Assembly (NCBI RefSeq): GCF_988243305.1
Contig: NZ_OZ547136.1
Strand: one strand, 5' to 3'
Length of the DNA: 64,000 bases
This document shows positions 1 to 64,000 of the stretch, piece after piece (position 1 is the stretch's first letter; the number at the start of each line of letters is the position of its first letter). Below the pieces are notes generated by a model that ran no database searches, was not told where the DNA came from, and saw nothing but the letters and a program-made list of their open reading frames with translations. The translations under genes and the position numbers were made by a program.

Positions 1-234
1 GTAATCGCAGCGGCATGGAAGTATTAAGACCAAAACAGCACGAGATAAAGCGGCTGAACGTCAGATGAGCCACATGGAACGTAATTCATTAAGGGCGGCT
101 TATATCCATAAAACAGAACACCTGGAATAGCGTCGGTTGATGCTACAGTGGTGGGGGGATTTTCTGGATACAAACTCGAAAGAAAATACCAGCCCCTTTG
201 AGTATACGAAGATTAACAATCCATTAAAATATTA

Positions 235-263
235 AGCACTCCGGGCAATCTGCCCGGAGTGCT
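235..263. repeat. Perfect 13-bp inverted repeat with 3-nt loop (AGCACTCCGGGCA-atc-TGCCCGGAGTGCT); possible terminator or operator
   Basis: Palindrome read directly from sequence; A/T-rich flank on the left side; lies ~200 bp upstream of the first CDS. Confidence 0.3.
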
Positions 264-463
264 TTAGCTGGCATAACGGGCTACTGATCTCCTCTGGTTA
301 CAGATAACGACTTCAGCCCTCTGAAAGAGAAAAGCGGAAGCTCAGGAAGGTTGTGATTTGCTTTTAACCTTTTTAATTTAGAAGTATTATTTTGAGATTA
401 ATCCACTTCCCATCGTCATCCTTTTTGGTGTGCGTGAAAAGCTATTTTTAAGGTTACTGCCTC

Positions 464-2773
464 ATGGAGTTATGGATATTTATAGTAGCTATTTATTTGA
501 TTTATATTCTTTTTTTCAAAAAGAAGAAAACTAAGTCCGCGGGCTCTTATACTTCCGCTCCTGTGAAAGCACCACCTAAAGAATGGCTTGCTAACAACAA
601 AAAAAATCAGTCTGTAATGCAAAACGAGGACAGCGAAGATGACAATCTGGCTACGTTTACACTAAGTGGCGGGCGGAATGTCGAATACAGCATAACAGCC
701 ACTCAACGCCAGAATTTCTCAAAAACTACCGGTGCTTTGGCTCGTTGGATTTTTCCGGGAGAGATGATCACAATCAGTGGGATAGAGGTTACCGGCGGTC
801 ACTTCTATCTTGGGCAGCGTATGAAACCTGCCGGGCATAACTCAGGCGGTTATTATGATGGCAATAACGAGGCATCGCTAGTTGACGACACGCTTAAAAT
901 ATACCCCACACCTTACATTTACGAAGATAGTTCATTAGGGTATTGGCCCAGTTTTTCCTCACTTTCACCTGAAGCTCGTGGTGCGTACCTGAGTTGGCTT
1001 GCCAGCGACAGATGCGACACTTCCTGCCCAATTGGTTACGTTTTCATTTATCTGTATGGTCTGGAAAGAAGGGCGCTTGTTGACAGCAGGGACAACAATA
1101 TATCCGACGATGAGTTCTATTCTCTTTTCAAAGAGATCTGCCGTCTCAGATCGGTTTTCAATGAAAACCGATCTTTCCGGAATTACTCATCCCAGTTACT
1201 TGAAGCGATGTCCATTCTTCGTCTGAACGAAAATCTTGCAGCAGCTCTCAACGATGATTCGGAGTTCAGCAATAGCATGCAGTTCAGGTTAATCCTGGCA
1301 AAGACTGTTGATACAGGAGCCCCGGTTCCAGCGGATCTGGCTCTGACGTGGGTGACAAACCATGCTGAATACTCATTACGAACCCCCGCCCGCCGCTGTG
1401 CGAAAGAATTTGCTGCACTATTTAAACGGCGTTACACCCTTAAATACGGTGAAGGGATGGTAGTGAAGCCGAATAAAGCGCGTCTGCGTTTAGATTACAC
1501 GCCTGCAAGTCCCAGTTTGCGAGGTATTCGGCTTCCTGTTCCCGACTTGCCTGATCCAGGTGCATTGAAAGGCCCTGTTCAGAAGCTTATGGCCATTGCC
1601 GATATATGCACAGGTGAACTGGATGCTTACAGTCGTTACCTTGGTAGAAAAGGTACTTCAGCAAATGATACCGCTGCAATTTTGTTGCTGCCTTCAGAAA
1701 TCGTTAACGAAAGCGCAGAAAAAATATTAAGTACATTCAAACACTGGGCTGATGACGCAATCCGCAGTAAGGGTGGGATAGTTTCAGTTGCTGACTACTG
1801 GTCACATATGAATGCCACCTGTCCGGCGAAGATCAATAAAAAAGAGGCCGACTTAATGCAAGCCTTTGCACAGAAAATGGGATACTGTCTGGCTCCTGAC
1901 CCCTATCACCACCACGTAAAGGCAGATGTCGATGGTGTACTTGTTTTATTCCCTGCTGGTGAAAGAGGACGTTTCTCACCTTCTCCTGAATTTATCACAG
2001 CTGTATTGACGCTCCGATTAGGTTCGGTAGTCGCCTTGATTGACAATTCTCTCGATCAAGCCGAACAGAAAGTGCTTGAGAATGCCATCAACAACAATGC
2101 CAGCTTCAGCGATGATGAAAAGCGCTCTCTGCACGCATATTTAACGTGGCAGCTTCATACTCCGGCGAATATGACGGGAATGAAAAGCCGGATTGAATTA
2201 CTCGGTGCAGCGGAAAAATCAGCTGTGGGTAAGGTTATCGTTAGTGTCGCTTGCTCTGACGGCAGAATTACGCCTGCCGAAATCAAACAGCTTGAGAAGA
2301 TTTATACAAGCCTGGGACTGGATCCCTCATCCGTATCAAGCAATATCCATCAGCATTCCGCAACTGAAACTGCTCTCGTTTCATCTGTACCAGCTAATCA
2401 GTCGACGGCAGGATTTACGCTGGATGCCAACGTACTTGCCCGCCACGAATCTGCCACTGATGATGTTCGTAAATTACTGAACTCAATTTTCACTGAAGAA
2501 GAACCAGAACAACCAGAAAGCGCTCCAGCCTCATTAACCGGGGAAGGGGGACTTGACTCCGCTCATAGCCAACTTTATCGCAGGTTGCTGGAGAAAGAAC
2601 AATGGTCCAGAAAAGAGGCGACAGAGTTGTGTAGTAACTGGAACCTGATGCTCGGCGGTGCGCTTGAGGTGATTAACGATTGGTCCTATGCGGTGGTTGA
2701 TGCACCAGTGCTGGAAGATGCTGATGATCACATTTGGATTGACCTGGAAATAGCCAAAGAATTAGAGGGTTAG
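464..2773 (+). CDS. Membrane-anchored TerB-domain protein (TerB plus TerB-C-like C-terminus); SngA-like component of a Shango-type defense operon
   Basis: 769-aa ORF; N-terminal hydrophobic helix (LWIFIVAIYLIYILFF); TerB-like motif VACSDGRITPAEIKQLEKIYTSLGLD; 3-bp gap to next gene. Confidence 0.7.
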   Translation: MELWIFIVAIYLIYILFFKKKKTKSAGSYTSAPVKAPPKEWLANNKKNQSVMQNEDSEDDNLATFTLSGGRNVEYSITATQRQNFSKTTGALARWIFPGEMITISGIEVTGGHFYLGQRMKPAGHNSGGYYDGNNEASLVDDTLKIYPTPYIYEDSSLGYWPSFSSLSPEARGAYLSWLASDRCDTSCPIGYVFIYLYGLERRALVDSRDNNISDDEFYSLFKEICRLRSVFNENRSFRNYSSQLLEAMSILRLNENLAAALNDDSEFSNSMQFRLILAKTVDTGAPVPADLALTWVTNHAEYSLRTPARRCAKEFAALFKRRYTLKYGEGMVVKPNKARLRLDYTPASPSLRGIRLPVPDLPDPGALKGPVQKLMAIADICTGELDAYSRYLGRKGTSANDTAAILLLPSEIVNESAEKILSTFKHWADDAIRSKGGIVSVADYWSHMNATCPAKINKKEADLMQAFAQKMGYCLAPDPYHHHVKADVDGVLVLFPAGERGRFSPSPEFITAVLTLRLGSVVALIDNSLDQAEQKVLENAINNNASFSDDEKRSLHAYLTWQLHTPANMTGMKSRIELLGAAEKSAVGKVIVSVACSDGRITPAEIKQLEKIYTSLGLDPSSVSSNIHQHSATETALVSSVPANQSTAGFTLDANVLARHESATDDVRKLLNSIFTEEEPEQPESAPASLTGEGGLDSAHSQLYRRLLEKEQWSRKEATELCSNWNLMLGGALEVINDWSYAVVDAPVLEDADDHIWIDLEIAKELEG

Positions 2774-2776
2774 TGA

Positions 2777-4093
2777 ATGTCTGTAACACGTATAAGAGTG
2801 AAAGAGCGCGACGCTATCATTCAGTCACTTAAGTCGGGAGTAACGCCAAGAATAGGTATTCAGCATATCCAGGTTGGCCGCGTGAATGAGATAACCGCCC
2901 TCCATCAGGATATTGAACGGATTGCTGATGGCGGGGCAAGCTTCAGACTTATCATTGGTGAGTACGGTTCCGGGAAAACATTCTTTTTAAGTGTTGTACG
3001 GTCTATTGCGTTAGAGAAGAAGCTGGTCACGGTCAGTGCAGACCTTTCTCCCGACAGACGTATCCACTCATCGGGAGGTCAGGCTCGTAATCTCTACTCA
3101 GAGCTTATGAAAAATATGTCCACCAGAAACAAACCAGATGGCAATGCATTACTTAGCGTTGTGGAAAGGTTTGTTACTGAGGCAAGGAAGGAAGCTGATG
3201 CGAACGGCTCCCTGGTCTCATCCGTTATTCATAAACGCCTTGCTGCTTTGTCAGATATGGTGGGAGGATATGACTTTGCGAAGGTCATTGACGCATTCTG
3301 GCGCGGGCATGAGCAGGATAACGAAACCTTAAAATCCAATGCTATTCGCTGGTTGCGGGGCGAGTACACCACAAAAACTGATGCCCGTAATGATCTTGAC
3401 GTCCGAACGATTATCTCAGACGCCTCGTTCTATGATTCTTTGAAGTTGATGAGCCTTTTTGTCCGTCAGGCAGGCTATGCCGGACTTTTAGTTAGCCTCG
3501 ACGAGATGGTGAACCTCTTCAAGTTGAATAATACGCAAGCGAGAACGGCCAACTACGAACAAATTTTGCGGATCCTGAATGACTGCCTGCAAGGCTCCGC
3601 TGAAAATATTGGTTTTATCCTCGGGGGGACGCCAGAATTTCTTTTCGATCCACGTAAGGGGCTCTACAGCTATGAAGCGCTCCAGTCGCGTCTGGCAGAA
3701 AACCGATTCGCACAGAAAGCTGGCGTGATTGACTACTCGTCCCCCACGCTGCATCTTGCCAGCCTCACTCCTGAGGAACTGTATATTTTACTGAAAAACC
3801 TTCGTCATGTTTATGCTGGTGGAGATCCCGCAAATTATCTGGTGCCAGATGATGCTCTGACCGGGTTTCTGCATCACTGCAGCAAAACCATCGGAGATGC
3901 TTACTTTCGAACTCCCCGCAATACCATAAAAGGTTTTCTGGATATGCTGGCTGTGCTGGAACAAAACAGAACGATGAACTGGCAAACCCTCATTGAGGGG
4001 GTGGCGATTGAAGAAGACAAGCTCAGCGATATGGATGATGCCATTGTGGAGGAAAGTGATGACGATGATGGCCTGGCGAATTTCAGATTATGA
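2777..4093 (+). CDS. P-loop ATPase (DUF2791/BrxC-like), SngB-like
   Basis: 438-aa ORF with Walker A GEYGSGKT; stop overlaps start of the helicase gene (ATGA at 4090). Confidence 0.7.
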   Translation: MSVTRIRVKERDAIIQSLKSGVTPRIGIQHIQVGRVNEITALHQDIERIADGGASFRLIIGEYGSGKTFFLSVVRSIALEKKLVTVSADLSPDRRIHSSGGQARNLYSELMKNMSTRNKPDGNALLSVVERFVTEARKEADANGSLVSSVIHKRLAALSDMVGGYDFAKVIDAFWRGHEQDNETLKSNAIRWLRGEYTTKTDARNDLDVRTIISDASFYDSLKLMSLFVRQAGYAGLLVSLDEMVNLFKLNNTQARTANYEQILRILNDCLQGSAENIGFILGGTPEFLFDPRKGLYSYEALQSRLAENRFAQKAGVIDYSSPTLHLASLTPEELYILLKNLRHVYAGGDPANYLVPDDALTGFLHHCSKTIGDAYFRTPRNTIKGFLDMLAVLEQNRTMNWQTLIEGVAIEEDKLSDMDDAIVEESDDDDGLANFRL

Positions 4094-6288
4094 GTAGTGC
4101 CTACAATAGTCTTGATCCCCGTGTCCGTAAGTGGGTTTATAAGCAGGGCTGGTCATCCTTAAGGCCCTTGCAGGAAAGCTCTATTCCGGCAATTTTAGCC
4201 CGTGATCGTGATGTACTAATTAGTGCAGGTACAGCTGCGGGTAAAACAGAGGCTTTCTTTCTTCCTGCCTGTTCAGCGATTGCAGATCTCACTGGTGGAT
4301 TTGGCATTATCTATATCAGTCCATTGAAGGCATTAATTAACGATCAACACCGTCGTCTTGAGAGTCTTGGTGAAGCCCTGGAAATGCAAGTGACGCCCTG
4401 GCACGGGGATGTACCACAAAGCAAAAAGAAGAAAGCACGGACAACCCCTTCTGGCATCTTACTTATCACACCTGAATCACTTGAGTCTTTGCTCATAAAC
4501 TCATTGGGTTGGCTCAAACAGGCGTTTTCTTCTGTGGCATACATTGTTATTGATGAGTTCCATGCTTTTATTGGCTCAGAGCGTGGTATACAGCTGCTTT
4601 CTCTGCTTAACAGAATTGACCATGTGCTGGGACGCCAGTTGAATCCAGTTCCCCGTGTCGCGTTGAGTGCCACGCTGGGAGAGCTGGAAAAAGTACCAGA
4701 ACTATTGCGCCCGGATAAGAGATTACCTTGTGAAACGGTAACAGACAGTAATAGCAAAGCCACACTACAGGTTCAGGTTAAAGGTTATCTTGAGCGGGTG
4801 CCCGAAAAAGGAGAAGAGCTCCAGAGCTCTGCTGAACAGCTCGTCTGCGCGGATATTTTCAGGCTCTGCCGTGGCGATTCCCACCTGGTCTTTGCTAACA
4901 GTCGAAAGCGTACTGAAAGCATAGCGGCAACACTGAGCGACATGTGTGAAGCAAATGTCGTTCCTAATGAATTCTTTCCTCATCATGGTTCCCTTGCAAG
5001 GGAGTTGCGTGAGGCGCTTGAAGCCCGACTGCAGAAAGGGAATTTGCCCACAACCGCTGTTTGTACAATGACGCTGGAGCTGGGTATTGATATTGGTAAG
5101 GTGCAGTCTGTCATACAAGTGACACCTCCGCATTCTGTTTCCAGTCTGCGTCAACGCATGGGACGTTCAGGGCGGCGCGATTCCCCATCGGTGCTGAGAA
5201 TGTTAATTACTGAACCTGAACTTACCGCAACCAGCAGCATTGTGGATCATTTACGGCTGCAGTTGGTTCAGGCGATGGCAATGATCAGGTTGATGATCTC
5301 TAAGCGCTGGTTCGAGCCTGCAGATATCCGGCAGAAACATTACTCCACACTACTACACCAGATCCTGGCTATTACTGCGCAATGGGGAGGTGTTCGTGCC
5401 GATCAGCTCTGGTCACAACTTTGCCAGACAGGTCCGTTCCGGAATGTGGATATAAATGACTTCAAAAGTCTGCTTAAACATATGGGGACATGTGGCCTGC
5501 TCACTCAACTAACCAGCGGTGAAATAGTTGTCGGGGCTGAGGGGGAGAAGCTGACTAATCACTACACGTTTTATGCCGTATTCAATACACCTGAGGAGTT
5601 TCGCATTGTAACGGGAAACCGAACTCTTGGCACAGTGCCTGTAGACTCCCCACTTTTGCCGGAGCAGCACATCATCTTCGGCGGACGGCGCTGGAAAGTG
5701 ACAGAGATCGAGGTTGAAAAAAAGGTTATCTATGTTGAGACGACTAAAGGCGGTCAGCCGCCACTATTCAGTGGTACCGGGATGTCTGTTCATGATGTTG
5801 TTCGCCAGGAAATGCTCACTATCTACAGGGAAAATGATTACCGTATCGCGGTAGGCAACAAGAGAGTCGATTATGCTGATGCCGCAGCCAGAAGCCTCTT
5901 CGCGGAAGGAAGTGACAACTTCCAACGCTACAATCTACAAAATGACTGTTTTATTGCCAGTGGTCAGAACTGCTACGTGATCCCGTGGATGGGGGATAAA
6001 ATTGTCAATACAATTACGTCCCTGATTATACGTTGTGGCTTTAAAGCCAGTTCATTTGCAGGTGTGATAGAGGTAGAGGACTCAGGCGTTGCCTCTGTCC
6101 AGCGTGCACTTAAGAAAATGCTATTGTCGGGGCTACCTTCAGAGTTTGAGCTTGCTGCAGTTGTTCCCGACAAGTATCTGGATAAATATGACGAGTATTT
6201 ACCAGAGACTTTGCTTGCTAAAGGGTATGGGGCACAGGCGTATGATATAGAAGGAACGTGCATCTGGCTGCAGAAACACCTTCAGTAG
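4090..6288 (+). CDS. DEAD/DEAH-box superfamily-2 helicase with C-terminal extension (DUF1998-like), SngC-like
   Basis: 732-aa ORF; motif I GTAAGKTEAF, motif II VIDEFHAF; third gene of overlapping operon. Confidence 0.75.
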   Translation: MSSAYNSLDPRVRKWVYKQGWSSLRPLQESSIPAILARDRDVLISAGTAAGKTEAFFLPACSAIADLTGGFGIIYISPLKALINDQHRRLESLGEALEMQVTPWHGDVPQSKKKKARTTPSGILLITPESLESLLINSLGWLKQAFSSVAYIVIDEFHAFIGSERGIQLLSLLNRIDHVLGRQLNPVPRVALSATLGELEKVPELLRPDKRLPCETVTDSNSKATLQVQVKGYLERVPEKGEELQSSAEQLVCADIFRLCRGDSHLVFANSRKRTESIAATLSDMCEANVVPNEFFPHHGSLARELREALEARLQKGNLPTTAVCTMTLELGIDIGKVQSVIQVTPPHSVSSLRQRMGRSGRRDSPSVLRMLITEPELTATSSIVDHLRLQLVQAMAMIRLMISKRWFEPADIRQKHYSTLLHQILAITAQWGGVRADQLWSQLCQTGPFRNVDINDFKSLLKHMGTCGLLTQLTSGEIVVGAEGEKLTNHYTFYAVFNTPEEFRIVTGNRTLGTVPVDSPLLPEQHIIFGGRRWKVTEIEVEKKVIYVETTKGGQPPLFSGTGMSVHDVVRQEMLTIYRENDYRIAVGNKRVDYADAAARSLFAEGSDNFQRYNLQNDCFIASGQNCYVIPWMGDKIVNTITSLIIRCGFKASSFAGVIEVEDSGVASVQRALKKMLLSGLPSEFELAAVVPDKYLDKYDEYLPETLLAKGYGAQAYDIEGTCIWLQKHLQ

Positions 6289-6302
6289 ACTGGATATGTA
6301 GT

Positions 6303-6340
6303 CAGGGTATAAATAAGTATTTATACCCTTATTTTTTACT
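6303..6340 (+). terminator. Rho-independent terminator after the helicase gene
   Basis: Hairpin AGGGTATAAATA-ag-TATTTATACCCT followed by TATTTTTT, 15 bp after stop codon at 6286-6288. Confidence 0.6.
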
Positions 6341-6659
6341 TACCTGTGGACTTACTTGGCTTTAATCCCGGAGTATTGCCAGGAGTATCTTTATTATCGC
6401 GTCGGCGTTGATCCGGTTTTCCTGTTGACTTAGCAATTGGTTTTGGACCTGGTTTTAGACCCATGATAGTTATCCTTCGAGATGTAAGAGGAATGCCCTC
6501 AACATTGGTATATTCTATACTGAGAAATTTTTCAATGGGAATGTTCAACGGCCGAATGATTAACTCGATATTGTGAGCAATGTCTTTTTTTGGCACAGAG
6601 CGAACCGTTAGATTGCGCGTATTTTTATGGAAGGAGATCATCCAATAACGGTTATTCAC
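6336..6659 (-). CDS. Hypothetical protein, Lys/Pro/Gly-rich C-terminus; last gene of the ParB/PAPS-reductase operon
   Basis: 107-aa ORF; N-terminal peptide MISFHKNT shared with the ORF starting at 11417; no recognisable domain. Confidence 0.35.
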   Translation of the reverse strand: MNNRYWMISFHKNTRNLTVRSVPKKDIAHNIELIIRPLNIPIEKFLSIEYTNVEGIPLTSRRITIMGLKPGPKPIAKSTGKPDQRRRDNKDTPGNTPGLKPSKSTGK

Positions 6660-6723
6660 CGTTCTCCTTTATGGTAATACGAACCTGTTTTTTTAATATA
6701 TAGAAAAATTACTCCGACATGTT

Positions 6724-7368
6724 TTATCTTTTTGAAATCAGGACATTTACCAACTCACTTAAAACTCTCTTTTGTTCTTCATCCTGAAGATATTGAATCC
6801 GGAATTTAATCTCTTCTGCAACCCGCCTTGTATCGGACTCATTAAGTATTTTTGTTATTCGCTGTCTCTGATGTTCAGGCTGGTCTTCCATATTTCGTAA
6901 AACCAGATGAAATAATATATCATAAAGTGCGCAATGCCATGAATAACCATCATTGGTTAGAATAAGCTCCCAAACCCGCTCCTGTTCGGCAATAAGCTGC
7001 AGAACAAAGGATTCAACCTGTTCTGATTGTCCGGGGACAACCCGGTATAGCGGCGCAATCACAGCAAAAAACAGTTCATTTAGCCAGGATTCCGCCTCTT
7101 TCTCGCTCCTGAAAGATGGACAGTTCTGTATTCTTCGTTCGTATTCACGGGTAACCTGCTCCGGAATATCCTCCGGCGGTGTCAGCCACTTATTCCTGAG
7201 CAATATACTGGTTGACGGATGGCAGCAGGCTATTTCAGCAATAATTTCACGTAATGCCTCCGGGCTGAATTTCTTCAGCTGATTGTAGTGCTCCCGGGTA
7301 AAACCATGATCATCGCATAAAAGTTGCCATGTCATTGATATACTGTTTGCCATTCCTTTCTTCATCAT
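6724..7368 (-). CDS. Hypothetical protein (214 aa), operon partner of ParB-like/PAPS-reductase-like genes
   Basis: Intact ORF 20 bp downstream of preceding gene on same strand; no recognised domain. Confidence 0.5.
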   Translation of the reverse strand: MMKKGMANSISMTWQLLCDDHGFTREHYNQLKKFSPEALREIIAEIACCHPSTSILLRNKWLTPPEDIPEQVTREYERRIQNCPSFRSEKEAESWLNELFFAVIAPLYRVVPGQSEQVESFVLQLIAEQERVWELILTNDGYSWHCALYDILFHLVLRNMEDQPEHQRQRITKILNESDTRRVAEEIKFRIQYLQDEEQKRVLSELVNVLISKR

Positions 7369-7388
7369 TAATACCTGTTACCTGAATA

Positions 7389-7697
7389 TCAACAGACCGG
7401 TGTACCTTTTCTGAATACCTCCCCGGACGGACTGGCAATCCCCATTCGCCTCAGCGTGGCATCTGCAGCTTTCGCCACTTCGCTGATATCCAGCTTTTCA
7501 GGTAGCGGCGGGGACGATATCTGCGCCAGACAATAATTCCTGCGCAACAACAACCACTCCCGTTGTGCTTCTGTACATTCAACATTTCCCATAACAAAAA
7601 GCCAGCGGGCGGAAGCTCTGCGCCAGCAACCCGCAGCCTCCAGCTTCTGTGCAACCATGTCTTCCACGACTTCCGGGGTACTCTTTTTCCTGCTCAA
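7389..7697 (-). CDS. Hypothetical small protein (102 aa)
   Basis: ORF 39 bp downstream of ParB-like gene, same strand; no recognised domain. Confidence 0.45.
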   Translation of the reverse strand: MSRKKSTPEVVEDMVAQKLEAAGCWRRASARWLFVMGNVECTEAQREWLLLRRNYCLAQISSPPLPEKLDISEVAKAADATLRRMGIASPSGEVFRKGTPVC

Positions 7698-7736
7698 AAC
7701 ATTAACTCACTGAAATAATATACATATATGACGGTC

Positions 7737-8375
7737 TCAGCGAACCGTCCATGCCGGACTGAAATCCTCTTCCAGAAACAGCTCCGTCAGCCCGCTAATC
7801 TGTTTCAACCTGAGAACTTCATCCTGGTCCATACCCAGCTCCGTACCAATACGTTCATCCGTCCAGCCCAGCCGCGACAGGTCCCTGACAATATCAGACA
7901 TTGAAGTTATCTGGTGCTTCCCCCTGGCCCGGTTATGTCTAATGGTTGCAGCAATACGTGAGGCCTGTCCCTTTCTTTCCGGATTAATACAGGTCACTGG
8001 CAACCAGCCCTTCAGGCGTTTTCCCGTACCTGCTTCCCTGCCCAGTAATTGACGATGAAAACCATCCACGACCAGATAATGCTCCTTCTCTTCCGAGACA
8101 ACCACAGGCTGCGTGAACCCATCCTGCTCCAGTGAATGTTTCAGCAGTTTCTTCTCACCCGGCGCCATGACATTGGGGTTATAATCGTTGGCCACCACCT
8201 CATCTGCTTTCACCCACAGCACACAGTCCACAGGCTCCTGTGCAAATGGACTGACCTCATGAAGCACCCTGCGCAGATGATTCAGGGCCTGTATGGCCTC
8301 TTCTTCTGGTCGTTCCTGGCTGAAGTACTGACGAATCATGTTGCTCAGTATCTCCGGTGTCACAGAATCCCCCAT
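7737..8375 (-). CDS. ParB/Srx-like nuclease-domain protein (IbrB/YbdM family)
   Basis: 212-aa ORF with ParB-like core (YLVVDGFHR); overlaps upstream PAPS-reductase-like gene by 16 nt. Confidence 0.8.
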   Translation of the reverse strand: MGDSVTPEILSNMIRQYFSQERPEEEAIQALNHLRRVLHEVSPFAQEPVDCVLWVKADEVVANDYNPNVMAPGEKKLLKHSLEQDGFTQPVVVSEEKEHYLVVDGFHRQLLGREAGTGKRLKGWLPVTCINPERKGQASRIAATIRHNRARGKHQITSMSDIVRDLSRLGWTDERIGTELGMDQDEVLRLKQISGLTELFLEEDFSPAWTVR

Positions 8376-9592
8376 TCCTTCCTCCTTTCTTTCATACGCT
8401 GCAGATAACGTTCATAGTGCCGGGGTTTGTTCGGACTGAAGGAGAGGGTACGGCACCAGAAATCATTCTTTATAAGTGTCTTACAGATACGCCGCCAGGA
8501 CGGAATATCCCGGCTCCCCAGGTCATTCTCCTGTTCATCCGGGATGTCATCCGGGAAGCCCCGCGTCTGATACCAGCGCAGGTAGACAGCAATTTTATTA
8601 CGGTAATGTTCTGCCGTTCTTTCCGGCATCACATCCAGCAGGAACATCGCATAGCTGCGCCAGGTATGATGGGCTGGTTTTGATATACGTTTACGCAGGG
8701 CAAAATAGGCACCGCTTTCATTGGCATAAAGCGCCCCGCTGGCAGCGCCTGACACCCGCTCACACATCCTGGCCCAGGTTTCCGGTTCCAGAACATGGTA
8801 AAGCCACAGTCCCTTACGTTGTTCAGGACCAAAAGGTTCACAGACACGCATGTTGCGTAACGGTACGCCGGCACGGTACATCAGATCATACAGGGGATTG
8901 TAGATGGCACGGGTTCTGGTGTGATATATCCAGATATCACGAGTTTTCCAGTCATACAGCGGATACATAGTGTAGTAAAACCCTTCAGGCGATGCCGTGG
9001 TCCAAGGCTTATCATCGGCATATCTCAGTTTGCGCTGGGACACCAGTCCCATAAAGCGGTTGAGGGATTCATCCGCCCGAACACCGGTCAGCACTGCCAC
9101 TCCACACCGGTTGCCAGCAAACCAGGAAGAAAATGCCGGAACAAATTCTTCAAACGTCATGGCATACCGGTAAAAGGGAAAATACGCCATATCCGTAATG
9201 GCCTCTTCCGGTGGCTGGCGAACCCAGGTCACACGAGGCTCCCAGCATATCCACTCCGGTTGAAACTGCGAGACACCGTTTACCGTGGTCAGGGGAAGCG
9301 CCACCCAGTAAAAGGTTTCCGTCACATCATGGTACATTTCCCGCATCTTCTGAATATGTTCAATGGTGCACTGGTACTGAGCCTCCCAGTCAATGAACAG
9401 TACAGAGAAACGACGTCTTTTCCTGCGGGCCACATCAGCCACAAGATGGAAAAGCACGGTGGAATCTTTACCACCGGAAAAAGAGAGACAAACTGATGGA
9501 AATGTTTCAAAAATCCACTCAATACGAGCAATTGCTGCACGCAGAACATTCTCTCCAGTAAGGACTTTCTCCGTTAAAAAATTATCATTCAT
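8360..9592 (-). CDS. PAPS reductase-like / adenine nucleotide alpha-hydrolase protein (IbrA/YbdN family, DndC-like fold)
   Basis: 410-aa ORF with PP-loop SFSGGKDS near N-terminus; translationally coupled to the ParB-like gene. Confidence 0.8.
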   Translation of the reverse strand: MNDNFLTEKVLTGENVLRAAIARIEWIFETFPSVCLSFSGGKDSTVLFHLVADVARRKRRRFSVLFIDWEAQYQCTIEHIQKMREMYHDVTETFYWVALPLTTVNGVSQFQPEWICWEPRVTWVRQPPEEAITDMAYFPFYRYAMTFEEFVPAFSSWFAGNRCGVAVLTGVRADESLNRFMGLVSQRKLRYADDKPWTTASPEGFYYTMYPLYDWKTRDIWIYHTRTRAIYNPLYDLMYRAGVPLRNMRVCEPFGPEQRKGLWLYHVLEPETWARMCERVSGAASGALYANESGAYFALRKRISKPAHHTWRSYAMFLLDVMPERTAEHYRNKIAVYLRWYQTRGFPDDIPDEQENDLGSRDIPSWRRICKTLIKNDFWCRTLSFSPNKPRHYERYLQRMKERRKEWGIL

Positions 9593-9732
9593 TTATTTTT
9601 ACTTTATGCAAAAGAAACCTGTTTATGCTTTCAACATATAGCAACAAACATTAAATGACGTTTAATTAGCCACTACTAAAATTGCTTACTTTCATCCTGA
9701 TGAACATATAAAACATATTACAAACATATTTA

Positions 9733-22308: not shown

Positions 22309-22590
22309 ATGCAACAAGAAGCATTAGGAATGGTTGAAACGAAAGGTCTGGTTTCTGCAATTGAAGCTGCAGATACCATGGTGAAATCTGCCAACGTGAC
22401 CCTAGTGGGTTATGAAAAAATCGGCTCCGGCTTGGTGACTGTGATGGTTCGCGGCGACGTTGGCGCAGTGAAAGCCGCGACAGATGCGGGCTCCGCTGCT
22501 GCGAGTAAAGTGGGAGAACTGGTCTCCGTACATGTTATTCCACGCCCACACATTGAGGTGGAAAAAATTCTACCGAAGGCTATCGGTTAA
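22309..22590 (+). CDS. BMC-H hexameric shell protein (PduA/EutM-like)
   Basis: Start at ATG 22309 preceded by [25 protein letters not shown]... canonical BMC domain. Confidence 0.85.
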
Positions 22591-22611
22591 TAACAATAAA
22601 GGATACTGATC

Positions 22612-23397
22612 ATGAGAGATAATCTTGTTGAGCAGATTATATCTGACGTAATGAATAAACAAACCGATATCTCACCGGAAGCTAAAACAGCAGCGAATTT
22701 CGCTGGTTGCGGTATTACGGAATTTGTCGGCACTGCGTTGGGCCACACTATCGGCCTAGTGATTGCCAATGTTGATAATCAATTGCATGAAGTCATGAAT
22801 ATCGACAAGAAATATCGCTCTATCGGTATTCTTGGCGCACGTACTGGCGCAGGCCCGCAAATTTTTGCGGCTGACGAAGCGATTAAAGCAACCAACAGCG
22901 AAATTATTTCTATTGAGCTGGCCCGCGATACCGAAGGAGGTGGCGGACACGGTTGCTTAATTATTTTTGGTGCGTCTGATGTTTCCGACGTCAGGCGTGC
23001 GGTTGAAGTGGCGCTGTCTGAAATTGAACGCACCATGGGTGACGTTTATGGCTCGTCAGCCGGACATCTTGAATTCCAGTACACCGCTCGTGCCAGCTAC
23101 GCGCTGAATAAAGCGCTGGGTGCGCCGATTGGTAAATCCTTCGGGATGACCTGTGCCTCGCCTGCGGCGATTGGCCTAGTGATTGCCGACGCTGCGGCGA
23201 AATCCGCCGTGATTGACCCGGTGGGTTATGCCAGCCCGTCGCAAGGCACCAGCTTTAGTAACGAAGTGATCTTCACCTTCTCCGGTGATTCCGGTGCAGT
23301 ACGTCAGGCGGTGATTGCCGCGCGTGAAGTCGGTCTACAACTGCTCTCCACGTTAGATCCGGTGGAAATTAAATCCACCACGACGCCATATATCTAA
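22612..23397 (+). CDS. Tandem-BMC-domain shell protein (BMC-T, PduB-like)
   Basis: 261-aa ORF with two BMC-like repeats (GTALGHTIGLVIANVD / GMTCASPAAIGLVIADAAAK). Confidence 0.8.
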   Translation: MRDNLVEQIISDVMNKQTDISPEAKTAANFAGCGITEFVGTALGHTIGLVIANVDNQLHEVMNIDKKYRSIGILGARTGAGPQIFAADEAIKATNSEIISIELARDTEGGGGHGCLIIFGASDVSDVRRAVEVALSEIERTMGDVYGSSAGHLEFQYTARASYALNKALGAPIGKSFGMTCASPAAIGLVIADAAAKSAVIDPVGYASPSQGTSFSNEVIFTFSGDSGAVRQAVIAAREVGLQLLSTLDPVEIKSTTTPYI

Positions 23398-23457
23398 GCA
23401 TCTGATGACGATGCACGCGGCGCGGTCGGCAGATGAAGAGTAGTAAGGAATTTAAAG

Positions 23458-24975
23458 ATGAATGATATTGAAATCGCTCAGGCTGTCTCGACCATTCTGA
23501 GCAAATTCACCAAAACAACACCGGATGAAGCTCCCGCCACGTCAGAAGCAGCGCGGGTCGAAGGGTTGGATGAAATTGTCGCTAAGGCGTTGGCGCAGCA
23601 CTCTTCCGTGCGCGACGCCAGTGCGATCTCTCAGGTAGCGAAGGTAGCGAATGCTAGCACTGGAGCATTCGATACCATGGATGAGGCGATTTCCGCCGCC
23701 GTCTTGGCACAGGTGCAGTATCGCCACTGTTCTATGCAAGACCGCGCCTCGTTTATCAATGGCATTCGCGATGTCTTCCTGCAGGAAGATGTGCTGTGTG
23801 CCCTTTCCCGTATGGCGGTGGAAGAGACCGGCATGGGGAATTACGAGGACAAACTGATCAAAAACCGCGTCGCAGCGCTGAAAACGCCAGGTATCGAAGA
23901 TCTGACCACCAGCGCGGTTTCCGGAGACGGGGGTTTAACGTTGATCGAATACTCTGCGTTCGGAGTGATTGGTTCGATTACACCAACGACTAACCCGACC
24001 GAAACTATTATCAACAACAGCATAGGCATGCTGGCGGCAGGCAACACTGTGGTGTTCAGTCCACATCCGCGCTCGCGCAAAGTGTCGCTGTACGCGGTTG
24101 AGCTGATCAACAACAAGCTTGCCCAGTTGGGCGCACCGGCGAACATGGTGGTAACGGTGACCAAACCGTCCATCGACAATACCAACGTCCTGATCAACGA
24201 CCCACGTATCAACATGCTGGTAGCGACTGGCGGTCCAGCCATCGTGAAAACCGTGATGTCATCAGGTAAAAAAGCGATTGGTGCAGGCGCAGGTAACCCG
24301 CCAGCTGTGGTAGATGAAACGGCGGATATCGAAAAAGCAGCCCGCGACATCATTAAGGGCTGTAGCTTCGACAACAACCTGCCGTGCGTGGCGGAAAAAG
24401 AGGTGATTGTTGTGAACCAGGTAGCGGACTATCTGATTCACTGCATGAAGAAAAGCGGTGCCTATCTGTTGTGCGATAAGAAGTTAAGTCAACAACTGCA
24501 ATCGTTGGTGCTTAATGAAAAAGGCACTGGGCCGAATACCGCCTTTGTCGGCAAAGATGCGCGCTATATCCTGCAACAACTGGGAATCCAGGTTGGCGAC
24601 GATATCAAAGTCATCTTAATTGAGGCTGAGAAAACACATCCGTTTGTGGTGCATGAGCTGATGATGCCGGTCCTGCCGGTGGTGCGCGTAGACAATGTTG
24701 ATGAAGCCATTGAGCTGGCGGTGAAAGTGGAGCACGGCAATCGTCATACCGCGGTTATGCACTCCACCAACGTCGAAAAGCTGACCAAAATGGCGCGCCT
24801 GATCCAGACCACCATCTTTGTTAAAAATGGTCCCTCTTATGCAGGGCTGGGGGTGGGCGGTGAAGGACATGCCACCTTTACGATTGCCGGACCGACCGGC
24901 GAGGGACTTACGTCAGCGCGTTCGTTTGCACGCCGTCGTCGCTGTGTAATGGTTGAAGCGCTGAATATTCGCTAA
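23458..24975 (+). CDS. CoA-acylating aldehyde dehydrogenase (PduP/EutE-like) with N-terminal encapsulation-peptide-like helix
   Basis: 505-aa ORF; aldehyde dehydrogenase core; amphipathic N-terminus MNDIEIAQAVSTILSKF. Confidence 0.85.
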   Translation: MNDIEIAQAVSTILSKFTKTTPDEAPATSEAARVEGLDEIVAKALAQHSSVRDASAISQVAKVANASTGAFDTMDEAISAAVLAQVQYRHCSMQDRASFINGIRDVFLQEDVLCALSRMAVEETGMGNYEDKLIKNRVAALKTPGIEDLTTSAVSGDGGLTLIEYSAFGVIGSITPTTNPTETIINNSIGMLAAGNTVVFSPHPRSRKVSLYAVELINNKLAQLGAPANMVVTVTKPSIDNTNVLINDPRINMLVATGGPAIVKTVMSSGKKAIGAGAGNPPAVVDETADIEKAARDIIKGCSFDNNLPCVAEKEVIVVNQVADYLIHCMKKSGAYLLCDKKLSQQLQSLVLNEKGTGPNTAFVGKDARYILQQLGIQVGDDIKVILIEAEKTHPFVVHELMMPVLPVVRVDNVDEAIELAVKVEHGNRHTAVMHSTNVEKLTKMARLIQTTIFVKNGPSYAGLGVGGEGHATFTIAGPTGEGLTSARSFARRRRCVMVEALNIR

Positions 24976-24998
24976 CTATCGCGAAGGGTAACTTAAAG

Positions 24999-25298
24999 AT
25001 GAAAAAACGAATCATAAACGCACCGACCCCGGATATTTTGGCTATGTTGAAACGGCGTATGCCCGGGGAGTTTCGTTCGCGTTTGGATTTGATTCGCATC
25101 GACGCCATTGGTTTGTTAATACTGCCGGTTCCGGATCTCTATTTTTATGCCGACGTAGCCAGTAAAAGCGCCAATGTGGTGGTATCAGAAATCTTTGGCA
25201 GTTGCCCTCAGCATATCACCACATTGGCCATTTTTGGCGAAGTCGCGGCGGTGCATGAAGCCATGCGAATCATTGAGGAAGACGATAACCAGTTTTGA
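24999..25298 (+). CDS. Circularly permuted BMC shell protein (PduU/EutS-like)
   Basis: 99-aa ORF resembling EutS/PduU pattern (AIGLLILPVPD...TLAIFGEVAAVHEA). Confidence 0.6.
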   Translation: MKKRIINAPTPDILAMLKRRMPGEFRSRLDLIRIDAIGLLILPVPDLYFYADVASKSANVVVSEIFGSCPQHITTLAIFGEVAAVHEAMRIIEEDDNQF

Positions 25299-25308
25299 GA
25301 GTCCGCTT

Positions 25309-25884
25309 ATGAAGAAGATATTACTTATCACAGGCGATTTCTCTGAAGACTATGAAGTCATGGTGCCATGGCAGGCATTAAACATGTTAGGTTTCAGAGT
25401 GGATGTAGTGTGTCCGGGAAAACGTACCGGCGAGTTTATTAAAACCGCGATTCATGATTTTGAAGGTGATCAGACCTACACCGAAAAACCCGGACATCTT
25501 TTTAGATTAACTGCATCATTTGATGACATAAGGTTACAGGAATATAGTGGTGTTTATATTTCTGGTGGGCGTTCATCGGAATACTTGCGATTAAATAAGT
25601 CAGTATTGGATATCGTGCATTACGCGATGAATTTAACATTACCTGTTGCTGCAATTTGTCATGGCCCACAAATTCTGGCCGCTGCTGGGGTATTAAAAGG
25701 CCGGAAACTGACGGGATATTTTACGGTAAAACCGGAAGTGGAAATGGCGGGTGGCCAGTGGGTCACTGCCGCAGATGATGAAGCCATTGTGGATGGTAAT
25801 TTAATAACCGCGACTACCTGGATGGGGCATCCAGCAATATTACGTCACTTTATTACTCAAATGGGCACTAGCATTATTCATTAA
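25309..25884 (+). CDS. DJ-1/PfpI family protein (class I glutamine amidotransferase-like)
   Basis: Start at ATG 25309 (MKKILLITGDF); nucleophile elbow AAICHGPQIL. Confidence 0.8.
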   Translation: MKKILLITGDFSEDYEVMVPWQALNMLGFRVDVVCPGKRTGEFIKTAIHDFEGDQTYTEKPGHLFRLTASFDDIRLQEYSGVYISGGRSSEYLRLNKSVLDIVHYAMNLTLPVAAICHGPQILAAAGVLKGRKLTGYFTVKPEVEMAGGQWVTAADDEAIVDGNLITATTWMGHPAILRHFITQMGTSIIH

Positions 25885-25932
25885 TACCCTGGCATCTCCA
25901 CAAGGTTAACAAAATATATTCGGGAGTTTTAT

Positions 25933-28485
25933 ATGTTAGAGAAAGGCTTTTCTAATCCGACAGACCGTGTTGTAAGACTGAGAAATATGATCCTGACGGC
26001 GAAGCCGTATGTGGAATCAGAACGCGCGGTGTTAGCAACCGAAGCATATAAAGAAACAGAACAACTGCCCGCGATTATGCGTCGTGCTAAAGTGGTGGAA
26101 AAAATCTTTAACCAATTACCGGTAACAATTCGCCCAGACGAATTAATCGTTGGAGCGGTAACTATTAATCCTCGCTCAACTGAAATCTGCCCTGAGTTCT
26201 CCTACGACTGGGTGGAAAAAGAGTTTGAGACTATGGAACACCGTATTGCCGACCCGTTTGTTATCCCGAAAAAGACTGCTCAGGAGCTTCATGAAGCATT
26301 TAAATACTGGCCGGGTAAAACTACCAGTGCTCTGGCGGCATCTTACATGTCAGAAGGCACTAAAGAGAGTATGGCGAGCGGTGTATTCACTGTTGGTAAC
26401 TACTTCTTCGGGGGCGTCGGTCATGTCAGTGTTGACTACGGTAAAGTGCTGAAAATTGGTTTCCGTGGTATCATTAATGAAGTTAGCCGTGCCTTGGAAT
26501 CATTAGATCGCACTGAACCAGGATATATAAAGAAAGAACAGTTCTATAATGCGGTGCTGATCAGTTATAACGCAGCGATCCGTTTCGCCCATCGTTACGC
26601 TGAAGAAGCATCCCGTCTGGCGCAGCAGGAGAGCAATCCGACCCGTAAACGCGAACTGGAGCAGATTGCTCAAAACTGTACTCGCGTGCCGGAATACGGT
26701 GCTACCACATTCTGGGAAGCATGCCAGACATTCTGGTTTATTCAGAGCATGTTACAGATTGAATCCAGCGGTCATTCTATCTCCCCGGGGCGTTTCGACC
26801 AGTATATGTACCCGTATCTGGAGTCGGACAAATCTATCTCGCGTGAATTCGCGCAGGAACTGGTGGATTGCTGCTGGATCAAGCTTAACGACATTAACAA
26901 AACGCGTGACGAAGTCTCTGCCCAGGCGTTTGCCGGTTACGCAGTGTTCCAGAACCTGTGCTGTGGCGGCCAGACAGAAGACGGTCGCGACGCAACTAAC
27001 GATCTGAGCTACATGTGTATGGAAGCGACTGCCCATGTGCGTCTGCCGCAGCCATCCTTCTCAATCCGCGTATGGCAGGGTACTCCGGATGAGTTTCTGT
27101 ATCGCGCTTGCGAGCTGGTGCGTATGGGCCTGGGCGTTCCGGCAATGTACAACGATGAAGTAATCATCCCGGCGCTGCAGAACCGTGGCATTTCGCTGCG
27201 TGATGCGCGTGATTACTGTATCATCGGCTGCGTAGAGCCGCAGGCACCGCATCGCACCGAGGGCTGGCATGACGCCGCGTTCTTTAACGTTGCAAAAGTG
27301 CTGGAAATCACCCTGAACAACGGTCGCGTTGGCAATAAACAGCTAGGCCCAGTGACTGGCGAACTGACTCAGTTCACCAGCATGGAGGACTTCTACACCG
27401 CGTTCCAGAAACAGATGGCGCACTTCGTTCATCAACTGGTTGAAGCCTGTAACAGCGTGGATATTGCCCACGGCGAACGCTGCCCGCTGCCGTTCCTATC
27501 AGCACTGGTCGACGACTGTATCGGCCGTGGTAAATCTCTCCAGGAAGGCGGGGCGATTTACAACTTTACTGGGCCGCAAGCATTCGGCGTAGCCGATACC
27601 GGCGACTCCGTCTATGCCATCCAGAAACAGGTATTCGAAGATCGTAAACTGTCTTTGAGCGAACTGAAAAGCGCACTGGACGCCAACTTCGGTTATCCGG
27701 TGGGTGCGAACCCGCACACTCCAGCGGCGAAATCCTCGCTCAACGAGCAGGATATCTACGATGTGGTGAAACGCATCATTGAACATCATGGCGCGCTGGA
27801 TCCGGCAGCGATTAAAAACGAAGTTTATCGCCAGCTGACTTCCGGCAGTGCAGCACCGGTGCAATCCGGCACTATGTCCCGTCACGAGGAGATCCGTCGT
27901 ATTCTGGAAAACACACCGTGCTTCGGTAACGACATCGATGACGTGGATTTAGTAGCGCGTAAATGTGCGCTGATCTACTGCCAGGAAGTTGAGAAATATA
28001 CCAACCCGCGCGGTGGCCAGTTCCAGGCTGGTATCTATCCGGTGTCTGCGAACGTGCTGTTTGGTAAAGACGTTGCCGCACTGCCGGATGGCCGTCTGGC
28101 GAAAGAGCCGTTGGCGGATGGCGTATCTCCACGTCAGGGTAAAGACACCCTTGGCCCAACCGCCGCAGCCAACTCAGTTGCCAAACTGGATCACTTTATC
28201 GCCTCCAACGGTACGCTCTATAATCAGAAATTCCTGCCGTCTTCTTTGGCTGGCGAGAACGGTCTGCGCAACTTCAGCGGCCTGATACGTCACTACTTCG
28301 ATAAGAAAGGGATGCACGTTCAATTTAACGTTATCGACCGCAACACTTTGATCGAAGCCCAGAAAAATCCTGAGCAACATCAGGATCTGGTGGTACGCGT
28401 TGCGGGCTATAGCGCCCAGTGGGTAGTTTTAGCGAAAGAAGTTCAGGACGACATAATCAGCCGTACTGAGCAACAACTGTCGTAA
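25933..28485 (+). CDS. Glycyl radical enzyme (PFL-fold dehydratase/lyase; substrate uncertain)
   Basis: 850-aa ORF; active-site GCVEP; C-terminal glycine-radical motif RVAGYSA. Confidence 0.9.
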   Translation: MLEKGFSNPTDRVVRLRNMILTAKPYVESERAVLATEAYKETEQLPAIMRRAKVVEKIFNQLPVTIRPDELIVGAVTINPRSTEICPEFSYDWVEKEFETMEHRIADPFVIPKKTAQELHEAFKYWPGKTTSALAASYMSEGTKESMASGVFTVGNYFFGGVGHVSVDYGKVLKIGFRGIINEVSRALESLDRTEPGYIKKEQFYNAVLISYNAAIRFAHRYAEEASRLAQQESNPTRKRELEQIAQNCTRVPEYGATTFWEACQTFWFIQSMLQIESSGHSISPGRFDQYMYPYLESDKSISREFAQELVDCCWIKLNDINKTRDEVSAQAFAGYAVFQNLCCGGQTEDGRDATNDLSYMCMEATAHVRLPQPSFSIRVWQGTPDEFLYRACELVRMGLGVPAMYNDEVIIPALQNRGISLRDARDYCIIGCVEPQAPHRTEGWHDAAFFNVAKVLEITLNNGRVGNKQLGPVTGELTQFTSMEDFYTAFQKQMAHFVHQLVEACNSVDIAHGERCPLPFLSALVDDCIGRGKSLQEGGAIYNFTGPQAFGVADTGDSVYAIQKQVFEDRKLSLSELKSALDANFGYPVGANPHTPAAKSSLNEQDIYDVVKRIIEHHGALDPAAIKNEVYRQLTSGSAAPVQSGTMSRHEEIRRILENTPCFGNDIDDVDLVARKCALIYCQEVEKYTNPRGGQFQAGIYPVSANVLFGKDVAALPDGRLAKEPLADGVSPRQGKDTLGPTAAANSVAKLDHFIASNGTLYNQKFLPSSLAGENGLRNFSGLIRHYFDKKGMHVQFNVIDRNTLIEAQKNPEQHQDLVVRVAGYSAQWVVLAKEVQDDIISRTEQQLS

Positions 28486-28593
28486 ATACCAGACGGGCTA
28501 TGTATCAATATATAGCCCGTTACTTTCTCCACGACTTCTGGTTGTTACTTTTATCTGAAAAGGTAATTCATCTGGTAAATATAGAGTGATGTT

Positions 28594-29511
28594 ATGAATA
28601 AAGTTGAGTACGAAACCGAAGGCGTCATATTTAATATTCAACGCTATTCTTTGCATGATGGTCCAGGCATTCGAACCATTCCTTTTTTTAAAGGCTGCCC
28701 GCTGTCCTGCAAATGGTGTAGTAATCCTGAATCACAACGTCACAGCCCAGAGTTATTATTTAAAAAGAATGATTGCATCCGCTGTGGGAAATGTATTGAT
28801 GCTTGCCCACAACAGGCTCTTTCCACTACTAATGCCTGGTTTATCAATCGCGACCGCTGTATTCAGTGTGGGAAATGTACTGAGATTTGCCCTACCCGTG
28901 CGCTGGAAATGAAGGGCAAGCGTATGTCGGTAACGGCAGTGATGCGCGAACTGGAAAAAGAAGAGAATTTATACCGGCGTTCAGGCGGCGGGATTACCCT
29001 GTCCGGTGGTGAACCGCTGGCGCAGCCGGAATTTGCCCGCGAGCTGCTTAAAGCCTGTAAAGCCAAAGGCTGGCACACCGCTATTGAAACAAGCGGCTTC
29101 ACCACCAAAGCGGTGATTGATGAGGTATTTCCCTATGTCGATCTTGCTCTGACCGATATTAAAGCCATCGATCCGGAAATCCATGAGCGCAACACCGGCG
29201 TGAATAACAGAGTGATTCTGGAGAATCTGCTGCGCATCTCCTTTTTAACCAAAGTGGTTGTGCGTATTCCTGTGATCCCAGGAGTGAATGACAATTCGCA
29301 GGAAATCCATAATATTGCGGAGTTCGCCCGCCTGATGCAGAACGTCGATACCATTCACTTATTGCCTTATCACAGCTTCGGTGAAAATAAATATAATCTG
29401 CTTGGTCGCCAGTATCCGATGGGCGATACAAAAAGTATCGAAGAAGCCCAAATGGCAGAGTTAAAAGCAATGGTTGAATCCTTAGGTTTTAACTGCCATA
29501 TCGGCGGTTAA
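28594..29511 (+). CDS. Glycyl-radical enzyme activating enzyme (radical SAM)
   Basis: 305-aa ORF; CxxxCxxC-type cluster CPLSCKWCSNPE plus ferredoxin-like Cys clusters. Confidence 0.9.
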   Translation: MNKVEYETEGVIFNIQRYSLHDGPGIRTIPFFKGCPLSCKWCSNPESQRHSPELLFKKNDCIRCGKCIDACPQQALSTTNAWFINRDRCIQCGKCTEICPTRALEMKGKRMSVTAVMRELEKEENLYRRSGGGITLSGGEPLAQPEFARELLKACKAKGWHTAIETSGFTTKAVIDEVFPYVDLALTDIKAIDPEIHERNTGVNNRVILENLLRISFLTKVVVRIPVIPGVNDNSQEIHNIAEFARLMQNVDTIHLLPYHSFGENKYNLLGRQYPMGDTKSIEEAQMAELKAMVESLGFNCHIGG

Positions 29512-29647
29512 TAAAAGATGTAATAAGAGTGCAAAAAAATGCTGCGCTTGTTTATTTGTTACGCATGAATACTATTTCAATTTTAAAAATATAGAGCAAT
29601 CTGCATTACTTATATTGTCATTTGATTTAATTACAGAGGTAAGCTAG

Positions 29648-30553
29648 ATGAATAGCTTAGATATTGTAGTTGCCTTCGGCGGCGGCATATTTGGTGCGGC
29701 TGTTGGAGCGCTGGCGGCGTTTGAATTCGTTGGGCTTCTGGTTATCGCCATGACGGTAGTGCAAATTATTACCGGAGCATCATCGGACTTTATTACTTTT
29801 CCGTTTGGACTGTTTGGCCCGCACACCGGCGGCTTTGCCGCTGGGGTTGCGGCGACGGCGTATGCAGCGAAGAAAGGCAAGCTGGGTTCCGGGCGTGATA
29901 TCACTGCCGGGTTGAGCGGTCTGGCGGCTTACGATGTGCTGCTGGTAGGCGGGGTTTTTGGGGCGGTTGGTTACATCATCGCCTGGGGGTTGAACCAGAT
30001 TCCGGCCTTCCCGTCCGGCAATGCTTGGACCGATACCGTGGCACTAACCGTGGTGATTTCTGGCGTGGTCTCGCGTCTGGTTTTCGGTAAAACTGGCCTG
30101 TTTGGAAAACCGGAGCAGGGAATTCGTCACTGCTATCCGCCGCAGGATAAGTGCTGGATACCTTACCATAGCCGCATTCCGCAGCTTTCCGTGCTGGGCT
30201 TGGGTATTGGCTTGATGGCAGGCTTTTTAGGCCTGAAGTTTGGCGGCAACGGCGCGCTGCTGGCGTTTGGTATTTCCGCGTTCTCACTGATTTTCCTGCA
30301 TTTCAATACTCAGGTACCGGTGTCACATCATATTTCGCTGCCTGCCGCGTTGGTAGCGGTGCCATCAGGTAGCCTGATTTGGGCTGCTATCGTTGGCATA
30401 ATTTGCGCGATATTGGGTGAACTGATGTCGCGTATCTTCCTGATCCACGGCGATACACATATTGACCCGCCGGCGATGGTCATCACCATTATGACCACGA
30501 TGATTAATCTGTTGGCGACCATTGGATTATTTACCTTGGTTCCCCTGTTTTAA
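29648..30553 (+). CDS. Polytopic integral membrane protein (possible substrate/product channel of the GRM locus)
   Basis: 301-aa highly hydrophobic ORF, Gly/Ala-rich helices; good RBS. Confidence 0.65.
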   Translation: MNSLDIVVAFGGGIFGAAVGALAAFEFVGLLVIAMTVVQIITGASSDFITFPFGLFGPHTGGFAAGVAATAYAAKKGKLGSGRDITAGLSGLAAYDVLLVGGVFGAVGYIIAWGLNQIPAFPSGNAWTDTVALTVVISGVVSRLVFGKTGLFGKPEQGIRHCYPPQDKCWIPYHSRIPQLSVLGLGIGLMAGFLGLKFGGNGALLAFGISAFSLIFLHFNTQVPVSHHISLPAALVAVPSGSLIWAAIVGIICAILGELMSRIFLIHGDTHIDPPAMVITIMTTMINLLATIGLFTLVPLF

Positions 30554-30565
30554 TCCCGCCATAAC

Positions 30566-30600
30566 AAAAAGCCAGCAGTGTCTGCCTGCTGGCTTTTTGT
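30566..30600 (+). terminator. Rho-independent terminator (also the probable group II intron target)
   Basis: Hairpin GCCAGCAG-tgtctgc-CTGCTGGC followed by TTTTT, 13 bp after stop codon. Confidence 0.7.
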
Positions 30601-30603
30601 TAT

Positions 30604-32406
30604 GTGCGCCGTGACTGGCGCTGTTCTTCAACTGTGGTGGCAGAAGAACGACTAAGAGGTGAAAGTCCTCCACACACCCGGTGAGGGGAAGTGTTAGCGG
30701 AAGGCAAGGGTGTTCATCGCGAGGTGAAATCTGAAGGAAGCTGGATGCAAAATGCTGGCCTGACGAACAGGAAGCGGTTAAGTCGGCGCAGCAGGGTAAG
30801 GTGGCACAAATCACCAAAGCCCGATACTCACACGGAACGCTGTGACGTAAAGCCGACAGGCATAAGCAGGAAAGTCGCGTGAATTACCCCGGGAGATCTG
30901 TCGCCCTGCCAGTGTGCTACCGGCGCCGTGAGGCGCCGGGATGGGGCGGCAGAAGTCAGCCGACGCCGTAGTAGTGCTGCAAAACCGGCAGCATGAAGGG
31001 CCGAACATGATTAACTGTGATTAGGACATCCGAACCCGATGATGATTAATGAAGCACAAGCGCAGGCAACTGCGACCAGCGGCAGAGGAGACGGACAGTA
31101 TCCGTCAGGGCTGCATGATGGCGCTGAAATCAGCACGGCGGCGGGTGGGCAAACGAAAGCGGAAGTGCCGCTGACGATGGAAGCGGTGATAACGAGAGAA
31201 AACCTGATGCTGGCTTATCAGCGCGTGGTGGAAAACAAAGGCACGGCGGGGGTGGATAACCTCAGCGTGGCGGAGTTGAAACCGTGGCTGAAGAAGAACT
31301 GGCGCAGCGTCAGGCAGGCATTGATTGACGGAAACTACCAGCCGCGGGCAATACGCCGGATGGATATCCCGAAGCCGCATGGCGGCGTGAGAACCTCAGG
31401 CATCCCGACGGTGGTGGACAGGCTTATCCAGCAGGCGGTGCAACAGGCACAGCGTTACATACGGGGTGGCAAACGGTGGGTGGTGGATATGGATCTGGAG
31501 AAGTTCTTCGACCGTGTGGATCACAGACTCCTGATGACGCGTCTGGCCAGAACGATAAAGGACAGGCGGGTGCTGTGACTGATACGCCGCTACCTGAAAG
31601 CGGAAATGGTTAAAGACGGGCAAAGGGAGAAACGGCAGGCGGGCATGCTGCAGGGCGGCCCACTGTCGCCGTTACTGTCGAACATCCTGCTGGATGAACT
31701 GGATAAAGAACTGGAGCGTCGTGGACACAGCTTCTGCCGCTACGCAGACGACTGCAACATCTACGTAAGCAGCCGGAAAGCGGGCGACCATCTGCTGAAG
31801 AACATCAGGGCGTTCGTGGAGAACAAACTGAAGGTGAATGAGAAGAAGAGCGCGGTGGCGCGCCCGTGGGATCGGAAGTTCCTCGGGTACAGTGTGACAT
31901 GGCACAAACAGGCGAAGCTGAAGATAGCCCTGACGAGCGTGAACAGGCTGAAGGAGAAAGTCCACAGTCTGACGACGGGAAACCGGAGCAAATCAGTGAA
32001 AGCGACAATCAATGCTCTGACACCAGTGCTGTGTGGATGGATAAGCTACTTCAGGCTGACGGAAGTCAGAGGAGTGCTGGAGGAGCTGGATGGCTGGATC
32101 AAACGGAAACTGCGTTGCTTGTTGTAGCGGCAGTGGAAGAGACCGCTAACCCGGGCAAAGAACCTGCAAAGAGCAGGACTGAGTAAGGACAGGGCAATGA
32201 TCTCTGCGTACAACAACCACGGGCCATGGTGGAACTCAGGGTCAAGCCATATGAATCAGGCGATAAAGAATACATGGTTCAGGAGGCAGGGTCTGATATC
32301 ACTGCTGGAACAGTAGAGGCAGTTCCAGAGTTAACATGAACCGCCGTATGCGGAACCGCACGTACGGTGGTGTGAGAGGACGGCGGGAGTGATCCCGCCT
32401 CCTACT
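30604..32406 (+). mobile_element. Group II intron (bacterial class C-like, inserted just downstream of a terminator hairpin), degenerate
   Basis: 5' end GTGCG at 30604; domain V-like hairpin at ~32341-32372; internal RT/maturase ORF; 3' boundary approximate. Confidence 0.7.
31039..32316 (+). pseudogene. Group II intron reverse transcriptase/maturase with two in-frame stop codons and an internal deletion
   Basis: RT motifs (LEKFFDRVDH, QGGPLSPLLSNILLD, YADD); in-frame TGA at 31576-31578 and TAG at 32125-32127 with homology continuing downstream (GPWWNSGSSHMN); ~30 aa missing after LIQQAV. Confidence 0.75.
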
Positions 32407-32676
32407 CGATCAATTTTAAAACACCTCCTATGTAGGTGGTGATCGTTCATGTGGGGCTTTCTGACAGACTGCCTCGTCATTCCATTCGTATCGCCAGTAA
32501 CTGGCGTTTGTATTGTGGCAGTTCTGGTATACGTTTCCCTGTGTATCTGCACTGGTTCAGCAAGGTTTGAAAAGGAGTATCCCTTGCAAATAACCGAAGC
32601 ATTACTTTCAGAGCCGGAGCTGTTTTTGTTGCTGTGATCCATTTCAATTTTTTCGTGACAAATTATTTATAAATAT

Positions 32677-33939
32677 ATGATTATGTTTTTAAAAATGCAG
32701 GCTGAAAGTATGAAGAATAAATACAAATTAAATGAGTTTTTGGATGTAAAACGCCTTCAGACCCTGCAGGACAACTTTTCAAAATCAATGATGATCGCGC
32801 TCGTGGTTGTGGATGAGAATGGTATCCCGGTCACTAAGCCCAGCGGTTTTTCAGACTTCTGCATGCGTTCGCGTCTCAACCCGACACTGGCGCACCACTG
32901 TTATGAAAGCGACAACGCTGGTGGCCGGGCCGCGATGCACGCTCGCAAACCGGTGGTTTATCGCTGCCACTGCGGTTTTGTCGAATTCGCTGTCCCAATC
33001 ATGATTAACGATCATTATCTCGGTGCTTTTATTTCCGGTCAGGTAAAAGTCGAAGAAGAGAAAGAACAGAGCATTTCCTATATTCTGAATAATAATGACG
33101 TCTGGAAAGATAATCCTTGGTTAATTAATTTGCACCAGAATACACGTCGCATGCCGTATGAGCGTTTTGAGTCTACTGCCTCGACGTTACTACACGTATC
33201 GTCTTATCTGGTCGAACAAGCGCACACCAATAATATCCAACGCGAACTTCGTAAAAAGGATCTTGCACTGGCTAATGAGTTAAGAAAACGTGTAGAGATA
33301 GAACGCTCACTACATGAAGCTGAATTTAAAGCGCTCTCTTATCAGATAAATCCGCACTTTTTATTTAACGTATTAAATACCATTGGCCGGTTAGCTTTTC
33401 TTGAAGATGCGCAGCGTACCGAAACAATGGTGCACGATTTCTCTGACATGATGCGCTATTTGTTACGTAAAAATAGTCACGGCCTGATTACTCTGCGTAA
33501 TGAAATAAATTACGTCAACAACTATATGTCGATCCAAAAAGTGCGTATGAGAGACCGTTTCGATTACCTGTGCGATATCCCGGAAAAATATCTGGATGTA
33601 GTCTGCCCGTTTTTGATCCTGCAACCGCTGGTGGAAAACTTCTTTAACTACGTAGTGGAGCCAAGGGATAGCAATAGTCATCTGCTGATCCGTGCCACGG
33701 ACGATGGCCTGAACGTGATTATTGAAGTCACTGACAATGGCGACGGCATCGCACCAGATACCATTAATCGCATTTTATCAGGCGACCAAAAATTGCAAAA
33801 AGGCAGTATTGGCATTAACAACATAAAAAATAGATTGAAGTTGTTATTTGGCGAGAGCTATGGCTTGGAAATAATGAGCCCTAACAAACCCAGGATGGGT
33901 ACAACCATTAAACTTCGGTTCCCAATGCAGGAAGCCTGA
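32677..33939 (+). CDS. Sensor histidine kinase with N-terminal PocR ligand-binding domain
   Basis: 420-aa ORF; PocR-like N-terminus, His-kinase region ([11 protein letters not shown]) and HATPase_c; start may be at 32695 or 32710. Confidence 0.8.
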
Positions 33940-33955
33940 TACAGGAAAAGGACAT

Positions 33956-35011
33956 ATGTTTACCATTGTTATCGTTGAAGATGAGCCCATCGAATTAGAA
34001 TCCCTGCGGCAGATTATCTCCCAGTGTGTGGAAAACGCTGCGATCCATGAAGCCTCAACCGGTAAAAAAGCGATTCACTTAATTGACCAACTGAGTCAAA
34101 TCGATATGATCTTAGTGGACATTAATATTCCGTTGCCGAACGGTAAACAGGTGATTGAATATCTGAAGAAAAAAAACAGCGATACTAAAATCATCGTAAT
34201 CACGGCCAATGATGACTTTGATATAGTACGCAGCATGTACAACCTTAAAGTGGATGATTATCTGCTCAAACCAGTGAAAAAATGTATCTTGACCGACACC
34301 ATCAAAAAAACCCTAGCATTCGACGAAGGAGAAAATGAAAAATCCCGCGCCCTAAAACAGAAAGTGTTCGCCATGATAGACGATTGCGATTACACCCAGT
34401 GGCACAACTTTATTTTTGACACGCTCAACGGTGCCTGTCCGGTGGATATGATAGAAGAGGATAAGCGCAAAGACGTGATCGATTTTCTGGAAATAGTTAG
34501 CCAGTATATGACCGCCAAAGGGGAAAAGTTAATGCCGACTAACCGTAAAGTCGCCGCGCTGATCAAAGACATCAACCAGTATGGCATGATGGAAAGCCGC
34601 TATTTCCGCATCATGATCAGCCTGCTGACCATTAGCGAAGAGCTGTTTGATTACGCATTAAAAGGCTATACAGGCAATATCGATTTTATCGAACGAGCGA
34701 AATTCCATATTGAGAAAAATATTCTCAGAAACTTGACGCTCGATGACGTGGCAGCAAAATCGTTTGTCAGTGCCTGCTATTTGAGCCGTACCTTTAAGAA
34801 AATTACCGGGTTCGGGTTTTCGAACTATATTGCCACGCGTAAAATTACTATCGCCAAATCGTTATTGCGGTTCAGTGACTTACAAGTAAATACCATTGCG
34901 CTGGAACTGGCATACCAGGATTCAAACTATTTTTGCCGCATCTTCAAAAAAGATACTGGCATGACCCCCTCTGATTATCGAAAAGTCGTGTCCCCGGGAA
35001 TTACACGGTGA
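33956..35011 (+). CDS. Response regulator with AraC-type HTH output domain
   Basis: 351-aa ORF; receiver domain (IVIVEDEP...LVDINIP) and C-terminal AraC HTH. Confidence 0.85.
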   Translation: MFTIVIVEDEPIELESLRQIISQCVENAAIHEASTGKKAIHLIDQLSQIDMILVDINIPLPNGKQVIEYLKKKNSDTKIIVITANDDFDIVRSMYNLKVDDYLLKPVKKCILTDTIKKTLAFDEGENEKSRALKQKVFAMIDDCDYTQWHNFIFDTLNGACPVDMIEEDKRKDVIDFLEIVSQYMTAKGEKLMPTNRKVAALIKDINQYGMMESRYFRIMISLLTISEELFDYALKGYTGNIDFIERAKFHIEKNILRNLTLDDVAAKSFVSACYLSRTFKKITGFGFSNYIATRKITIAKSLLRFSDLQVNTIALELAYQDSNYFCRIFKKDTGMTPSDYRKVVSPGITR

Positions 35012-35078
35012 TGGCGTGATTTTGCATTGGCCCGATAATGAAAGCAAAATAGTCCAACACGCCCGCAAGATAGTTTAC

Positions 35079-35134
35079 GCCCACTTGTCAGGTTCCTATC
35101 CTAAGATAGGAATAAACTTCCCAAACAAGTGGGC
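35079..35134 (+). promoter_or_regulatory. Nested inverted repeat immediately upstream of the MetK-paralog start codon (candidate RNA structure or operator)
   Basis: Outer stem GCCCACTTGT/ACAAGTGGGC enclosing inner palindrome TTCCTATC-ctaa-GATAGGAA; ends 6 nt before the TTG start; no SD visible. Confidence 0.35.
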
Positions 35135-35139
35135 TCGCT

Positions 35140-36291
35140 TTGAACGATTACCTGTTTACCTCCGAATCCGTTGCCGAAGGGCATCCCGATAAAATGGCGG
35201 ACCAAATTTCTGATGCCATTTTGGATGCGATACTCCTACAGGACCCGTGGGGTAAGGTTGCCTGTGAATGCTTGGTGAAAACTGGTGCCACTATTGTTGC
35301 CGGAGAAATATCTACCCATGCCGCCGTGGATATTGAGAAGATTGTCCGCAACACCATAAAAGAGATTGGTTACGACCATTCGCGATTGGGGTTTGATGGC
35401 AATACCTGCTGTGTATTAAATATCCTTGGCAAACAGTCCGCCAATATTGCTGACGGCATTCGCGGCCACTCGATGGAAGAACTGGGGGCGGGCGATCAGG
35501 GCATCACCTTCGGTTACGCCTGTGATGAAACGTCGGAACTGATGCCCGCCACGCTGGTATACGCCCATCGTCTGATGGAGCGCCAGGCGCAGTTGCGTAA
35601 ATCCCAACGGTTACCATTTTTACTCCCTGATGCCAAAAGCCAGGTTACCCTGCGCTATCAGGATAATCGTGTTCATTCAGTAGATACCGTTGTGGTGTCT
35701 ACCCAACACAGCCCTGACGTTTCTCTGGACGCGCTACGGGAAGCGGTCATCGAAGAAATTGTTAAACCTGTGATGCCTTCGCACTGGCTCACGCCACAAA
35801 CCCGCTTTCTGGTGAACCCTGCAGGCAGTTTTGTGATTGGCGGGCCGGTGGGTGACTGCGGGCTAACGGGGCGTAAAATTATTGTTGATACCTATGGCGG
35901 CGCGGCTTGCCATGGCGGCGGCGCGTTTTCAGGCAAAGATCCGTCGAAAGTCGATCGTTCCGCCGCCTACGCTGCTCGCTATGTGGCGAAAAACATCGTC
36001 GCCGCTGGGCTTGCCTCACGCTGTGAAGTCCAGTTGGGATGGGCCATCGGCCTGCCCCGCCCTGTTTCCGTCAGGATTAACACCTTCGGTACACAAACAG
36101 TGTCATCTGAAGCGTTGCTGAGAGGCGTTAACAGCCATTTCGATCTTAGCGTGTTCGGCATCATTACTACGCTTGATCTGCTGGTCCCCCGCTATCGTAA
36201 AACAGCCTGCTATGGTCACTTTGGTCGCGACAGCTTTCCGTGGGAAGTTACGGACAAAGCGGCGCTATTATACGAAGACGTTGGACGTTAA
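35140..36291 (+). CDS. metK: S-adenosylmethionine synthetase (MetK paralog embedded in GRM locus)
   Basis: 383-aa ORF with MetK motifs [23 protein letters not shown] start inferred from alignment to MetK N-terminus; diverges from E. coli MetK as recalled. Confidence 0.85.
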
Positions 36292-36335
36292 GCCGACGAC
36301 GCGCAGCACAGTTGAATTTATTACAGGAGAAATTT

Positions 36336-36881
36336 ATGTCTGGGAAAAGTTTAGGCTTAATCGAAACCGTCGGGATGTCTGCGGCGGTAGAAGCCGCCGA
36401 TGCCGCAATGAAATCCGCTAACGTTAGTCTGGTAGGCTATGAATTGACGAAAGGCGGCGGGATGGTGACCGTGAAGCTGGAAGGGGAAGTGGGCGCAATT
36501 AACGCGGCGGTAGCGGCAGCCATCAGCGCGGCAAGCCGGGTTGGCGAGGTGTATGCCCATAAGGTGATCGCCCGCACCGCGCAGCATATCGAGCAGATTA
36601 TTCACTCTAAAGTGACCGCCGGCGTCGCAGAACCTCAACCTGAAGTGCCTGCTGCACAACCGACACTGCAGGCTGAAAACGCGCCTTCACAGACATTCCC
36701 GGTGGTTAACCTTGATACGTCAATCAGCGCATCCTGTATGGATGTCACTGATGAAACGCTGAAGTCCATGGAGCAGCATCAACCGGTTAAACCCTCAATA
36801 GAAAACACTAAACCTACAAAATCTGATGTACCGCAGGAGGCAGCAAAGAAAGGTCCTCGTTCCAGCGGCAAGAAAAAATAA
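36336..36881 (+). CDS. BMC-H shell protein with long low-complexity C-terminal extension
   Basis: Start at ATG 36336 with RBS ACAGGAGA; BMC domain (MSGKSLGLIETVGMSAAVEAAD) then ~90-aa Pro/Ser/Lys-rich tail. Confidence 0.8.
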   Translation: MSGKSLGLIETVGMSAAVEAADAAMKSANVSLVGYELTKGGGMVTVKLEGEVGAINAAVAAAISAASRVGEVYAHKVIARTAQHIEQIIHSKVTAGVAEPQPEVPAAQPTLQAENAPSQTFPVVNLDTSISASCMDVTDETLKSMEQHQPVKPSIENTKPTKSDVPQEAAKKGPRSSGKKK

Positions 36882-36899
36882 GTAAATTGCTATGACGCT

Positions 36900-36937
36900 G
36901 CCGCGATAACAATTTCTTTATCGCGGCATTTTTTTGC
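36900..36937 (+). terminator. Rho-independent terminator at end of GRM locus
   Basis: Hairpin GCCGCGATA...TATCGCGGC followed by ATTTTTTT, 19 bp after stop. Confidence 0.65.
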
Positions 36938-37237
36938 TTAACAGATAAAGTAAAAAACCATCTGCATAGCGGGCGGCTTTGACACGGCCCCCTGAAAGGG
37001 GGCTTAAACACTACCCTTTCAGGCCCAGTTGTATTTGTCTTTCTTCTTCCTCTTTTGCTACCTTGTTCGAAAAGGGACGCTCGTCCTCGCCCACTGTTCT
37101 GTATGCATACCTGCTCCCACTGCAAATTATATTGCTGGGCTATGTTAACAAGCCTATATGCTATTAAAAACTCATGAGCAACATATTGATAATACCATTC
37201 TTATATATCCACGCTTAAGTAAATAACTCTTACATAA

Positions 37238-37582
37238 CTAACTATTCCATCTCACTTCTTCCTTAGCGAGTTTTCGGTATGCAATAGGAGCTATACCAAA
37301 GCGGCGAGTAAATGCCCTTGTAAATGTCTGCTGAAAATCAAACTGATATTTAAAAGTGATAGTCGTGACCGATTCAGTAGTAGAACGTAGTTCTTCTGCT
37401 GCATTTATTAATATACCTACCAATAGAAATACCAATGATATGTTTAAACAATTTCTGTAAATACCATTTTGAATATCCAGCTTTTTTGCCTCAATATTTA
37501 TTGAGAGTTCTACCTCAAGATTTTCATCAATTCATTTAGCAAGCTCATTGATATCAGCGCTGTTTTTTATAGTAGCGTTCAT
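37238..37582 (-). pseudogene. MarA/SoxS-family AraC-type regulator with in-frame premature TGA codon
   Basis: Translation MNATIKNSADINELAK-stop-IDENLEV...QQTFTRAFTRRFGIAPIAYR aligns with SoxS/MarA; stop sits where homologs have Trp; start overlaps 3' end of TetR-family gene. Confidence 0.5.
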
Positions 37583-38225
37583 TTTTATCGATGCCTGTGA
37601 AGGTTGATTGGGTCAACTCCAGTACTATGCAACCCTCTCTGAAAAGGGATTTATTATCAGGTTGCAGAATGCAACTTCGCACCACCCCCGTAAACAAAGA
37701 AAAAAGCAGGAACGCCAGAGCCTCACTACGAATTTCCGAACATATTTCTCTATATAACTTACCTTTTTCGAAAATATAACATAGTAATTTCACAAAATTA
37801 TTGACATCCACCATTTTTTGTAAGAAATTTATTCTTATATCATCCGGACATTCTTCACAAAAAAACACAATATAAATTACATTCCGTAAGTGTACATTAT
37901 ATTGTAATTTAATCAGGCTACGTGATAAGCAACGATACATCGCTTTAACCGGTTCAGAAACTCTCCCATTTTTGATGGCTGTAAGCTCATCAAATAATGA
38001 TAGTGGTACCCGCTCGATGACTTGTCGCAGAAGATCTTTTTTTTCGTTGAAATACCAGTATATGGCCCCCCGAGTACAACCTGCGCGCACCGCAATCATC
38101 TCCAGTGTCGTCTTCGAAAAGCCCGTCTCACAAAAGCAGAACTCTGCCGCATCCAGGATTTGTTTGCGGGTTTCTTCCGCTGCAAATTTTGTGTGCCGCA
38201 CCACTGTTGAAATCTCCATTGACAT
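37554..38225 (-). CDS. TetR-family transcriptional regulator (AcrR/EnvR-like)
   Basis: 223-aa ORF with N-terminal TetR HTH (TRKQILDAAEFCFCETGFSKTTLEMIAVRAGCTRGAIYWYF). Confidence 0.8.
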   Translation of the reverse strand: MSMEISTVVRHTKFAAEETRKQILDAAEFCFCETGFSKTTLEMIAVRAGCTRGAIYWYFNEKKDLLRQVIERVPLSLFDELTAIKNGRVSEPVKAMYRCLSRSLIKLQYNVHLRNVIYIVFFCEECPDDIRINFLQKMVDVNNFVKLLCYIFEKGKLYREICSEIRSEALAFLLFSLFTGVVRSCILQPDNKSLFREGCIVLELTQSTFTGIDKNERYYKKQR

Positions 38226-38324
38226 CTTATTTCAGGAAATATCTCTGGGGCATTTAGTACCAACCCAACAGCCATTTACTCAGGCGCAGTATGTTGTTTA
38301 CTGCACCTGAATATTTACTCATGC

Positions 38325-39481
38325 TTATGATTGCTCAGCTTCAGTCTTATCCGATGATTTCTTATTTCTGCGGCTGAAGAACCCGGCAATTAACATATAG
38401 AAGAGAGGAATATAAAAGATTGCCAGTATCGTAGCAGTGATCATCCCTCCAACCACACCAGTACCGATGGCATGTTTACTTCCGGAACTTGCTCCAGTCG
38501 AGACAGCCAGTGGGATAACCCCCATTACAAATGCCAGCGAAGTCATAATTATCGGTCTTAACCTCACTCTCGCCGCTTCAACAGCAGCCTCTTTAATGCT
38601 TAGTCCTTCTTTCTCATGCAATTCACGAGCAAACTCCACGATAAGTATGGCATTTTTCGCAGACAGCCCTATTGTTGTTAATAAACCGACCTGGAAAAAG
38701 ACATCGTTACCAAGGCCGCGCAACAAAGTAGCACAGACAGCCCCCAGGACACCAAGCGGAACAACCAGCATGACCGAGAAAGGAATGCTCCAGCTTTCAT
38801 ACAGTGCAGCCAGACACAGAAAGACGATCAACAGTGAAAGTGCATATAGTGCAGGAGCCTGAGAACCTGAAAGTCGTTCCTCAAAAGACAAACCTGTCCA
38901 GGAAATATGGAAACCTTCGGGAAGTCTTGCCGCAATATCCTCAATTGCTTTCATTGCATCCCCGGAACTGTATCCTGGTGCCGGTTCCCCCAGGATTTCG
39001 ACAGCAGAGATACCATTATATTGCTCCAGTTTTGGTGAGCCATAAATCCATTTGCCTGTTGCAAAAGAGGCAAAGGAAACCATGTCGCCATCACTGTTAC
39101 GGACATACCATTTATCAAAATCCTGCGGTGATATACGTGAGCCGGGTTCGCCCTAAATATAGACTTTTTTCACCCGTCCACGATCGTTAAAATCATTTAC
39201 ATACATCGAACCCCAGGCTGCTGGCATTATGTTGTCGACGTCGCTCATGCTCAGTTTAAGCGCCTGAACTTTCTCGTCATCAATCAGAATCTGGAACTGA
39301 GGCTCATCGTTCATGCCGTTAGGACGAACCATGTTTAACGCTGGACTTTTCGCCGCTTCAGCAAGAAGCTGATTTCGGGCCTGGATCATTTTTTCATGGC
39401 CAGCTCCGCTACGATCCTCGAGGAACAGGTCAAACCCTGTAGCATTCCCCAGTTCTGATACGGCAGGGGGCGTTTTAAAAC
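38325..39481 (-). pseudogene. RND efflux transporter (AcrB/AcrF-like) 3' remnant, frameshifted and truncated by IS2
   Basis: 252-aa ORF matches AcrB C-terminal TM bundle; adjacent 78-aa ORF (39153-39389) matches an internal AcrB segment in another frame; 5' end replaced by IS2 at 39482. Confidence 0.75.
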
Positions 39482-39833
39482 TAGACTAGCCCCCAGAATC
39501 TCCAGACAACCAATATCACTTAAATAAGTGATAGTCTTAATACTAGTTTTTAGACTAGTCATTGGAGAACAGATGATTGATGTCTTAGGACCGGAGAAAC
39601 GCAGACGGCGTACTACACAGGAAAAGATCGCTATTGTTCAGCAGAGCTTTGAGCCGGGAATGACGGTCTCCCTTGTTGCCCGGCAACACGGTGTGGCAGC
39701 CAGCCAGTTATTTCTCTGGCGCAAGCAATACCAGGAGGGAAGTCTTACTGCTGTGGCCGCAGGAGAACAGGTCGTTCCTGCCTCTGAACTTGCTGCTGCC
39801 ATGAAGCAGATTAAAGAACTCCAGCGCCTGCTG
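39482..39833 (+). mobile_element. IS2 left-end fragment with truncated orfA (InsC-like)
   Basis: Terminal sequence TAGACTAGCCCCCAGAATCTCCAGACAACC and InsC N-terminus [26 protein letters not shown]...; homology ends near 39833. Confidence 0.8.
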
Positions 39834-40137
39834 AACAAAACGCCGGATGTCTCCCGGCTCTGAAATTAAGGCTTCGGTTATTTGCACGAAATGTTCCTTT
39901 TCAAACCCTGTTGAATTTTGTTAAGCCGGTGCAGACACACGGAAAACGCACATCAACACCGGACGGTACGATACAAACACCAGTGACTGGCGGGACGAAG
40001 GGAATGACGAATCAGTCAGGAAATGATGACAAACAGTTGGCAGACCAGAGGAGTCAGCAGAAAGATGAGCGGGAGTGTCGCCAGCATCGGGGACAGGGCT
40101 GATTTCCGCAATACCAGCGCCGGCATTGCAACACGTT

Positions 40138-40311
40138 TCATGCTGCTGCTCCTCGTGATTCCTCAATTCGCTGCTGCATCCACTGCTCCACTTCACTTTT
40201 GTACCAGCGGCTGCTGCGCCCCAGTTTGATGGGTTTAGGGAAATGACCTTCACTGATCAGCTTGTAAAACCATTTATCGGTCATACCGGTGAAACTGGTG
40301 ATGTAGTTCAT
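40138..40311 (-). CDS. AlpA-family prophage transcriptional regulator
   Basis: MNYITSFTGMTDKWFYKLISEGHFPKPIKLGRSSRWYKSEVEQW matches AlpA-type HTH pattern. Confidence 0.7.
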   Translation of the reverse strand: MNYITSFTGMTDKWFYKLISEGHFPKPIKLGRSSRWYKSEVEQWMQQRIEESRGAAA

Positions 40312-40439
40312 GTCGATCAGGGGATCGTCGGCACGCAGTAACACGCTGTCGTGGCTTGTTGTGGTCAACATGGTCAGAATGTCCTTTGTGAGATTTATGA
40401 AGTTTGTGCGAATGCAGGGAAAGATGCTGAACCGAGCTT

Positions 40440-41045
40440 TCAGAACGGTCCTGCAGATCCGGGATAGCCGGGATTACCGGCGAGGCAACGGGCTTCCGGA
40501 TCGCACACACCACGACGATCGCGGGCGAAATCACTGAACGCCCATATCAACTCTTTGAGGATGTTTTCACAGTCCGGTGAACGACTGTCCAGCACCACAT
40601 CCCGGGTGATCTGCTTCTGATACTGCTTTGCTTCACCCGGTGACGCGAAGCCCAGTACGTTGCTCCAGGCATCCAGAATCAGCCGGTCCAGTTCAGGGCC
40701 GTCGAAATACTCCTGTCTGACACACAGCACCACGTGGTATTCCGGCTTTTCAGGATGACGGGTCAGGAGCCAGCAGAGATCTCGTCCAGGTGTTGCATTC
40801 ATCAGCGCACTGACGGTTTCGATAAAGTCCATACCGAACCAGATCTTTCTGCTGCTGAAGGTACGGTCATATTCACATGGCAGACGAAGCAGGATCCGTC
40901 GTATCCGGGAGCCGGACTGCTCACGCAGCGCACGCTCAAGGACACCGATGATTTTGTTCTGATAAGACGGCCAGAAGGGTGCCAGGCTATAGTCGAAATA
41001 AGGGATAGCATTCATAAGATATGCTCCGTTATGCGCAGCCCACAA
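40440..41045 (-). CDS. YfjJ/YagK-family (inovirus Gp2-like) prophage protein, paralog 1
   Basis: 201-aa ORF with family motif EYHVVLCV; conserved leader motif upstream. Confidence 0.55.
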   Translation of the reverse strand: MWAAHNGAYLMNAIPYFDYSLAPFWPSYQNKIIGVLERALREQSGSRIRRILLRLPCEYDRTFSSRKIWFGMDFIETVSALMNATPGRDLCWLLTRHPEKPEYHVVLCVRQEYFDGPELDRLILDAWSNVLGFASPGEAKQYQKQITRDVVLDSRSPDCENILKELIWAFSDFARDRRGVCDPEARCLAGNPGYPGSAGPF

Positions 41046-41272
41046 TGCGTCCTGCCCGTGAATGAGCTGACGTGTTATAGCTTGCGGATGGGGTTGATGG
41101 AATAAGTGAAGAACCGAAGCAGAACGGGAAGATCAGGTCACCGACAAGGGACAGAACACCGGATGTGGTTAAGAGTGAATGATCTCCGTTGACTTCAGTT
41201 CACATCATTAAGCAAGGTGGTAAGGTTTTACCGACGGAATGTTTCCAGGACAGGAAGCTCAGGATTTAAGCT

Positions 41273-41839
41273 TCAGAAGTGAGGGTTACGAGGACGCCCT
41301 GCAGCAGGACGTTCAGGAACTTCATTGCAGCCGTAGGCACACAGCCCGTCTTTTTGCTCTTCTTTTGCCAGATAATGCAGGGCACCGCGAATATTATCGA
41401 TGCTTTCAGGATCGTTGTGGCGCACAGGAATGTTGATGTTGTATGTATAATGCGGCTGATATGTACAGCGGTGTGCCGAACCGCTGTTATGTGTAATAGA
41501 CCGCCAGCATTCCGTAATCCGCTCCGCAAAGGGATATATTTTTTTAACCCTCTGACGATCGATCCACAAAACCGCATGCGCATGAAAACCATGATCAGCC
41601 GTCCATTCAATCACCCAGAAGAAACCAACGATATTTTCAAATTGTTCCACCTGCTCCAGCAGCATACGCAACTGCAATTCAAGCCAGCGATGATCAGGTT
41701 GTAAGAAATCGGGCGTATCTTTCCTGTAGAAGAAATCCATCCGTAAGGCCCGCAGGCAGGAATAGCGTGCCATCATTTGATTGATGTGATTGTCAAGTAA
41801 AGCGGTAAAAAACCAGTTTGGTGTGTAAGATTTAGGCAT
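41273..41839 (-). CDS. YfjJ/YagK-family prophage protein, paralog 2
   Basis: 188-aa ORF with HAHAVLWI motif. Confidence 0.55.
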   Translation of the reverse strand: MPKSYTPNWFFTALLDNHINQMMARYSCLRALRMDFFYRKDTPDFLQPDHRWLELQLRMLLEQVEQFENIVGFFWVIEWTADHGFHAHAVLWIDRQRVKKIYPFAERITECWRSITHNSGSAHRCTYQPHYTYNINIPVRHNDPESIDNIRGALHYLAKEEQKDGLCAYGCNEVPERPAAGRPRNPHF

Positions 41840-42670
41840 GTTGATGACTCCTGAAAGTTAATGATGTTTTAAGCTCTGTGAACGAATTAATGCTTTCGCT
41901 CATAACGGTAATAACTTACAGATGGTATTTATCAGGCATGCTGTAGCAGAATGGATACGACGGGTTATTAACGATACGCAGCATTATGCAGAAAGAAATG
42001 GATTATCTGATGGTATTAGCTAAAGAGATGAGATAAACGAGGAGTAAAGAAAATACAGACTCAATAAAACATCACGAAATACTGTAAAATACGAGCTAAA
42101 ACCCCACTACCTGGAGATTAAGAAACATATTGCGACCAATCACATCATAAACTACAAACTTGCTCTCAGTGAGTCTGCAAAAACGTGTACAAGGCCAACA
42201 CATATCTGTAACCTGATAAAATCATACACTCTCATTTAATCTGTTAAAAACAACTCACTTCAAAACATGAGCGTTAACGGGTACACGGTACCAGAATAAA
42301 ATATACCATGGATGGATAATTTTCATTTTGTTTAACATACAAGATAATCAGAAACGAACAAATATAATCAGGAATTCACTCTGTTAATTTCATTGTTTAT
42401 CCTGCGCTGTTAAACATGACGAAATCATGGATACCTTATCAAAGAGTAAACATCCAGTTAATCAGTGATGACAGAAGTATTGATATTTACCAGAATAGTT
42501 AAAACACTTCAGGTCAACAACAATCATCGTTAAGTCAATACAGTTCATTATGGATAATGACTAAAATCAATTGCTGTTTCAGTGAAGACTGATAACAGGT
42601 AGATATTAGCAACAACGTAGTAAAATAACTTATCTGAGTATCGTATGAATTACAGTAGTTATGATTGAAT

Positions 42671-42721
42671 GAAGGAGAAGGTGGAGAAGGTGGAGAAGGT
42701 GGAGAAGGTGGAGAAGGTGGA
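42671..42721. repeat. Short tandem repeat, 9-bp unit GAAGGTGGA x5 plus partial copy
   Basis: Read directly from sequence in AT-rich ORF-free region; explains spurious Pro/Ser-repeat ORF on minus strand. Confidence 0.9.
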
Positions 42722-43157
42722 TACCATGATAATGGTGGCAATGAAGATTAGACAAGGAAGGGAGTAAGTATAATCGGGTGAGGGTCAGAGTAATGGAATG
42801 AGTAAAGATAGAGAGTAAGTAAAAACAGAGTGAATAAAGACAAAGTGAATATAATTATAGTAATAAACCTAAATTAAAAATACTTGCGTATAATGGAAAG
42901 AAATAAGAATTAAGAATAGCGTATGAGTCGTAGTCATGACCTGGCTACAAAAAGTCATTCCATCTGGCTGTCATTCAGACACACTCCCCAAACATTCGAC
43001 TACAAAGTACTAACAGAAAATTAACTGATGTATTATTCTTCTGCCCTGAATGAACATCCGGAAGTATAATCTCCCCTAGCTTCACGTTCACCGGGAAAAA
43101 CGAAGCTATTTACTTTGATGATCGCTGACGAAAAACCGAACAGGCAGTTGCATAATC

Positions 43158-44252
43158 ATGGACAACAGAGAAAAAGAGATACTCAGGATCCTGCGTCACA
43201 ACCCACTGATCCAGCAGAATGAAATTGCTGAGATTTTACAAATCAGTCGGTCGCGTGTTGCTGCACACATTATGGATCTGATGCGCAAAGGTGCGATTAA
43301 AGGGAAAGGCTACATCCTGACAGAACAGGAATACTGTGTTGTTCTTGGGGCGATTAACATGGATATCCGTGGGGTGGCGGATATCCATTATCCACAGAAA
43401 TCCTCCAGTCCGGGCAGTATTTACTGCTCTGCCGGAGGTGTCGGACGCAACATCGCCCATAATCTCGCCCTTCTGGGCCGCAATGTGCATCTGATATCTG
43501 CTGTAGGCAATGATTTTTATGGCGAAACATTACTGGAGCAGACCCGCCTGGCCGGCGTTAATGTCACCAATTGTATTCGACTGAACGGACAAAATACTTC
43601 AACTTATGTCTCCATCGCCGACCTACAGGCAGAAACAGTGATGGCGATTAATGATACCCATATTCTGCAACAACTGACGCCGCAGTTGCTGGACGCCTCA
43701 CGTATGTTAATCCGTCACGCTGGCGTGGTGCTGGCTGACTGTAATCTGACACCTGCCGCCCTTGAATGGATCTTTACGGTCGCTGACGGCATTCCCGTTT
43801 TTATTGATACAGTGTCGAAATTTAAGGCTGTTAATGTAAAAAACTGGCTTCCGCATATCCATACCCTGAAACCCACACAAAAAGAACTGGAGATATTATG
43901 GGGTTCCCCTGTCAACAATGAGACCGATCTACTCACCGCAGTGAACGCACTACATCAGCAGGGTGTGCAACAGATTTTTGTCTGGATGGGAGATGAATCC
44001 GTTTTCTGTAGCCAAAGAGAGGGAGAACAATTTCTGCTCACACCGCCCGTTCATGCCGTTGTGGACAGCTTTGGTGCAGATGATGGCTTTATGGCAGGTC
44101 TGCTTTACAGTTTTCTGGAAGGAAGTAGTTTCCAGGAAAGTGCTCACTTTGCGATGGCATGTGCAGCACTGTCACGTGCCAGCACCAGCATCAATAACCC
44201 AACACTTTCCGTTAATAACGCGCAATATCTGTTAAAAACATCCCGGGGGTAA
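43158..44252 (+). CDS. YeiI-like protein: N-terminal winged-helix HTH fused to PfkB-family sugar/nucleoside kinase
   Basis: 364-aa ORF; HTH (LIQQNEIAEILQISRSRVAAHIMDL) plus PfkB motifs (GGVGRNIAH, DSFGADDGFMAG). Confidence 0.8.
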   Translation: MDNREKEILRILRHNPLIQQNEIAEILQISRSRVAAHIMDLMRKGAIKGKGYILTEQEYCVVLGAINMDIRGVADIHYPQKSSSPGSIYCSAGGVGRNIAHNLALLGRNVHLISAVGNDFYGETLLEQTRLAGVNVTNCIRLNGQNTSTYVSIADLQAETVMAINDTHILQQLTPQLLDASRMLIRHAGVVLADCNLTPAALEWIFTVADGIPVFIDTVSKFKAVNVKNWLPHIHTLKPTQKELEILWGSPVNNETDLLTAVNALHQQGVQQIFVWMGDESVFCSQREGEQFLLTPPVHAVVDSFGADDGFMAGLLYSFLEGSSFQESAHFAMACAALSRASTSINNPTLSVNNAQYLLKTSRG

Positions 44253-44270
44253 CACCCGGGATTGTATTTT

Positions 44271-45521
44271 TTATGCCAGCCCAATGAAAAAACCAGCGAT
44301 AGTCGCACTCATCAGGTTTGACAGGGTGGCCGCCGCCAGTGCACGCATGCCCAGTTGTGCAATTTCAGGTGCACGCTGAGGTGATATGGCTGAAAAGGCA
44401 CCCACCACCACACCAATGGAGCCAAAGTTGGCAAAACCACACAGTGCAAAAGAAATAATTGCGGTGGTTTTCACATCAAGCGTACTGCCTGGCTGTAAAT
44501 AGGGTGAAAGATTGAGATAAGCAACAAATTCGTTAATTGCCAGCTTCTGACCAATCAGACTTCCTGCCAGTGAAGCATCCGCCCAGTCAACGCCCATGAT
44601 CCACGCAAGGGGAGCCAAAATCCAGCCGAAAATGCCCTCAAGGGTAATATTACCATAACCAAACCAGCCTCCGATACCACCGATTATACCGTTAATCAGA
44701 GCAATAATAGCAACAAAGGTCATCACTACCGTTGCAACTCCGACAGCGATTTTCAACCCGGTCATCGCCCCGCTGGCCACTGCTTCAATAACACTTTTGG
44801 GAGGAGTATCAGTGAAAGAAAGATTTTCAAAAGTGACTTTTGATTCTTCTGTGGCCGGACTCAGAATACGGGCAAAAAGGATCCCCCCCGGGATCGCCAT
44901 CAACGACGCCGCCAGCAAATAGTCAATCGGAACCCCCATCCCGGCATAGCCGATCATCATTGAACCGGCAATCGAAGCCATCCCACTGCAGATGACAGTA
45001 AATAATTCATTACGATTCAGACGATTAATAAACGGTTTTACAATTGCCGGGATCTCGTTTTGCCCCAGGAAAATTGTCGTTACTGCCACAAATGACTCAA
45101 CTTTACTTATGTTCAGAGCTTTCTGAAAAATCCCCCCCAGAATACGGATAAGCCCCCCCATCACTCTGATGTAGTACAGCAGACTGATAAGCGCTGTAAC
45201 AAAAATGATGGCAGGAAGTACACGGAAGGCGAAGATAAAACCCGCCCCATCGAACAGTACGTCCATTTTGTCCCCTACCAGAGAGCCAAAAATAAAGGCA
45301 CTGCCCGCATCACTGTAAGACATAATTTTATGTACGCCCAGTGCAGCCTGTTCAACCAGCCATTTCCCCGGGGGGAAATAGAGCATGATCCCACCAATCG
45401 CGATTTGAAGAACCAGTGCAGCTCCTGTGGTACGTAAACTGATACGTTTTTTATTCACTGATAGTAGAAATGCAATTATCAGCAATACTGCCATTCCCAC
45501 TATACTTCTCATGATGTCCAT
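44271..45521 (-). CDS. psuT: NupC-family nucleoside transporter (pseudouridine transporter PsuT-like)
   Basis: 416-aa polytopic membrane ORF of NupC/CNT family; downstream of psuG/psuK on same strand. Confidence 0.75.
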   Translation of the reverse strand: MDIMRSIVGMAVLLIIAFLLSVNKKRISLRTTGAALVLQIAIGGIMLYFPPGKWLVEQAALGVHKIMSYSDAGSAFIFGSLVGDKMDVLFDGAGFIFAFRVLPAIIFVTALISLLYYIRVMGGLIRILGGIFQKALNISKVESFVAVTTIFLGQNEIPAIVKPFINRLNRNELFTVICSGMASIAGSMMIGYAGMGVPIDYLLAASLMAIPGGILFARILSPATEESKVTFENLSFTDTPPKSVIEAVASGAMTGLKIAVGVATVVMTFVAIIALINGIIGGIGGWFGYGNITLEGIFGWILAPLAWIMGVDWADASLAGSLIGQKLAINEFVAYLNLSPYLQPGSTLDVKTTAIISFALCGFANFGSIGVVVGAFSAISPQRAPEIAQLGMRALAAATLSNLMSATIAGFFIGLA

Positions 45522-45604
45522 AATGCTCTCCCCTTATACCTGAACCAGACACGGAATCTGGTTCAGGTAATTTCGGGCGACCTCACACTGCCCGTTCATT
45601 TATA

Positions 45605-46540
45605 TCAGACAATTTGTTGATATTCTTTTGCTATCTCACAGGCCAGAACTGCGTTGTTGAATACCAGCTGAATATTTGATTTCAGACTGTCACCACCGGT
45701 TAATTCTGCCACCCGTGCCAGCAGGAACGGTGTGCTTTCTTTACCGGTAATGCCCTGCACTTCCGCTTCTTTTACGGCCTGGTCAATTGCTGCATTAATT
45801 TTCTCTTCCGCCATGGCGTAAGCTTCCGGAATCGGATTGGCAACAACCAGACCACCGTTCAGGCCGGTTTGCCATTTCACTGCCATCGCGCGGGCAATCT
45901 CTTTTGCACTGTCCAGACGTATACTGACCTCAAACGGACTGGTGCGGCAAAAAAATGCCGGCAATGATCTTGTCTGATAGCCAATTAAAGGTACACCAAA
46001 TGTTTCTAAATATTCCGTGGTTAACCCTAAATCGAGAATGGATTTCGCGCCTGCACAAACCACGGTGACATTAGTATGTGCCAGTTCCTGTAGGTCGGCT
46101 GAAATATCAAAAGTGTGTTCTGCACCGCGATGAACGCCGCCAATTCCTCCTGTGGCAAAAACTTTAATTCCGGCAAGAGCAGCAATAATCATGGTTGAAG
46201 CTACCGTTGTTGCACCATGTTTTCCTTCAGCAATAACGAAAGGTAAATCCCGGCGACTGACTTTGGTAACGTTATGTCCTTCGCGACCCAGTAATTCAAT
46301 CTCATCTTTACTTAACCCGACTTTCATTACACCGCCAATAACGGCAATGGTGGCTGGTACTGCTCCGTGTTTACGTATAGTTTCTTCGACTTCAATAGCC
46401 GTCTGAGCATTCTGAGGAAAAGGCATACCATGTGAGATAATTGTTGACTCGAGAGCAACAACAGGTTTTTTACTGTTAATGGCATCCTGTACTTCCGGTG
46501 AAATTTGCAGTAATTCAGAAGAAATGGTTATTTCAGACAT
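45605..46540 (-). CDS. psuG: Pseudouridine-5'-phosphate glycosidase
   Basis: 311-aa ORF of the PsuG/YeiN family; overlaps psuK stop by 8 nt. Confidence 0.8.
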   Translation of the reverse strand: MSEITISSELLQISPEVQDAINSKKPVVALESTIISHGMPFPQNAQTAIEVEETIRKHGAVPATIAVIGGVMKVGLSKDEIELLGREGHNVTKVSRRDLPFVIAEGKHGATTVASTMIIAALAGIKVFATGGIGGVHRGAEHTFDISADLQELAHTNVTVVCAGAKSILDLGLTTEYLETFGVPLIGYQTRSLPAFFCRTSPFEVSIRLDSAKEIARAMAVKWQTGLNGGLVVANPIPEAYAMAEEKINAAIDQAVKEAEVQGITGKESTPFLLARVAELTGGDSLKSNIQLVFNNAVLACEIAKEYQQIV

Positions 46541-47468
46541 TCTGTTTCTCCACTAAGCTTTTAACGTTAGCAACAGATAATTCAGGATTATTGGTATACT
46601 CACTGGCCAGCGCCATTGATGAACACCCCTGTGCAAATCGAATGGAATCAATAAATGGCATATTATCAACCCAGCAGGAAGCCAGCCCTGCCATCATGGC
46701 ATCCCCTGCCCCCGTAACGTTCACCACCTGTGTTTTTACTGGCGGCGACCAGCCGCTGGCTCCGTACAGTTCGCTGTAATAAACTCCATCCCCCCCCATG
46801 CTGAGCACAAGGCGATTCAGACCATGTGTATGGAACCATACCGCCACTTTTTCAGCATCATTCCGATCTGAAAGCGAAATACCACTGAGTGTTTCTGCTT
46901 CAAGCCGGTTGGGCTTGAGAGTATGAATTTGTGCTAAATGTTCACGAATTTTGACACACTTCCATGCAGATACCGGGTCAACAAATACCGGAACCTTACC
47001 TGCATTATTCAGTAGCCAGACAAGTGTTGACTCACTGATATTACAGTCTGCAACAATAACCTTCGCTCCCTGAATAAAATCAATATGCTGTGATAAAAAC
47101 TCAGCTGAAATATGTTCACTAATCGTCATGTCATTTATTGCCACCAACATTTCACCGGTTTTATCGAGAAGTGATAAATAACTTGAGGTATTTTCTCCAT
47201 TAACAATCAGACATTTATCAACATTAACGCCGGACTGAGTCGTTTGTGCTAATAATGATTGCCCGTAGAAATCATCTCCCACAGCTGACATCAGCCATGA
47301 GTTTTTACCCAGCAGAGCAAGATTATGTGCAATATTACGCCCCACACCTCCGGGCGTGAATTTAATCTTCCCCGGGTTAGAATCAGCATAATTTAAGGAG
47401 GCATACGAATATCCGGCTATATCTATATTGGCAGAGCCAATTGTGATGATGTATTCCTTATCACACAT
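46533..47468 (-). CDS. psuK: Pseudouridine kinase (PfkB family)
   Basis: Start at MCDKEYIITIGSANIDIAGY with RBS CAGGAGA; high similarity to E. coli PsuK as recalled. Confidence 0.8.
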   Translation of the reverse strand: MCDKEYIITIGSANIDIAGYSYASLNYADSNPGKIKFTPGGVGRNIAHNLALLGKNSWLMSAVGDDFYGQSLLAQTTQSGVNVDKCLIVNGENTSSYLSLLDKTGEMLVAINDMTISEHISAEFLSQHIDFIQGAKVIVADCNISESTLVWLLNNAGKVPVFVDPVSAWKCVKIREHLAQIHTLKPNRLEAETLSGISLSDRNDAEKVAVWFHTHGLNRLVLSMGGDGVYYSELYGASGWSPPVKTQVVNVTGAGDAMMAGLASCWVDNMPFIDSIRFAQGCSSMALASEYTNNPELSVANVKSLVEKQNV

Positions 47469-48003
47469 GGCACATCTCCTGACATTTAAAAACACAAAAA
47501 TAATAAATCTGTATTTCTATTCGACCACGCAGATAGAGTTGAACATATATTCAAAATCAAACATGTGTTCACTTTATGCCTGTTTTTAGAAATGTAAATA
47601 CCAGTCCAGAATCAAAAAGTGAAAAATGAAAACAGGATCACAATTTTTATCGTTAATCCATGTTGTCCTTATCCGGTTTTATGGCGTTGCCCTGTTTCAT
47701 CAGGTTATTTGCATGAACGGAATAAATACCGGAGATGACAGGAAACACCATAAGATATTCAGGATGTTACGATGAATTTCATGAGGATCGCTAAAAATGA
47801 GCCTGTTTAATAATTTTATGCAAACACCTTATACCAGGGCTTCCCTTCGGAGATATCAATGACCCCGACAGCGCTCTCACTGCCCTGGTTGCTGGTTTCC
47901 GATATCCTCTTAACTTGCAGGCTCATCCCGCATTTCACTCATGGTGAATAAGGCACATAATGGTCTGGAGTCAATTCTGGCTTACGATTTGTAAATATAA
48001 TAA

Positions 48004-48456
48004 TTAAAGCGTTCTCAAAAGTCTGGCTGGATTACCGGCATACACGCCTTTTACCAGCACGGGCTTTGTAACCACACTACCAGCCCCAATCACTGCTCCA
48101 CTGCAAATTTCTGTTGTTAAAATAGTCGCTCCGCTACCCACTGTTACAGTGTTACCTAATACGATACGTATCCAGCTTTCTGCAGAGGCATCGGGACCAC
48201 CACACTTAAAAAGATCATTAGCAAAAGTTACGCCATGACCGATGAAACAGCCATCACCTAAAATGACGTTCTCACAGATGAAACTGTGGGACTGAATTCG
48301 GCTCCGCTTGCCAATGATGCATCCCTTCTGTATTTCCACAAAGGGACCGATAAAAACATCATCCCCCAGTTCACATTCATAGAGGTTTACTGGCATGACG
48401 ACTTTCACATTTTCACCAAATTTCACATCACGAATGCCGCTGTTAATAACGTGCAT
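48004..48456 (-). CDS. Hexapeptide-repeat (left-handed beta-helix) acetyltransferase
   Basis: 150-aa ORF with repeated [LIV]G-x-x-x-x hexads (IGHGVTFANDL, VGSGATILT, IGAGSVVTK). Confidence 0.75.
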   Translation of the reverse strand: MHVINSGIRDVKFGENVKVVMPVNLYECELGDDVFIGPFVEIQKGCIIGKRSRIQSHSFICENVILGDGCFIGHGVTFANDLFKCGGPDASAESWIRIVLGNTVTVGSGATILTTEICSGAVIGAGSVVTKPVLVKGVYAGNPARLLRTL

Positions 48457-48976
48457 ATCCGTTGTATCCTCCCTCAGGATGATTCTTATCAGAACATTTC
48501 ACCTGTCAGAATATTCCCGGTAATGCGATACAAGATCCTGTCTCACCGGGTACCACGTGTTATTGCCCGTATCCTTTTGCCCGTTACGAGTGTACAACCG
48601 GTTTTGTATTTTGCAATCCAGGCCTGTTACACCAGAGCATCCTCCCACTGCCCCCTCACTGCTCAGTCCGGGATTCAAAGTCATCTTCCAGCACTAAACC
48701 TCATACCAGTTCTGAACCTTCCCTCGCCAGCAGTCAGGATCGTACGGTTCACCACTATCCTCTTCCGTGAATGGCAGTAAGTGAGCAGCACCAAAATAAA
48801 TCGGTACTTCCAATGACAGACAGTGAAAGTGTAAGGGGAAATATGAACATGAGAATGGAAGCAGATAAAAATACCGTTTCATGACTTCAGGGCGATTATC
48901 AGAAAACGAGCTAAGGGCGTCAGCCAACGTCCTGACCGTGGTATACGCTCAGGCACCGGATGCTGTTTTACCGGGT

Positions 48977-49708
48977 TCACCTGCCATCCAGTAGACGCCC
49001 CGGCCCACGACTGCAACCATAATTACGTTGCCCGGAACCGTCATGCTGCTTCGTCTCATATTTCACGAGATAACTGGCTCTGTTCCGGGCTTTCTGCAGC
49101 GCTTCCACATCACCACGCTTGATCCAGAGCACAGCGGCTTCACCTGGCTTTTTGTCTGAAGCCTTCCTGGTATCAGAACATCCACCCGACAAAGGCGTGT
49201 CATCGGAAGAAGGGCGAGCATCAGACGATGTCGGTTTACGGGAAGGCGTCCACCTGGAAAAATGGACCAGGCCATCGCCTTGCCAGGGCTCAAGATGCAG
49301 GGCGCTGCACCATGCCTCCTGGATCATCGTCGCCAGCGAAGACGGTTCGCTGAAATCCCCGAGCGAGCACCAGGTATCTTTGTTGAGCAGTAATATCACG
49401 TGATAATGTTTCCTGCCATACATCTTGCCGAACTCCCGGCACCAGAAATAACGCAGGCTGGTTGCATGCACACGCTGATTGGCCCATCTTTTTTTCCGCT
49501 GGTAAGCCTGAATTTTGGCTTTCAGGGATGCGAAAAAACGGGAAATCACCGCTGAATCCGGATCGGGATCCATGATGGTGACAGGCATATACTCAGGGAA
49601 ACGTAAATCCACCCGGATTAACGAGACGGCACGGTGTTGCACCAGGGCACTGTTGAGAATACTTTCAAAACGGGATAACCAGTAATCATTGTGTATTGGT
49701 TGATTCAT
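48977..49708 (-). CDS. YfjJ/YagK-family prophage protein, paralog 3 (full length)
   Basis: 243-aa ORF with HYHVILLL motif; conserved leader immediately upstream. Confidence 0.6.
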   Translation of the reverse strand: MNQPIHNDYWLSRFESILNSALVQHRAVSLIRVDLRFPEYMPVTIMDPDPDSAVISRFFASLKAKIQAYQRKKRWANQRVHATSLRYFWCREFGKMYGRKHYHVILLLNKDTWCSLGDFSEPSSLATMIQEAWCSALHLEPWQGDGLVHFSRWTPSRKPTSSDARPSSDDTPLSGGCSDTRKASDKKPGEAAVLWIKRGDVEALQKARNRASYLVKYETKQHDGSGQRNYGCSRGPGRLLDGR

Positions 49709-50377
49709 GATGAGAGATCTCCGTTGATTTGGATTGACTTCACATCATTAATCACTGCGGTAAAACTTTACGGCATCCCGCCATTGAGCAACGCCAATGG
49801 CTCCTGATTAAAACAGAATGAATCGTCCCGTAACGAAAAGATAATCCTGCACACGACAGCAAAACGTAAAACAACAGCATGAATGAGCTAAATGTCTAAA
49901 GAAAAACTGCCTTTTCACATTATTTTTCAGCGAGTAATCATACCAGCATCCCTAACATACGAAATCGCATCGTGATCGATCGCTGATTCGCCGAACAACT
50001 GATCGAATACACCGGAATCTGCACTAACATCCTGATGGGTAACGGAAGACTAAAAAACCAGTGTTCTATTGATTGCACGGAATGCCTGTGCGCTGGCCTG
50101 ACCAGTAAGCACAATTCTACGAGTAGTAAGATATCTACTCCAAAACCATGCGCAGTAGCCACCATATGTTGCCAGGGTGAAAAATAAGCTCAGAGCTATA
50201 GGGGAGTAATTCCCGTTAATGTCATCGCCGTACCTCAATCAGCTCACAAACTGGCTGAAACGTTAAGCTGAGGCCTTTATTCTTCAGATGTATTTTCCGG
50301 TTTACCTGTAAATTATCTTCTGATATTTATCACATTAGTAATTGTGCTGATTATCTACATACTTCAAGGTCTGAAAT

Positions 50378-50908
50378 ATGAAGCTAACAGAAGAAAGTCT
50401 GAATCTAGTCATTGACATCCTGAATGATTTGATCTGTGAAGGAAAAATGCTGAACGATGTGGAGCGCAGATCTCTGCTCAATGCAGTTATGGCAATTACA
50501 GCGGTAAAAGAACGTTCTGTCGTATCTGTATCATCCCGAAAAGAGCAAAGTAAGAAGGAGAAGAAGGAAAGAGAGATCGATCCTCGTTTCCCAAATGCTG
50601 GTGTGGCATGGAATGAGGCAGACGAGAGTTTATTGCGAGATGTTCTGGAGGATGTACCGGACGATGAAATTGGTAAACACCTTTTCTGGCTAGCAGAGAA
50701 ACTAGGGCGAACCCCGTACAGTGTAGCCTGTAAAGTCAGACAAATTAAGAAATTACCTGCAGAATGGAAGGATCAATTTCGTAAAATCTCTGACAGGATC
50801 CGTAGTTCTGGAATGTCAGTCAGTGAATATCTACAACGCCAGGGACTGTTAAGCCCAGAGTCAGGGGAAGAAAACAATCCTGTCAGTCATAACAACAATG
50901 TAGCTTAA
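50378..50908 (+). CDS. Hypothetical protein (176 aa), possible DNA-binding
   Basis: Intact ORF with plausible RBS; charged low-complexity linker; no confident family. Confidence 0.45.
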   Translation: MKLTEESLNLVIDILNDLICEGKMLNDVERRSLLNAVMAITAVKERSVVSVSSRKEQSKKEKKEREIDPRFPNAGVAWNEADESLLRDVLEDVPDDEIGKHLFWLAEKLGRTPYSVACKVRQIKKLPAEWKDQFRKISDRIRSSGMSVSEYLQRQGLLSPESGEENNPVSHNNNVA

Positions 50909-52070
50909 TCCTGAAGAAGATGAACAGTTTATACTCTTTAAACTGTTCCCTTAATTTTAGAAAAACAGTTTGTGTAAGTGCATGCTCCAACATTCTGAAG
51001 GCGTTATTTCTTACAATACATCATAATCATTGGCAGATCCTCATCTGAATCAAAACACCACAACCAATCATCACACTTTTTCTGAAAAGAGCCTTATGAT
51101 GAAGATAATCACCTTACGCTGAGAAAAAACACCAGGGCCAGTTAATCACCTTATCAATCTCGCCGTTACAAAATCATCCATAAGCCATTTAACAGTGTTA
51201 TCGCAAACTCACAGTAAATCGCATCAGGTTACCTCAATCGGATTTGAGTTAATTCACTGGGCTTTACGTAAAGATACTTTTCTCAGGTTAACGACTAAAA
51301 CACGAAAACTCAGAAAAGGTTAAACACAGGTTCAGTAAAATCGAATATCATCTTGATTGCTTAAACAGGACAGAGGGTTTTGTAGTGAGGTTAACTGATT
51401 TTAGCGATCGTAAAAAAAGGACTAACAAATTTACTAAACTGGATGTGTTTCAGACAAAGCAATGTGTACAGCAATGCTTAATGAAAATACTTGTATGATT
51501 GTCTATGAAAATGCGTGTATAACACTTAGTGAAGATATGTCTGTATAATACGTATATAGTACCATTCCCGACATTCTCAATATCTTCAGACATCCATGCA
51601 GACTGAGTGTTGATTTCAGTTTTTCACGGCCAGCATGGATCTTTACTGGTCAAAAAACAGACAGGTTTACTCTGGAATTATTTTTTTGATTCCGTCTTCA
51701 GAACAACAAAAACTCGTGATAACTCTACAACAAACTATCGTAATTGGCTTCTGTAACCCCGTCACTTTTCCTAAGAAACGTGCCCCCATATGATGCGGGA
51801 GAGATAAGTCATCGTATACAGGAAACACTGCCAATCATAATATGGCGTCATTCAGTAATTTTTATCCATAATCAGATTAGCATATCATGATTATTGAATA
51901 TTATGATATATAGCTCATATGAATGTGTTATTATCTGTAAGCGTTAAGCATCACATTGCATAACCATACTAAGCTGGCTAATCATCAACATTTTTATATG
52001 TAACTCATTGAAATTAATTATATGTTTTTTGTGAATAATTAATATGTAATGTGAAATTAATATTTTTACA

Positions 52071-53294
52071 TCATGAGCGCCATTTAAAATTACCATCCTG
52101 AATATCATATGACAATATATTTTCACTAAAGCATGAATTGTATATGTCTATTAACTCTGGAAAATTATCAGGATTCACCTTCAAATTCACTTGAATGTTA
52201 CGCTTAATTTCACCCAGCAGTTCTTCATGTGTGGATTTTATTATCCCTTTCTCATAATCGATAAATACACACATGTTCTTTATGAATTCAAAACCTTTTC
52301 CTGTATACAGTTTAATGAATGCCACCAGAGCAAACATTTCAAGATATAGCCATAATGCCACGTTAGTTTTTTGCAAAGTATAAAAAATTGAATTCGCCAC
52401 TCTTTTACTTATTGCTCTTTTATACTGTGATCGAGCAAGATTCAGTAGCGGAAGCTCTCGTTCAATAAATGAATGTGAAAAGACTGGATAAATTGATGTA
52501 GGAAACCTTTCAGGTCTTATGATATTTTCTATTTCCACCATAAATCTATCCATAGAAAGAAAGTCACTTTCTTTTTTTATTCTGGTATAGAGACCGCCTT
52601 TATTTCTTTCTGAGGTTTGTTTTCGTGCTATCCCCCCCAACACTTTCTCTAATTGTTTATTTATCTTCGTATAATTAAATACAACCATTCTTCTTATCAT
52701 CCTCGGAAGGATAATAATATCAGTGCTTGAATCACTTGAGCGGCAATTATTATTTATCCATGCAACTTCAAGTTGCAGTATCGGAACATTAACTTTTCTG
52801 GGGTGAATATCTCTCTGATATCGTTTTTTGTATGCGTTTTCATTAAGATATTCTCTGCTGTAGAGAAACTTATAGCAATATAATCTGATAATATCTTTTA
52901 TGTAAAATTTAAATAGTTCACCTGTAACAGATATATGTTTTCTGCTCAGTAACTCCTGTGTATTAAGCCATTCCCGTGACCGAAGCACACCCTTGTGAAA
53001 ACTTTTTCTTACTTGCTTTGAAGCACGCCATTGATGTAATATTTTTGCGTCCTCAATAATTCTCTTTCCCGTTTTATTTTTTGCAGCATCTCTTACTCTA
53101 TAAAATATCTCCCAGTCCAGACTTTTGTCATATCTACTAATTATACGACAAATATTCCTGACCCGACGATTCTCTTTATTTCGCTTCCATAGCTTATAAT
53201 GATCATCGCATAACCTTAAGGCATTTGCCTCATCAAATTCTGAAACAGGATTACTGCATTTTTTATTCCGACAGATACCTTTGTTTTTAGCCAT
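52071..53294 (-). CDS. Hypothetical Cys-rich protein (407 aa) encoded in strongly AT-rich DNA; orphan cargo gene
   Basis: Long intact ORF with RBS; N-terminal putative zinc-binding motif CRNKKCSNP...CDDH; no recognised domain; divergent from yfjP-like gene. Confidence 0.6.
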   Translation of the reverse strand: MAKNKGICRNKKCSNPVSEFDEANALRLCDDHYKLWKRNKENRRVRNICRIISRYDKSLDWEIFYRVRDAAKNKTGKRIIEDAKILHQWRASKQVRKSFHKGVLRSREWLNTQELLSRKHISVTGELFKFYIKDIIRLYCYKFLYSREYLNENAYKKRYQRDIHPRKVNVPILQLEVAWINNNCRSSDSSTDIIILPRMIRRMVVFNYTKINKQLEKVLGGIARKQTSERNKGGLYTRIKKESDFLSMDRFMVEIENIIRPERFPTSIYPVFSHSFIERELPLLNLARSQYKRAISKRVANSIFYTLQKTNVALWLYLEMFALVAFIKLYTGKGFEFIKNMCVFIDYEKGIIKSTHEELLGEIKRNIQVNLKVNPDNFPELIDIYNSCFSENILSYDIQDGNFKWRS

Positions 53295-53394
53295 ACTCTT
53301 CTTCCCGTCAATGGAAAAATTTTCACACCCATATTACCTGAATGATAAACCGGATTAGTGTGATCCGGTTCAGTGAAATCAACAGGATACCGGT

Positions 53395-54279
53395 ATGCCA
53401 TTCAGCAATTCTTCCCTCTCCGCGCAAGTGAAATCATATCTGACGTTTCTTCCTGAAGAAATTCGCCAGAAAATCCTTGAACATCTCCACGGTGTTATTC
53501 ATTACGAGCCCGTGATTGGCATTATGGGTAAATCCGGCACCGGCAAAAGCAGTCTGTGTAATGCCATTTTTCAGTCCCGTATCTGCGCCACGCATCCCCT
53601 GAACGGCTGCACCCGCCAGGCTCATCGCCTCACCCTGCAGATTGGTGAACGCAGAATGACGCTGGTCGATCTGCCCGGCATTGGTGAGACACCGCAGCAT
53701 GATCAGGAATACCGGGAGCTTTACCGTCAGTTACTGCCGGAACTGGATCTGATTATCTGGATCCTGCGGGCTGATGAACGTGCGTATGCTGCCGATATTG
53801 CCATGCATCAGTTTTTACTGAATGAAGGTGCAGATCCCTCGCGTTTTCTGTTTGTTCTCAGCCATGCCGATCGCGTGTTTCCTGCTGAAGAATGGAATGC
53901 CACAGAAAAATGCCCATCCCGTCACCAGGAACTCTCACTGGCAACTGTTACAGCCAGGGTGGCAACCCTGTTCCCGTCATCATTTCCGGTACTCCCCGTT
54001 GCTGCGCCTGTCGGCTGGAATCTTCCGGCGTTTGTGTCGCTGATGATCCACGCCCTGCCACCGCAGGCAACCAGTGCGGTTTATTCACATATCCGGGGGG
54101 AAAACCGCTCTGAACAGGCCCAGAAACACGCACAACAGACTTTTGGTGACGCCATCGGGAAAAGTTTTGACGACGCCGTTGCCCGGTTCACTTTTCCGGT
54201 CTGGATGTTACAGCTTCTGCGTAAAGCCCGGGACCGCATTATCCGCCTGCTAGAAACACTGTGGGATCGTCTGTTCTGA
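53395..54279 (+). CDS. YfjP/YkfA-family prophage GTPase
   Basis: 294-aa ORF with P-loop GKSGTGKSSLCNAIF and DLPGIGE switch region. Confidence 0.8.
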   Translation: MPFSNSSLSAQVKSYLTFLPEEIRQKILEHLHGVIHYEPVIGIMGKSGTGKSSLCNAIFQSRICATHPLNGCTRQAHRLTLQIGERRMTLVDLPGIGETPQHDQEYRELYRQLLPELDLIIWILRADERAYAADIAMHQFLLNEGADPSRFLFVLSHADRVFPAEEWNATEKCPSRHQELSLATVTARVATLFPSSFPVLPVAAPVGWNLPAFVSLMIHALPPQATSAVYSHIRGENRSEQAQKHAQQTFGDAIGKSFDDAVARFTFPVWMLQLLRKARDRIIRLLETLWDRLF

Positions 54280-54481
54280 CACACTCACGCCGACAGGATG
54301 TGTCGCTGGATTAATGAGTATTCTTCTTTTTATGAAATCATCATTAAAAATCAGATAATTAAAGGAATATTTTTTCTGCTGCATTTTATTCCTGATTATT
54401 CAGATACGACACATCCTTTCAACACCATGAGGCATAATAACATCATGAAATAAAAGATGTTTTCTTACGGAGTGCACATCT

Positions 54482-55162
54482 ATGTCTGATAATCGTTCCC
54501 GGCATGATCGCCTGGCGGTTCGCTTATCACTCATTATCAGCCGACTGATGGCCGGAGAATCTCTGTCACTAAAAACACTGTCAGATGAATTTGGCGTTAC
54601 AGAACGTACTTTACAGCGCGATTTTCATCAGCGTCTGGTTCACCTGGATTTAGAGTACAGAAATGGCAGGTACAGCCTCAGACGACAGAGCAGCCCAGGT
54701 GCGATCCCTGAAATGCTTTCTTTTATACAGAATACCGGGATCGCACGGATACTTCCGCTCCGGAACGGACGACTGATAACCTGTCTTACCGACAACCAGG
54801 AGCCCTCTCCCTGCCTTATCTGGCTACCGGCGCCGAATATCACTGCAACGTTCCCCGAGTGTTTCTCGCAACTCATCCTGGCAATAAGACAGTGTATCCA
54901 CATCTCTCTGATGACTGAGCGATGGTATCCGTCACTGGAGCCCTGCCGGCTCATTTATTACAGCGGTAGCTGGTATCTGATCGCGTTACAGAAGGGAAAA
55001 CTGCAGGTCTTTCCTCTGGCAGATATCAAATCAGTCAGCCTGACATCAGAACGGTTTGAACGGAGAGGCCACATCCACAGTCTGGTCGCTGAAGAGCGTT
55101 TTATCTCCGCCCTGCCACATTTCTCTTTCATCCATAAACTTATCAACACCTTTAACCTGTGA
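54482..55162 (+). CDS. YfjR-like transcriptional regulator (HTH plus WYL-type domain)
   Basis: 226-aa ORF; N-terminal HTH (LKTLSDEFGVTERTLQRD), C-terminal segment YYSGSWYLIA. Confidence 0.65.
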   Translation: MSDNRSRHDRLAVRLSLIISRLMAGESLSLKTLSDEFGVTERTLQRDFHQRLVHLDLEYRNGRYSLRRQSSPGAIPEMLSFIQNTGIARILPLRNGRLITCLTDNQEPSPCLIWLPAPNITATFPECFSQLILAIRQCIHISLMTERWYPSLEPCRLIYYSGSWYLIALQKGKLQVFPLADIKSVSLTSERFERRGHIHSLVAEERFISALPHFSFIHKLINTFNL

Positions 55163-55309
55163 TCGCCGGCCTGCCAAAGCCGTCCCGACAGGTATGGAGA
55201 CAATATGTTGAACAGAAAACTAAATATACGGCTACGTCATTCCCTGAACAGTCACTGCATACCTTCCATCATTATCAATAACACCGTACGTTCATTTCAG
55301 AGGTCAGTC

Positions 55310-55987
55310 ATGAATACCAGAGCTCTTTTTCCCCTGCTGTTCACTGTGGCATCATTCTCCGCCTCCGCCGGCAACTGGGCTGTCAAAAACGGCTGGTGTC
55401 AGACCATGACGGAAGATGGTCAGGCGCTGGTAATGCTGAAAAATGGCACGATTGGTATTACCGGCCTGATGCAGGGATGCCCGAATGGCGTACAGACGCT
55501 CCTGGGCAGCCGTATCAGTATTAACGGTAACCTGATCCCCACATCACAAATGTGTAATCAGCAGACGGGATTCAGGGCTGTTGAGGTGGAAATCGGACAG
55601 GCGCCGGAAATGGTCAAAAAAGCCGTTCACTCCATAGCAGAGCGTGATGTGTCCGTTTTACAGGCATTTGGTGTACGAATGGAATTCACCCGCGGTGATA
55701 TGCTGAAGGTCTGTCCGAAATTTGTCACATCACTTGCCGGTTTTTCCCCGAAACAGACGACCACTATTAATAAAGACTCCGTCCTGCAGGCTGCCCGGCA
55801 GGCATACGCCCGGGAATATGACGAGGAAACAACAGAAACCGCTGATTTTGGCTCTTACGAAGTAAAAGGCAATAAGGTTGAGTTTGAAGTATTCAATCCT
55901 GAAGACCGTGCGTACGACAAAGTGACCGTCACGGTTGGTGCTGACGGTAATGCCACCAGTGCCAGCGTTGAATTTATCGGAAAATAG
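55310..55987 (+). CDS. Secreted/periplasmic prophage protein with signal peptide (YafY/YfjT-like position)
   Basis: Start at ATG 55310 ([21 protein letters not shown]); RBS GAGGTCAG. Confidence 0.6.
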
Positions 55988-55992
55988 CCGGT

Positions 55993-56226
55993 ATGTCGGA
56001 CTGTCACCCTGTTTTATTGCCCGAAGGCCCTTTCTCACGCAAACAGGCAATGGCTGCCACAACAGCTTACCGCAATGTGCTTATTGAAGATGACCATGGA
56101 ACGCATTTCCTGCTGGTTATCCGCAATGCCGAAGGGCAGCTACGCTGGCGGTGCTGGAATTTTGAGTCTGACGCCGGAAAACAGCTAAATTCGTACCTCG
56201 CCAGTGAGGGAATTCTCAGGCAATAA
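55993..56226 (+). CDS. Small hypothetical prophage protein (77 aa)
   Basis: ORF tightly following previous gene; no domain recognised. Confidence 0.35.
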
Positions 56227-56315
56227 ACGTCTTCATTTCATCCATCAGGCCGCGTCTTCTCCGGGAGACGCGGCCTTTTCGTTTATACCGCTAATTCATT
56301 CATAAGGAGCAAAGT

Positions 56316-57134
56316 ATGCAATTAGCCAGTCGTTTTGGTCATGTAAATCAGATCCGTCGGGAGCGCCCACTGACACGCGAAGAACTGATGTACCACGTCC
56401 CGAGTATTTTTGGAGAAGACCGGCACACCTCCCGCAGTGAACGGTATGCGTACATTCCCACCATCACCGTCCTGGAAAATCTGCAGCGGGAAGGCTTTCA
56501 GCCGTTCTTCGCCTGCCAGACCCGTGTGCGCGACCAGAGCCGCCGGGAATATACCAAACATATGCTGCGTCTGCGGCGGGCCGGACAGATAACCGGTCAG
56601 CATGTGCCTGAAATTATTCTGCTCAACTCCCATGACGGTTCATCCAGCTACCAGATGTTACCCGGATATTTTCGTGCCATTTGTACCAATGGCCTGGTCT
56701 GCGGTCAGTCGCTGGGAGAAGTCCGGGTGCCACACCGGGGAAACGTGGTGGACAGGGTCATAGAAGGTGCTTACGAAGTGGTGGGCGTGTTTGACCGGAT
56801 TGAGGAAAAGCGTGATGCCATGCAGTCGCTGGTCCTGCCGCCACCGGCACGCCAGGCGCTGGCACAGGCGGCGCTGACTTACCGTTATGGTGATGAACAT
56901 CAGCCCGTCACCACTACCGACATTCTGACGCCACGACGCCGGGAGGATTACGGTAAGGACCTGTGGAGTACTTATCAGACCATCCAGGAGAATATGCTGA
57001 AAGGCGGAATTTCCGGTCGCAGTGCCAGAGGAAAACGTATCCACACCCGTGCCATTCACAGCATCGACACCGACATTAAGCTCAATCGCGCATTGTGGGT
57101 GATGGCAGAAACGCTACTGGAGAGCCTGCGCTGA
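56316..57134 (+). CDS. YafZ/YfjQ-family prophage protein
   Basis: 272-aa ORF with strong similarity to K-12 YfjQ/YafZ as recalled (RRERPLT, EIILLNSHDGSSSYQMLPG, ICTNGLVCG). Confidence 0.6.
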   Translation: MQLASRFGHVNQIRRERPLTREELMYHVPSIFGEDRHTSRSERYAYIPTITVLENLQREGFQPFFACQTRVRDQSRREYTKHMLRLRRAGQITGQHVPEIILLNSHDGSSSYQMLPGYFRAICTNGLVCGQSLGEVRVPHRGNVVDRVIEGAYEVVGVFDRIEEKRDAMQSLVLPPPARQALAQAALTYRYGDEHQPVTTTDILTPRRREDYGKDLWSTYQTIQENMLKGGISGRSARGKRIHTRAIHSIDTDIKLNRALWVMAETLLESLR

Positions 57135-57399
57135 TGCAATCTGTCCCTGAAGGCGTGATTCAGGCACCAGAATCACCCGACGCCCCGGAGAACTCAGTCT
57201 GTGCAGACTGAGTACAGGCAATGGCATCTTCTGGCCATCCGTCTGTGACCGGAACGGTTACGCGTACGGCTGTCCGGAATTTCAGCCGAATATCATTCAT
57301 CCCTGATATTGCCGGGTCTCACGGTCAGTGATGAACGTGATGTTGTCAGCCCCCGGCCTTTATTTCCTCTCATTTATACACATTGTAAGGATTTCACTC

Positions 57400-57879
57400 A
57401 TGAAAATCGTTTCTCAGAACACAACTGCTCTTTCTTCAGCCACAGCACCAGGGAATAACCAGCCCCAACTGGTTGCTACTCCCGTCCCTGATGAACAACG
57501 TATCAGCTTCTGGCCGCAGCATTTTGGCCTCATTCCACAGTGGGTGACCCTGGAGCCCCGTGTCTTCGGCTGGATGGACCGTCTGTGTGAAGACTACTGC
57601 GGTGGTATCTGGAATCTGTACACCCTGAACAACGGCGGGGCATTTATGGCACCCGAACCGGATGACGATGATGACGAAACATGGGTACTGTTCAATGCCA
57701 TGAACGGTAACCGCGCTGAAATGAGTCCGGAAGCTGCCGGCATTGCTGCCTGTCTGATGACGTACAGTCATCATGCCTGTCGTACGGAGTGTTATGCCAT
57801 GACGGTCCATTATTACCGGCTGCGGGATTACGCCCTGCAGCATCCGGAATGCAGCGCCATTATGCGCATCATCGACTGA
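57400..57879 (+). CDS. Antirestriction protein (YfjX/YafX family)
   Basis: Start at ATG 57400; acidic stretch EPDDDDDE; typical CP4-type position. Confidence 0.7.
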   Translation: MKIVSQNTTALSSATAPGNNQPQLVATPVPDEQRISFWPQHFGLIPQWVTLEPRVFGWMDRLCEDYCGGIWNLYTLNNGGAFMAPEPDDDDDETWVLFNAMNGNRAEMSPEAAGIAACLMTYSHHACRTECYAMTVHYYRLRDYALQHPECSAIMRIID

Positions 57880-57894
57880 ATGGAGAGAAGTACA

Positions 57895-58371
57895 ATGCAA
57901 CAGCTTTCCTTTCTGCCCGGAGAGATGACGCCCGGCGAGCGCAGCCTCATTCAACGGGCCCTGAAAACCCTGGACCGCCATCTTCATGAACCCGGCGTGG
58001 CCTTCACCTCCACCCGTGCGGCACGAGAATGGCTGATTCTGAACATGGCGGGACTGGAGCGTGAAGAGTTCCGGGTGCTGTATCTGAACAACCAGAATCA
58101 GCTGATTGCCGGTGAAACCCTCTTCACCGGCACCATCAACCGCACGGAAGTCCATCCCCGTGAAGTGATTAAACGCGCCCTGTATCACAATGCCGCTGCT
58201 GTGGTGCTGGCACACAATCACCCGTCCGGTGAAGTCACACCCAGCAAGGCAGACCGCCTTATCACGGAACGTCTGGTACAGGCACTGGGCCTGGTGGATA
58301 TCCGGGTGCCGGACCATCTGATAGTCGGTGGCAGCCAGGTTTTCTCCTTTGCCGAACATGGTCTGCTTTAA
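57895..58371 (+). CDS. RadC-like JAB-domain protein (YeeS/YfjY/YkfG family)
   Basis: JAMM-like motif HNHPSGEVTPSKAD; RBS GGAGAGAAG before ATG 57895. Confidence 0.8.
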   Translation: MQQLSFLPGEMTPGERSLIQRALKTLDRHLHEPGVAFTSTRAAREWLILNMAGLEREEFRVLYLNNQNQLIAGETLFTGTINRTEVHPREVIKRALYHNAAAVVLAHNHPSGEVTPSKADRLITERLVQALGLVDIRVPDHLIVGGSQVFSFAEHGLL

Positions 58372-58433
58372 CCCGTCACAACCACATCACACCTGTTTTC
58401 ACTTTTATCTTCTGTCTTCAGAGGTATCCCACC

Positions 58434-58655
58434 ATGAAAATCATCACCCGTGGCGAAGCCATACATATTCACCGTCAGCATCCGGCATCCCGTCTTTTTC
58501 CGTTCTGTACCGGCAAATACCGCTGGCACGGCAGTGCTGAAGCGTATACCGGTCGTGAAGTGCAGGATATTCCCGGTGTGCTGGCCGTGTTTGCAGAACG
58601 CCGTAAGGACAGTTTTGGTCCGTATGTCCGGCTGATGAGCGTCACCCTGAACTGA
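58434..58655 (+). CDS. DUF987-type small protein (YeeT/YpjJ/YkfH family)
   Basis: 73-aa ORF in canonical position between RadC-like and antitoxin genes. Confidence 0.55.
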   Translation: MKIITRGEAIHIHRQHPASRLFPFCTGKYRWHGSAEAYTGREVQDIPGVLAVFAERRKDSFGPYVRLMSVTLN

Positions 58656-58817
58656 TGTTCCGTCACCCGGAAAACGAGTACGACTGGCTGAGCTCAGACG
58701 CCGCTGTGGATGAGGTCCTGCTCATCAACGAATACACCTTTACCGAAGCCGGTCTGCGCGCCGGCTGACCCGTCATCGTTAAACTATCATTCACCGATTT
58801 TCTGTGAGGATTTTATC

Positions 58818-59186
58818 GTGTCAGACACACTTTCCGGGACAACGCATCCCGATGACAATGACGACCATCCCTGGTGGGGACTACCCTGCACAGTGACGCC
58901 CTGTTTCGGCGCCCGTCTGGTGCAGGAGGGTAACCGGTTGCATTACCTTGCCGACCGTGCCGGTATCAGAGGCCGGTTCAGAGATGCGGATGCGTACCCT
59001 CTGGACCAGGCCTTTCCGCTGCTGATGAAACAACTGGAATTAATGCTCACCAGTGGTGAACTGAATCCCCGCCATCAGCATACCGTGACACTGTATGCGA
59101 AGGGGCTGACCTGTGAAGCCGACACCCTCGGCTCCTGTGGTTACGTTTATCTGGCTGTTTATCCGACACCTGAAACGAAAAAGTAA
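58818..59186 (+). CDS. Type IV toxin-antitoxin antitoxin, CbeA/YeeU/YfjZ family
   Basis: GTG start; sequence SDTL.GTT.PDDN...[33 protein letters not shown] closely matches YeeU-family antitoxins as recalled. Confidence 0.8.
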
Positions 59187-59275
59187 ACCACCGGAATAAC
59201 CTTCTGCTCCGGCCTGGTGTTTTCACCACGCCACTGTCCCATTTTTTATCTCTGCATATCAGGAAAATCTTCAGT

Positions 59276-59597
59276 ATGAAAACATTACCCGACACGCATG
59301 TACGGGAGGTATCGTGCTGCCCGTCTCCCGTCACCATCTGGCAGACACTGCTCACCCGGTTACTGGACCAGCATTACAGCCTTACGCTGAATGACACACC
59401 GTTCGCCGATGAACGTGTGATTGAGCAGCATATTGAGGCAGGTATTGCACTGTGTGATGCGGTGAACTTTCTCGTGGAAAAATACGCACTGGTACGAACC
59501 GACCAGCCGGGATTCAGCGCAGGAACTTCGTCGCAGTTAATCAACAGCATTGATATTCTCCGGGCACGCCGGGCAACAGGTCTGATGACCCGCAGCA
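59276..59597 (+). pseudogene. CbtA/YeeV/YpjF-family toxin gene, 3'-truncated by IS10 insertion
   Basis: MKTLP...[29 protein letters not shown] matches CbtA family; reading frame runs into IS10 outside end at 59598. Confidence 0.75.
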
Positions 59598-60926
59598 CTG
59601 ATGAATCCCCTAATGATTTTTATCAAAATCATTAAGTTAAGGTAGATACACATCTTGTCATATGATCAAATGGTTTCGCCAAAAATCAATAATCAGACAA
59701 CAAGATGTGCGAACTCGATATTTTACACGACTCTCTTTACCAATTCTGCCCCGAATTACACTTAAAACGACTCAACAGCTTAACGTTGGCTTGCCACGCA
59801 TTACTTGACTGTAAAACTCTCACTCTTACCGAACTTGGCCGTAACCTGCCAACCAAAGCGAGAACAAAACATAACATCAAACGAATCGACCGATTGTTAG
59901 GTAATCGTCACCTCCACAAAGAGCGACTCGCTGTATACCGTTGGCATGCTAGCTTTATCTGTTCGGGCAATACGATGCCCATTGTACTTGTTGACTGGTC
60001 TGATATTCGTGAGCAAAAACGACTTATGGTATTGCGAGCTTCAGTCGCACTACACGGTCGTTCTGTTACTCTTTATGAGAAAGCGTTCCCGCTTTCAGAG
60101 CAATGTTCAAAGAAAGCTCATGACCAATTTCTAGCCGACCTTGCGAGCATTCTACCGAGTAACACCACACCGCTCATTGTCAGTGATGCTGGCTTTAAAG
60201 TGCCATGGTATAAATCCGTTGAGAAGCTGGGTTGGTACTGGTTAAGTCGAGTAAGAGGAAAAGTACAATATGCAGACCTAGGAGCGGAAAACTGGAAACC
60301 TATCAGCAACTTACATGATATGTCATCTAGTCACTCAAAGACTTTAGGCTATAAGAGGCTGACTAAAAGCAATCCAATCTCATGCCAAATTCTATTGTAT
60401 AAATCTCGCTCTAAAGGCCGAAAAAATCAGCGCTCGACACGGACTCATTGTCACCACCCGTCACCTAAAATCTACTCAGCGTCGGCAAAGGAGCCATGGG
60501 TTCTAGCAACTAACTTACCTGTTGAAATTCGAACACCCAAACAACTTGTTAATATCTATTCGAAGCGAATGCAGATTGAAGAAACCTTCCGAGACTTGAA
60601 AAGTCCTGCCTACGGACTAGGCCTACGCCATAGCCGAACGAGCAGCTCAGAGCGTTTTGATATCATGCTGCTAATCGCCCTGATGCTTCAACTAACATGT
60701 TGGCTTGCGGGCGTTCATGCTCAGAAACAAGGTTGGGACAAGCACTTCCAGGCTAACACAGTCAGAAATCGAAACGTACTCTCAACAGTTCGCTTAGGCA
60801 TGGAAGTTTTGCGGCATTCTGGCTACACAATAACAAGGGAAGACTTACTCGTGGCTGCAACCCTACTAGCTCAAAATTTATTCACACATGGTTACGCTTT
60901 GGGGAAATTATGAGGGGATCTCCTTA
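59598..60926 (+). mobile_element. IS10 (Tn10 flanking copy), outside end at 59598
   Basis: Outside-end sequence CTGATGAATCCCCTAATGATTTTTATCAAAATCATTAAG; 1329-bp span; inner terminus reads GGGGATCTCC rather than the inside end as I recall it. Confidence 0.85.
59705..60913 (+). CDS. IS10 transposase
   Basis: 402-aa ORF matching IS10 transposase (MCELDILHDSLYQFCPELHLKRLNSL...). Confidence 0.9.
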   Translation: MCELDILHDSLYQFCPELHLKRLNSLTLACHALLDCKTLTLTELGRNLPTKARTKHNIKRIDRLLGNRHLHKERLAVYRWHASFICSGNTMPIVLVDWSDIREQKRLMVLRASVALHGRSVTLYEKAFPLSEQCSKKAHDQFLADLASILPSNTTPLIVSDAGFKVPWYKSVEKLGWYWLSRVRGKVQYADLGAENWKPISNLHDMSSSHSKTLGYKRLTKSNPISCQILLYKSRSKGRKNQRSTRTHCHHPSPKIYSASAKEPWVLATNLPVEIRTPKQLVNIYSKRMQIEETFRDLKSPAYGLGLRHSRTSSSERFDIMLLIALMLQLTCWLAGVHAQKQGWDKHFQANTVRNRNVLSTVRLGMEVLRHSGYTITREDLLVAATLLAQNLFTHGYALGKL

Positions 60927-61926
<1,000 letters not shown>

Positions 61927-61941
61927 CTAATTTTTGTTGAC

Positions 61942-61990
61942 ACTCTATCATTGATAGAGTTATTTTACCACTCCCTATCAGTGATAGAGA
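61942..61990. promoter_or_regulatory. tet operators in divergent tetR-tetA promoter region
   Basis: Palindromes ACTCTATCATTGATAGAGT and TCCCTATCAGTGATAGAGA between tetR and tetA starts. Confidence 0.9.
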
Positions 61991-61998
61991 AAAGTGAA

Positions 61999-63204
61999 AT
62001 GAATAGTTCGACAAAGATCGCATTGGTAATTACGTTACTCGATGCCATGGGGATTGGCCTTATCATGCCAGTCTTGCCAACGTTATTACGTGAATTTATT
62101 GCTTCGGAAGATATCGCTAACCACTTTGGCGTATTGCTTGCACTTTATGCGTTAATGCAGGTTATCTTTGCTCCTTGGCTTGGAAAAATGTCTGACCGAT
62201 TTGGTCGGCGCCCAGTGCTGTTGTTGTCATTAATAGGCGCATCGCTGGATTACTTATTGCTGGCTTTTTCAAGTGCGCTTTGGATGCTGTATTTAGGCCG
62301 TTTGCTTTCAGGGATCACAGGAGCTACTGGGGCTGTCGCGGCATCGGTCATTGCCGATACCACCTCAGCTTCTCAACGCGTGAAGTGGTTCGGTTGGTTA
62401 GGGGCAAGTTTTGGGCTTGGTTTAATAGCGGGGCCTATTATTGGTGGTTTTGCAGGAGAGATTTCACCGCATAGTCCCTTTTTTATCGCTGCGTTGCTAA
62501 ATATTGTCGCTTTCCTTGTGGTTATGTTTTGGTTCCGTGAAACCAAAAATACACGTGATAATACAGATACCGAAGTAGGGGTTGAGACGCAATCGAATTC
62601 GGTATACATCACTTTATTTAAAACGATGCCCATTTTGTTGATTATTTATTTTTCAGCGCAATTGATAGGCCAAATTCCCGCAACGGTGTGGGTGCTATTT
62701 ACCGAAAATCGTTTTGGATGGAATAGCATGATGGTTGGCTTTTCATTAGCGGGTCTTGGTCTTTTACACTCAGTATTCCAAGCCTTTGTGGCAGGAAGAA
62801 TAGCCACTAAATGGGGCGAAAAAACGGCAGTACTGCTCGGATTTATTGCAGATAGTAGTGCATTTGCCTTTTTAGCGTTTATATCTGAAGGTTGGTTAGT
62901 TTTCCCTGTTTTAATTTTATTGGCTGGTGGTGGGATCGCTTTACCTGCATTACAGGGAGTGATGTCTATCCAAACAAAGAGTCATCAGCAAGGTGCTTTA
63001 CAGGGATTATTGGTGAGCCTTACCAATGCAACCGGTGTTATTGGCCCATTACTGTTTGCTGTTATTTATAATCATTCACTACCAATTTGGGATGGCTGGA
63101 TTTGGATTATTGGTTTAGCGTTTTACTGTATTATTATCCTGCTATCGATGACCTTCATGTTAACCCCTCAAGCTCAGGGGAGTAAACAGGAGACAAGTGC
63201 TTAG
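61999..63204 (+). CDS. tetA: Tetracycline efflux MFS transporter TetA class B
   Basis: 401-aa ORF starting MNSSTKIALVITLLDAMGIGLIMPVLPTLL; matches TetA(B). Confidence 0.95.
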   Translation: MNSSTKIALVITLLDAMGIGLIMPVLPTLLREFIASEDIANHFGVLLALYALMQVIFAPWLGKMSDRFGRRPVLLLSLIGASLDYLLLAFSSALWMLYLGRLLSGITGATGAVAASVIADTTSASQRVKWFGWLGASFGLGLIAGPIIGGFAGEISPHSPFFIAALLNIVAFLVVMFWFRETKNTRDNTDTEVGVETQSNSVYITLFKTMPILLIIYFSAQLIGQIPATVWVLFTENRFGWNSMMVGFSLAGLGLLHSVFQAFVAGRIATKWGEKTAVLLGFIADSSAFAFLAFISEGWLVFPVLILLAGGGIALPALQGVMSIQTKSHQQGALQGLLVSLTNATGVIGPLLFAVIYNHSLPIWDGWIWIIGLAFYCIIILLSMTFMLTPQAQGSKQETSA

Positions 63205-63316
63205 TTATTTCGTCACCAAATGATGTTATTCCGCGAAATATAATGACCCTCTTGATAACCCAAGAGGGCATTTTTTACGATAAAGAAGATTTAGCTTCAA
63301 ATAAAACCTATCTATT

Positions 63317-63910
63317 TTATTTATCTTTCAAGCTCAATAAAAAGCCGCGGTAAATAGCAATAAATTGGCCTTTTTTATCGGCAAGCTCTTTTAGGTTTTT
63401 CGCATGTATTGCGATATGCATAAACCAGCCATTGAGTAAGTTTTTAAGCACATCATCATCATAAGCTTTAAGTTGGTTCTCTTGGATCAATTTGCTGACA
63501 ATGGCGTTTACCTTACCAGTAATGTATTCAAGGCTAATTTTTTCAAGTTCATTCCAACCAATGATAGGCATCACTTCTTGGATAGGGATAAGGTTTTTAT
63601 TATTATCAATAATATAATCAAGATAATGTTCAAATATACTTTCTAAGGCAGACCAACCATTTGTTAAATCAGTTTTTGTTGTGATGTAGGCATCAATCAT
63701 AATTAATTGCTGCTTATAACAGGCACTGAGTAATTGTTTTTTATTTTTAAAGTGATGATAAAAGGCACCTTTGGTCACCAACGCTTTTCCCGAGATCTCA
63801 TCTATTGAAACAGCTTGATAGCCTTTTTCAACAAACAATATTCGTGCTGAGTTAACCAGTGATTGATAGGTACTCTTAAAATTTTCTTGTTGATGATTTT
63901 TATTTTCCAT
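63317..63910 (-). CDS. tetC: Tn10 TetC (TetR-family regulator)
   Basis: 197-aa ORF from MENKNHQQ; position and orientation downstream of tetA as in Tn10. Confidence 0.8.
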   Translation of the reverse strand: MENKNHQQENFKSTYQSLVNSARILFVEKGYQAVSIDEISGKALVTKGAFYHHFKNKKQLLSACYKQQLIMIDAYITTKTDLTNGWSALESIFEHYLDYIIDNNKNLIPIQEVMPIIGWNELEKISLEYITGKVNAIVSKLIQENQLKAYDDDVLKNLLNGWFMHIAIHAKNLKELADKKGQFIAIYRGFLLSLKDK

Positions 63911-64000
63911 GATAGATTTAAAATAACATACCGTCAGTATGTTTATGGTATCATGATGATGTGGTCGTGACAATCTTAAGAACATTTAGGTTATTTTATG

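Follow-up and report, generated by a model that had tools for sequence, protein, structure and literature searches.

The 64-kb stretch of DNA analysed here (the window) contains two copies of a ~60-base motif. The motif is the form taken in E. coli by a control cassette, not described before, that is found just ahead of Gp2-like genes and of the neighbouring alpA genes in the genomic islands of many enterobacteria. Copy A lies ahead of paralog 1 and copy B ahead of paralog 3, two of three related YagK/YfjJ-type genes. On balance, the motif is best read as a promoter-proximal control cassette, in which a -10-like TAnnnT lies within a dyad and is followed by a structured leader able to mask the ribosome site, a reading we hold with somewhat more confidence than doubt.

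Two copies of the motif in the window

The original prediction of a recurring upstream motif was borne out by repeat blocks, exact k-mers and a shuffle control, and both copies were found at the positions given for them. A repeat search returned two gapless blocks, one of 43 nt with 74% identity (41189-41231 and 49729-49771) and one of 32 nt with 75% identity (41176-41207 and 49711-49742), shifted against each other by a 5-nt indel. The 13-mer TTCACATCATTAA and the 12-mer GATCTCCGTTGA occur exactly twice each in the 64 kb, and the composite TTCACATCATTAA-N7-GGTAA-N3-TTTAC has two matches in the window compared with none in 100 shuffles. Read on the gene-sense (minus) strand, both copies contain the dyad CGTAA-N4-TTACC, the exact 13-mer TTAATGATGTGAA and the exact 12-mer TCAACGGAGATC (Table 1). 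The placement 'upstream' is correct, since all three paralog genes are on the minus strand. Copy A lies 33-97 nt past the stop codon of paralog 2 and 166 nt ahead of the ATG of paralog 1 (41015), while the 3' end of copy B is the Shine-Dalgarno (SD) sequence of paralog 3; the two are separated by 7.6 kb of cargo.

The motif had been described upstream of paralogs 1 and 3 only. Both copies are indeed there, but the sequence upstream of paralog 2 carries a dyad as well, the third exact GTAA-N4-TTACCG match in the window, together with an inverted TTAATGATGT. The latter sequence is matched exactly five times in the window, where 0.15 matches would be expected. Those at 24347, within a coding region, and at 61914, at the start of Tn10 tetR, are unrelated to the motif and were assigned to chance on account of their position. 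The available E. coli copies of the region upstream of paralog 2 are 93% identical, too alike for footprinting.

Table 1. Genes and cassette elements in the window, with positions counted from its first letter
Feature	Position	Strand	Description
alpA-like gene	40138-40371	minus	Pfam Phage_AlpA; final gene of the module
Paralog 1	40440-41015	minus	Degenerate family member without the first His of HUH and without Tyr; almost confined to E. coli
CCGTTCTGCTTCGGTTCTTCAC	41106-41127	minus	Downstream segment able to pair with GTGAACTGAAGTCAACGG of copy A; suggestive only
Motif copy A	41176-41240	minus	Leader block upstream of paralog 1; from repeat and pattern searches
Copy A SD-like block (TCAACGGAGATC)	41181-41192	minus	Start codon absent behind the block
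Copy A TTAATGATGTGAA box	41199-41211	minus	
Copy A dyad	41218-41233	minus	
Paralog 2	41273-41839	minus	Divergent family member; keeps HAHAVL and YLAK
Inverted TTAATGATGT	41858-41867	plus	Inside the paralog 2 leader
Dyad box GTAAGTTATTACCG	41906-41919	minus	Upstream of paralog 2; exact GTAA-N4-TTACCG match
Paralog 3	48977-49708	minus	Intact YagK/YfjJ ('inovirus Gp2') protein; HUH HYHVILLL, Tyr motif YLVKYETK
Motif copy B	49711-49775	minus	Leader cassette of paralog 3: dyad, TTAATGATGTGAA box and SD block
Copy B block TCAACGGAGATC	49716-49727	minus	GGAG is the SD of paralog 3; ATG 10 nt further on
Copy B box TTAATGATGTGAA	49739-49751	minus	TGAA begins exactly 17 nt after TAC
Copy B dyad box GTAAAGTTTTACCG	49758-49771	minus	Holds the -10-like TAAAGT (49765-49770), putative by analogy with the yagK promoter
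-35-like TTGCTC	49786-49791	minus	Putative; copy B conservation begins here, with TTGCT invariant and the sequence upstream not

The three paralogs and the alpA-like gene

Three YfjJ/YagK paralogs, each with an H-x-H motif, had been proposed. When scored against Pfam PF11726 (YagK/YfjJ; NCBI 'inovirus Gp2 family protein'; gathering cut-off 25.8 bits), paralog 3 passes with 123.7 bits (E 9e-36), and paralogs 2 and 1 remain under the cut-off with 22.8 bits and 12.3 bits (E 0.16), respectively. For paralogs 2 and 1, hhalign provides the link to the family (93.3% and 91.6%), and paralog 1 is also tied in through an intermediate protein (P0148), which is 36% identical to it and itself passes the Pfam cut-off with 41.8 bits. 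These comparisons indicate that all three proteins are related, with Pfam-level membership solid for paralog 3 only.

The HUH motif and the downstream Tyr motif (YLxK) are present in paralog 3 (HYHVILLL and YLVKYETK) and paralog 2 (HAHAVLWI and YLAKEEQK). At the same positions, paralog 1 has EYHVVLCV and DFARDRR, in which the first His and the catalytic Tyr are missing. Thus, the H-x-H motif holds for paralogs 2 and 3 and is wrong for paralog 1, because the latter has only E-Y-H-V-V-L, with no first His. Paralog 3 also shows structural similarity to solved HUH nickase domains and is the only full HUH-type nickase look-alike of the three. The start of paralog 1, previously placed at a TTG (41045), is most likely the ATG at 41015, which is the RefSeq call and is preceded by the SD sequence GGAG. 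The alpA-like gene encodes a Pfam Phage_AlpA/excisionase-type protein of 77 aa.

Recurrence in other genera and conservation in E. coli

Across 85 related loci from other genera, the motif recurs as a skeleton of GTA-N6(T-rich)-TAC, exactly 17 nt, TGA and then a purine-rich GGAG. The skeleton is found 47-54 nt ahead of the Gp2-like gene and again ahead of alpA, regardless of gene order. A loose form of the pattern matched 47-54 nt before the Gp2 ATG in 24 of the 85 loci, where 0.03 matches were expected per interval searched, and in 24 of 36 Gp2-alpA spacers. With a stricter pattern, 41 of the 61 matches in 885 kb fell within the ~2% of the sequence that lies just upstream of Gp2 or alpA. Where alpA precedes Gp2 (loci L010, L024 and L028), alpA still has its own copy, and L010 contains three. 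The copies track the genes, not one flank. A second copy is the rule at this position also in genera without paralog 1. The alpA gene is directly 3' of Gp2 in 38 of the 85 loci, and the same adjacency has been reported in Pseudomonas islands (bioRxiv 10.1101/2024.08.29.610337).

With respect to other family members, the exact motif sequence is absent from the upstream regions of yfjJ and yagK in K-12, where neither locus gave a motif match, but many family members from other genera have the same architecture ahead of them. The possibility that the motif is simply a piece of a duplicated coding segment is ruled out. No Rfam 15 family reached its gathering score anywhere in the region, and permissive filters gave only chance-level matches (E 0.4-3.8). 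In the literature searched, neither the motif sequence nor any study of the function of YfjJ, YagK or Gp2-like island proteins turned up.

Six E. coli variants, with protein identities as low as 62%, show almost no change in copy B between TTGCT and the ATG, whereas their 100 nt further upstream diverge. Around copy A, a block of ~75 nt is conserved in six E. coli variants and the following 170 nt diverge; in 1,876 genomes, a sample with identities down to 82%, copy A is more strongly conserved than the rest of its intergenic region. Conservation this far above the flanks in E. coli indicates that the cassette is under purifying selection.

Folding of the leader RNA

In copy B, GATTAATGATG is complementary to CATCATGAATC around the start codon of paralog 3. 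The predicted unpaired probability of the SD is 0.04 compared with 0.44 in shuffles, and 1.5% of shuffles reach 0.04. Such SD pairing exceeds chance in E. coli copy B and in loci L013 and L017, but not in the Proteus group or in most second copies. Leader folding z-scores of -2.2 to -3.0 were obtained for the Hafnia, Siccibacter, Rosenbergiella, Brenneria and Providencia (L050) copies, whose stems differ in sequence and keep their complementarity. With a 50-nt cut, z is near 0 in the Proteus group and most second copies, so hairpins are not universal. The pairing register also varies among genera, with the SD paired in some and the start codon in the Proteus group, and the motif regions folded as such gave z of only -0.4 to -1.0. 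Sense and antisense folding were compared to separate RNA from DNA; no asymmetry was found, and a role at the RNA over the DNA level is therefore not proven.

For copy A, the hairpin with CCGTTCTGCTTCGGTTCTTCAC has 86% of cells paired compared with 30-47% when slid, and includes one compensatory pair in six sequences, a level that does not exceed the shuffle control. A pairing of the copy A box with the paralog 1 ribosome site, as proposed by RNAalifold, was rejected because shuffling the box leaves the accessibility of the site unchanged.

Function of the cassette

The proposed cassette would serve two transcription or translation units in a conserved module at the island end, made up of the Gp2/YagK-like HUH gene, paralog 1 and alpA. 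The -10 element would be the TAnnnT of the dyad's 5' half, with transcription beginning just past TAC, and the remainder of the motif would make up the initial ~50 nt of the mRNA. The TTAATGATGTGAA box and the sequence behind it may then fold back on the ribosome-binding/start region, the partner being the SD and start codon in copy B and a segment 55-95 nt downstream in copy A, and translation would be kept low until the leader structure opens. The palindromic dyad may double as an operator. Candidate binders are an AlpA-like protein, paralog 1 or the HUH protein; co-occurrence with the motif cannot separate AlpA from the Gp2-like protein.

Of the earlier alternatives of a shared promoter/operator or a 5' UTR element, both are retained in one reading, which is favoured by the fixed distance to gene starts, the SD of paralog 3, the -10-like TAnnnT and conservation over the flanks; against it, a sigma-70 consensus scan found no promoter at either copy. 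Nearly all copies have TAnnnT as their sense-strand hexamer. In K-12, an RpoD promoter of yagK (TTTAGA-16-TATAAT) has been mapped by genomic SELEX with RpoD holoenzyme (PMC3946193). Its TATAAT lies within a GGTA(A/T)TATATA box common to yagK and yfjJ, at a position equivalent to GTA-N6-TAC, and by this analogy TAnnnT may be read as a -10. A conserved -35-like TTGCT is present in E. coli copy B only, at 15 or 17 bp (15 nt from TTGCTC to TAAAGT, or 17 nt to AAGTTT), and there is no family-wide -35. The copy A hexamer, TAAAAC or TAAAAA, has no T at position 6, and copy A retains TCAACGGAGATC though no start codon follows. Second copies sit right behind the Gp2 stop codon or a GC-rich hairpin. The invariant 17-nt spacing is not explained by the promoter-leader model. 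Other promoter types were considered by eye: for sigma-28 (TAAAGTTT-N11-GCCGATAA), sigma-54 and sigma-E, the second element or the spacing fails. An antisense promoter (TTCAnA-16/17-TAAAAA) is possible, yet T is mostly missing from position 6 of its -10 and present there in the sense hexamer.

An element acting at the RNA level only, inside a longer transcript and not as a promoter, is an unlikely alternative. Under it, the message from upstream would be partly terminated or processed at a hairpin and U-run, and the next gene would be translationally coupled through the leader behind them, which has short upstream ORFs in other genera. Hafnia-like second copies look the part, as a GC-rich hairpin abuts the T-run (e.g. 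CCGGCC..GGGCCGG TAATTTTTT), behind it come short ORFs that have an SD of their own, and the alpA SD lies in an anti-SD hairpin; the missing conserved -35 and the genera whose leaders are more structured than shuffles also fit. However, conservation extends to the G-T-A and T-A-C that bound the T-run, many first copies have no hairpin ahead of it, and in E. coli copy B it is TTGCT that is conserved and not the upstream hairpin arm. A terminator scan was also empty at both copies. Far less probable is a reading of copy A as a passive relic without present function, in which paralog 1 would derive from a Gp2 gene duplicated in tandem and copy A would be the leader left from that gene. Degenerate paralog 1 does lie directly behind a Gp2-type gene, the SD-like block of copy A has no start codon behind it and the 17-nt spacer is much more alike in E. 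coli A and B than it is, in most other genera, between first and second copy. Yet the 13-mer and 12-mer are identical in copies whose proteins have diverged past BLAST recognition (E 0.09), and both the conservation of copy A within its intergenic region (1,876 genomes) and the second copy in genera without paralog 1 speak against a relic.

The main rival, to which we assign a low probability, sees in the cassette a DNA target for the HUH protein, whether an origin, an oriT-like site or a nick site. Bound to the dyad or box, paralog 3 would cut one strand, for example at the T-run/AC junction, and so initiate rolling-circle replication of the excised island or its mobilisation. Origin and promoter would then overlap, an arrangement known from many Rep-encoding replicons. 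Paralog 3 keeps the family invariants HUH (H101, H103) and YxxK(Y) (Y213, K216, K220), and recognition of DNA fits the rigid 17-bp spacing, the symmetric hairpins without strand asymmetry and the inverted TTAATGATGT before paralog 2. As a lead only, the box end (...TTTTAC or ...TATTAC) resembles the nick site of CRESS-DNA virus Reps (TAATATT/AC) and the cleavage site of IS608 (TTAC). However, an origin is normally single per element, and here there are two to three copies per module, each at a gene start, that of an alpA upstream of Gp2 included. The GGAG of the motif serves as SD of the Gp2-like gene and, in several second copies from other genera, of a short upstream ORF. Because the dyad loop is just 4 nt, TAC falls in the stem and not in the hairpin loop; neither the single origin nor the nick sequence exposed in a loop that characterize a rolling-circle origin was found. 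No small plasmid or phage replicon built on a Gp2-like protein was found either: the plasmid matches are to plasmids of 31-480 kb, larger records are chromosome-sized and the sole 'phage' record is an unverified 4.5-kb contig. It is quite improbable that the cassette is the missing target of the YagK/YfjJ HUH nickase, an origin/oriT-like site within the promoter, whose flanking direct copies could be start and stop sites. If it were, very common enterobacterial and Pseudomonas islands would carry a small rolling-circle replication/mobilisation module beside the excisionase gene.

Significance and comparison with known systems

YagK/YfjJ ('inovirus Gp2') and alpA genes stand together at the end of very many islands, including CP4-type islands in E. 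coli and tmRNA islands in Pseudomonas. A rigid cis element before both genes across genera provides a handle on the transcription start, the operator-binding protein and a possible nick site, and a sequence signature for finding such modules. If it is only a promoter and leader, the result is a useful but ordinary annotation; a nickase target would explain replication or movement of the island after excision.

Several HUH Rep origins overlap the rep promoter, such as the geminivirus/circovirus stem-loop (TAATATT/AC), the pMV158 dso and the f1 gene II origin. The cassette is similar in being a conserved cis element right upstream of an HUH-fold gene, with a dyad/hairpin and a T-rich ...TTAC box, but differs in its several copies per module at gene starts, in TAC lying outside the hairpin loop and in that no iterons were seen. 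Transposase mRNAs of IS10/IS50 show fold-back inhibition, in which the leader hides its own ribosome-binding site. In copy B, likewise, the sequence 5' of the SD/start is complementary to it, with the SD predicted to be 96% paired; here, however, the register varies by genus and pairing is absent in many second copies.

The P. aeruginosa AlpA binding element, GGGACG between -35 and -10 (PMC9371919), involves a regulator of the same name and a site inside a promoter, as predicted here. That AlpA is a larger Q-like antiterminator of a different protein family from the 77-aa Phage_AlpA/excisionase-type protein, and its element was rejected as the motif, its sequence being absent. A binding-site consensus for the Phage_AlpA-type family was not found in the literature searched. 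The yagK promoter (PMC3946193) belongs to the same gene family and has a subfamily-wide upstream box of GGTA followed by an A/T-rich stretch, which is the -10 in yagK. It differs from the cassette in sequence, in its long leader of ~185 nt and in having no TAC-N17-TGA skeleton, no TTAATGATGTGAA box and no second copy before alpA.

Anatomy of the repeated element

Both copies of the motif lie where the original prediction had placed them, and a repeat search confirms them. Copy A, upstream of paralog 1, and copy B, upstream of paralog 3, align in gapless blocks of 43 nt (74% identity) and 32 nt (75% identity) with a 5-nt indel between. Read in gene sense, both carry a dyad, (C)GTAA-N4-TTACC, followed 7 nt later by the exact 13-mer TTAATGATGTGAA and, a further 6 or 11 nt on, by the exact 12-mer TCAACGGAGATC. 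Each of these words occurs at these two places only in the 64 kb, and the composite pattern has two occurrences in the window compared with none in 100 shuffles. The final block of copy B supplies, with its GGAG, the Shine-Dalgarno (SD) sequence of paralog 3, whose ATG is 10 nt further on. Copy A is located 33-97 nt past the stop codon of paralog 2 and 166 nt ahead of the ATG of paralog 1.

The sharing of the motif by copies A and B thus stands as proposed. Paralog 2, for which the original prediction named no copy, also has part of it upstream. GTAA-N4-TTACCG matches exactly at three places in the window, of which the third, GTAAGTTATTACCG, precedes this gene, and TTAATGATGT is present inverted within its leader. 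The 12 nt TTTTAGATCTGA, which directly follow the dyad in the paralog 2-type islands L004 and L005 (2385-2400), are missing after the window's dyad (around 41905), and therefore the spacing rule of the cassette fails for paralog 2. The start of tetR (ATTAATGATGTCTAGA) is a chance match to the 10-mer of the motif.

Genomic setting

The minus strand carries all three paralogs and the alpA-like gene, an AlpA excisionase-type regulator. The island region is found as an identical copy in the chromosome of E. coli strain M217 and in many further isolates. Other E. coli strains have a simple layout, [copy B]-paralog 3-[copy A]-paralog 1-alpA (L006, L008), or a second one, paralog 2-[copy A]-paralog 1-alpA (L004, L005, L007). 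Compared with L006, the window has a 7,598-bp insertion between paralog 3 and copy A, flanked by a 6-bp direct repeat. This insertion contains paralog 2, its backbone and a pseudouridine-utilisation cargo (sugar kinase, NupC-type transporter, pseudouridine glycosidase and kinase, and acyltransferase); window positions 39820-42909 match L004 and L005.

Features of the window discussed in the text
Feature	Position	Strand	RefSeq annotation
Group II intron	30713-32410		
Transposase fragment and RND permease pseudogene	38325-39863		
alpA-like gene	40138-40371	-	helix-turn-helix regulator
Paralog 1	40440-41015	-	hypothetical protein
Copy A	41176-41240	-	
Direct repeat GGAAGC	41253-41258, 48857-48862		
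Insertion relative to L006	41259-48856		
Paralog 2	41273-41839	-	YagK/YfjJ domain-containing protein
GTAAGTTATTACCG	41906-41919		
Tandem repeats of GGAGAAGGT	42665-42736		
Paralog 3	48977-49708	-	inovirus Gp2 family protein
Copy B	49711-49775	-	
IS10 and Tn10 region	59643-64000		
IS10 RNA-OUT	59643-59712		

Directly beyond alpA, a transposase fragment and a truncated RND efflux permease pseudogene indicate that this end of the island is rearranged; no integrase is adjacent to it. Upstream of paralog 2, a 1.3-kb stretch free of genes contains 5-6 tandem repeats of the 9-nt unit GGAGAAGGT, which on the minus strand form the PPS repeat of a small ORF. Elsewhere in the window, grpO and grpP of a glycyl-radical propanediol microcompartment cluster are separated by a group II intron, recognised by the Rfam models for D1-D4 and domain V-VI; its maturase and reverse transcriptase are two separate short CDS in RefSeq. 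The far end holds IS10 RNA-OUT, an IS10-type transposase ORF and the Tn10 tetR/tetA divergent region.

Conservation within and beyond E. coli

Sequences of the copy B type were found in 1,894 of the 5,426 complete E. coli genomes, and those of the copy A type in 1,876. Copy A forms a conserved island of about 75 nt, followed by 170 nt of intergenic region that is strongly divergent between variants. Similarly, six variants with proteins of 62-100% identity to paralog 3 have a near-invariant copy B from TTGCT, located 15-17 nt ahead of the dyad's -10-like hexamer, to the ATG, but many substitutions and indels in the 100 nt upstream of this stretch. The motif is kept while flanks and proteins diverge, which shows that purifying selection acts on the motif itself. 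Such conservation makes a functionless relic of duplication unlikely.

The wider comparison covered 80 loci with relatives from other species and five metagenome loci, 85 in total. Upstream of the Gp2-like (YagK/YfjJ family) gene, many of these have the skeleton of the E. coli motif in a different sequence. Here (G)GTA and TAC (for Proteus and Providencia, TAAC) enclose six nt, mostly T, and a spacer of exactly 17 nt leads to TGA(A/C/G), which is followed by a purine-rich GGAG and then by the start codon. A loose form of this pattern occurs within the 60 nt before the Gp2-like start in 24 of the 85 loci, where 0.03 matches per window are expected. An alpA-like gene directly follows the Gp2-like gene in 38 of the 85 loci, and a second motif copy lies within the Gp2-alpA spacer in 24 of 36. 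A stricter pattern gives 61 matches in 885 kb, of which 41 fall in the roughly 2% of sequence just upstream of Gp2 or alpA, and several of the remaining ones are additional genuine copies. Where alpA is placed upstream of Gp2, it is still preceded by its own copy; one locus, L010, has three. The A/B pair of E. coli is therefore a local version of a cis element that is common to the family and has two copies per module. Unlike in other genera, the two E. coli copies additionally share the spacer, box and SD block. The only 'phage' record with a paralog 3 relative is L094 (OR844780.1, 'Escherichia phage ECO111 5-P', 4,468 bp), an unverified, low-coverage contig, in which the gene is preceded by the same cassette, with TTTTTTAC-N17-TGAA, a hairpin CCGTATG/CATACGG and GGAG.

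Leader folding

In several genera, a predicted leader hairpin encloses the TGAA box and its 3' arm ends in the SD (z -2.2 to -3.0). The stems vary by genus with complementarity kept (CAGTAATT/AATTACTG, CCACGGG/CCCGTGG, CTTGGTTAT/ATAACCAAG, CCGTATG/CATACGG). In copy B of E. coli, the stretch around the start codon, CATCATGAATC, has a complementary partner in GATTAATGATG, and the predicted unpaired probability of the SD is 0.04 versus 0.44 in shuffles. For the 3' half of copy A, a segment 55-95 nt downstream offers a pairing partner, with one compensatory pair; this is suggestive, being not significant with six sequences. Hairpins are not universal among copies and a comparison of sense with antisense folding gave no asymmetry, so that action as RNA rather than DNA is not proven.

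In the Gp2-alpA spacers of L011, L016-L023, L057, L062 and L069-L072, the ribosome site of alpA lies inside an anti-SD/SD hairpin (arms in other genera TCTCCC..GGGAGA or CTGTCTT..AAGACAG), and short ORFs with their own SD start right after the second copy. Some of these ORFs cross the anti-SD before alpA, in what looks like translational coupling. In L037 and L050, the Gp2-like gene ends in a palindrome (TTCGGCTGTAGCCGG TAG) that encodes the conserved C-terminus FGCSR, and the T-run of the second copy comes directly after, so that protein motif and terminator-like hairpin occupy the same bases.

Proteins of the family

Family membership is clear for paralog 3 (Pfam YagK_YfjJ_C, E 9e-36). Paralogs 1 and 2 fall under the Pfam cut-off, and BLAST of each against the other found no recognisable similarity. 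A subfamily profile aligns with paralog 2 (93.3% probability) and paralog 1 (91.6%), and a relative 36% identical to paralog 1 clears the cut-off. HUH and YLxK are kept in paralogs 3 and 2; paralog 1 has lost the first His of HUH and the Tyr, and has almost no relatives beyond E. coli among 1.84 billion representatives. Based on the profile alignments and the retained residues, the family looks like an HUH nickase.

Function of the element

The element is most likely a promoter-plus-leader cassette, given its fixed distance to gene starts, the SD inside it and the presence of one copy per gene. Nearly all copies have TAnnnT on the sense strand in the 5' half of the dyad (TAAAGT, TATTTT, TAATTT, TACTTT, TAAGTT). 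With TAnnnT as the -10, transcription would begin just past TAC and leaders of about 50 nt would comprise the remainder of the motif. The original prediction of a shared promoter/operator or 5' UTR element is thus partly supported by the gene-start spacing and internal SD, but a sigma-70 consensus scan found no promoter at copies A and B. Further, a conserved -35 was seen only in E. coli copy B and nowhere else among the copies.

These weak points, together with the symmetrical folding and the 17-nt spacing, leave a minority chance that the DNA target of the HUH protein coincides with the element or overlaps it. The promoter-plus-leader reading gives no reason for such strict spacing, nor for the SD-like block of copy A, which has no start codon. 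However, a nickase target sits poorly with multiple copies each tied to a gene start and with a GGAG serving as ribosome site, and a search for a small replicon built on the Gp2-like protein found none. The second copies may act purely as RNA, each combining a terminator or processing site with a coupling leader.

Comparison with known systems

No Rfam family matches the element, and the literature search found the motif sequence in no paper and no functional study of these proteins. In Pseudomonas, tmRNA islands have likewise been described to end in a Gp2-like gene next to alpA (bioRxiv 10.1101/2024.08.29.610337). The P. aeruginosa AlpA binding element belongs to an unrelated, larger protein (PMC9371919). 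A motif search upstream of other family members, the check originally suggested, favours the prediction in modified form: many loci of other genera have the motif at the level of the skeleton, whereas it is absent upstream of K-12 yfjJ and yagK, which have a different box of their own in common (TTGATAGGTAATATATAGGTACAT and TTGGATAGGTATTATATAATGGCAT, at L002 5460-5500 for yfjJ and L003 7130-7170 for yagK). This box contains the yagK promoter, TTTAGA-16-TATAAT, mapped by genomic SELEX with RpoD holoenzyme (PMC3946193), whose -10 is the A/T-rich box after GGTA. The element is new to description, yet a conventional kind of feature, and its closest documented counterpart is the yagK promoter. In its working, the closest analogues are rep-gene promoters overlapping origins and the self-masking leaders of IS10 and IS50.

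Follow-up and report, generated by a model that had tools for sequence, protein, structure and literature searches.

A hypervariable 9-bp tandem repeat in a conserved non-coding region of an Escherichia coli genomic island

Introduction

Does a short perfect tandem repeat in a spacer of a genomic island change its copy number from strain to strain, and does that number act on the genes next to it? The question is raised by an array of 9-bp units in a window of 64,000 nucleotides, the whole stretch of DNA that was analysed here, which is part of an E. coli chromosome. Intergenic VNTR loci, such as the generic CVN set and those of O157, are used for the MLVA typing of E. coli. In the phase-variable contingency loci of Haemophilus, Neisseria and Campylobacter, simple-sequence repeats switch genes by frameshift or by the spacing of promoter elements. 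At the RNA level, Rho binds C-rich, G-poor and unstructured stretches of about 70-80 nt. Rut sites and Rho-dependent attenuators occur in long 5' leaders, and Rho and H-NS silence horizontally acquired DNA in E. coli.

Results

The array was delimited with Tandem Repeats Finder, which reported the positions 42674 to 42721 (no strand assigned) as a repeat of period 9 with 5.3 copies, 100% matches and a score of 96. The repeat unit is GGAGAAGGT, which equals GAAGGTGGA in the register of the original prediction. On the minus strand the unit reads TCCACCTTC, with five C and no G in each copy. A perfect repeat of five units had been claimed, and five perfect GAAGGTGGA units were indeed found at 42677-42721, directly preceded by the imperfect GAAGGA at 42671-42676. 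The span originally given, 42671-42721, is right at its end, but its start is 3-6 bases too generous and takes in the imperfect copy. As in other VNTRs, the copies of one unit are arranged head to tail. The 18-mer GAAGGTGGAGAAGGTGGA, which corresponds to two units, occurs four times in the 64-kb window, each time within the VNTR, compared with 0.08 occurrences expected from dinucleotide-preserving shuffles. Three tandem arrays with a score of at least 50 were found in the 64 kb. The 9-bp array ranked first and was followed by a 15-bp repeat at 42812-42851, which is located 90 bp away in the same spacer.

The spacer extends from 41840 to 43157 and had been described as ORF-free and AT-rich. This description holds, since the GC content is 0.30-0.40 compared with 0.45-0.56 in the flanks and no ORF is longer than 68 amino acid residues. 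The ORF of 68 residues starts with TTG on the minus strand and consists mostly of the repeat, and all others have at most 41 residues. An upstream ORF of 23 residues lies at 41832-41903. In the RefSeq annotation of genomes with an identical spacer, no feature was found inside 41840-43157. The literature was searched for the repeat sequence and no paper containing it was found. The VNTR locus is therefore new to the searchable literature and is, in kind, an ordinary bacterial VNTR.

The copy number was then compared across strains. Full-length matches to a 598-bp query covering the repeat and the cargo-side flank identified about 370 carriers among 5426 complete E. coli genomes (about 7%). Of these roughly 370 carriers, 28 were sampled at even spacing, and their unit counts were read from the match spans, which differed by multiples of 9 only. 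The commonest allele in the sample had three units (17 of 28), four units were present in four genomes and five units in three, and single genomes had two, six, seven and eight units. One locus was fetched for each of seven alleles besides that of the window, and the sequences confirmed 2, 3, 4, 6, 7, 8 and 10 perfect units in addition to the five of the window, with 0-2 SNPs in the flank relative to the window over 2153 bp. An allele of nine units was deduced from a match span of 22036 in a 22-kb comparison. When seven independent metagenome contigs were read with an anchored exact pattern, they contained 3, 3, 3, 6, 6, 6 and 7 units.

The 22-kb comparison was done with 22 kb of the island as query, and 307 genomes contained at least 80% of this query in one place. 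All of the 60 matches listed were at least 99.9% identical to the query. In many genomes, the sole difference from the window over the 22 kb was a gap or an insertion of 9 bp, which gave spans of 21991 or 22009, and the bit-score losses of about 60-65 at these spans were as predicted for a single 9-bp gap. The degenerate 15-bp repeat at 42812-42851 was invariant across the orthologous alleles, which fits a slippage process that requires perfect units. The length of the array thus changes in whole units between conserved flanks, as is characteristic of a VNTR. The suggestion of a VNTR or slipped-strand site was confirmed in the E. coli genomes as well as in the metagenome contigs, where alleles of 2 to 10 units are found between near-identical flanks, and an invariant copy number is refuted. 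From the perfect units and the exact 9-bp steps we infer that slipped-strand mispairing would be the mechanism. Assembly artefacts are an unlikely source of the differences, because the lengths are exact multiples of 9, the units are perfect and about 370 independent assemblies are involved. Over 22 kb of the island, changes in the copy number of the VNTR outpace all point mutations taken together.

The array is located in a CP4-57-type integrative genomic island, and its spacer is 100% identical to that of many complete E. coli chromosomes. One of the identical genomes, NZ_AP022049.1, is annotated with a composite integrative island that contains integrase remnants, defence-like genes, a Grp glycyl-radical propanediol microcompartment cluster, two CP4-type backbone blocks, a pseudouridine-utilisation cluster and a YeeU/CbtA toxin-antitoxin end. 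The original placement of the spacer between prophage genes applies only loosely, as there are no phage structural genes; a YagK/YfjJ-type backbone gene is found on the left and a metabolic cargo gene on the right. In the window the island adjoins cadC, which corresponds to the pheU side, and no tRNA was detected inside the window with ARAGORN. In three carriers with six, four and three units, the island is located beside the glc/gsp genes on the pheV side and not beside cadC, and 257-330 SNPs (about 1%) were counted in 27.4 kb of adjacent chromosome. The island is near-identical and the backbones are diverged, which shows that the island spread recently and that the VNTR diversified afterwards. 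The island has thus recently been exchanged among divergent lineages and also between the two tRNA-Phe sites, and since this spread the VNTR has given rise to at least nine alleles, with almost nothing else altered.

The gene on the left (41273-41839, minus strand) encodes a YagK/YfjJ-type protein of 188 residues (WP_001126810.1, named 'inovirus-type Gp2 protein' in RefSeq). Its Pfam matches to REP_ORF2-G2P (24.8 bits) and YagK_YfjJ_C (22.8 bits) are both below the curated cut-offs. The second gene of this string (40440-41045, minus strand) encodes a hypothetical protein of 201 residues, for which no match was found in Pfam or NCBIfam. The third (40138-40371, minus strand) encodes an AlpA-family helix-turn-helix regulator or excisionase-like protein of 77 residues, which scored 40.8 bits against Pfam Phage_AlpA with a cut-off of 21. 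On the right, the first cargo gene (43158-44252, plus strand) encodes a protein of 364 residues with a helix-turn-helix domain (HTH_24, 40.8 bits) and a PfkB sugar kinase domain (199.9 bits), and is followed by genes for a nucleoside transporter, a pseudouridine glycosidase and a pseudouridine kinase. In the literature on YagK, YfjJ or inovirus Gp2, mentions were confined to island gene inventories.

Alignment matches divided the spacer into two parts. The larger part consists of about 1 kb of conserved non-coding DNA (41840-42882, minus strand) upstream of the yagK/yfjJ-like gene. Over 1000 E. coli genomes contain matches to it with 80-90% identity, at up to five places per genome. Every fetched relative of this region adjoins the same yagK-like gene, and the rest of the gene string is present in the fetched loci unless it is interrupted by an IS element. 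The DNA beyond the region varies among the relatives and includes dsdA, IS elements, an hns-like gene and a co-directional yfjI/DUF3987 gene. The region is a putative leader or regulatory region of the island backbone. In an alignment of the window with 11 paralogous loci, the 230 bp that adjoin the yagK-like gene are almost invariant. The remaining non-coding DNA on the cargo side (42883-43157, plus strand), upstream of the sugar kinase gene, is common only to loci with the same cargo; it was found in L004 and not in the other paralogs.

The VNTR falls in the sole length-variable segment of the conserved region. Composition and alignment place this segment at 42609-42860 (minus strand), where it holds the VNTR together with older degenerate repeats and is purine-rich on the plus strand and C-rich and G-poor on the minus strand. 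The homologue of about 42640-42850 measures 99-219 bp across the 11 paralogs, which differ by indels of degenerate purine-rich units such as GAGTAAAGA, GAGTGAATA and GGAAGTAAATAAC in differing numbers. This range of lengths, generated by indels of related units, points to a long-standing length-tolerant, minisatellite-like region. The 15-bp tandem repeat at 42812-42851 (no strand assigned) has the unit AGAGTGAATAAAAAC in 2.7 copies with 84% matches in Tandem Repeats Finder, and units related to it are present in different numbers in the paralogs. It is an older, decayed repeat of the same segment. The site of the VNTR is single-copy (GGAAGTGGA) in 10 of the 11 paralogs and is deleted in L022. 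L019 and L020 have exactly GGAGAAGGTGGATACC, which is one GAAGGTGGA unit. The VNTR arose through expansion of this single-copy GGAAGTGGA, or GAAGGTGGA in the closest paralogs, and is thus the youngest, still-perfect expansion within an old minisatellite-like and length-tolerant segment.

At the distal end of the conserved region, the alignment revealed the motif TATAATTATAGTAATAAACCTAAATTAAAAATA (42850-42882, no strand assigned). In the form TATAAT(T/A)ATAGTAATAAACCTAAATTAAAA it is nearly invariant in 11 of 11 paralogs, and the cargo differs beyond it. On the gene strand the core of the motif is TTAATTTAGGTTAATTAATATAATTA, which was also found in distant relatives from Enterobacter, Mixta, Citrobacter and Salmonella diarizonae, about 140 bp upstream of yagK-like genes with about 50% identity. 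In three distant homologues TTAATTTAGGTTAATTAATATAATTA is flanked by the inverted-repeat arms GGGAGTG...CACTCCC. The genome-wide search for yagK relatives returned nine loci only, which are too few for a deep comparison. The far-end motif probably serves the yagK-type operon as a regulatory site, and in the E. coli family the leader between the motif and the yagK-like gene is longer by about 900 bp.

The strand asymmetry of the length-variable segment was then analysed. The region 42609-42860 is the most extreme stretch of C over G on either strand of the whole 64 kb. On the minus strand, the sense strand for the yagK string, its C-G difference reaches 39 per 100 nt. Within it, the minus strand of 42640-42789 has 39-41 C compared with 5-6 G per 100 nt. 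In all 11 paralogs the G:C ratio on the plus strand of the variable segment is about 4-8.5:1, despite the turnover of its sequence and length. Folding of the minus-strand RNA (261 nt) left the VNTR fully unpaired and gave a minimum free energy of -11.5 kcal/mol; this weak folding follows from the composition (z = -0.02 compared with shuffles). The minus strand therefore contains what is typical of a rut site, a C-rich and G-poor stretch of at least 70-80 nt with little secondary structure. That the asymmetry is kept in all paralogs may be a sign of RNA-level selection and not a by-product of the amplification of purine-rich units.

A contribution of the region to an sRNA or a promoter had also been proposed. 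A search with Rfam 15 of 38000-47000 at E<=1 gave one match only, to a eukaryotic snoRNA model with 30 bits compared with a gathering threshold of 50, and at gathering thresholds the search of the whole window returned nothing in or near the spacer. Promoter-like sites were fewer than expected by chance (4 compared with 6.2 in shuffles), and one terminator-like site was found compared with 0.9 expected, with none on the plus strand. For the proximal leader at 41840-42240, RNAalifold gave an unfavourable covariation term of +1.5 and compensatory changes in 3 of 113 pairs. With no Rfam family, no excess of promoter-like or terminator-like sites and no covariation in 41840-42240, the proposal was not borne out. 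The promoter-like site nearest to the array is TTGTCT-18-TATCAT at 42726-42755 on the minus strand, which was found by the scan as a consensus match only (9 of 12 positions). It ends 5 bp from the array, and no promoter-like site spans the array. About nine GGA triplets, as would be of interest for a CsrA sponge, are present on the plus strand near the repeat, a count close to that predicted by a hand calculation from the base composition.

Discussion

The array is best explained as a hypervariable 9-bp VNTR that would be generated by slipped-strand mispairing. It occupies the sole length-tolerant, repeat-prone segment of the conserved region of about 1 kb upstream of the string of yagK/yfjJ-like, 201-residue and alpA-like genes. 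With a probability of about 0.65, the copy-number differences are a neutral or nearly neutral slippage polymorphism in this length-tolerant part of the island-backbone leader. We infer the neutrality from the absence of a functional signal, which is an argument from silence. The peak of the allele distribution at three units with a tail to ten could be caused by mutation bias or by selection, either of which would fit.

With contingency loci the array shares a hypermutable tandem repeat whose length is changed reversibly by slippage. The differences are that a 9-bp unit never loses the frame, that the array lies outside a conserved ORF and is not placed between -35 and -10 elements, and that it has no adjoining gene of a typically phase-variable kind, such as a surface or restriction-modification gene. 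Neither of the two features that define such loci, a frame-shifting unit within an ORF or a repeat in a core promoter, was found here. A frameshift switch is ruled out by the 9-bp unit, and the combination of a unit that is a multiple of three, no conserved ORF and no placement between the -35 and -10 elements of a promoter-like site from the scan precludes a classical on/off switch.

A graded effect at the RNA level is a different matter, and we regard it as unlikely but worth setting out. The number of units would then alter Rho termination ahead of the yagK/201-residue/alpA string. The motif at 42850-42882 would mark the start of a minus-strand transcript with a long leader that runs to the yagK-like gene, and the C-rich, unstructured segment just downstream of the motif would be a rut-like site, to which each unit UCCACCUUC adds nine G-free nucleotides, five of them C. 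The extreme C excess and the almost unstructured minus strand of 42609-42860 are consistent with this, as is the persistence of the skew in 11 of 11 paralogs that differ in length and sequence. The distant yagK homologues have a C-rich, G-poor leader of unrelated sequence after the motif, as judged by eye and uncounted, and some E. coli loci have yfjI, the motif, the leader and yagK in one orientation. However, the motif offers a good -10 element (TATAAT or TATTAT) but no recognisable -35 element and is absent from the promoter-like sites of the scan, about 800 bp of ordinary AT-rich leader separate the C-rich segment from the gene, and one copy is enough in the paralogs. A neutral and equally simple explanation of the skew is that purine-rich units were amplified again and again. 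Like known rut leaders, the locus has about 250 nt of G-poor, C-rich and unstructured minus strand upstream of island genes in AT-rich DNA; it differs from them in that the candidate is known from its sequence composition, which alone is not diagnostic. The segment is thus a possible rut-like element in a long leader, with the VNTR as a possible modulator. A further step, which is improbable, is that the VNTR acts as a rheostat that sets how much transcription escapes silencing by Rho, together with H-NS, and reaches the yagK-like, 201-residue and alpA-like genes. In CP4-57-type elements it is AlpA-family proteins that govern integrase expression and excision, and the copy number could then tune the frequency of island excision or transfer.

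Other functions for the array are less probable still. It is distinctly improbable that the array is the spacer or the initially transcribed sequence of a local promoter, or part of an upstream regulatory region of the kinase gene, so that the number of units would determine how far upstream elements are from the site at 42755-42726, or would fix the 5' end of its transcript. The start predicted for the sigma-70-like TTGTCT-18-TATCAT does coincide with the first unit of the array on the minus strand, and in 6 of the 11 paralogs no other part of the variable region is as well conserved as the segment with the hexamers. This segment is deleted in the other 5 of the 11, though, four promoter-like sites are fewer than the 6.2 expected in DNA that is so AT-rich, the array is not between any -35 and -10 element, and its distance of 437 bp from the kinase start is too large for a core promoter. 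A coding function is very improbable. In that case the repeat would encode the (EKV)n part of a length-variable small protein, with 32 residues here and 47 residues with ten units. An ATG-initiated ORF (MKEKVEKVEKVEKVEKVDTMIMVAMKIRQGRE, 42669-42767, plus strand) covers the array, the 9-bp unit preserves its frame, and PGAP has called a hypothetical protein in the alleles of eight and ten units. The C-terminal sequence MIMV(A/T)MKIRQ(G/R)R recurs in the window, L004, L005, L019 and L020. But the ORF is annotated just where the repeat lengthens it enough, its ATG is neither preceded by a Shine-Dalgarno sequence nor conserved, and L003 has a frameshift with an early stop. L017 retains a diverged start alone, with a different and longer C-terminus. 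The products of three alleles were not found among about 15 billion proteins. With neither a Shine-Dalgarno sequence nor a conserved start or frame, and with the segment lost in 5 of 11 paralogs, the ORF was rejected as a gene. Least probable of all is a protein-binding array, with the units as iterons for a Rep-like YagK protein or as operators for an island regulator. The adjoining YagK-like protein weakly resembles the rolling-circle Rep/G2P families, albeit with Pfam matches below threshold, and the region is AT-rich. The oriented hexamer ATGGAT occurs six times on the plus strand compared with 0.46 expected, and the last unit of the VNTR ends in the related GTGGATACC. The ten paralogs that retain the site have one copy beside the same gene, which means that an array is not required, and contiguous 9-bp units do not present a constant helical face. 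DnaA-box-like matches were neither enriched in the window (73 compared with 61 expected) nor clustered locally. The motif at 42850-42882 had seemed similar to what we took to be the gpII nick site of f1/M13, TTTAATAGTGGACTC. When this likeness was tested against the M13 sequence, local alignment scores of 15-22 were obtained compared with a shuffle mean of 19.7 and a maximum of 28. As the paralogs are single-copy, DnaA boxes are not enriched and the likeness to the M13 nick site is no better than in shuffles, iterons and an origin were rejected.

The array resembles the MLVA loci in its short perfect head-to-tail units, its polymorphism among strains, its conserved flanks and the presumed slippage. 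It differs in being located on a mobile island, on the pheU side or the pheV side, and not in the chromosomal core, so that it types the island as much as the strain. The nearest K-12 counterpart of the gene string is alpA-yfjI-yfjJ of CP4-57, with which it shares the AlpA and YagK/YfjJ families and, in some of the paralogous loci, DUF3987/YfjI. The order is different: CP4-57 has alpA, yfjI and yfjJ, whereas here a long leader is followed by the yagK-like gene, the 201-residue ORF and the alpA-like gene. The yfjI-yfjJ spacer of K-12 has 152 bp and contains neither the motif nor the 1-kb region, and K-12 transcriptome data are therefore not transferable.

Control of any gene by the VNTR finds no support in the sequences compared here, and unless the tuning hypothesis holds, the scientific interest of the array would be modest. 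If the copy number did affect the operon that contains alpA, the array would be a rare repeat-based rheostat in E. coli that acts on a mobile element's own regulation. Attention is due to the unannotated backbone region of about 1 kb that precedes yagK/alpA-type genes in over 1000 E. coli genomes. The VNTR is a practical, fast-changing marker. Nine or more alleles occur on the island, 22 kb of which are otherwise invariant, and the VNTR can therefore resolve recent transmission or transfer of the pheU/pheV island where SNPs give no resolution. The island that it marks, with its Grp microcompartment and pseudouridine-utilisation cargo, was found in many clinical E. coli.

Conserved elements upstream of the yagK-like gene

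An upstream ORF of 23 aa (MSESINSFTELKTSLTFRSHQHA) is located on the minus strand at 41832-41903, and its stop codon overlaps the start of the yagK-like gene (ATGCCTAA). The ORF was intact in all 12 loci compared, the window and its 11 paralogous E. coli loci. Six codons varied, three of them by synonymous changes only; one of these also had an F/L exchange, and two others showed the exchanges E/A and H/Y. No obvious Shine-Dalgarno sequence was observed for the ORF. The 23-residue product may be a leader peptide that is translationally coupled to the yagK-like gene. Directly upstream of its ATG, 12 bp (AATCAGATCTAA) are present in each of the 11 paralogous loci and absent from the lineage of the window, where they would lie between 41903 and 41904.

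The conserved non-coding region (41840-42882) is enriched for the hexamer ATGGAT, which occurs at 41951, 41998, 42308, 42312, 42427 and 42550 and each time on the plus strand. These 6 copies compare with 0.46 expected, and none of 300 shuffled sequences reached this number. Most of the copies are kept in the paralogs. A related sequence, GTGGATACC, is found at 42717. The hexamer GAGTAA was likewise enriched, with 6 copies versus 0.57 expected.

The homology of the backbone ends at a motif at 42850-42882 that is conserved across E. coli, Enterobacter, Mixta and Citrobacter. In three distant loci (L010, L013 and L014), it is positioned about 140 bp upstream of the start of the yagK-like gene, and in these relatives it is enclosed by a 7-bp inverted repeat (GGGAGTG...CACTCCC), after which comes a run of T residues. 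The motif is possibly a promoter, an operator, the terminator of the upstream gene or a recombination boundary. It does not recur at the second gene annotated as an inovirus Gp2 family protein.

Composition and placement of the island

This second gene encodes 243 residues on the minus strand (about 48977-49708) and is located about 7 kb to the right, past the pseudouridine cluster. Two CP4-type backbones seem to have been combined in the island. A segment of 22 kb (window positions 32001-54000) was at least 99.9% identical in three further carriers of the 9-bp repeat (L038-L040). In the genome type of the window the segment adjoins cadC on the pheU side, and in other strains it adjoins the glc/gsp genes on the pheV side, where the neighbouring chromosome differs by about 1%. 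Since the same segment is found at both sides next to chromosomes that are about 1% apart, the sequence comparison points to a recent horizontal spread of the island or to a switch of its site. The island segment is also carried, at 99.9-100% identity, by the 64,877-bp record NZ_CP173464.1 of strain 98228, which had been counted among the plasmid matches. This record could be a piece of the chromosome left unplaced, or else the island itself in excised, circular form.

Other elements in the window

Rfam models of group II intron domains matched at 30713-32410 on the plus strand (D1-D4 at 134.7 and 73.8 bits, domain V-VI at 50.4 bits), flanking a protein of 160 residues annotated as reverse transcriptase domain-containing. 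Apparently, a decayed group II intron lies between grpO and grpP of the microcompartment cluster. A full-length match to RNA-OUT, the antisense RNA of IS10, was obtained at 59643-59712 on the minus strand (99.5 bits). It lies close to the island end with the CbtA/YeeU toxin-antitoxin genes, in a place for which the RefSeq annotation gives a truncated DUF5983 gene, and is probably an IS10 remnant. A third tandem array, AT-rich and with 2.5 copies of a 22-bp unit (TGAAATTAATTATATGTAATG) at 68% matches, lies at 52009-52061.

Follow-up and report, generated by a model that had tools for sequence, protein, structure and literature searches.

A probable Citrobacter-like pseudouridine cassette carried as cargo in a pheU-cadC genomic island of Escherichia coli

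Gene content of the locus

The window, 64,000 nucleotides of contig NZ_OZ547136.1 (RefSeq assembly GCF_988243305.1), carries a psuK-psuG-psuT gene set on one strand and a yeiI-like gene converging on the transporter gene from the other (table 1). All ORFs of the cluster are intact and lie where a preliminary description, made from the sequence alone, had placed them; the five genes it named between the YagK/YfjJ-family genes, yeiI-like, psuT, psuG, psuK and a hexapeptide acyltransferase, were all confirmed.

The assignment of each product was tested against family models and known active sites. PsuK scored 648.3 bits against the equivalog model NF007355 (cutoff 540). Its start at ATG 47468 is backed by the RefSeq annotation and by ortholog alignment; the mechanical ORF starts at GTG 47495. 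In PUKI, pseudouridine is recognized by Ser30, Asn143 and Lys170, with Asp256 and Lys185 as the catalytic residues (PMC9061257). All five are present in the island PsuK, where Tyr97, Asn112, Met114 and Trp169 are likewise conserved. The psuK gene overlaps psuG by 8 bp. PsuG matched Pfam Indigoidine_A (PF04227) with E = 2.6e-133 and the solved structure of E. coli PsuG/YeiN (PDB 4GIJ) with E = 6.7e-180 over residues 1-310, and it keeps all three catalytic residues: Lys166, which forms the iminium intermediate, Glu31 and Asn289 (PMC7722734). PsuT scored 507 bits against TIGR00804 (NupC family, cutoff 442) and is nearer to PsuT than to NupX, with 90% identity to the core PsuT and 84% to NupX. The YeiI-like protein exceeded the cutoff for NCBIfam NF007416 (YeiI-type sugar kinase; 732 bits, cutoff 561). 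Pfam assigns residues 1-48 of this protein to HTH_24 and residues 58-348 to PfkB; the protein retains counterparts of the PUKI residues Ser30, Asn143, Lys170, Lys185 and Asp256 and has GADD at the position of the GAGD of PsuK.

Upstream of psuK, a CRP-like site, a -35/-10 pair and two near-palindromic 12-mers were found. Comparison of 16 enterobacterial psuK upstream regions revealed that these elements keep their positions, and the pair of 12-mers occurs at the psuK promoter of the window cassette and of the core locus alike. Measured against the consensus, the window copy is degenerate in the second 12-mer and in the right half of its CRP-like site. Judged by their motifs and conserved placement, these elements would act as promoter and operator of psuK.

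Table 1. Features of the psu region and its surroundings (positions in the window).
Feature	Position	Strand	Details
7,592-bp segment missing from strain HH35	41259..48850		HH35 island otherwise collinear
YagK/YfjJ-family gene, island backbone	41273..41839	-	188 aa; RefSeq: YagK/YfjJ domain-containing
Conserved psu cassette	43123..47648		4.5 kb; four genes and psuK promoter region; blastn homology limits
yeiI-like gene	43158..44252	+	364 aa; N-terminal winged HTH fused to PfkB kinase domain
Bidirectional terminator-like hairpin, predicted	44240..44262		consensus scan, both strands; between convergent yeiI-like gene and psuT
psuT-like NupC-family nucleoside transporter gene	44271..45521	-	416 aa; TIGR00804
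psuG, pseudouridine-5'-phosphate glycosidase	45605..46540	-	311 aa; Pfam Indigoidine_A, PDB 4GIJ alignment
psuK, pseudouridine kinase	46533..47468	-	311 aa; NF007355
psuK promoter/regulatory region, putative	47469..47648	-	travels with cassette; position conservation and promoter scan
Near-palindromic 12-mer, second operator-like copy	47552-47541	-	GAATATATGTTC; psuK upstream
Near-palindromic 12-mer, first operator-like copy	47570-47559	-	GAACACATGTTT; psuK upstream
-35/-10 pair	47598-47571	-	TTTACA-16-TAAAGT; hexamers found by promoter scan
CRP-like site	47642-47627	-	TGTGATCCTGTTTTCA; upstream of psuK
Hexapeptide-repeat (LbH) acyltransferase gene	48004..48456	-	150 aa; Pfam Hexapep
Inovirus Gp2 / YagK-YfjJ family gene, island backbone	48977..49708	-	243 aa; Pfam

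Limits of the cassette and its slot in the island

Alignments by blastn with related loci ended at closely similar points: 43123-47647 against E. coli STO_Bone1B, 43009-47648 against Salmonella and 43135-47648 against Citrobacter. As judged from these alignments, the psu cassette is a discrete unit with limits of approximately 43123-47648 in three independent contexts. A larger segment of 7,592 bp is bounded in the window by 6-bp GGAAGC repeats (41253-41258 and 48851-48856), of which the empty site in strain HH35 holds one copy. Inspection of the ends of this segment revealed no apparent terminal inverted repeats and no IS elements, and a microhomology deletion in HH35 would explain the repeat just as well. 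In its STO_Bone1B and Salmonella contexts, the cassette directly adjoins IS110 and transposase remnants.

The genes on either side belong to the island backbone. On the left, the product of 41273-41839 reached 22.8 bits against Pfam YagK_YfjJ_C, below the cutoff of 25.8, and was also below the gathering cutoff for REP_ORF2-G2P; this gene, with the first ~1.4 kb of the segment (to ~42685), is found at 85-90% identity in many genomes that lack psu. On the right, the product of 48977-49708 was above the gathering cutoff for YagK_YfjJ_C (123.7 bits, E = 9e-36), and the gene is 89% identical to the backbone copy of HH35. Strain EC7072022BGR has the same backbone from YfjJ to the acyltransferase with other slot content. 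The psu cassette fills a slot of variable content in a CP4-like module.

The acyltransferase, which reached no NCBIfam family cutoff, had been listed together with the cluster. It is present, but separate from the psu unit: 133 genomes have it, at ~96% identity, with no psu sequence adjoining, and it lies beside psu at none of the other loci examined. It is unlinked backbone cargo.

A composite island at tRNA-Phe

Genome NZ_AP022049.1 matches window positions 22000-59597 at 99.98%. The left end of the island in that genome has tRNA-Phe, which falls outside the window, with an integrase; the right end has an integrase fragment and cadC. The host element is a composite genomic island of ~66 kb at tRNA-Phe (pheU) next to cadC, and it has the features of a tRNA-integrated island, namely an adjoining tRNA and integrase, presence in a subset of strains (the 8-kb segment was found in 375 of 5426 genomes) and mosaic accessory content. 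Its backbone comprises AlpA, YagK/YfjJ/Gp2-family proteins, a YeeP-like GTPase, DUF932, antirestriction, RadC, YeeU/CbtA and DUF4942 genes together with toxin-antitoxin genes, and it further holds a grp glycyl-radical propanediol microcompartment and efflux-pump remnants. A TerB-N/ATPase/helicase trio lies farther along the same island. The tRNA-Phe/integrase left end and the AlpA/YfjJ backbone are shared with CP4-6/CP4-57-type elements and pheU/pheV islands; unlike CP4-type elements, this island is a composite with the grp microcompartment, efflux remnants and the psu cassette.

We had initially described the island as prophage-like and considered an effect on phage infection. Neither idea found support. 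Megablast of positions 41000-50000 against 50,697 phage records gave no match, IMG/VR contained no PsuG relatives and the annotation of the whole island listed no phage structural genes, so that a prophage identity is not supported. PHROG matches were limited to families of unknown function. Against PADLOC models, the YeiI winged HTH showed weak similarity (E = 4e-5 to CasR) and the other nine proteins gave nothing; with no meaningful match, an anti-phage defence system is not supported either. A role connected with phages or directed against them, such as altering modified-nucleoside pools during infection, would fit a mobile backbone that carries antirestriction and toxin-antitoxin genes and the TerB-N/ATPase/helicase trio. 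Given the PADLOC, phage-record and IMG/VR results, and the fact that across the Enterobacteriaceae these four genes belong to ordinary chromosomal metabolism, we consider such a role extremely unlikely.

A second psu copy beside the core locus

In K-12, the core locus at about 2.26 Mb reads yeiI-nupX-rihB-yeiL-psuT(yeiM)-psuG(yeiN)-psuK(yeiC). As the preliminary description had noted, this neighbourhood is missing from the window, where the surroundings are those of the pheU-cadC island: nupX, rihB, the CRP/FNR-type regulator gene yeiL and the neighbours nfo and fruA are all absent from the vicinity of the island cluster. The four gene families, the psuK-psuG-psuT order, the psuK/psuG overlap and the convergence of yeiI on the transporter gene are common to both loci, as are the residues for catalysis and specificity and the architecture of the psuK promoter.

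The core locus of NZ_AP022049.1 is intact at 1.73 Mb (yeiI-nupX-rihB-yeiL-psuT-psuG-psuK) in its normal fru...nfo context, so the second psu locus asked about at the outset does exist. Across 5426 complete E. coli genomes, the island type (at least 95% identity) was the best match in 385 records and the core type, counted at no less than 80% query coverage, was present in 5391, which means that at least ~350 carriers have both. The island copy is missing from 93% of these genomes, and 374 of the 385 island copies are at least 99% identical. The island cluster is a second psu copy alongside the chromosomal set. That it could instead be the sole psu locus, with mobile-element genes inserted beside it, has almost no chance of being correct: the core copy stands intact at its normal site, the flanks are those of the pheU-cadC island with neither fru nor nfo genes, and most E. 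coli genomes lack the island copy.

Origin of the cassette

The preliminary description had left open whether the cluster was island cargo or a relocated paralogous copy. Cargo and second copy both stand; the relationship to the core genes, however, is that of a xenolog. Protein identity between the island and core copies is 75-90% (YeiI, PsuT, PsuG and PsuK = 75, 90, 90 and 79%), DNA identity over psuTGK is ~76% and synonymous sites are saturated between the two copies. Among species representatives, the closest matches are genomes of the Citrobacter amalonaticus group (PsuK 86%, PsuG 93-94%, PsuT 94% and YeiI 82%), with none of those sampled closer than ~86% for PsuK. C. amalonaticus, C. sedlakii and relatives carry a chromosomal psu locus with the identical compact four-gene layout, at a DNA identity to the island of ~78-81%.

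Two accessory cassettes with nearly the same limits are closer still: E. coli STO_Bone1B (NZ_CP054169.1), with 93.5% DNA identity to the window, and Salmonella enterica GCA_010633625.1, with 84.9%. Both lie in accessory, IS-rich contexts with flanks unlike those of the island, comprising an intact TetR-RND efflux operon and IS110/IS3/IS66 remnants in STO_Bone1B, and RelB/ParE, IS elements, a pyrimidine-nucleoside phosphorylase and an IF-2B-family gene in Salmonella. In a neighbour-joining tree of the four concatenated proteins, a simple method, the island, STO_Bone1B and Salmonella copies form one clade (100% bootstrap) that nests inside the C. amalonaticus/sedlakii group (100% support), apart from Escherichia. 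We infer that the island cluster is a xenolog from a Citrobacter amalonaticus/sedlakii-like lineage. The long branch that the island shares with the accessory copies, and the DNA identity to Citrobacter of only ~78-81%, point either to a donor outside the sampled species or to long circulation of the cassette on mobile elements.

A diverged paralog, duplicated or relocated from E. coli's own yei/psu locus, would account for the same four families being ordered and oriented as they are at the two ends of the core locus. We nevertheless judge it very unlikely in view of the divergence and synonymous saturation, the grouping with Citrobacter rather than Escherichia (97-100% bootstrap) and the layout: the compact psuK-psuG-psuT/yeiI arrangement is common in enterobacteria and matches that of other genera, whereas the E. 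coli locus has yeiL-rihB-nupX inserted.

Predicted function

In this horizontally acquired cassette, a yeiI-like wHTH-PfkB gene converges on a psuK-psuG-psuT operon with its own predicted promoter region. PsuT would bring pseudouridine into the cell, PsuK would convert it to pseudouridine 5'-phosphate and PsuG would split the C-glycosidic bond to yield uracil and ribose 5-phosphate. The least certain step is that of the YeiI-like protein, whose likeliest role is that of a regulator that binds pseudouridine, the alternative being an accessory kinase. According to PMC12506659, which cites Preumont et al. 2008, pseudouridine does not serve a psuK mutant as carbon source; this argues against YeiI as a redundant pseudouridine kinase. 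Since the cassette duplicates the capacity of the core locus, its effect would probably be extra dosage or differently regulated pseudouridine scavenging. Four genes for pseudouridine uptake and breakdown make fairly ordinary metabolic cargo for a mobile island.

Could the cassette be a non-functional or decaying passenger, intact because it is recent, unexpressed or useless, and kept by linkage to the island? Redundancy with the core locus would allow a neutral hitchhiker, and HH35 has a collinear island that lacks the segment. The annotation of the STO_Bone1B variant gives psuK a frameshift close to the 3' end, the CRP-like half-site and second 12-mer of the window copy are degenerate, and the island yeiI lacks the nfo gene that directly precedes the core yeiI on the same strand with a 2-bp gap. 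Against this, the four ORFs are intact with conserved catalytic and specificity residues, the promoter region keeps its -35/-10 hexamers and first operator copy, and related cassettes have survived in three distinct accessory settings in two genera. In addition, a comparison of the two E. coli island variants gave a dN/dS of 0.02-0.14, a low value that may mostly reflect divergence before transfer; with 374 of 385 copies at least 99% identical, the copies are too alike for selection since acquisition to be measured. We regard the passenger explanation as unlikely, and the conserved catalytic residues, the promoter and the low dN/dS point to a cassette that works.

The locus is, with high probability, a Citrobacter-like four-gene cassette for pseudouridine uptake and catabolism, carried as cargo of a CP4-like slot in the pheU-cadC island. 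The sequence comparisons establish the identity of its genes, their foreign ancestry, their presence alongside the core locus, the limits of the cassette and its island setting; the activity, regulation and any fitness benefit ascribed to it are predictions from sequence.

Mobile psu cargo is also found in E. coli on IncHI1A conjugative plasmids (e.g. pLAO65, NZ_OP242285.1), which carry yeiL-psuT-psuG-psuK. The plasmid allele is of the E. coli core type, with 76.6% identity to the island cassette; the plasmid set has yeiL but no yeiI and lies beside ISVsa5 between tra genes. They are an independent capture event.

A second psu locus on a tRNA-Phe island

All five ORFs listed in the preliminary description are present in the window (table), and the four that make up the psu cassette (yeiI-like, psuT, psuG and psuK) are intact. 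The longest mechanical ORF for psuK starts at a GTG at 47495, while the annotated ATG at 47468 is backed by ortholog alignment. The genes on either side each match the Pfam family YagK_YfjJ_C. The short spacer ORFs resembled noise and were set aside.

Features of the psu region and its island, in window coordinates
Feature	Coordinates	Strand	Evidence or comparison
TerB N-terminal-domain protein, ATP-binding protein, DEAD/DEAH helicase	~464-6288		locus record L002 24130-29954
Reverse transcriptase and maturase fragments	~31039-32127		locus record L001 9040-10128
TetR gene and truncated RND permease	37070-39472		92% to locus record L083 2670-5090
Segment missing from strain HH35	41259-48850		
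YfjJ-type flanking gene	41273-41839		YagK_YfjJ_C match under gathering cutoff; RefSeq annotation YagK/YfjJ domain protein
9-bp tandem repeat (GGAGAAGGT), ~6 copies	42665-42736		
psu slot, compared with EC7072022BGR	42883-47999		
Homology limits, E. coli STO_Bone1B	43123-47647		
Homology limits, Salmonella enterica	43009-47648		
Homology limits, Citrobacter chromosomes	43135-47648		
YeiI-type protein, winged HTH fused to PfkB, 364 aa	43158-44252	+	NF007416, 732 bits vs cutoff 561
Terminator-like hairpin	44240-44262		between convergent yeiI and psuT
NupC-family transporter (psuT)	44271-45521	-	TIGR00804, 507 bits vs cutoff 442
PsuG	45605-46540	-	Pfam Indigoidine_A E = 2.6e-133; PDB 4GIJ E = 6.7e-180
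PsuK	46533-47468	-	NF007355, 648 bits vs cutoff 540
Hexapeptide-repeat acyltransferase, 150 aa	48004-48456	-	below every curated family cutoff
YfjJ-type flanking gene	48977-49708		strong YagK_YfjJ_C match
Tn10-type tet(B) element	59597-64000		inserted in cbtA region

Positions 1-59597 match E. coli WP4-S17-ESBL-08 (NZ_AP022049.1) at 99.9-99.98%, and the 8 kb surrounding the psu genes are 100% identical in many RefSeq genomes. In NZ_AP022049.1 the psu region lies inside an approximately 66-kb island, bounded on the left by dicD, tRNA-Phe (pheU) and a tyrosine integrase and on the right by an integrase fragment and cadC. Because the window begins inside the island, its 64 kb contain no tRNA gene. 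Islands at tRNA-Phe are well known, as are CP4-like modules. This one has mosaic content, comprising a phosphoethanolamine transferase; a TerB-N/ATPase/helicase trio; IbrAB-like genes; T6SS and IS remnants; the grp glycyl-radical propanediol microcompartment locus in full; a TetR gene with a truncated RND pump; and a CP4-like backbone (AlpA, YfjJ, Gp2, GTPase, DUF932, antirestriction, RadC, YeeU/CbtA and DUF4942). Similarity to the reference island stops within the cbtA toxin region, and the last 4.4 kb of the window carry IS10/ISVsa5, tet(B), tetR(B), gltS and an ArsR-family gene.

The TerB-N/ATP-binding/helicase cluster, which adjoins an integrase remnant, could be a defence-type module. Within the grp locus, fragments annotated as reverse transcriptase and maturase separate grpO from grpP and may be left over from a group II intron. 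Essentially the whole pheU island is also found as a 64,877-bp circular record labelled as a plasmid (NZ_CP173464.1; locus records L082/L090) from urine isolate 98228. This record begins in the integrase 3' fragment, ends past the DUF4942 gene and has no annotated replication genes; it could be a circle excised when the two integrase 3' repeats recombined, or else an artefact of assembly.

The preliminary description had placed the psu genes in a prophage-like element and raised a possible role for them during phage infection. Megablast of window 41000-50000 against a phage collection gave no match, a scan of IMG/VR found no relative of PsuG, PHROG matches were to families of unknown function only, and a PADLOC scan for a defence role was negative. 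Nothing supports a phage-like character for the element, which is better described as a tRNA-Phe genomic island, and these searches gave no evidence for an infection role.

The same description suggested that the genes were island cargo or a second copy, and on both points it holds. In NZ_AP022049.1 the core locus is intact at 1.73 Mb in the K-12 layout (fruBKA, psuK, psuG, psuT, yeiL, rihB, nupX, yeiI, nfo). Blastn with psuT-psuG-psuK, taking the best match per record, gave 374 matches at ≥99%, 11 at 95-99% and 5047 at 60-80% (approx. 76%), so that the island-type cassette has 385 carriers, approximately 7% of complete E. coli genomes. The core locus was found in 5391 of 5426 genomes by megablast with the K-12 allele at ≥80% coverage, a search that does not detect the island type; therefore at least ~350 of the 385 carriers have both loci. 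This disposes of the alternative that the psu genes of the window are the only such locus, still in its core neighbourhood, with prophage genes inserted beside it.

The core psuT-psuG-psuK segment (query L005 8181-11392, from a locus record) is itself unusually polymorphic in E. coli, with 80-90% identity to the K-12 allele in 1184 genomes (87% in NZ_OW967795.1, for example), a hint that alleles have been replaced at the core site too.

Limits of the mobile unit

The end points of homology are nearly equal in every comparison, with E. coli STO_Bone1B (NZ_CP054169.1), Salmonella and Citrobacter, and delimit a mobile unit of the four psu genes plus approximately 180 bp upstream of psuK. The other accessory cassettes have different flanks. 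In STO_Bone1B the neighbours are a TetR-RND efflux operon, which is intact, and remnants of IS110, IS3 and IS66. The closest cassette outside E. coli, in Salmonella enterica GCA_010633625.1 (locus record L086, 9056-18102), is bordered by RelB/ParE and IS elements to one side; to the other lie genes for a pyrimidine-nucleoside phosphorylase, for an IF-2B-family protein (ribose-phosphate isomerase-like) and for a PRiA4_ORF3 protein, an arrangement suggestive of a larger mobile module for nucleoside catabolism. In a scan with one genome for each bacterial species, no core psuK was found for Salmonella.

The pheU-cadC island of strain HH35 is collinear with this one and includes grp, but a 7.6-kb segment spanning the cassette is missing from it. 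The hexamer GGAAGC stands at both junctions of this segment in the window and as a single copy in HH35; it could be a 6-bp target duplication or the trace of a microhomology deletion. This direct repeat is the only feature at the borders, where there are neither terminal inverted repeats nor IS elements. In EC7072022BGR a related backbone (YfjJ, spacer, acyltransferase, Gp2) holds an H-NS fragment and an HTH pseudogene in the psu slot. The acyltransferase segment occurs without psu in 133 genomes at approximately 96% identity, and the YfjJ segment does so in many genomes at 85-90%; both are therefore backbone. The cassette is cargo in a variable slot. The acyltransferase was never beside psu in the other loci examined and has no functional tie to it.

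Two further observations concern the surroundings of the slot. The tandem repeat GGAGAAGGT lies upstream of the yeiI-like gene, in a 1.3-kb AT-rich spacer (approx. 35% GC), and homology to the YfjJ modules of other islands stops at this repeat. The region of STO_Bone1B that matches the TetR gene and truncated permease of the window is part of the intact TetR-RND-adaptor operon adjoining its psu cassette, which raises the possibility that efflux genes and psu were already linked when they entered the window's island.

Origin of the island copy

At the protein level the island and core copies share 75% (YeiI), 90% (PsuT), 90% (PsuG) and 79% (PsuK) identity, and synonymous sites are saturated. 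With one genome per bacterial species, the best matches of PsuK were in the Citrobacter amalonaticus group (86%), against 79-81% for Escherichia core copies. Among 5.8 billion protein clusters, the best matches to the island YeiI were at 88%, probably of the STO_Bone1B type, and at 85%, from Salmonella, with nothing closer.

We mapped the four psu genes in 60 loci. The usual enterobacterial layout is psuK-psuG-psuT followed by a convergent yeiI, and this compact form is seen in Citrobacter, Klebsiella, Enterobacter, Buttiauxella, Kluyvera and E. albertii; the extra yeiL-rihB-nupX insertion is found in E. coli and a few other taxa. The island copy shows the ancestral-type layout rather than that of a trimmed E. 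coli locus. In a concatenated four-protein neighbour-joining tree (numpy-based, 200 bootstraps), the window copy pairs with the STO_Bone1B variant (100%) and these two group with the Salmonella enterica accessory copy (100%). This mobile clade nests within the C. amalonaticus/sedlakii group (97% when Salmonella is left out, 100% when it is included), apart from the Escherichia core clade. The earlier suggestion of a relocated paralogue accordingly gives way to a xenologue from a Citrobacter-like donor.

Predicted function and regulation

Pseudouridine is excreted unmetabolised by mammals and can be recycled by bacteria to uracil and ribose 5-phosphate. [quoted passage not shown] The island PsuK keeps all five residues that define pseudouridine kinases (Ser30, Asn143, Lys170, Lys185 and Asp256; PMC9061257), and PsuG keeps Glu31, Lys166 and Asn289 (residue roles in PMC7722734). 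For the pair of E. coli island variants, dN/dS comes to 0.02-0.14; much of their divergence may be older than the transfer.

Alignment of 16 psuK upstream regions revealed elements conserved in position: a CRP-like TGTGA-N6-TCAxA site whose centre lies approximately 72 bp before the inferred start, hexamers at -35 and -10 and, immediately downstream of the -10, two near-palindromic 12-mers (GAACACATGTTY) 18 bp apart. The window copy keeps all of these, with the second CRP half-site and second 12-mer weaker than consensus.

The function of YeiI is not known (PMC9061257). The island YeiI keeps the pseudouridine-recognition triad (Ser/Asn/Lys) and the catalytic Asp but has GADD in place of the GAGD of PsuK. 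According to PMC12506659, citing Preumont et al. 2008, a psuK mutant is unable to use pseudouridine as a carbon source. We therefore favour, as a hypothesis, a sensor or regulator role for the HTH-bearing YeiI, possibly acting at the paired 12-mers. It is rather unlikely that the mobile unit is, beyond this, a self-contained pseudouridine-sensing catabolic module with the YeiI-like wHTH-PfkB protein as its pseudouridine-responsive transcription factor. If it were, that protein, with its altered GADD anion-hole motif, would bind the paired 12-mers overlapping the psuK promoter, which would explain why exactly these four genes and the 180-bp promoter move jointly from island to island in E. coli and Salmonella; the presence of an additional cassette in E. 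coli of mostly human origin would in that case be a product of selection for scavenging the pseudouridine that the host excretes, in urine for instance.

Significance and psu genes on plasmids

The psu enzymes and core operon are well characterised. Targeted full-text searches found no paper on an island-borne psu copy; the GrpP/GrpQ paper mentions neither an island nor pseudouridine, and a psuG match in a restriction-modification review was the unrelated enzyme PsuGI. The cassette is xenologous metabolic cargo, of a kind common on genomic islands, and a redundant copy of a well-characterised pathway. Its interest lies in the distinct mobile clade common to E. coli and Salmonella and in the consistent linkage of yeiI with the operon, which draws attention to this uncharacterised protein. 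Strains with one psu locus and strains with two constitute a natural experiment.

A plasmid origin of the island allele was also considered and rejected: blastn of the plasmid collection gave no island-type psu, with core-type or distant psu genes the only matches. The conjugative IncHI1A plasmid pLAO65 (NZ_OP242285.1) carries yeiL-psuT-psuG-psuK of E. coli core type at 19918-23898, between trhN and trhI with ISVsa5 adjoining. This looks like a separate capture by a mobile element, and such independent capture by a conjugative plasmid is of interest in itself. With complete, putatively regulated cassettes on islands (approx. 7% of complete E. coli genomes and some Salmonella) and psu genes independently on IncHI1A plasmids, pseudouridine scavenging emerges as a repeatedly mobilised trait. 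Six other large E. coli plasmids match the same core-type psuTGK (NZ_CP063342.1, NZ_CP063512.1, NZ_CP064017.1, NZ_CP033094.1, CP137936.1 and CP044299.1), pLAO65 alone having been inspected.

Follow-up and report, generated by a model that had tools for sequence, protein, structure and literature searches.

Integrative islands of the CP4-57 type in Enterobacterales share a backbone in which intA, alpA, yfjI and yfjJ come first, followed by yfjP, yfjQ and yfjR and then by antirestriction, RadC and CbeA/CbtA genes. The element class has been described as integrase, excisionase, HUH protein and cargo together with a "moron" module of RadC, ArdB and CbtA (PMC12458937), and a comparable class occurs in Pseudomonas (PMC12595487). 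For such elements, a satellite-like nature and transfer by phages have been proposed (PMC12458937; PMC12595487). The islands that carry the gene studied here form a very common and poorly understood class, which ferries defence and virulence genes. Diverse master regulators are familiar from two other settings, the Stl repressors of the SaPI phage satellites and the immunity regions of temperate phages, such as lambdoid cI.

The window, a stretch of 64,000 nucleotides of E. coli DNA, matches the CP4-57 backbone order. Genes for a Gp2/YfjJ-like (HUH-type) protein, a YfjP GTPase, a WYL regulator, DUF905 and DUF932 proteins, an antirestriction protein, RadC/JAB, DUF987 and CbeA/CbtA were found in the expected sequence, in agreement with the original prediction of a CP4-57-type island. 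Both the HUH (Gp2/YfjJ-like) gene and the terminal antirestriction-RadC-CbeA/CbtA module, by which we assigned the island class, were present in the identical locus of NCTC86. Unlike in CP4-57, alpA is missing from the window and the integrase, a pseudogene in NCTC86, lies outside it. No alpA remnant was found in the window, and a tblastn search for a degraded alpA in the 1.1-kb gap downstream of the gene studied here gave nothing significant. No tRNA gene was detected in the window or in locus L001. The E. coli island looks composite and immobilised.

The Gp2/YfjJ-like gene (48977..49708, minus strand, RefSeq) encodes a protein that matches phrog_25019 and replication-initiator PHROGs. The GTPase gene (53395..54279, plus strand) is annotated in RefSeq as "GTPase family protein" or "YfjP family GTPase", and its orthologues contain the Pfam domain MMR_HSR1. 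Between the two, on the same strand as the Gp2/YfjJ-like gene, is an AT-rich ORF of 407 codons. We refer to this gene and its protein as X. X and the GTPase gene are divergent and separated by 100 nt. X-type elements differ from CP4-57 in that X separates the GTPase gene from the alpA/HUH genes, which are oriented away from it, and the CP4-57 of K-12 contains no relative of X. The window also carries tetracycline-resistance genes.

Gene X and its product

X (52071..53294, minus strand; ORF scan, RefSeq) starts with ATG and is the type (a) allele of a larger superfamily; its product is WP_001107219.1, a "hypothetical protein" in RefSeq. The GC content of X is 0.334 (GC3 0.287), compared to 0.533 for the GTPase gene and 0.474 for the window. 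An ORF at these coordinates, more AT-rich than its neighbours and divergent from a YfjP-like GTPase gene, was exactly what had been predicted. With the base composition of the coding strand, 407 stop-free codons would occur by chance with a probability of ~2e-16. The dN/dS ratio was 0.26-0.28 between (a) alleles and 0.27 between (c) alleles. Because of the low chance probability, the dN/dS of ~0.27, and the intact (a) junction in 969 genomes, X is by these measures a real gene, under purifying selection within its allele class.

The N-terminal cysteine cluster that had been pointed out earlier takes the form of a zinc-ribbon motif, C8-x4-C13-x15-C29-x2-H32 (codons 8-32; 53199..53273, minus strand), followed by a long basic helix. 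All four ligands are kept in every aligned relative that bears the ribbon. The conserved ligands and the predicted pI (9.8 for the whole protein, 10.1 for residues 1-230) suggest that X may bind nucleic acid. The AF2 model (pLDDT 78, pTM 0.67) is mostly helical, with two short strands at the N-terminus and then a helix at residues 30-55. Residues W109, Y139, V177, P197, Y236, P282, L286 and E319 are invariant in the superfamily alignment, and R201 nearly so. A conserved set of catalytic residues is absent, and X is apparently non-enzymatic.

The earlier view that X has no recognisable domain was borne out by searches. X matched nothing in Pfam or NCBIfam, no family in PADLOC-DB v2.0.0 at E<=1, and nothing in PHROGs at E<0.08; nor did any PADLOC-DB v2.0.0 family match the (b) or (c) alleles or the gene that accompanies (b). 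The profile libraries also gave nothing of use for 14 superfamily members; in Pfam none of these had a match, and no HEPN, nuclease, TIR, Sir2, membrane-disrupting or HTH domain was detected. PDB sequence searches with the profile and with N-terminal fragments of X returned chance matches only, and no structural relative of known function was found for the predicted fold. Relatives of X were not found in phages, plasmids or IMG/VR viral contigs, and no homology to any housekeeping or structural phage protein or to known anti-defence or satellite interference proteins was seen. A word-indexed profile search with the superfamily alignment did not add distant members. The accessions of X proteins are cited in no paper, no published phenotype was found, and the literature on YfjP/YeeP/YkfA yielded nothing functional.

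Several more specific assignments were considered and dismissed. Compared with the zinc-finger modules of phage "HNH endonuclease" families (phrog_1271), the motif N-x4-C-x2-H is like the second half of an HNH zinc site, but the (b) alleles lack the module altogether. X is not an HNH endonuclease by the profiles (no Pfam, NCBIfam or PHROG HNH match), and the catalytic His/Asn set is absent, since H32 is the sole histidine in residues 1-86; of the HNH features, X has just the Cys/His pattern for zinc binding. The label reverse transcriptase, attached to a UniRef relative, found no Pfam match in the 14 members and no conserved YxDD. The LEV...D-IILP strands could be read as a PD-(D/E)xK-type nuclease; we dismissed this on visual inspection, since the (b) and (c) alleles do not keep E176 and D192. 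Comparison with YfjH, YfjI and YfjW of K-12 CP4-57 showed unrelated proteins, and comparison with the Y family (see below) came out against homology.

Allele exchange in E. coli and the wider family

The limits of a replaceable cassette were determined by pairwise blastn of the window against loci L009 and L012-L015. Identity was 95-97% from 53320 rightwards, nothing matched in 51700-53319, and identity was 70-82% in 51040-51700. The cassette (51700..53319, 1.6 kb, left limit approximate) therefore comprises X and ~370 nt downstream, and its flanks are 95-97% identical between E. coli elements. The left breakpoint is at ~51700 and the right one at 53320, which leaves 25 nt before the start codon, so that all alleles share one upstream region. 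No repeats or att-like sites were seen at the breakpoints.

Alleles of three types, a, b and c, are exchanged in this way. X has 407 aa at type a junctions and 376 aa at type c junctions; at type b junctions it has 310-328 aa, lacks the zinc ribbon and is accompanied by an extra gene. The homologues of the three types are ~20% identical to one another. A remote homologue of X was present in all E. coli loci inspected (8/8; BLASTP, alignment and an independent HMM), and an HMM whose input contained no (a) relatives matched type (a) X at E 2.6e-23. The original prediction had placed X in a variable cargo slot. The slot is replaceable, with identity lost at 53320 and ~51700, but it does not hold mixed, unrelated cargo: all three sampled junction types, which cover at least 87% of the GTPase places, carry X homologues, and on this sample the site is not a variable-cargo or defence hotspot. 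On the basis of these alignments, it is a sharply bounded allele-exchange site inside a common island class. The Gp2/YfjJ-like gene is 90-93% identical between elements with different X alleles.

A census with the GTPase as query identified 2503 GTPase places in 1869 genomes. The type a junction was counted in 969 complete E. coli genomes, type b in 738 and type c in 461; together the three account for at least 87% of the GTPase copies. Strains with the (a) allele include UTI89 and NCTC86. The GTPase junction is present in ~34% of complete E. coli genomes (1865/5426) and the (a) allele class in 18%. The extra gene, with an RHH-like C-terminus for which support is weak, was found in 4/4 zinc-less (b) loci and in 0/13 zinc-ribbon loci. 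Its product could possibly complement the missing zinc ribbon, although this pattern could also stem from one single evolutionary event.

The control region common to X and the GTPase gene (53295..53394, from the alignment) contains CATATTAC at 53330-53337, which is invariant in nine divergent loci. It offers TATATT on the plus and TAATAT on the minus strand, and we infer that these may be overlapping divergent -10 boxes. A generic sigma-70 scan gave fewer sites than shuffled sequences and none in the spacer. An inverted repeat, AACCGGAT/ATCCGGTT, is located at 53348-53370; covariation in favour of a hairpin is weak. A pattern scan detected, as a match to the consensus, a terminator-like hairpin on the minus strand (51783..51801), ~270 nt past the stop codon of X. 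A monocistronic X transcript might end here.

The gap at 50909-52070, originally described as AT-rich and ORF-free, indeed has no ORF >60 aa and a GC content of 0.342, and is unannotated in RefSeq. It is not featureless, however. The E. coli genome scan and alignment identified a conserved block of the island backbone at 51040..51700, which 1865 of 5426 complete E. coli genomes contain, in no case with an annotation. In the related loci L009, L012 and L013, the centre of the block consists of short direct repeats in variable copy number; these motifs are not enriched in the window's own sequence. An Rfam search of the gap did not identify a small RNA.

X had also been called an orphan, and this has to be corrected: its family and a wider superfamily were found across Enterobacterales. 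Full-length relatives with 25-37% identity occur in Citrobacter, Klebsiella and other genera, next to the same GTPase gene. Citrobacter sp. Cy232 and K. michiganensis CP102103 are examples of hosts with an intact element. In Citrobacter, K. michiganensis and two enterobacterial contigs, X (26-37%) lies ~100 nt from the GTPase gene, in divergent orientation and with alpA next to it; in the three non-E. coli loci with enough sequence, alpA is followed by the Gp2/YfjJ gene. The order in Trabulsiella is alpA-yfjI-X-GTPase, and on one contig a relative of X follows a P4-type integrase, with no GTPase gene within its 4.5 kb. In the other genera, X is thus found together with alpA, the HUH (Gp2-like) gene or yfjI, which make up the core module of the element. 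Recognisable defence cargo is located beyond the HUH gene; nearby cargo in related elements includes type I R-M, McrBC, TIR and BrxR.

Across elements, X is 26-37% identical, versus 52-70% for the GTPase, 48-68% for the WYL regulator and 73-76% for DUF932; its divergence is about twice as fast as that of the genes around it. The family is undescribed, fast-diverging and named in no database, common as it is in E. coli, and has a predicted fold without a characterised relative. Judged from the relatives recovered, it does not extend beyond the islands of Enterobacterales. Residues 6-74 of one distant relative, L019, gave a match to phrog_1271 (E 6.5e-5), and some relatives in the AlphaFold DB carry the automatic name HNH endonuclease.

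Candidate functions

X was always found where the GTPase-led operon meets the alpA/HUH/yfjI module, and on this positional evidence it is a backbone gene of CP4-57-like integrative islands and not free cargo. Tentatively, and with somewhat less than even confidence, we favour the explanation that X is a non-enzymatic, basic, nucleic-acid-binding specificity or control factor. The island backbone would then consist of integrase, AlpA, HUH-Gp2, YfjP GTPase and the "moron" module, with X included. With its zinc ribbon and basic helix, X would bind DNA or RNA in or close to the divergent control region or the repeat block beside it, and its variable helical body would serve to recognise a partner that changes, for example a helper-phage or host protein. 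In this way X would regulate the excision/replication and GTPase operons of its own island. Since the fold has no characterised relative, this mechanism is built on position and evolutionary pattern.

The favoured control factor would share the logic, though not the sequence, of the master regulators in phage satellites. The zinc ribbon, the basic N-terminus and the location of X at the divergent control region would be compatible with a satellite master repressor or an immunity repressor. Like the SaPI Stl and cI regions, the X position lies at a divergent control region, where conserved flanks enclose alleles that differ widely, and X combines a presumed nucleic-acid-binding N-terminus with a variable body and has no enzymatic motif. 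Unlike Stl and cI, X has no HTH and no similarity to them in sequence or fold, and its control region is conserved across alleles. This last point is a difficulty, because an allele-specific repressor would need operators that vary by allele. The profile libraries recognise no DNA-binding domain in X, so that zinc ribbon and charge are suggestive at most. Moreover, X is kept in islands with a pseudogene integrase and without alpA, and its upkeep in apparently immobilised islands is explained by a benefit to the host, defence for example, at least as readily as by element control.

Defence is the subject of the first alternative, namely that X is a single-gene anti-phage or abortive-infection determinant, which would sense phage via its variable helical body and block infection alone. 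We consider this unlikely, even though X is AT-rich, island-borne, fast-diverging and cassette-exchanged between conserved flanks, a pattern common among immune genes, and is under purifying selection in apparently immobile islands. Its absence from phages, plasmids and viral contigs would also fit. Direct support for defence was not found, nor was the homology to a housekeeping or structural phage protein that would have counted against it. The recognised defence cargo near X in related elements does not discriminate, because nearness to such genes is common to every backbone gene; in other genera, X goes with alpA/HUH/yfjI and the recognisable defence cargo sits on the far side of the HUH gene. 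Known hotspots of defence contain unrelated systems; the sampled occupants of the X site, by contrast, are all homologous. Finally, neither X nor its (b) and (c) alleles match PADLOC, and X lacks a conserved catalytic or effector motif. If X is an immune protein, it would be of a new, non-enzymatic kind; if it is a specificity or control factor of the islands, X would reveal how these "cryptic prophages" are activated, and by which phages. Three or four natural X alleles under one promoter region make either outcome directly testable.

A two-gene module, with X as the variable sensor or adaptor and the YfjP-type GTPase as the constant output, in defence or another function, appears rather improbable. 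Throughout the GTPase subclade of at least 52% identity, the two genes are strictly adjacent, with a spacer of ~100 nt (185 nt in type c; the exception, L081, is at 51% identity), and they share the divergent control region with its invariant octamer. Co-variation is not seen, however, because X alleles of ~20% identity occur next to GTPases of 94-97% identity. An X-like gene is absent beside the YfjP-family GTPase in 74 of 80 loci, although distant YfjP GTPases have a variable, AT-rich upstream neighbour (the Y family) in 21 of 80, and the X relative that adjoins an integrase has no GTPase gene in its 4.5 kb. The GTPase weakly resembles LeoBC of the Eleos system (LeoA/LeoBC; PADLOC, E 4e-7), but the match spans only ~100 residues (185-289, against profile positions 460-553 of 601), and, unlike in Eleos, the X locus contains no LeoA-like gene and X itself has no match. 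A bolder version, to which we give still less credence, holds that the X superfamily and the adjacent GTPase are an unrecognised immune or phage-sensing module of CP4-57-like islands, in which X would be a cassette-swapped, zinc-ribbon-anchored sensor of new fold, the alleles (a, b+Y, c, d) would set phage specificity, and the dynamin-related GTPase would be the common effector.

It seems similarly improbable that X is a helper-exploitation, interference or anti-defence factor, which would bind a protein of a phage or of host defence and thereby help a satellite-like island to spread or establish itself. The proposal that these elements are satellite-like and phage-moved (PMC12458937; PMC12595487) speaks for such a role, as do the apparently non-enzymatic, hypervariable nature of X and its location near a module with antirestriction and RadC genes. 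Against this, X is transcribed away from the antirestriction module, resembles no known anti-defence or satellite interference protein, and is retained where integrase and alpA are lost.

Least of all do we expect X to be a selfish ORF, in decay or without function, that has merely survived in an AT-rich patch kept silent: it has no known domain and is likely silenced, given that it is very AT-rich, but its full-length conservation across genera at 25-37% identity, its dN/dS of ~0.27, its 407 stop-free codons at 33% GC and its confident predicted structure all argue for a maintained protein.

The X gene, its island and the exchanged cassette

The open reading frame at 52071-53294 on the minus strand, here called X, starts with ATG and comprises 407 codons. 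At the composition of its coding strand (A 0.38, T 0.29, G 0.20, C 0.13), one stop is expected per 12 codons, and the chance probability of 407 stop-free codons is therefore about 2e-16. Its GC content is 33.4% (GC3 28.7%), compared with 53.3% for the YfjP-like GTPase gene 100 nt away (53395-54279, plus strand) and a window mean of 47.4%. The protein has the Cys/His motif C8-x4-C13-x15-C29-x2-H32. The original prediction had thus described reading frame, AT-richness and motif correctly.

An identical X sequence is found in E. coli NCTC86 (WP_001107219.1, a "hypothetical protein" in RefSeq). According to RefSeq, the surrounding island genes in NCTC86 encode inovirus-Gp2-family (YfjJ-like), GTPase, WYL-type HTH regulator, DUF905, DUF932, antirestriction, JAB/RadC, DUF987, YeeU/CbtA and DUF4942 proteins, followed by an integrase pseudogene adjoining cadC. 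X is placed at the junction of two backbone operons of this CP4-57-like island. Islands of this class were recently described as integrase/excisionase/HUH elements that carry a RadC/ArdB/CbtA module at their end and are possibly satellite-like (PMC12458937). In Pseudomonas, a jumbo phage moves comparable elements (PMC12595487).

The unannotated region beside X was matched in 1865 of 5426 complete E. coli genomes. Inspection of eight of these loci defined three arrangements between a conserved block (51040-51700) and the GTPase gene: a 407-aa gene (type a), a 310-328-aa gene oriented like X plus a convergent 262-269-aa gene (type b), and a 376-aa gene (type c). From 53320 rightwards, that is from 25 nt ahead of the start codon of X, the DNA of the window is 95-97% identical to the (b) and (c) loci. 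There is no identity in 51700-53319, 70-82% in 51040-51700, again none in 49886-51039, and 90-93% over the HUH-type Gp2/YfjJ-like gene (48977-49708, minus strand). The GTPases beside the three allele types are 94-95% identical to one another.

The occupants of the segment are nevertheless related. The (c) protein, about 20% identical to X, has the zinc ribbon, internal motifs and the C-terminal LYNSFF...KW in common with it. The (b) protein lacks the first ~95 residues, but the remainder aligns with X (AWKDTQRILKR/REWLNTQELLSR, FMLIPRSIRRKV/IIILPRMIRRMV and GSLYEVLSKE/GGLYTRIKKE as aligned pairs). An independent HMM, built solely from relatives adjoining GTPases in other species and including no (a) sequence, matched the window's X over its full length (E 2.6e-23). 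Since the flanks are conserved, 51700-53319 is not, and the occupants are homologous, this is a true replacement cassette that exchanges one version of X for another. Junction-specific queries found (a) in 969 genomes, (b) in 738 and (c) in 461, and the conserved GTPase 5' end occurred in 2503 places in 1869 genomes, so that the three types cover at least 87% of places. Within these types, every replaced occupant is a version of X behind a common upstream region. The "variable cargo slot" of the original prediction is therefore replaceable as proposed, but its occupants are homologues of X and not unrelated cargo. X occupies an allele-exchange cassette of a common island type and is worth experiment.

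A protein superfamily of Enterobacterales

Searches of Pfam, NCBIfam and PADLOC with X gave no match, and PHROGs gave a single one, at 0.08. An X-family profile found nothing among PDB sequences. We built an AlphaFold2 model from 16 relatives (mean pLDDT 78, pTM 0.67). In the predicted fold, the N-terminus forms a small zinc knuckle and residues 30-55 a long helix; there are other helical segments, one short beta pair (175-179 and 193-197) and a C-terminal half that is helical. Foldseek found no match in BFVD and only uncharacterised proteins in AFDB50 (from E. coli, Klebsiella, Salmonella, Serratia, Enterobacter, Providencia and Lelliottia). The claim that X has no recognisable domain beyond its N-terminal Cys cluster held. 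The automatic names "HNH endonuclease" and "Reverse transcriptase" on a few AFDB50 matches were not supported by their sequences. Relatives were absent from 50,697 phage records, 72,556 plasmids and IMG/VR. Among 5.8 billion clusters and 1.84 billion representatives, sequence searches gave just 16 and 25 matches, respectively, which include full-length relatives at 25-37% identity, and the description of X as an orphan has to be given up. X represents a new, unnamed superfamily limited to Enterobacterales, with a predicted fold lacking any characterised counterpart.

In the superfamily alignment, W109, Y139, V177, P197, Y236, P282, L286 and E319 are invariant and R201 almost so. These residues are chiefly aromatic, aliphatic or proline, and no recurring acid/base/His constellation was found among them. 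X is basic (pI 9.8; 10.1 over residues 1-230). The four putative zinc ligands are kept in all aligned members possessing the N-terminal module, and since residues 1-86 of X contain a single His, its module is a zinc ribbon rather than an active site of the HNH type. This module undergoes shuffling. The metagenomic relative P0020 has two tandem zinc ribbons, the first like the (c)/L018 type, and in a subfamily (L019, 4451-5704, and P0033) a second finger, CxxC...C, is added; the match of this subfamily to a phage "HNH endonuclease" PHROG is confined to the N-terminal finger region.

In Citrobacter sp. Cy232, K. michiganensis and two more enterobacterial contigs, X lies about 100 nt from a divergent YfjP-like GTPase gene. 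Behind X, on the same strand, comes alpA, and in the three loci with enough sequence then a Gp2/YfjJ-like gene. The recognisable defence cargo of these elements (type I R-M, TIR, BrxR, methyltransferases) is located past the Gp2 gene. X is AT-rich at every locus compared (GC 0.28-0.365 versus 0.45-0.54 for the GTPase). Identity across loci is 26-37% for X, 52-70% for the GTPase, 48-68% for the WYL regulator and 73-76% for DUF932. X is therefore backbone-inherited, but diverges about twice as fast. With the GTPase as bait, 80 loci were retrieved from Enterobacterales genomes. Six contained X-like genes, five of them being the loci whose GTPases are most similar (at least 52% identity); in the sixth, from Yersinia pekkanenii, X is 2.5 kb from the GTPase gene. 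The order in Trabulsiella is alpA-yfjI-X-GTPase, all in one direction, and on one short contig a P4-type integrase and two small ORFs precede the X relative.

Flanking regions and the Y family

CATATTAC (53330-53337), in the 100-nt spacer between X and the GTPase gene, is invariant at nine loci with GTPases down to ~50% identical. Its two strands read TATATT and TAATAT, so that it may reasonably be taken for overlapping divergent -10 boxes; a generic promoter scan did not call these predicted elements. Next to it is a GC-rich inverted repeat, AACCGGAT-N7-ATCCGGTT (53348-53370), whose pairing is retained with other sequences in other genera, with weak covariation. A pattern scan located a terminator-like hairpin on the X strand at 51783-51801.

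The flank of X had been called ORF-free. It indeed holds no ORF longer than 60 aa, but it does hold the block at 51040-51700 with its matches in over a third of the genomes, a part of the island backbone that was never annotated. The block gave no Rfam match, and neither an alpA remnant nor a conserved ORF was found in it. In related loci its centre consists of degenerate direct repeats, AAAACACTTAGTA / AYGTGTATA, arrayed in variable copy number (L009, 7402-7540; L012, 5407-5605; L013, 5413-5578), and the window has the shortest version. The block looks iteron-like and may act as an origin, or as an array bound by protein, close to the HUH (Gp2-like) gene. Between the Gp2-like gene and the block, 49886-51039 is a second replaceable segment, which some type (a) loci have (L001, L010) and L011 lacks. 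It includes a plus-strand ORF (50378-50908) for a 176-aa hypothetical protein (WP_000778605.1), without family match save a faint one to a D5-like regulator PHROG, followed by a bidirectional terminator-like hairpin with a 10-bp stem (50922-50948).

Next to GTPases that are less closely related, the gene most often found immediately upstream (21 of 80 loci) encodes a member of a family, Y, of AT-rich proteins of 109-362 aa. These are unrelated to X, are encoded co-directionally with the GTPase gene and have a C-terminus that weakly resembles RHH (L021-L095, before the GTPase at about 6001; L009, 8207-8995; L012, 6289-7098; L013, 6218-7009). The additional gene of the (b) arrangement is a member. 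Y was present in all 4 loci with zinc-less X and in none of 13 with zinc-ribbon X; in E. coli it was found solely with the zinc-less (b) allele. This may mean that Y makes up functionally for the nucleic-acid-binding module that is missing, or it may go back to one event in the past.

Possible functions and other island features

The dN/dS ratio is 0.26-0.28 for (a) alleles, 0.27 for (c) alleles and 0.12-0.21 for the adjacent GTPase; the X gene is kept for its product. The best-fitting reading, which we favour tentatively, is that X may be a non-enzymatic nucleic-acid-binding specificity or control factor, because of five features: its position beside alpA/HUH/yfjI, the single conserved upstream region that all alleles share, its extreme but homologous allelic diversity, its zinc ribbon with a basic helix, and its lack of catalytic residues. 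That X persists in E. coli islands which look immobilised would suit a single-gene defence function, but X has no defence domain and belongs to no known system, and its slot has no unrelated occupants. We consider this function unlikely, and present evidence does not justify the label "defence gene". A sensor-GTPase pair appears quite improbable. X and the GTPase gene are strictly adjacent, and in a comparison with Eleos the window's GTPase partially matches the LeoBC model (E 4e-7, residues 185-289), a weak similarity which hints that the YfjP-type family is dynamin-related; the pairing is weakened because near-identical GTPases go with X alleles only 20% identical and X is missing beside the majority of YfjP-family GTPases. 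That X is a helper-exploitation or anti-defence factor has a similarly low probability. That X is junk is very hard to believe.

A Tn10-type tetracycline-resistance insertion (59705-63985), missing from the otherwise matching NCTC86 locus, directly follows the CbtA-like toxin gene (59276-59635). Its genes encode an IS4-family (IS10-like) transposase (59705-60913), TetR (61294-61920), Tet(B) (61951-63204) and TetC (63317-63985). The island is composite, with two Gp2/YfjJ-like genes (41273-41839 and 48977-49708) enclosing a metabolic block of sugar kinase, NupC-type nucleoside transporter, pseudouridine glycosidase and pseudouridine kinase, and acyltransferase genes.
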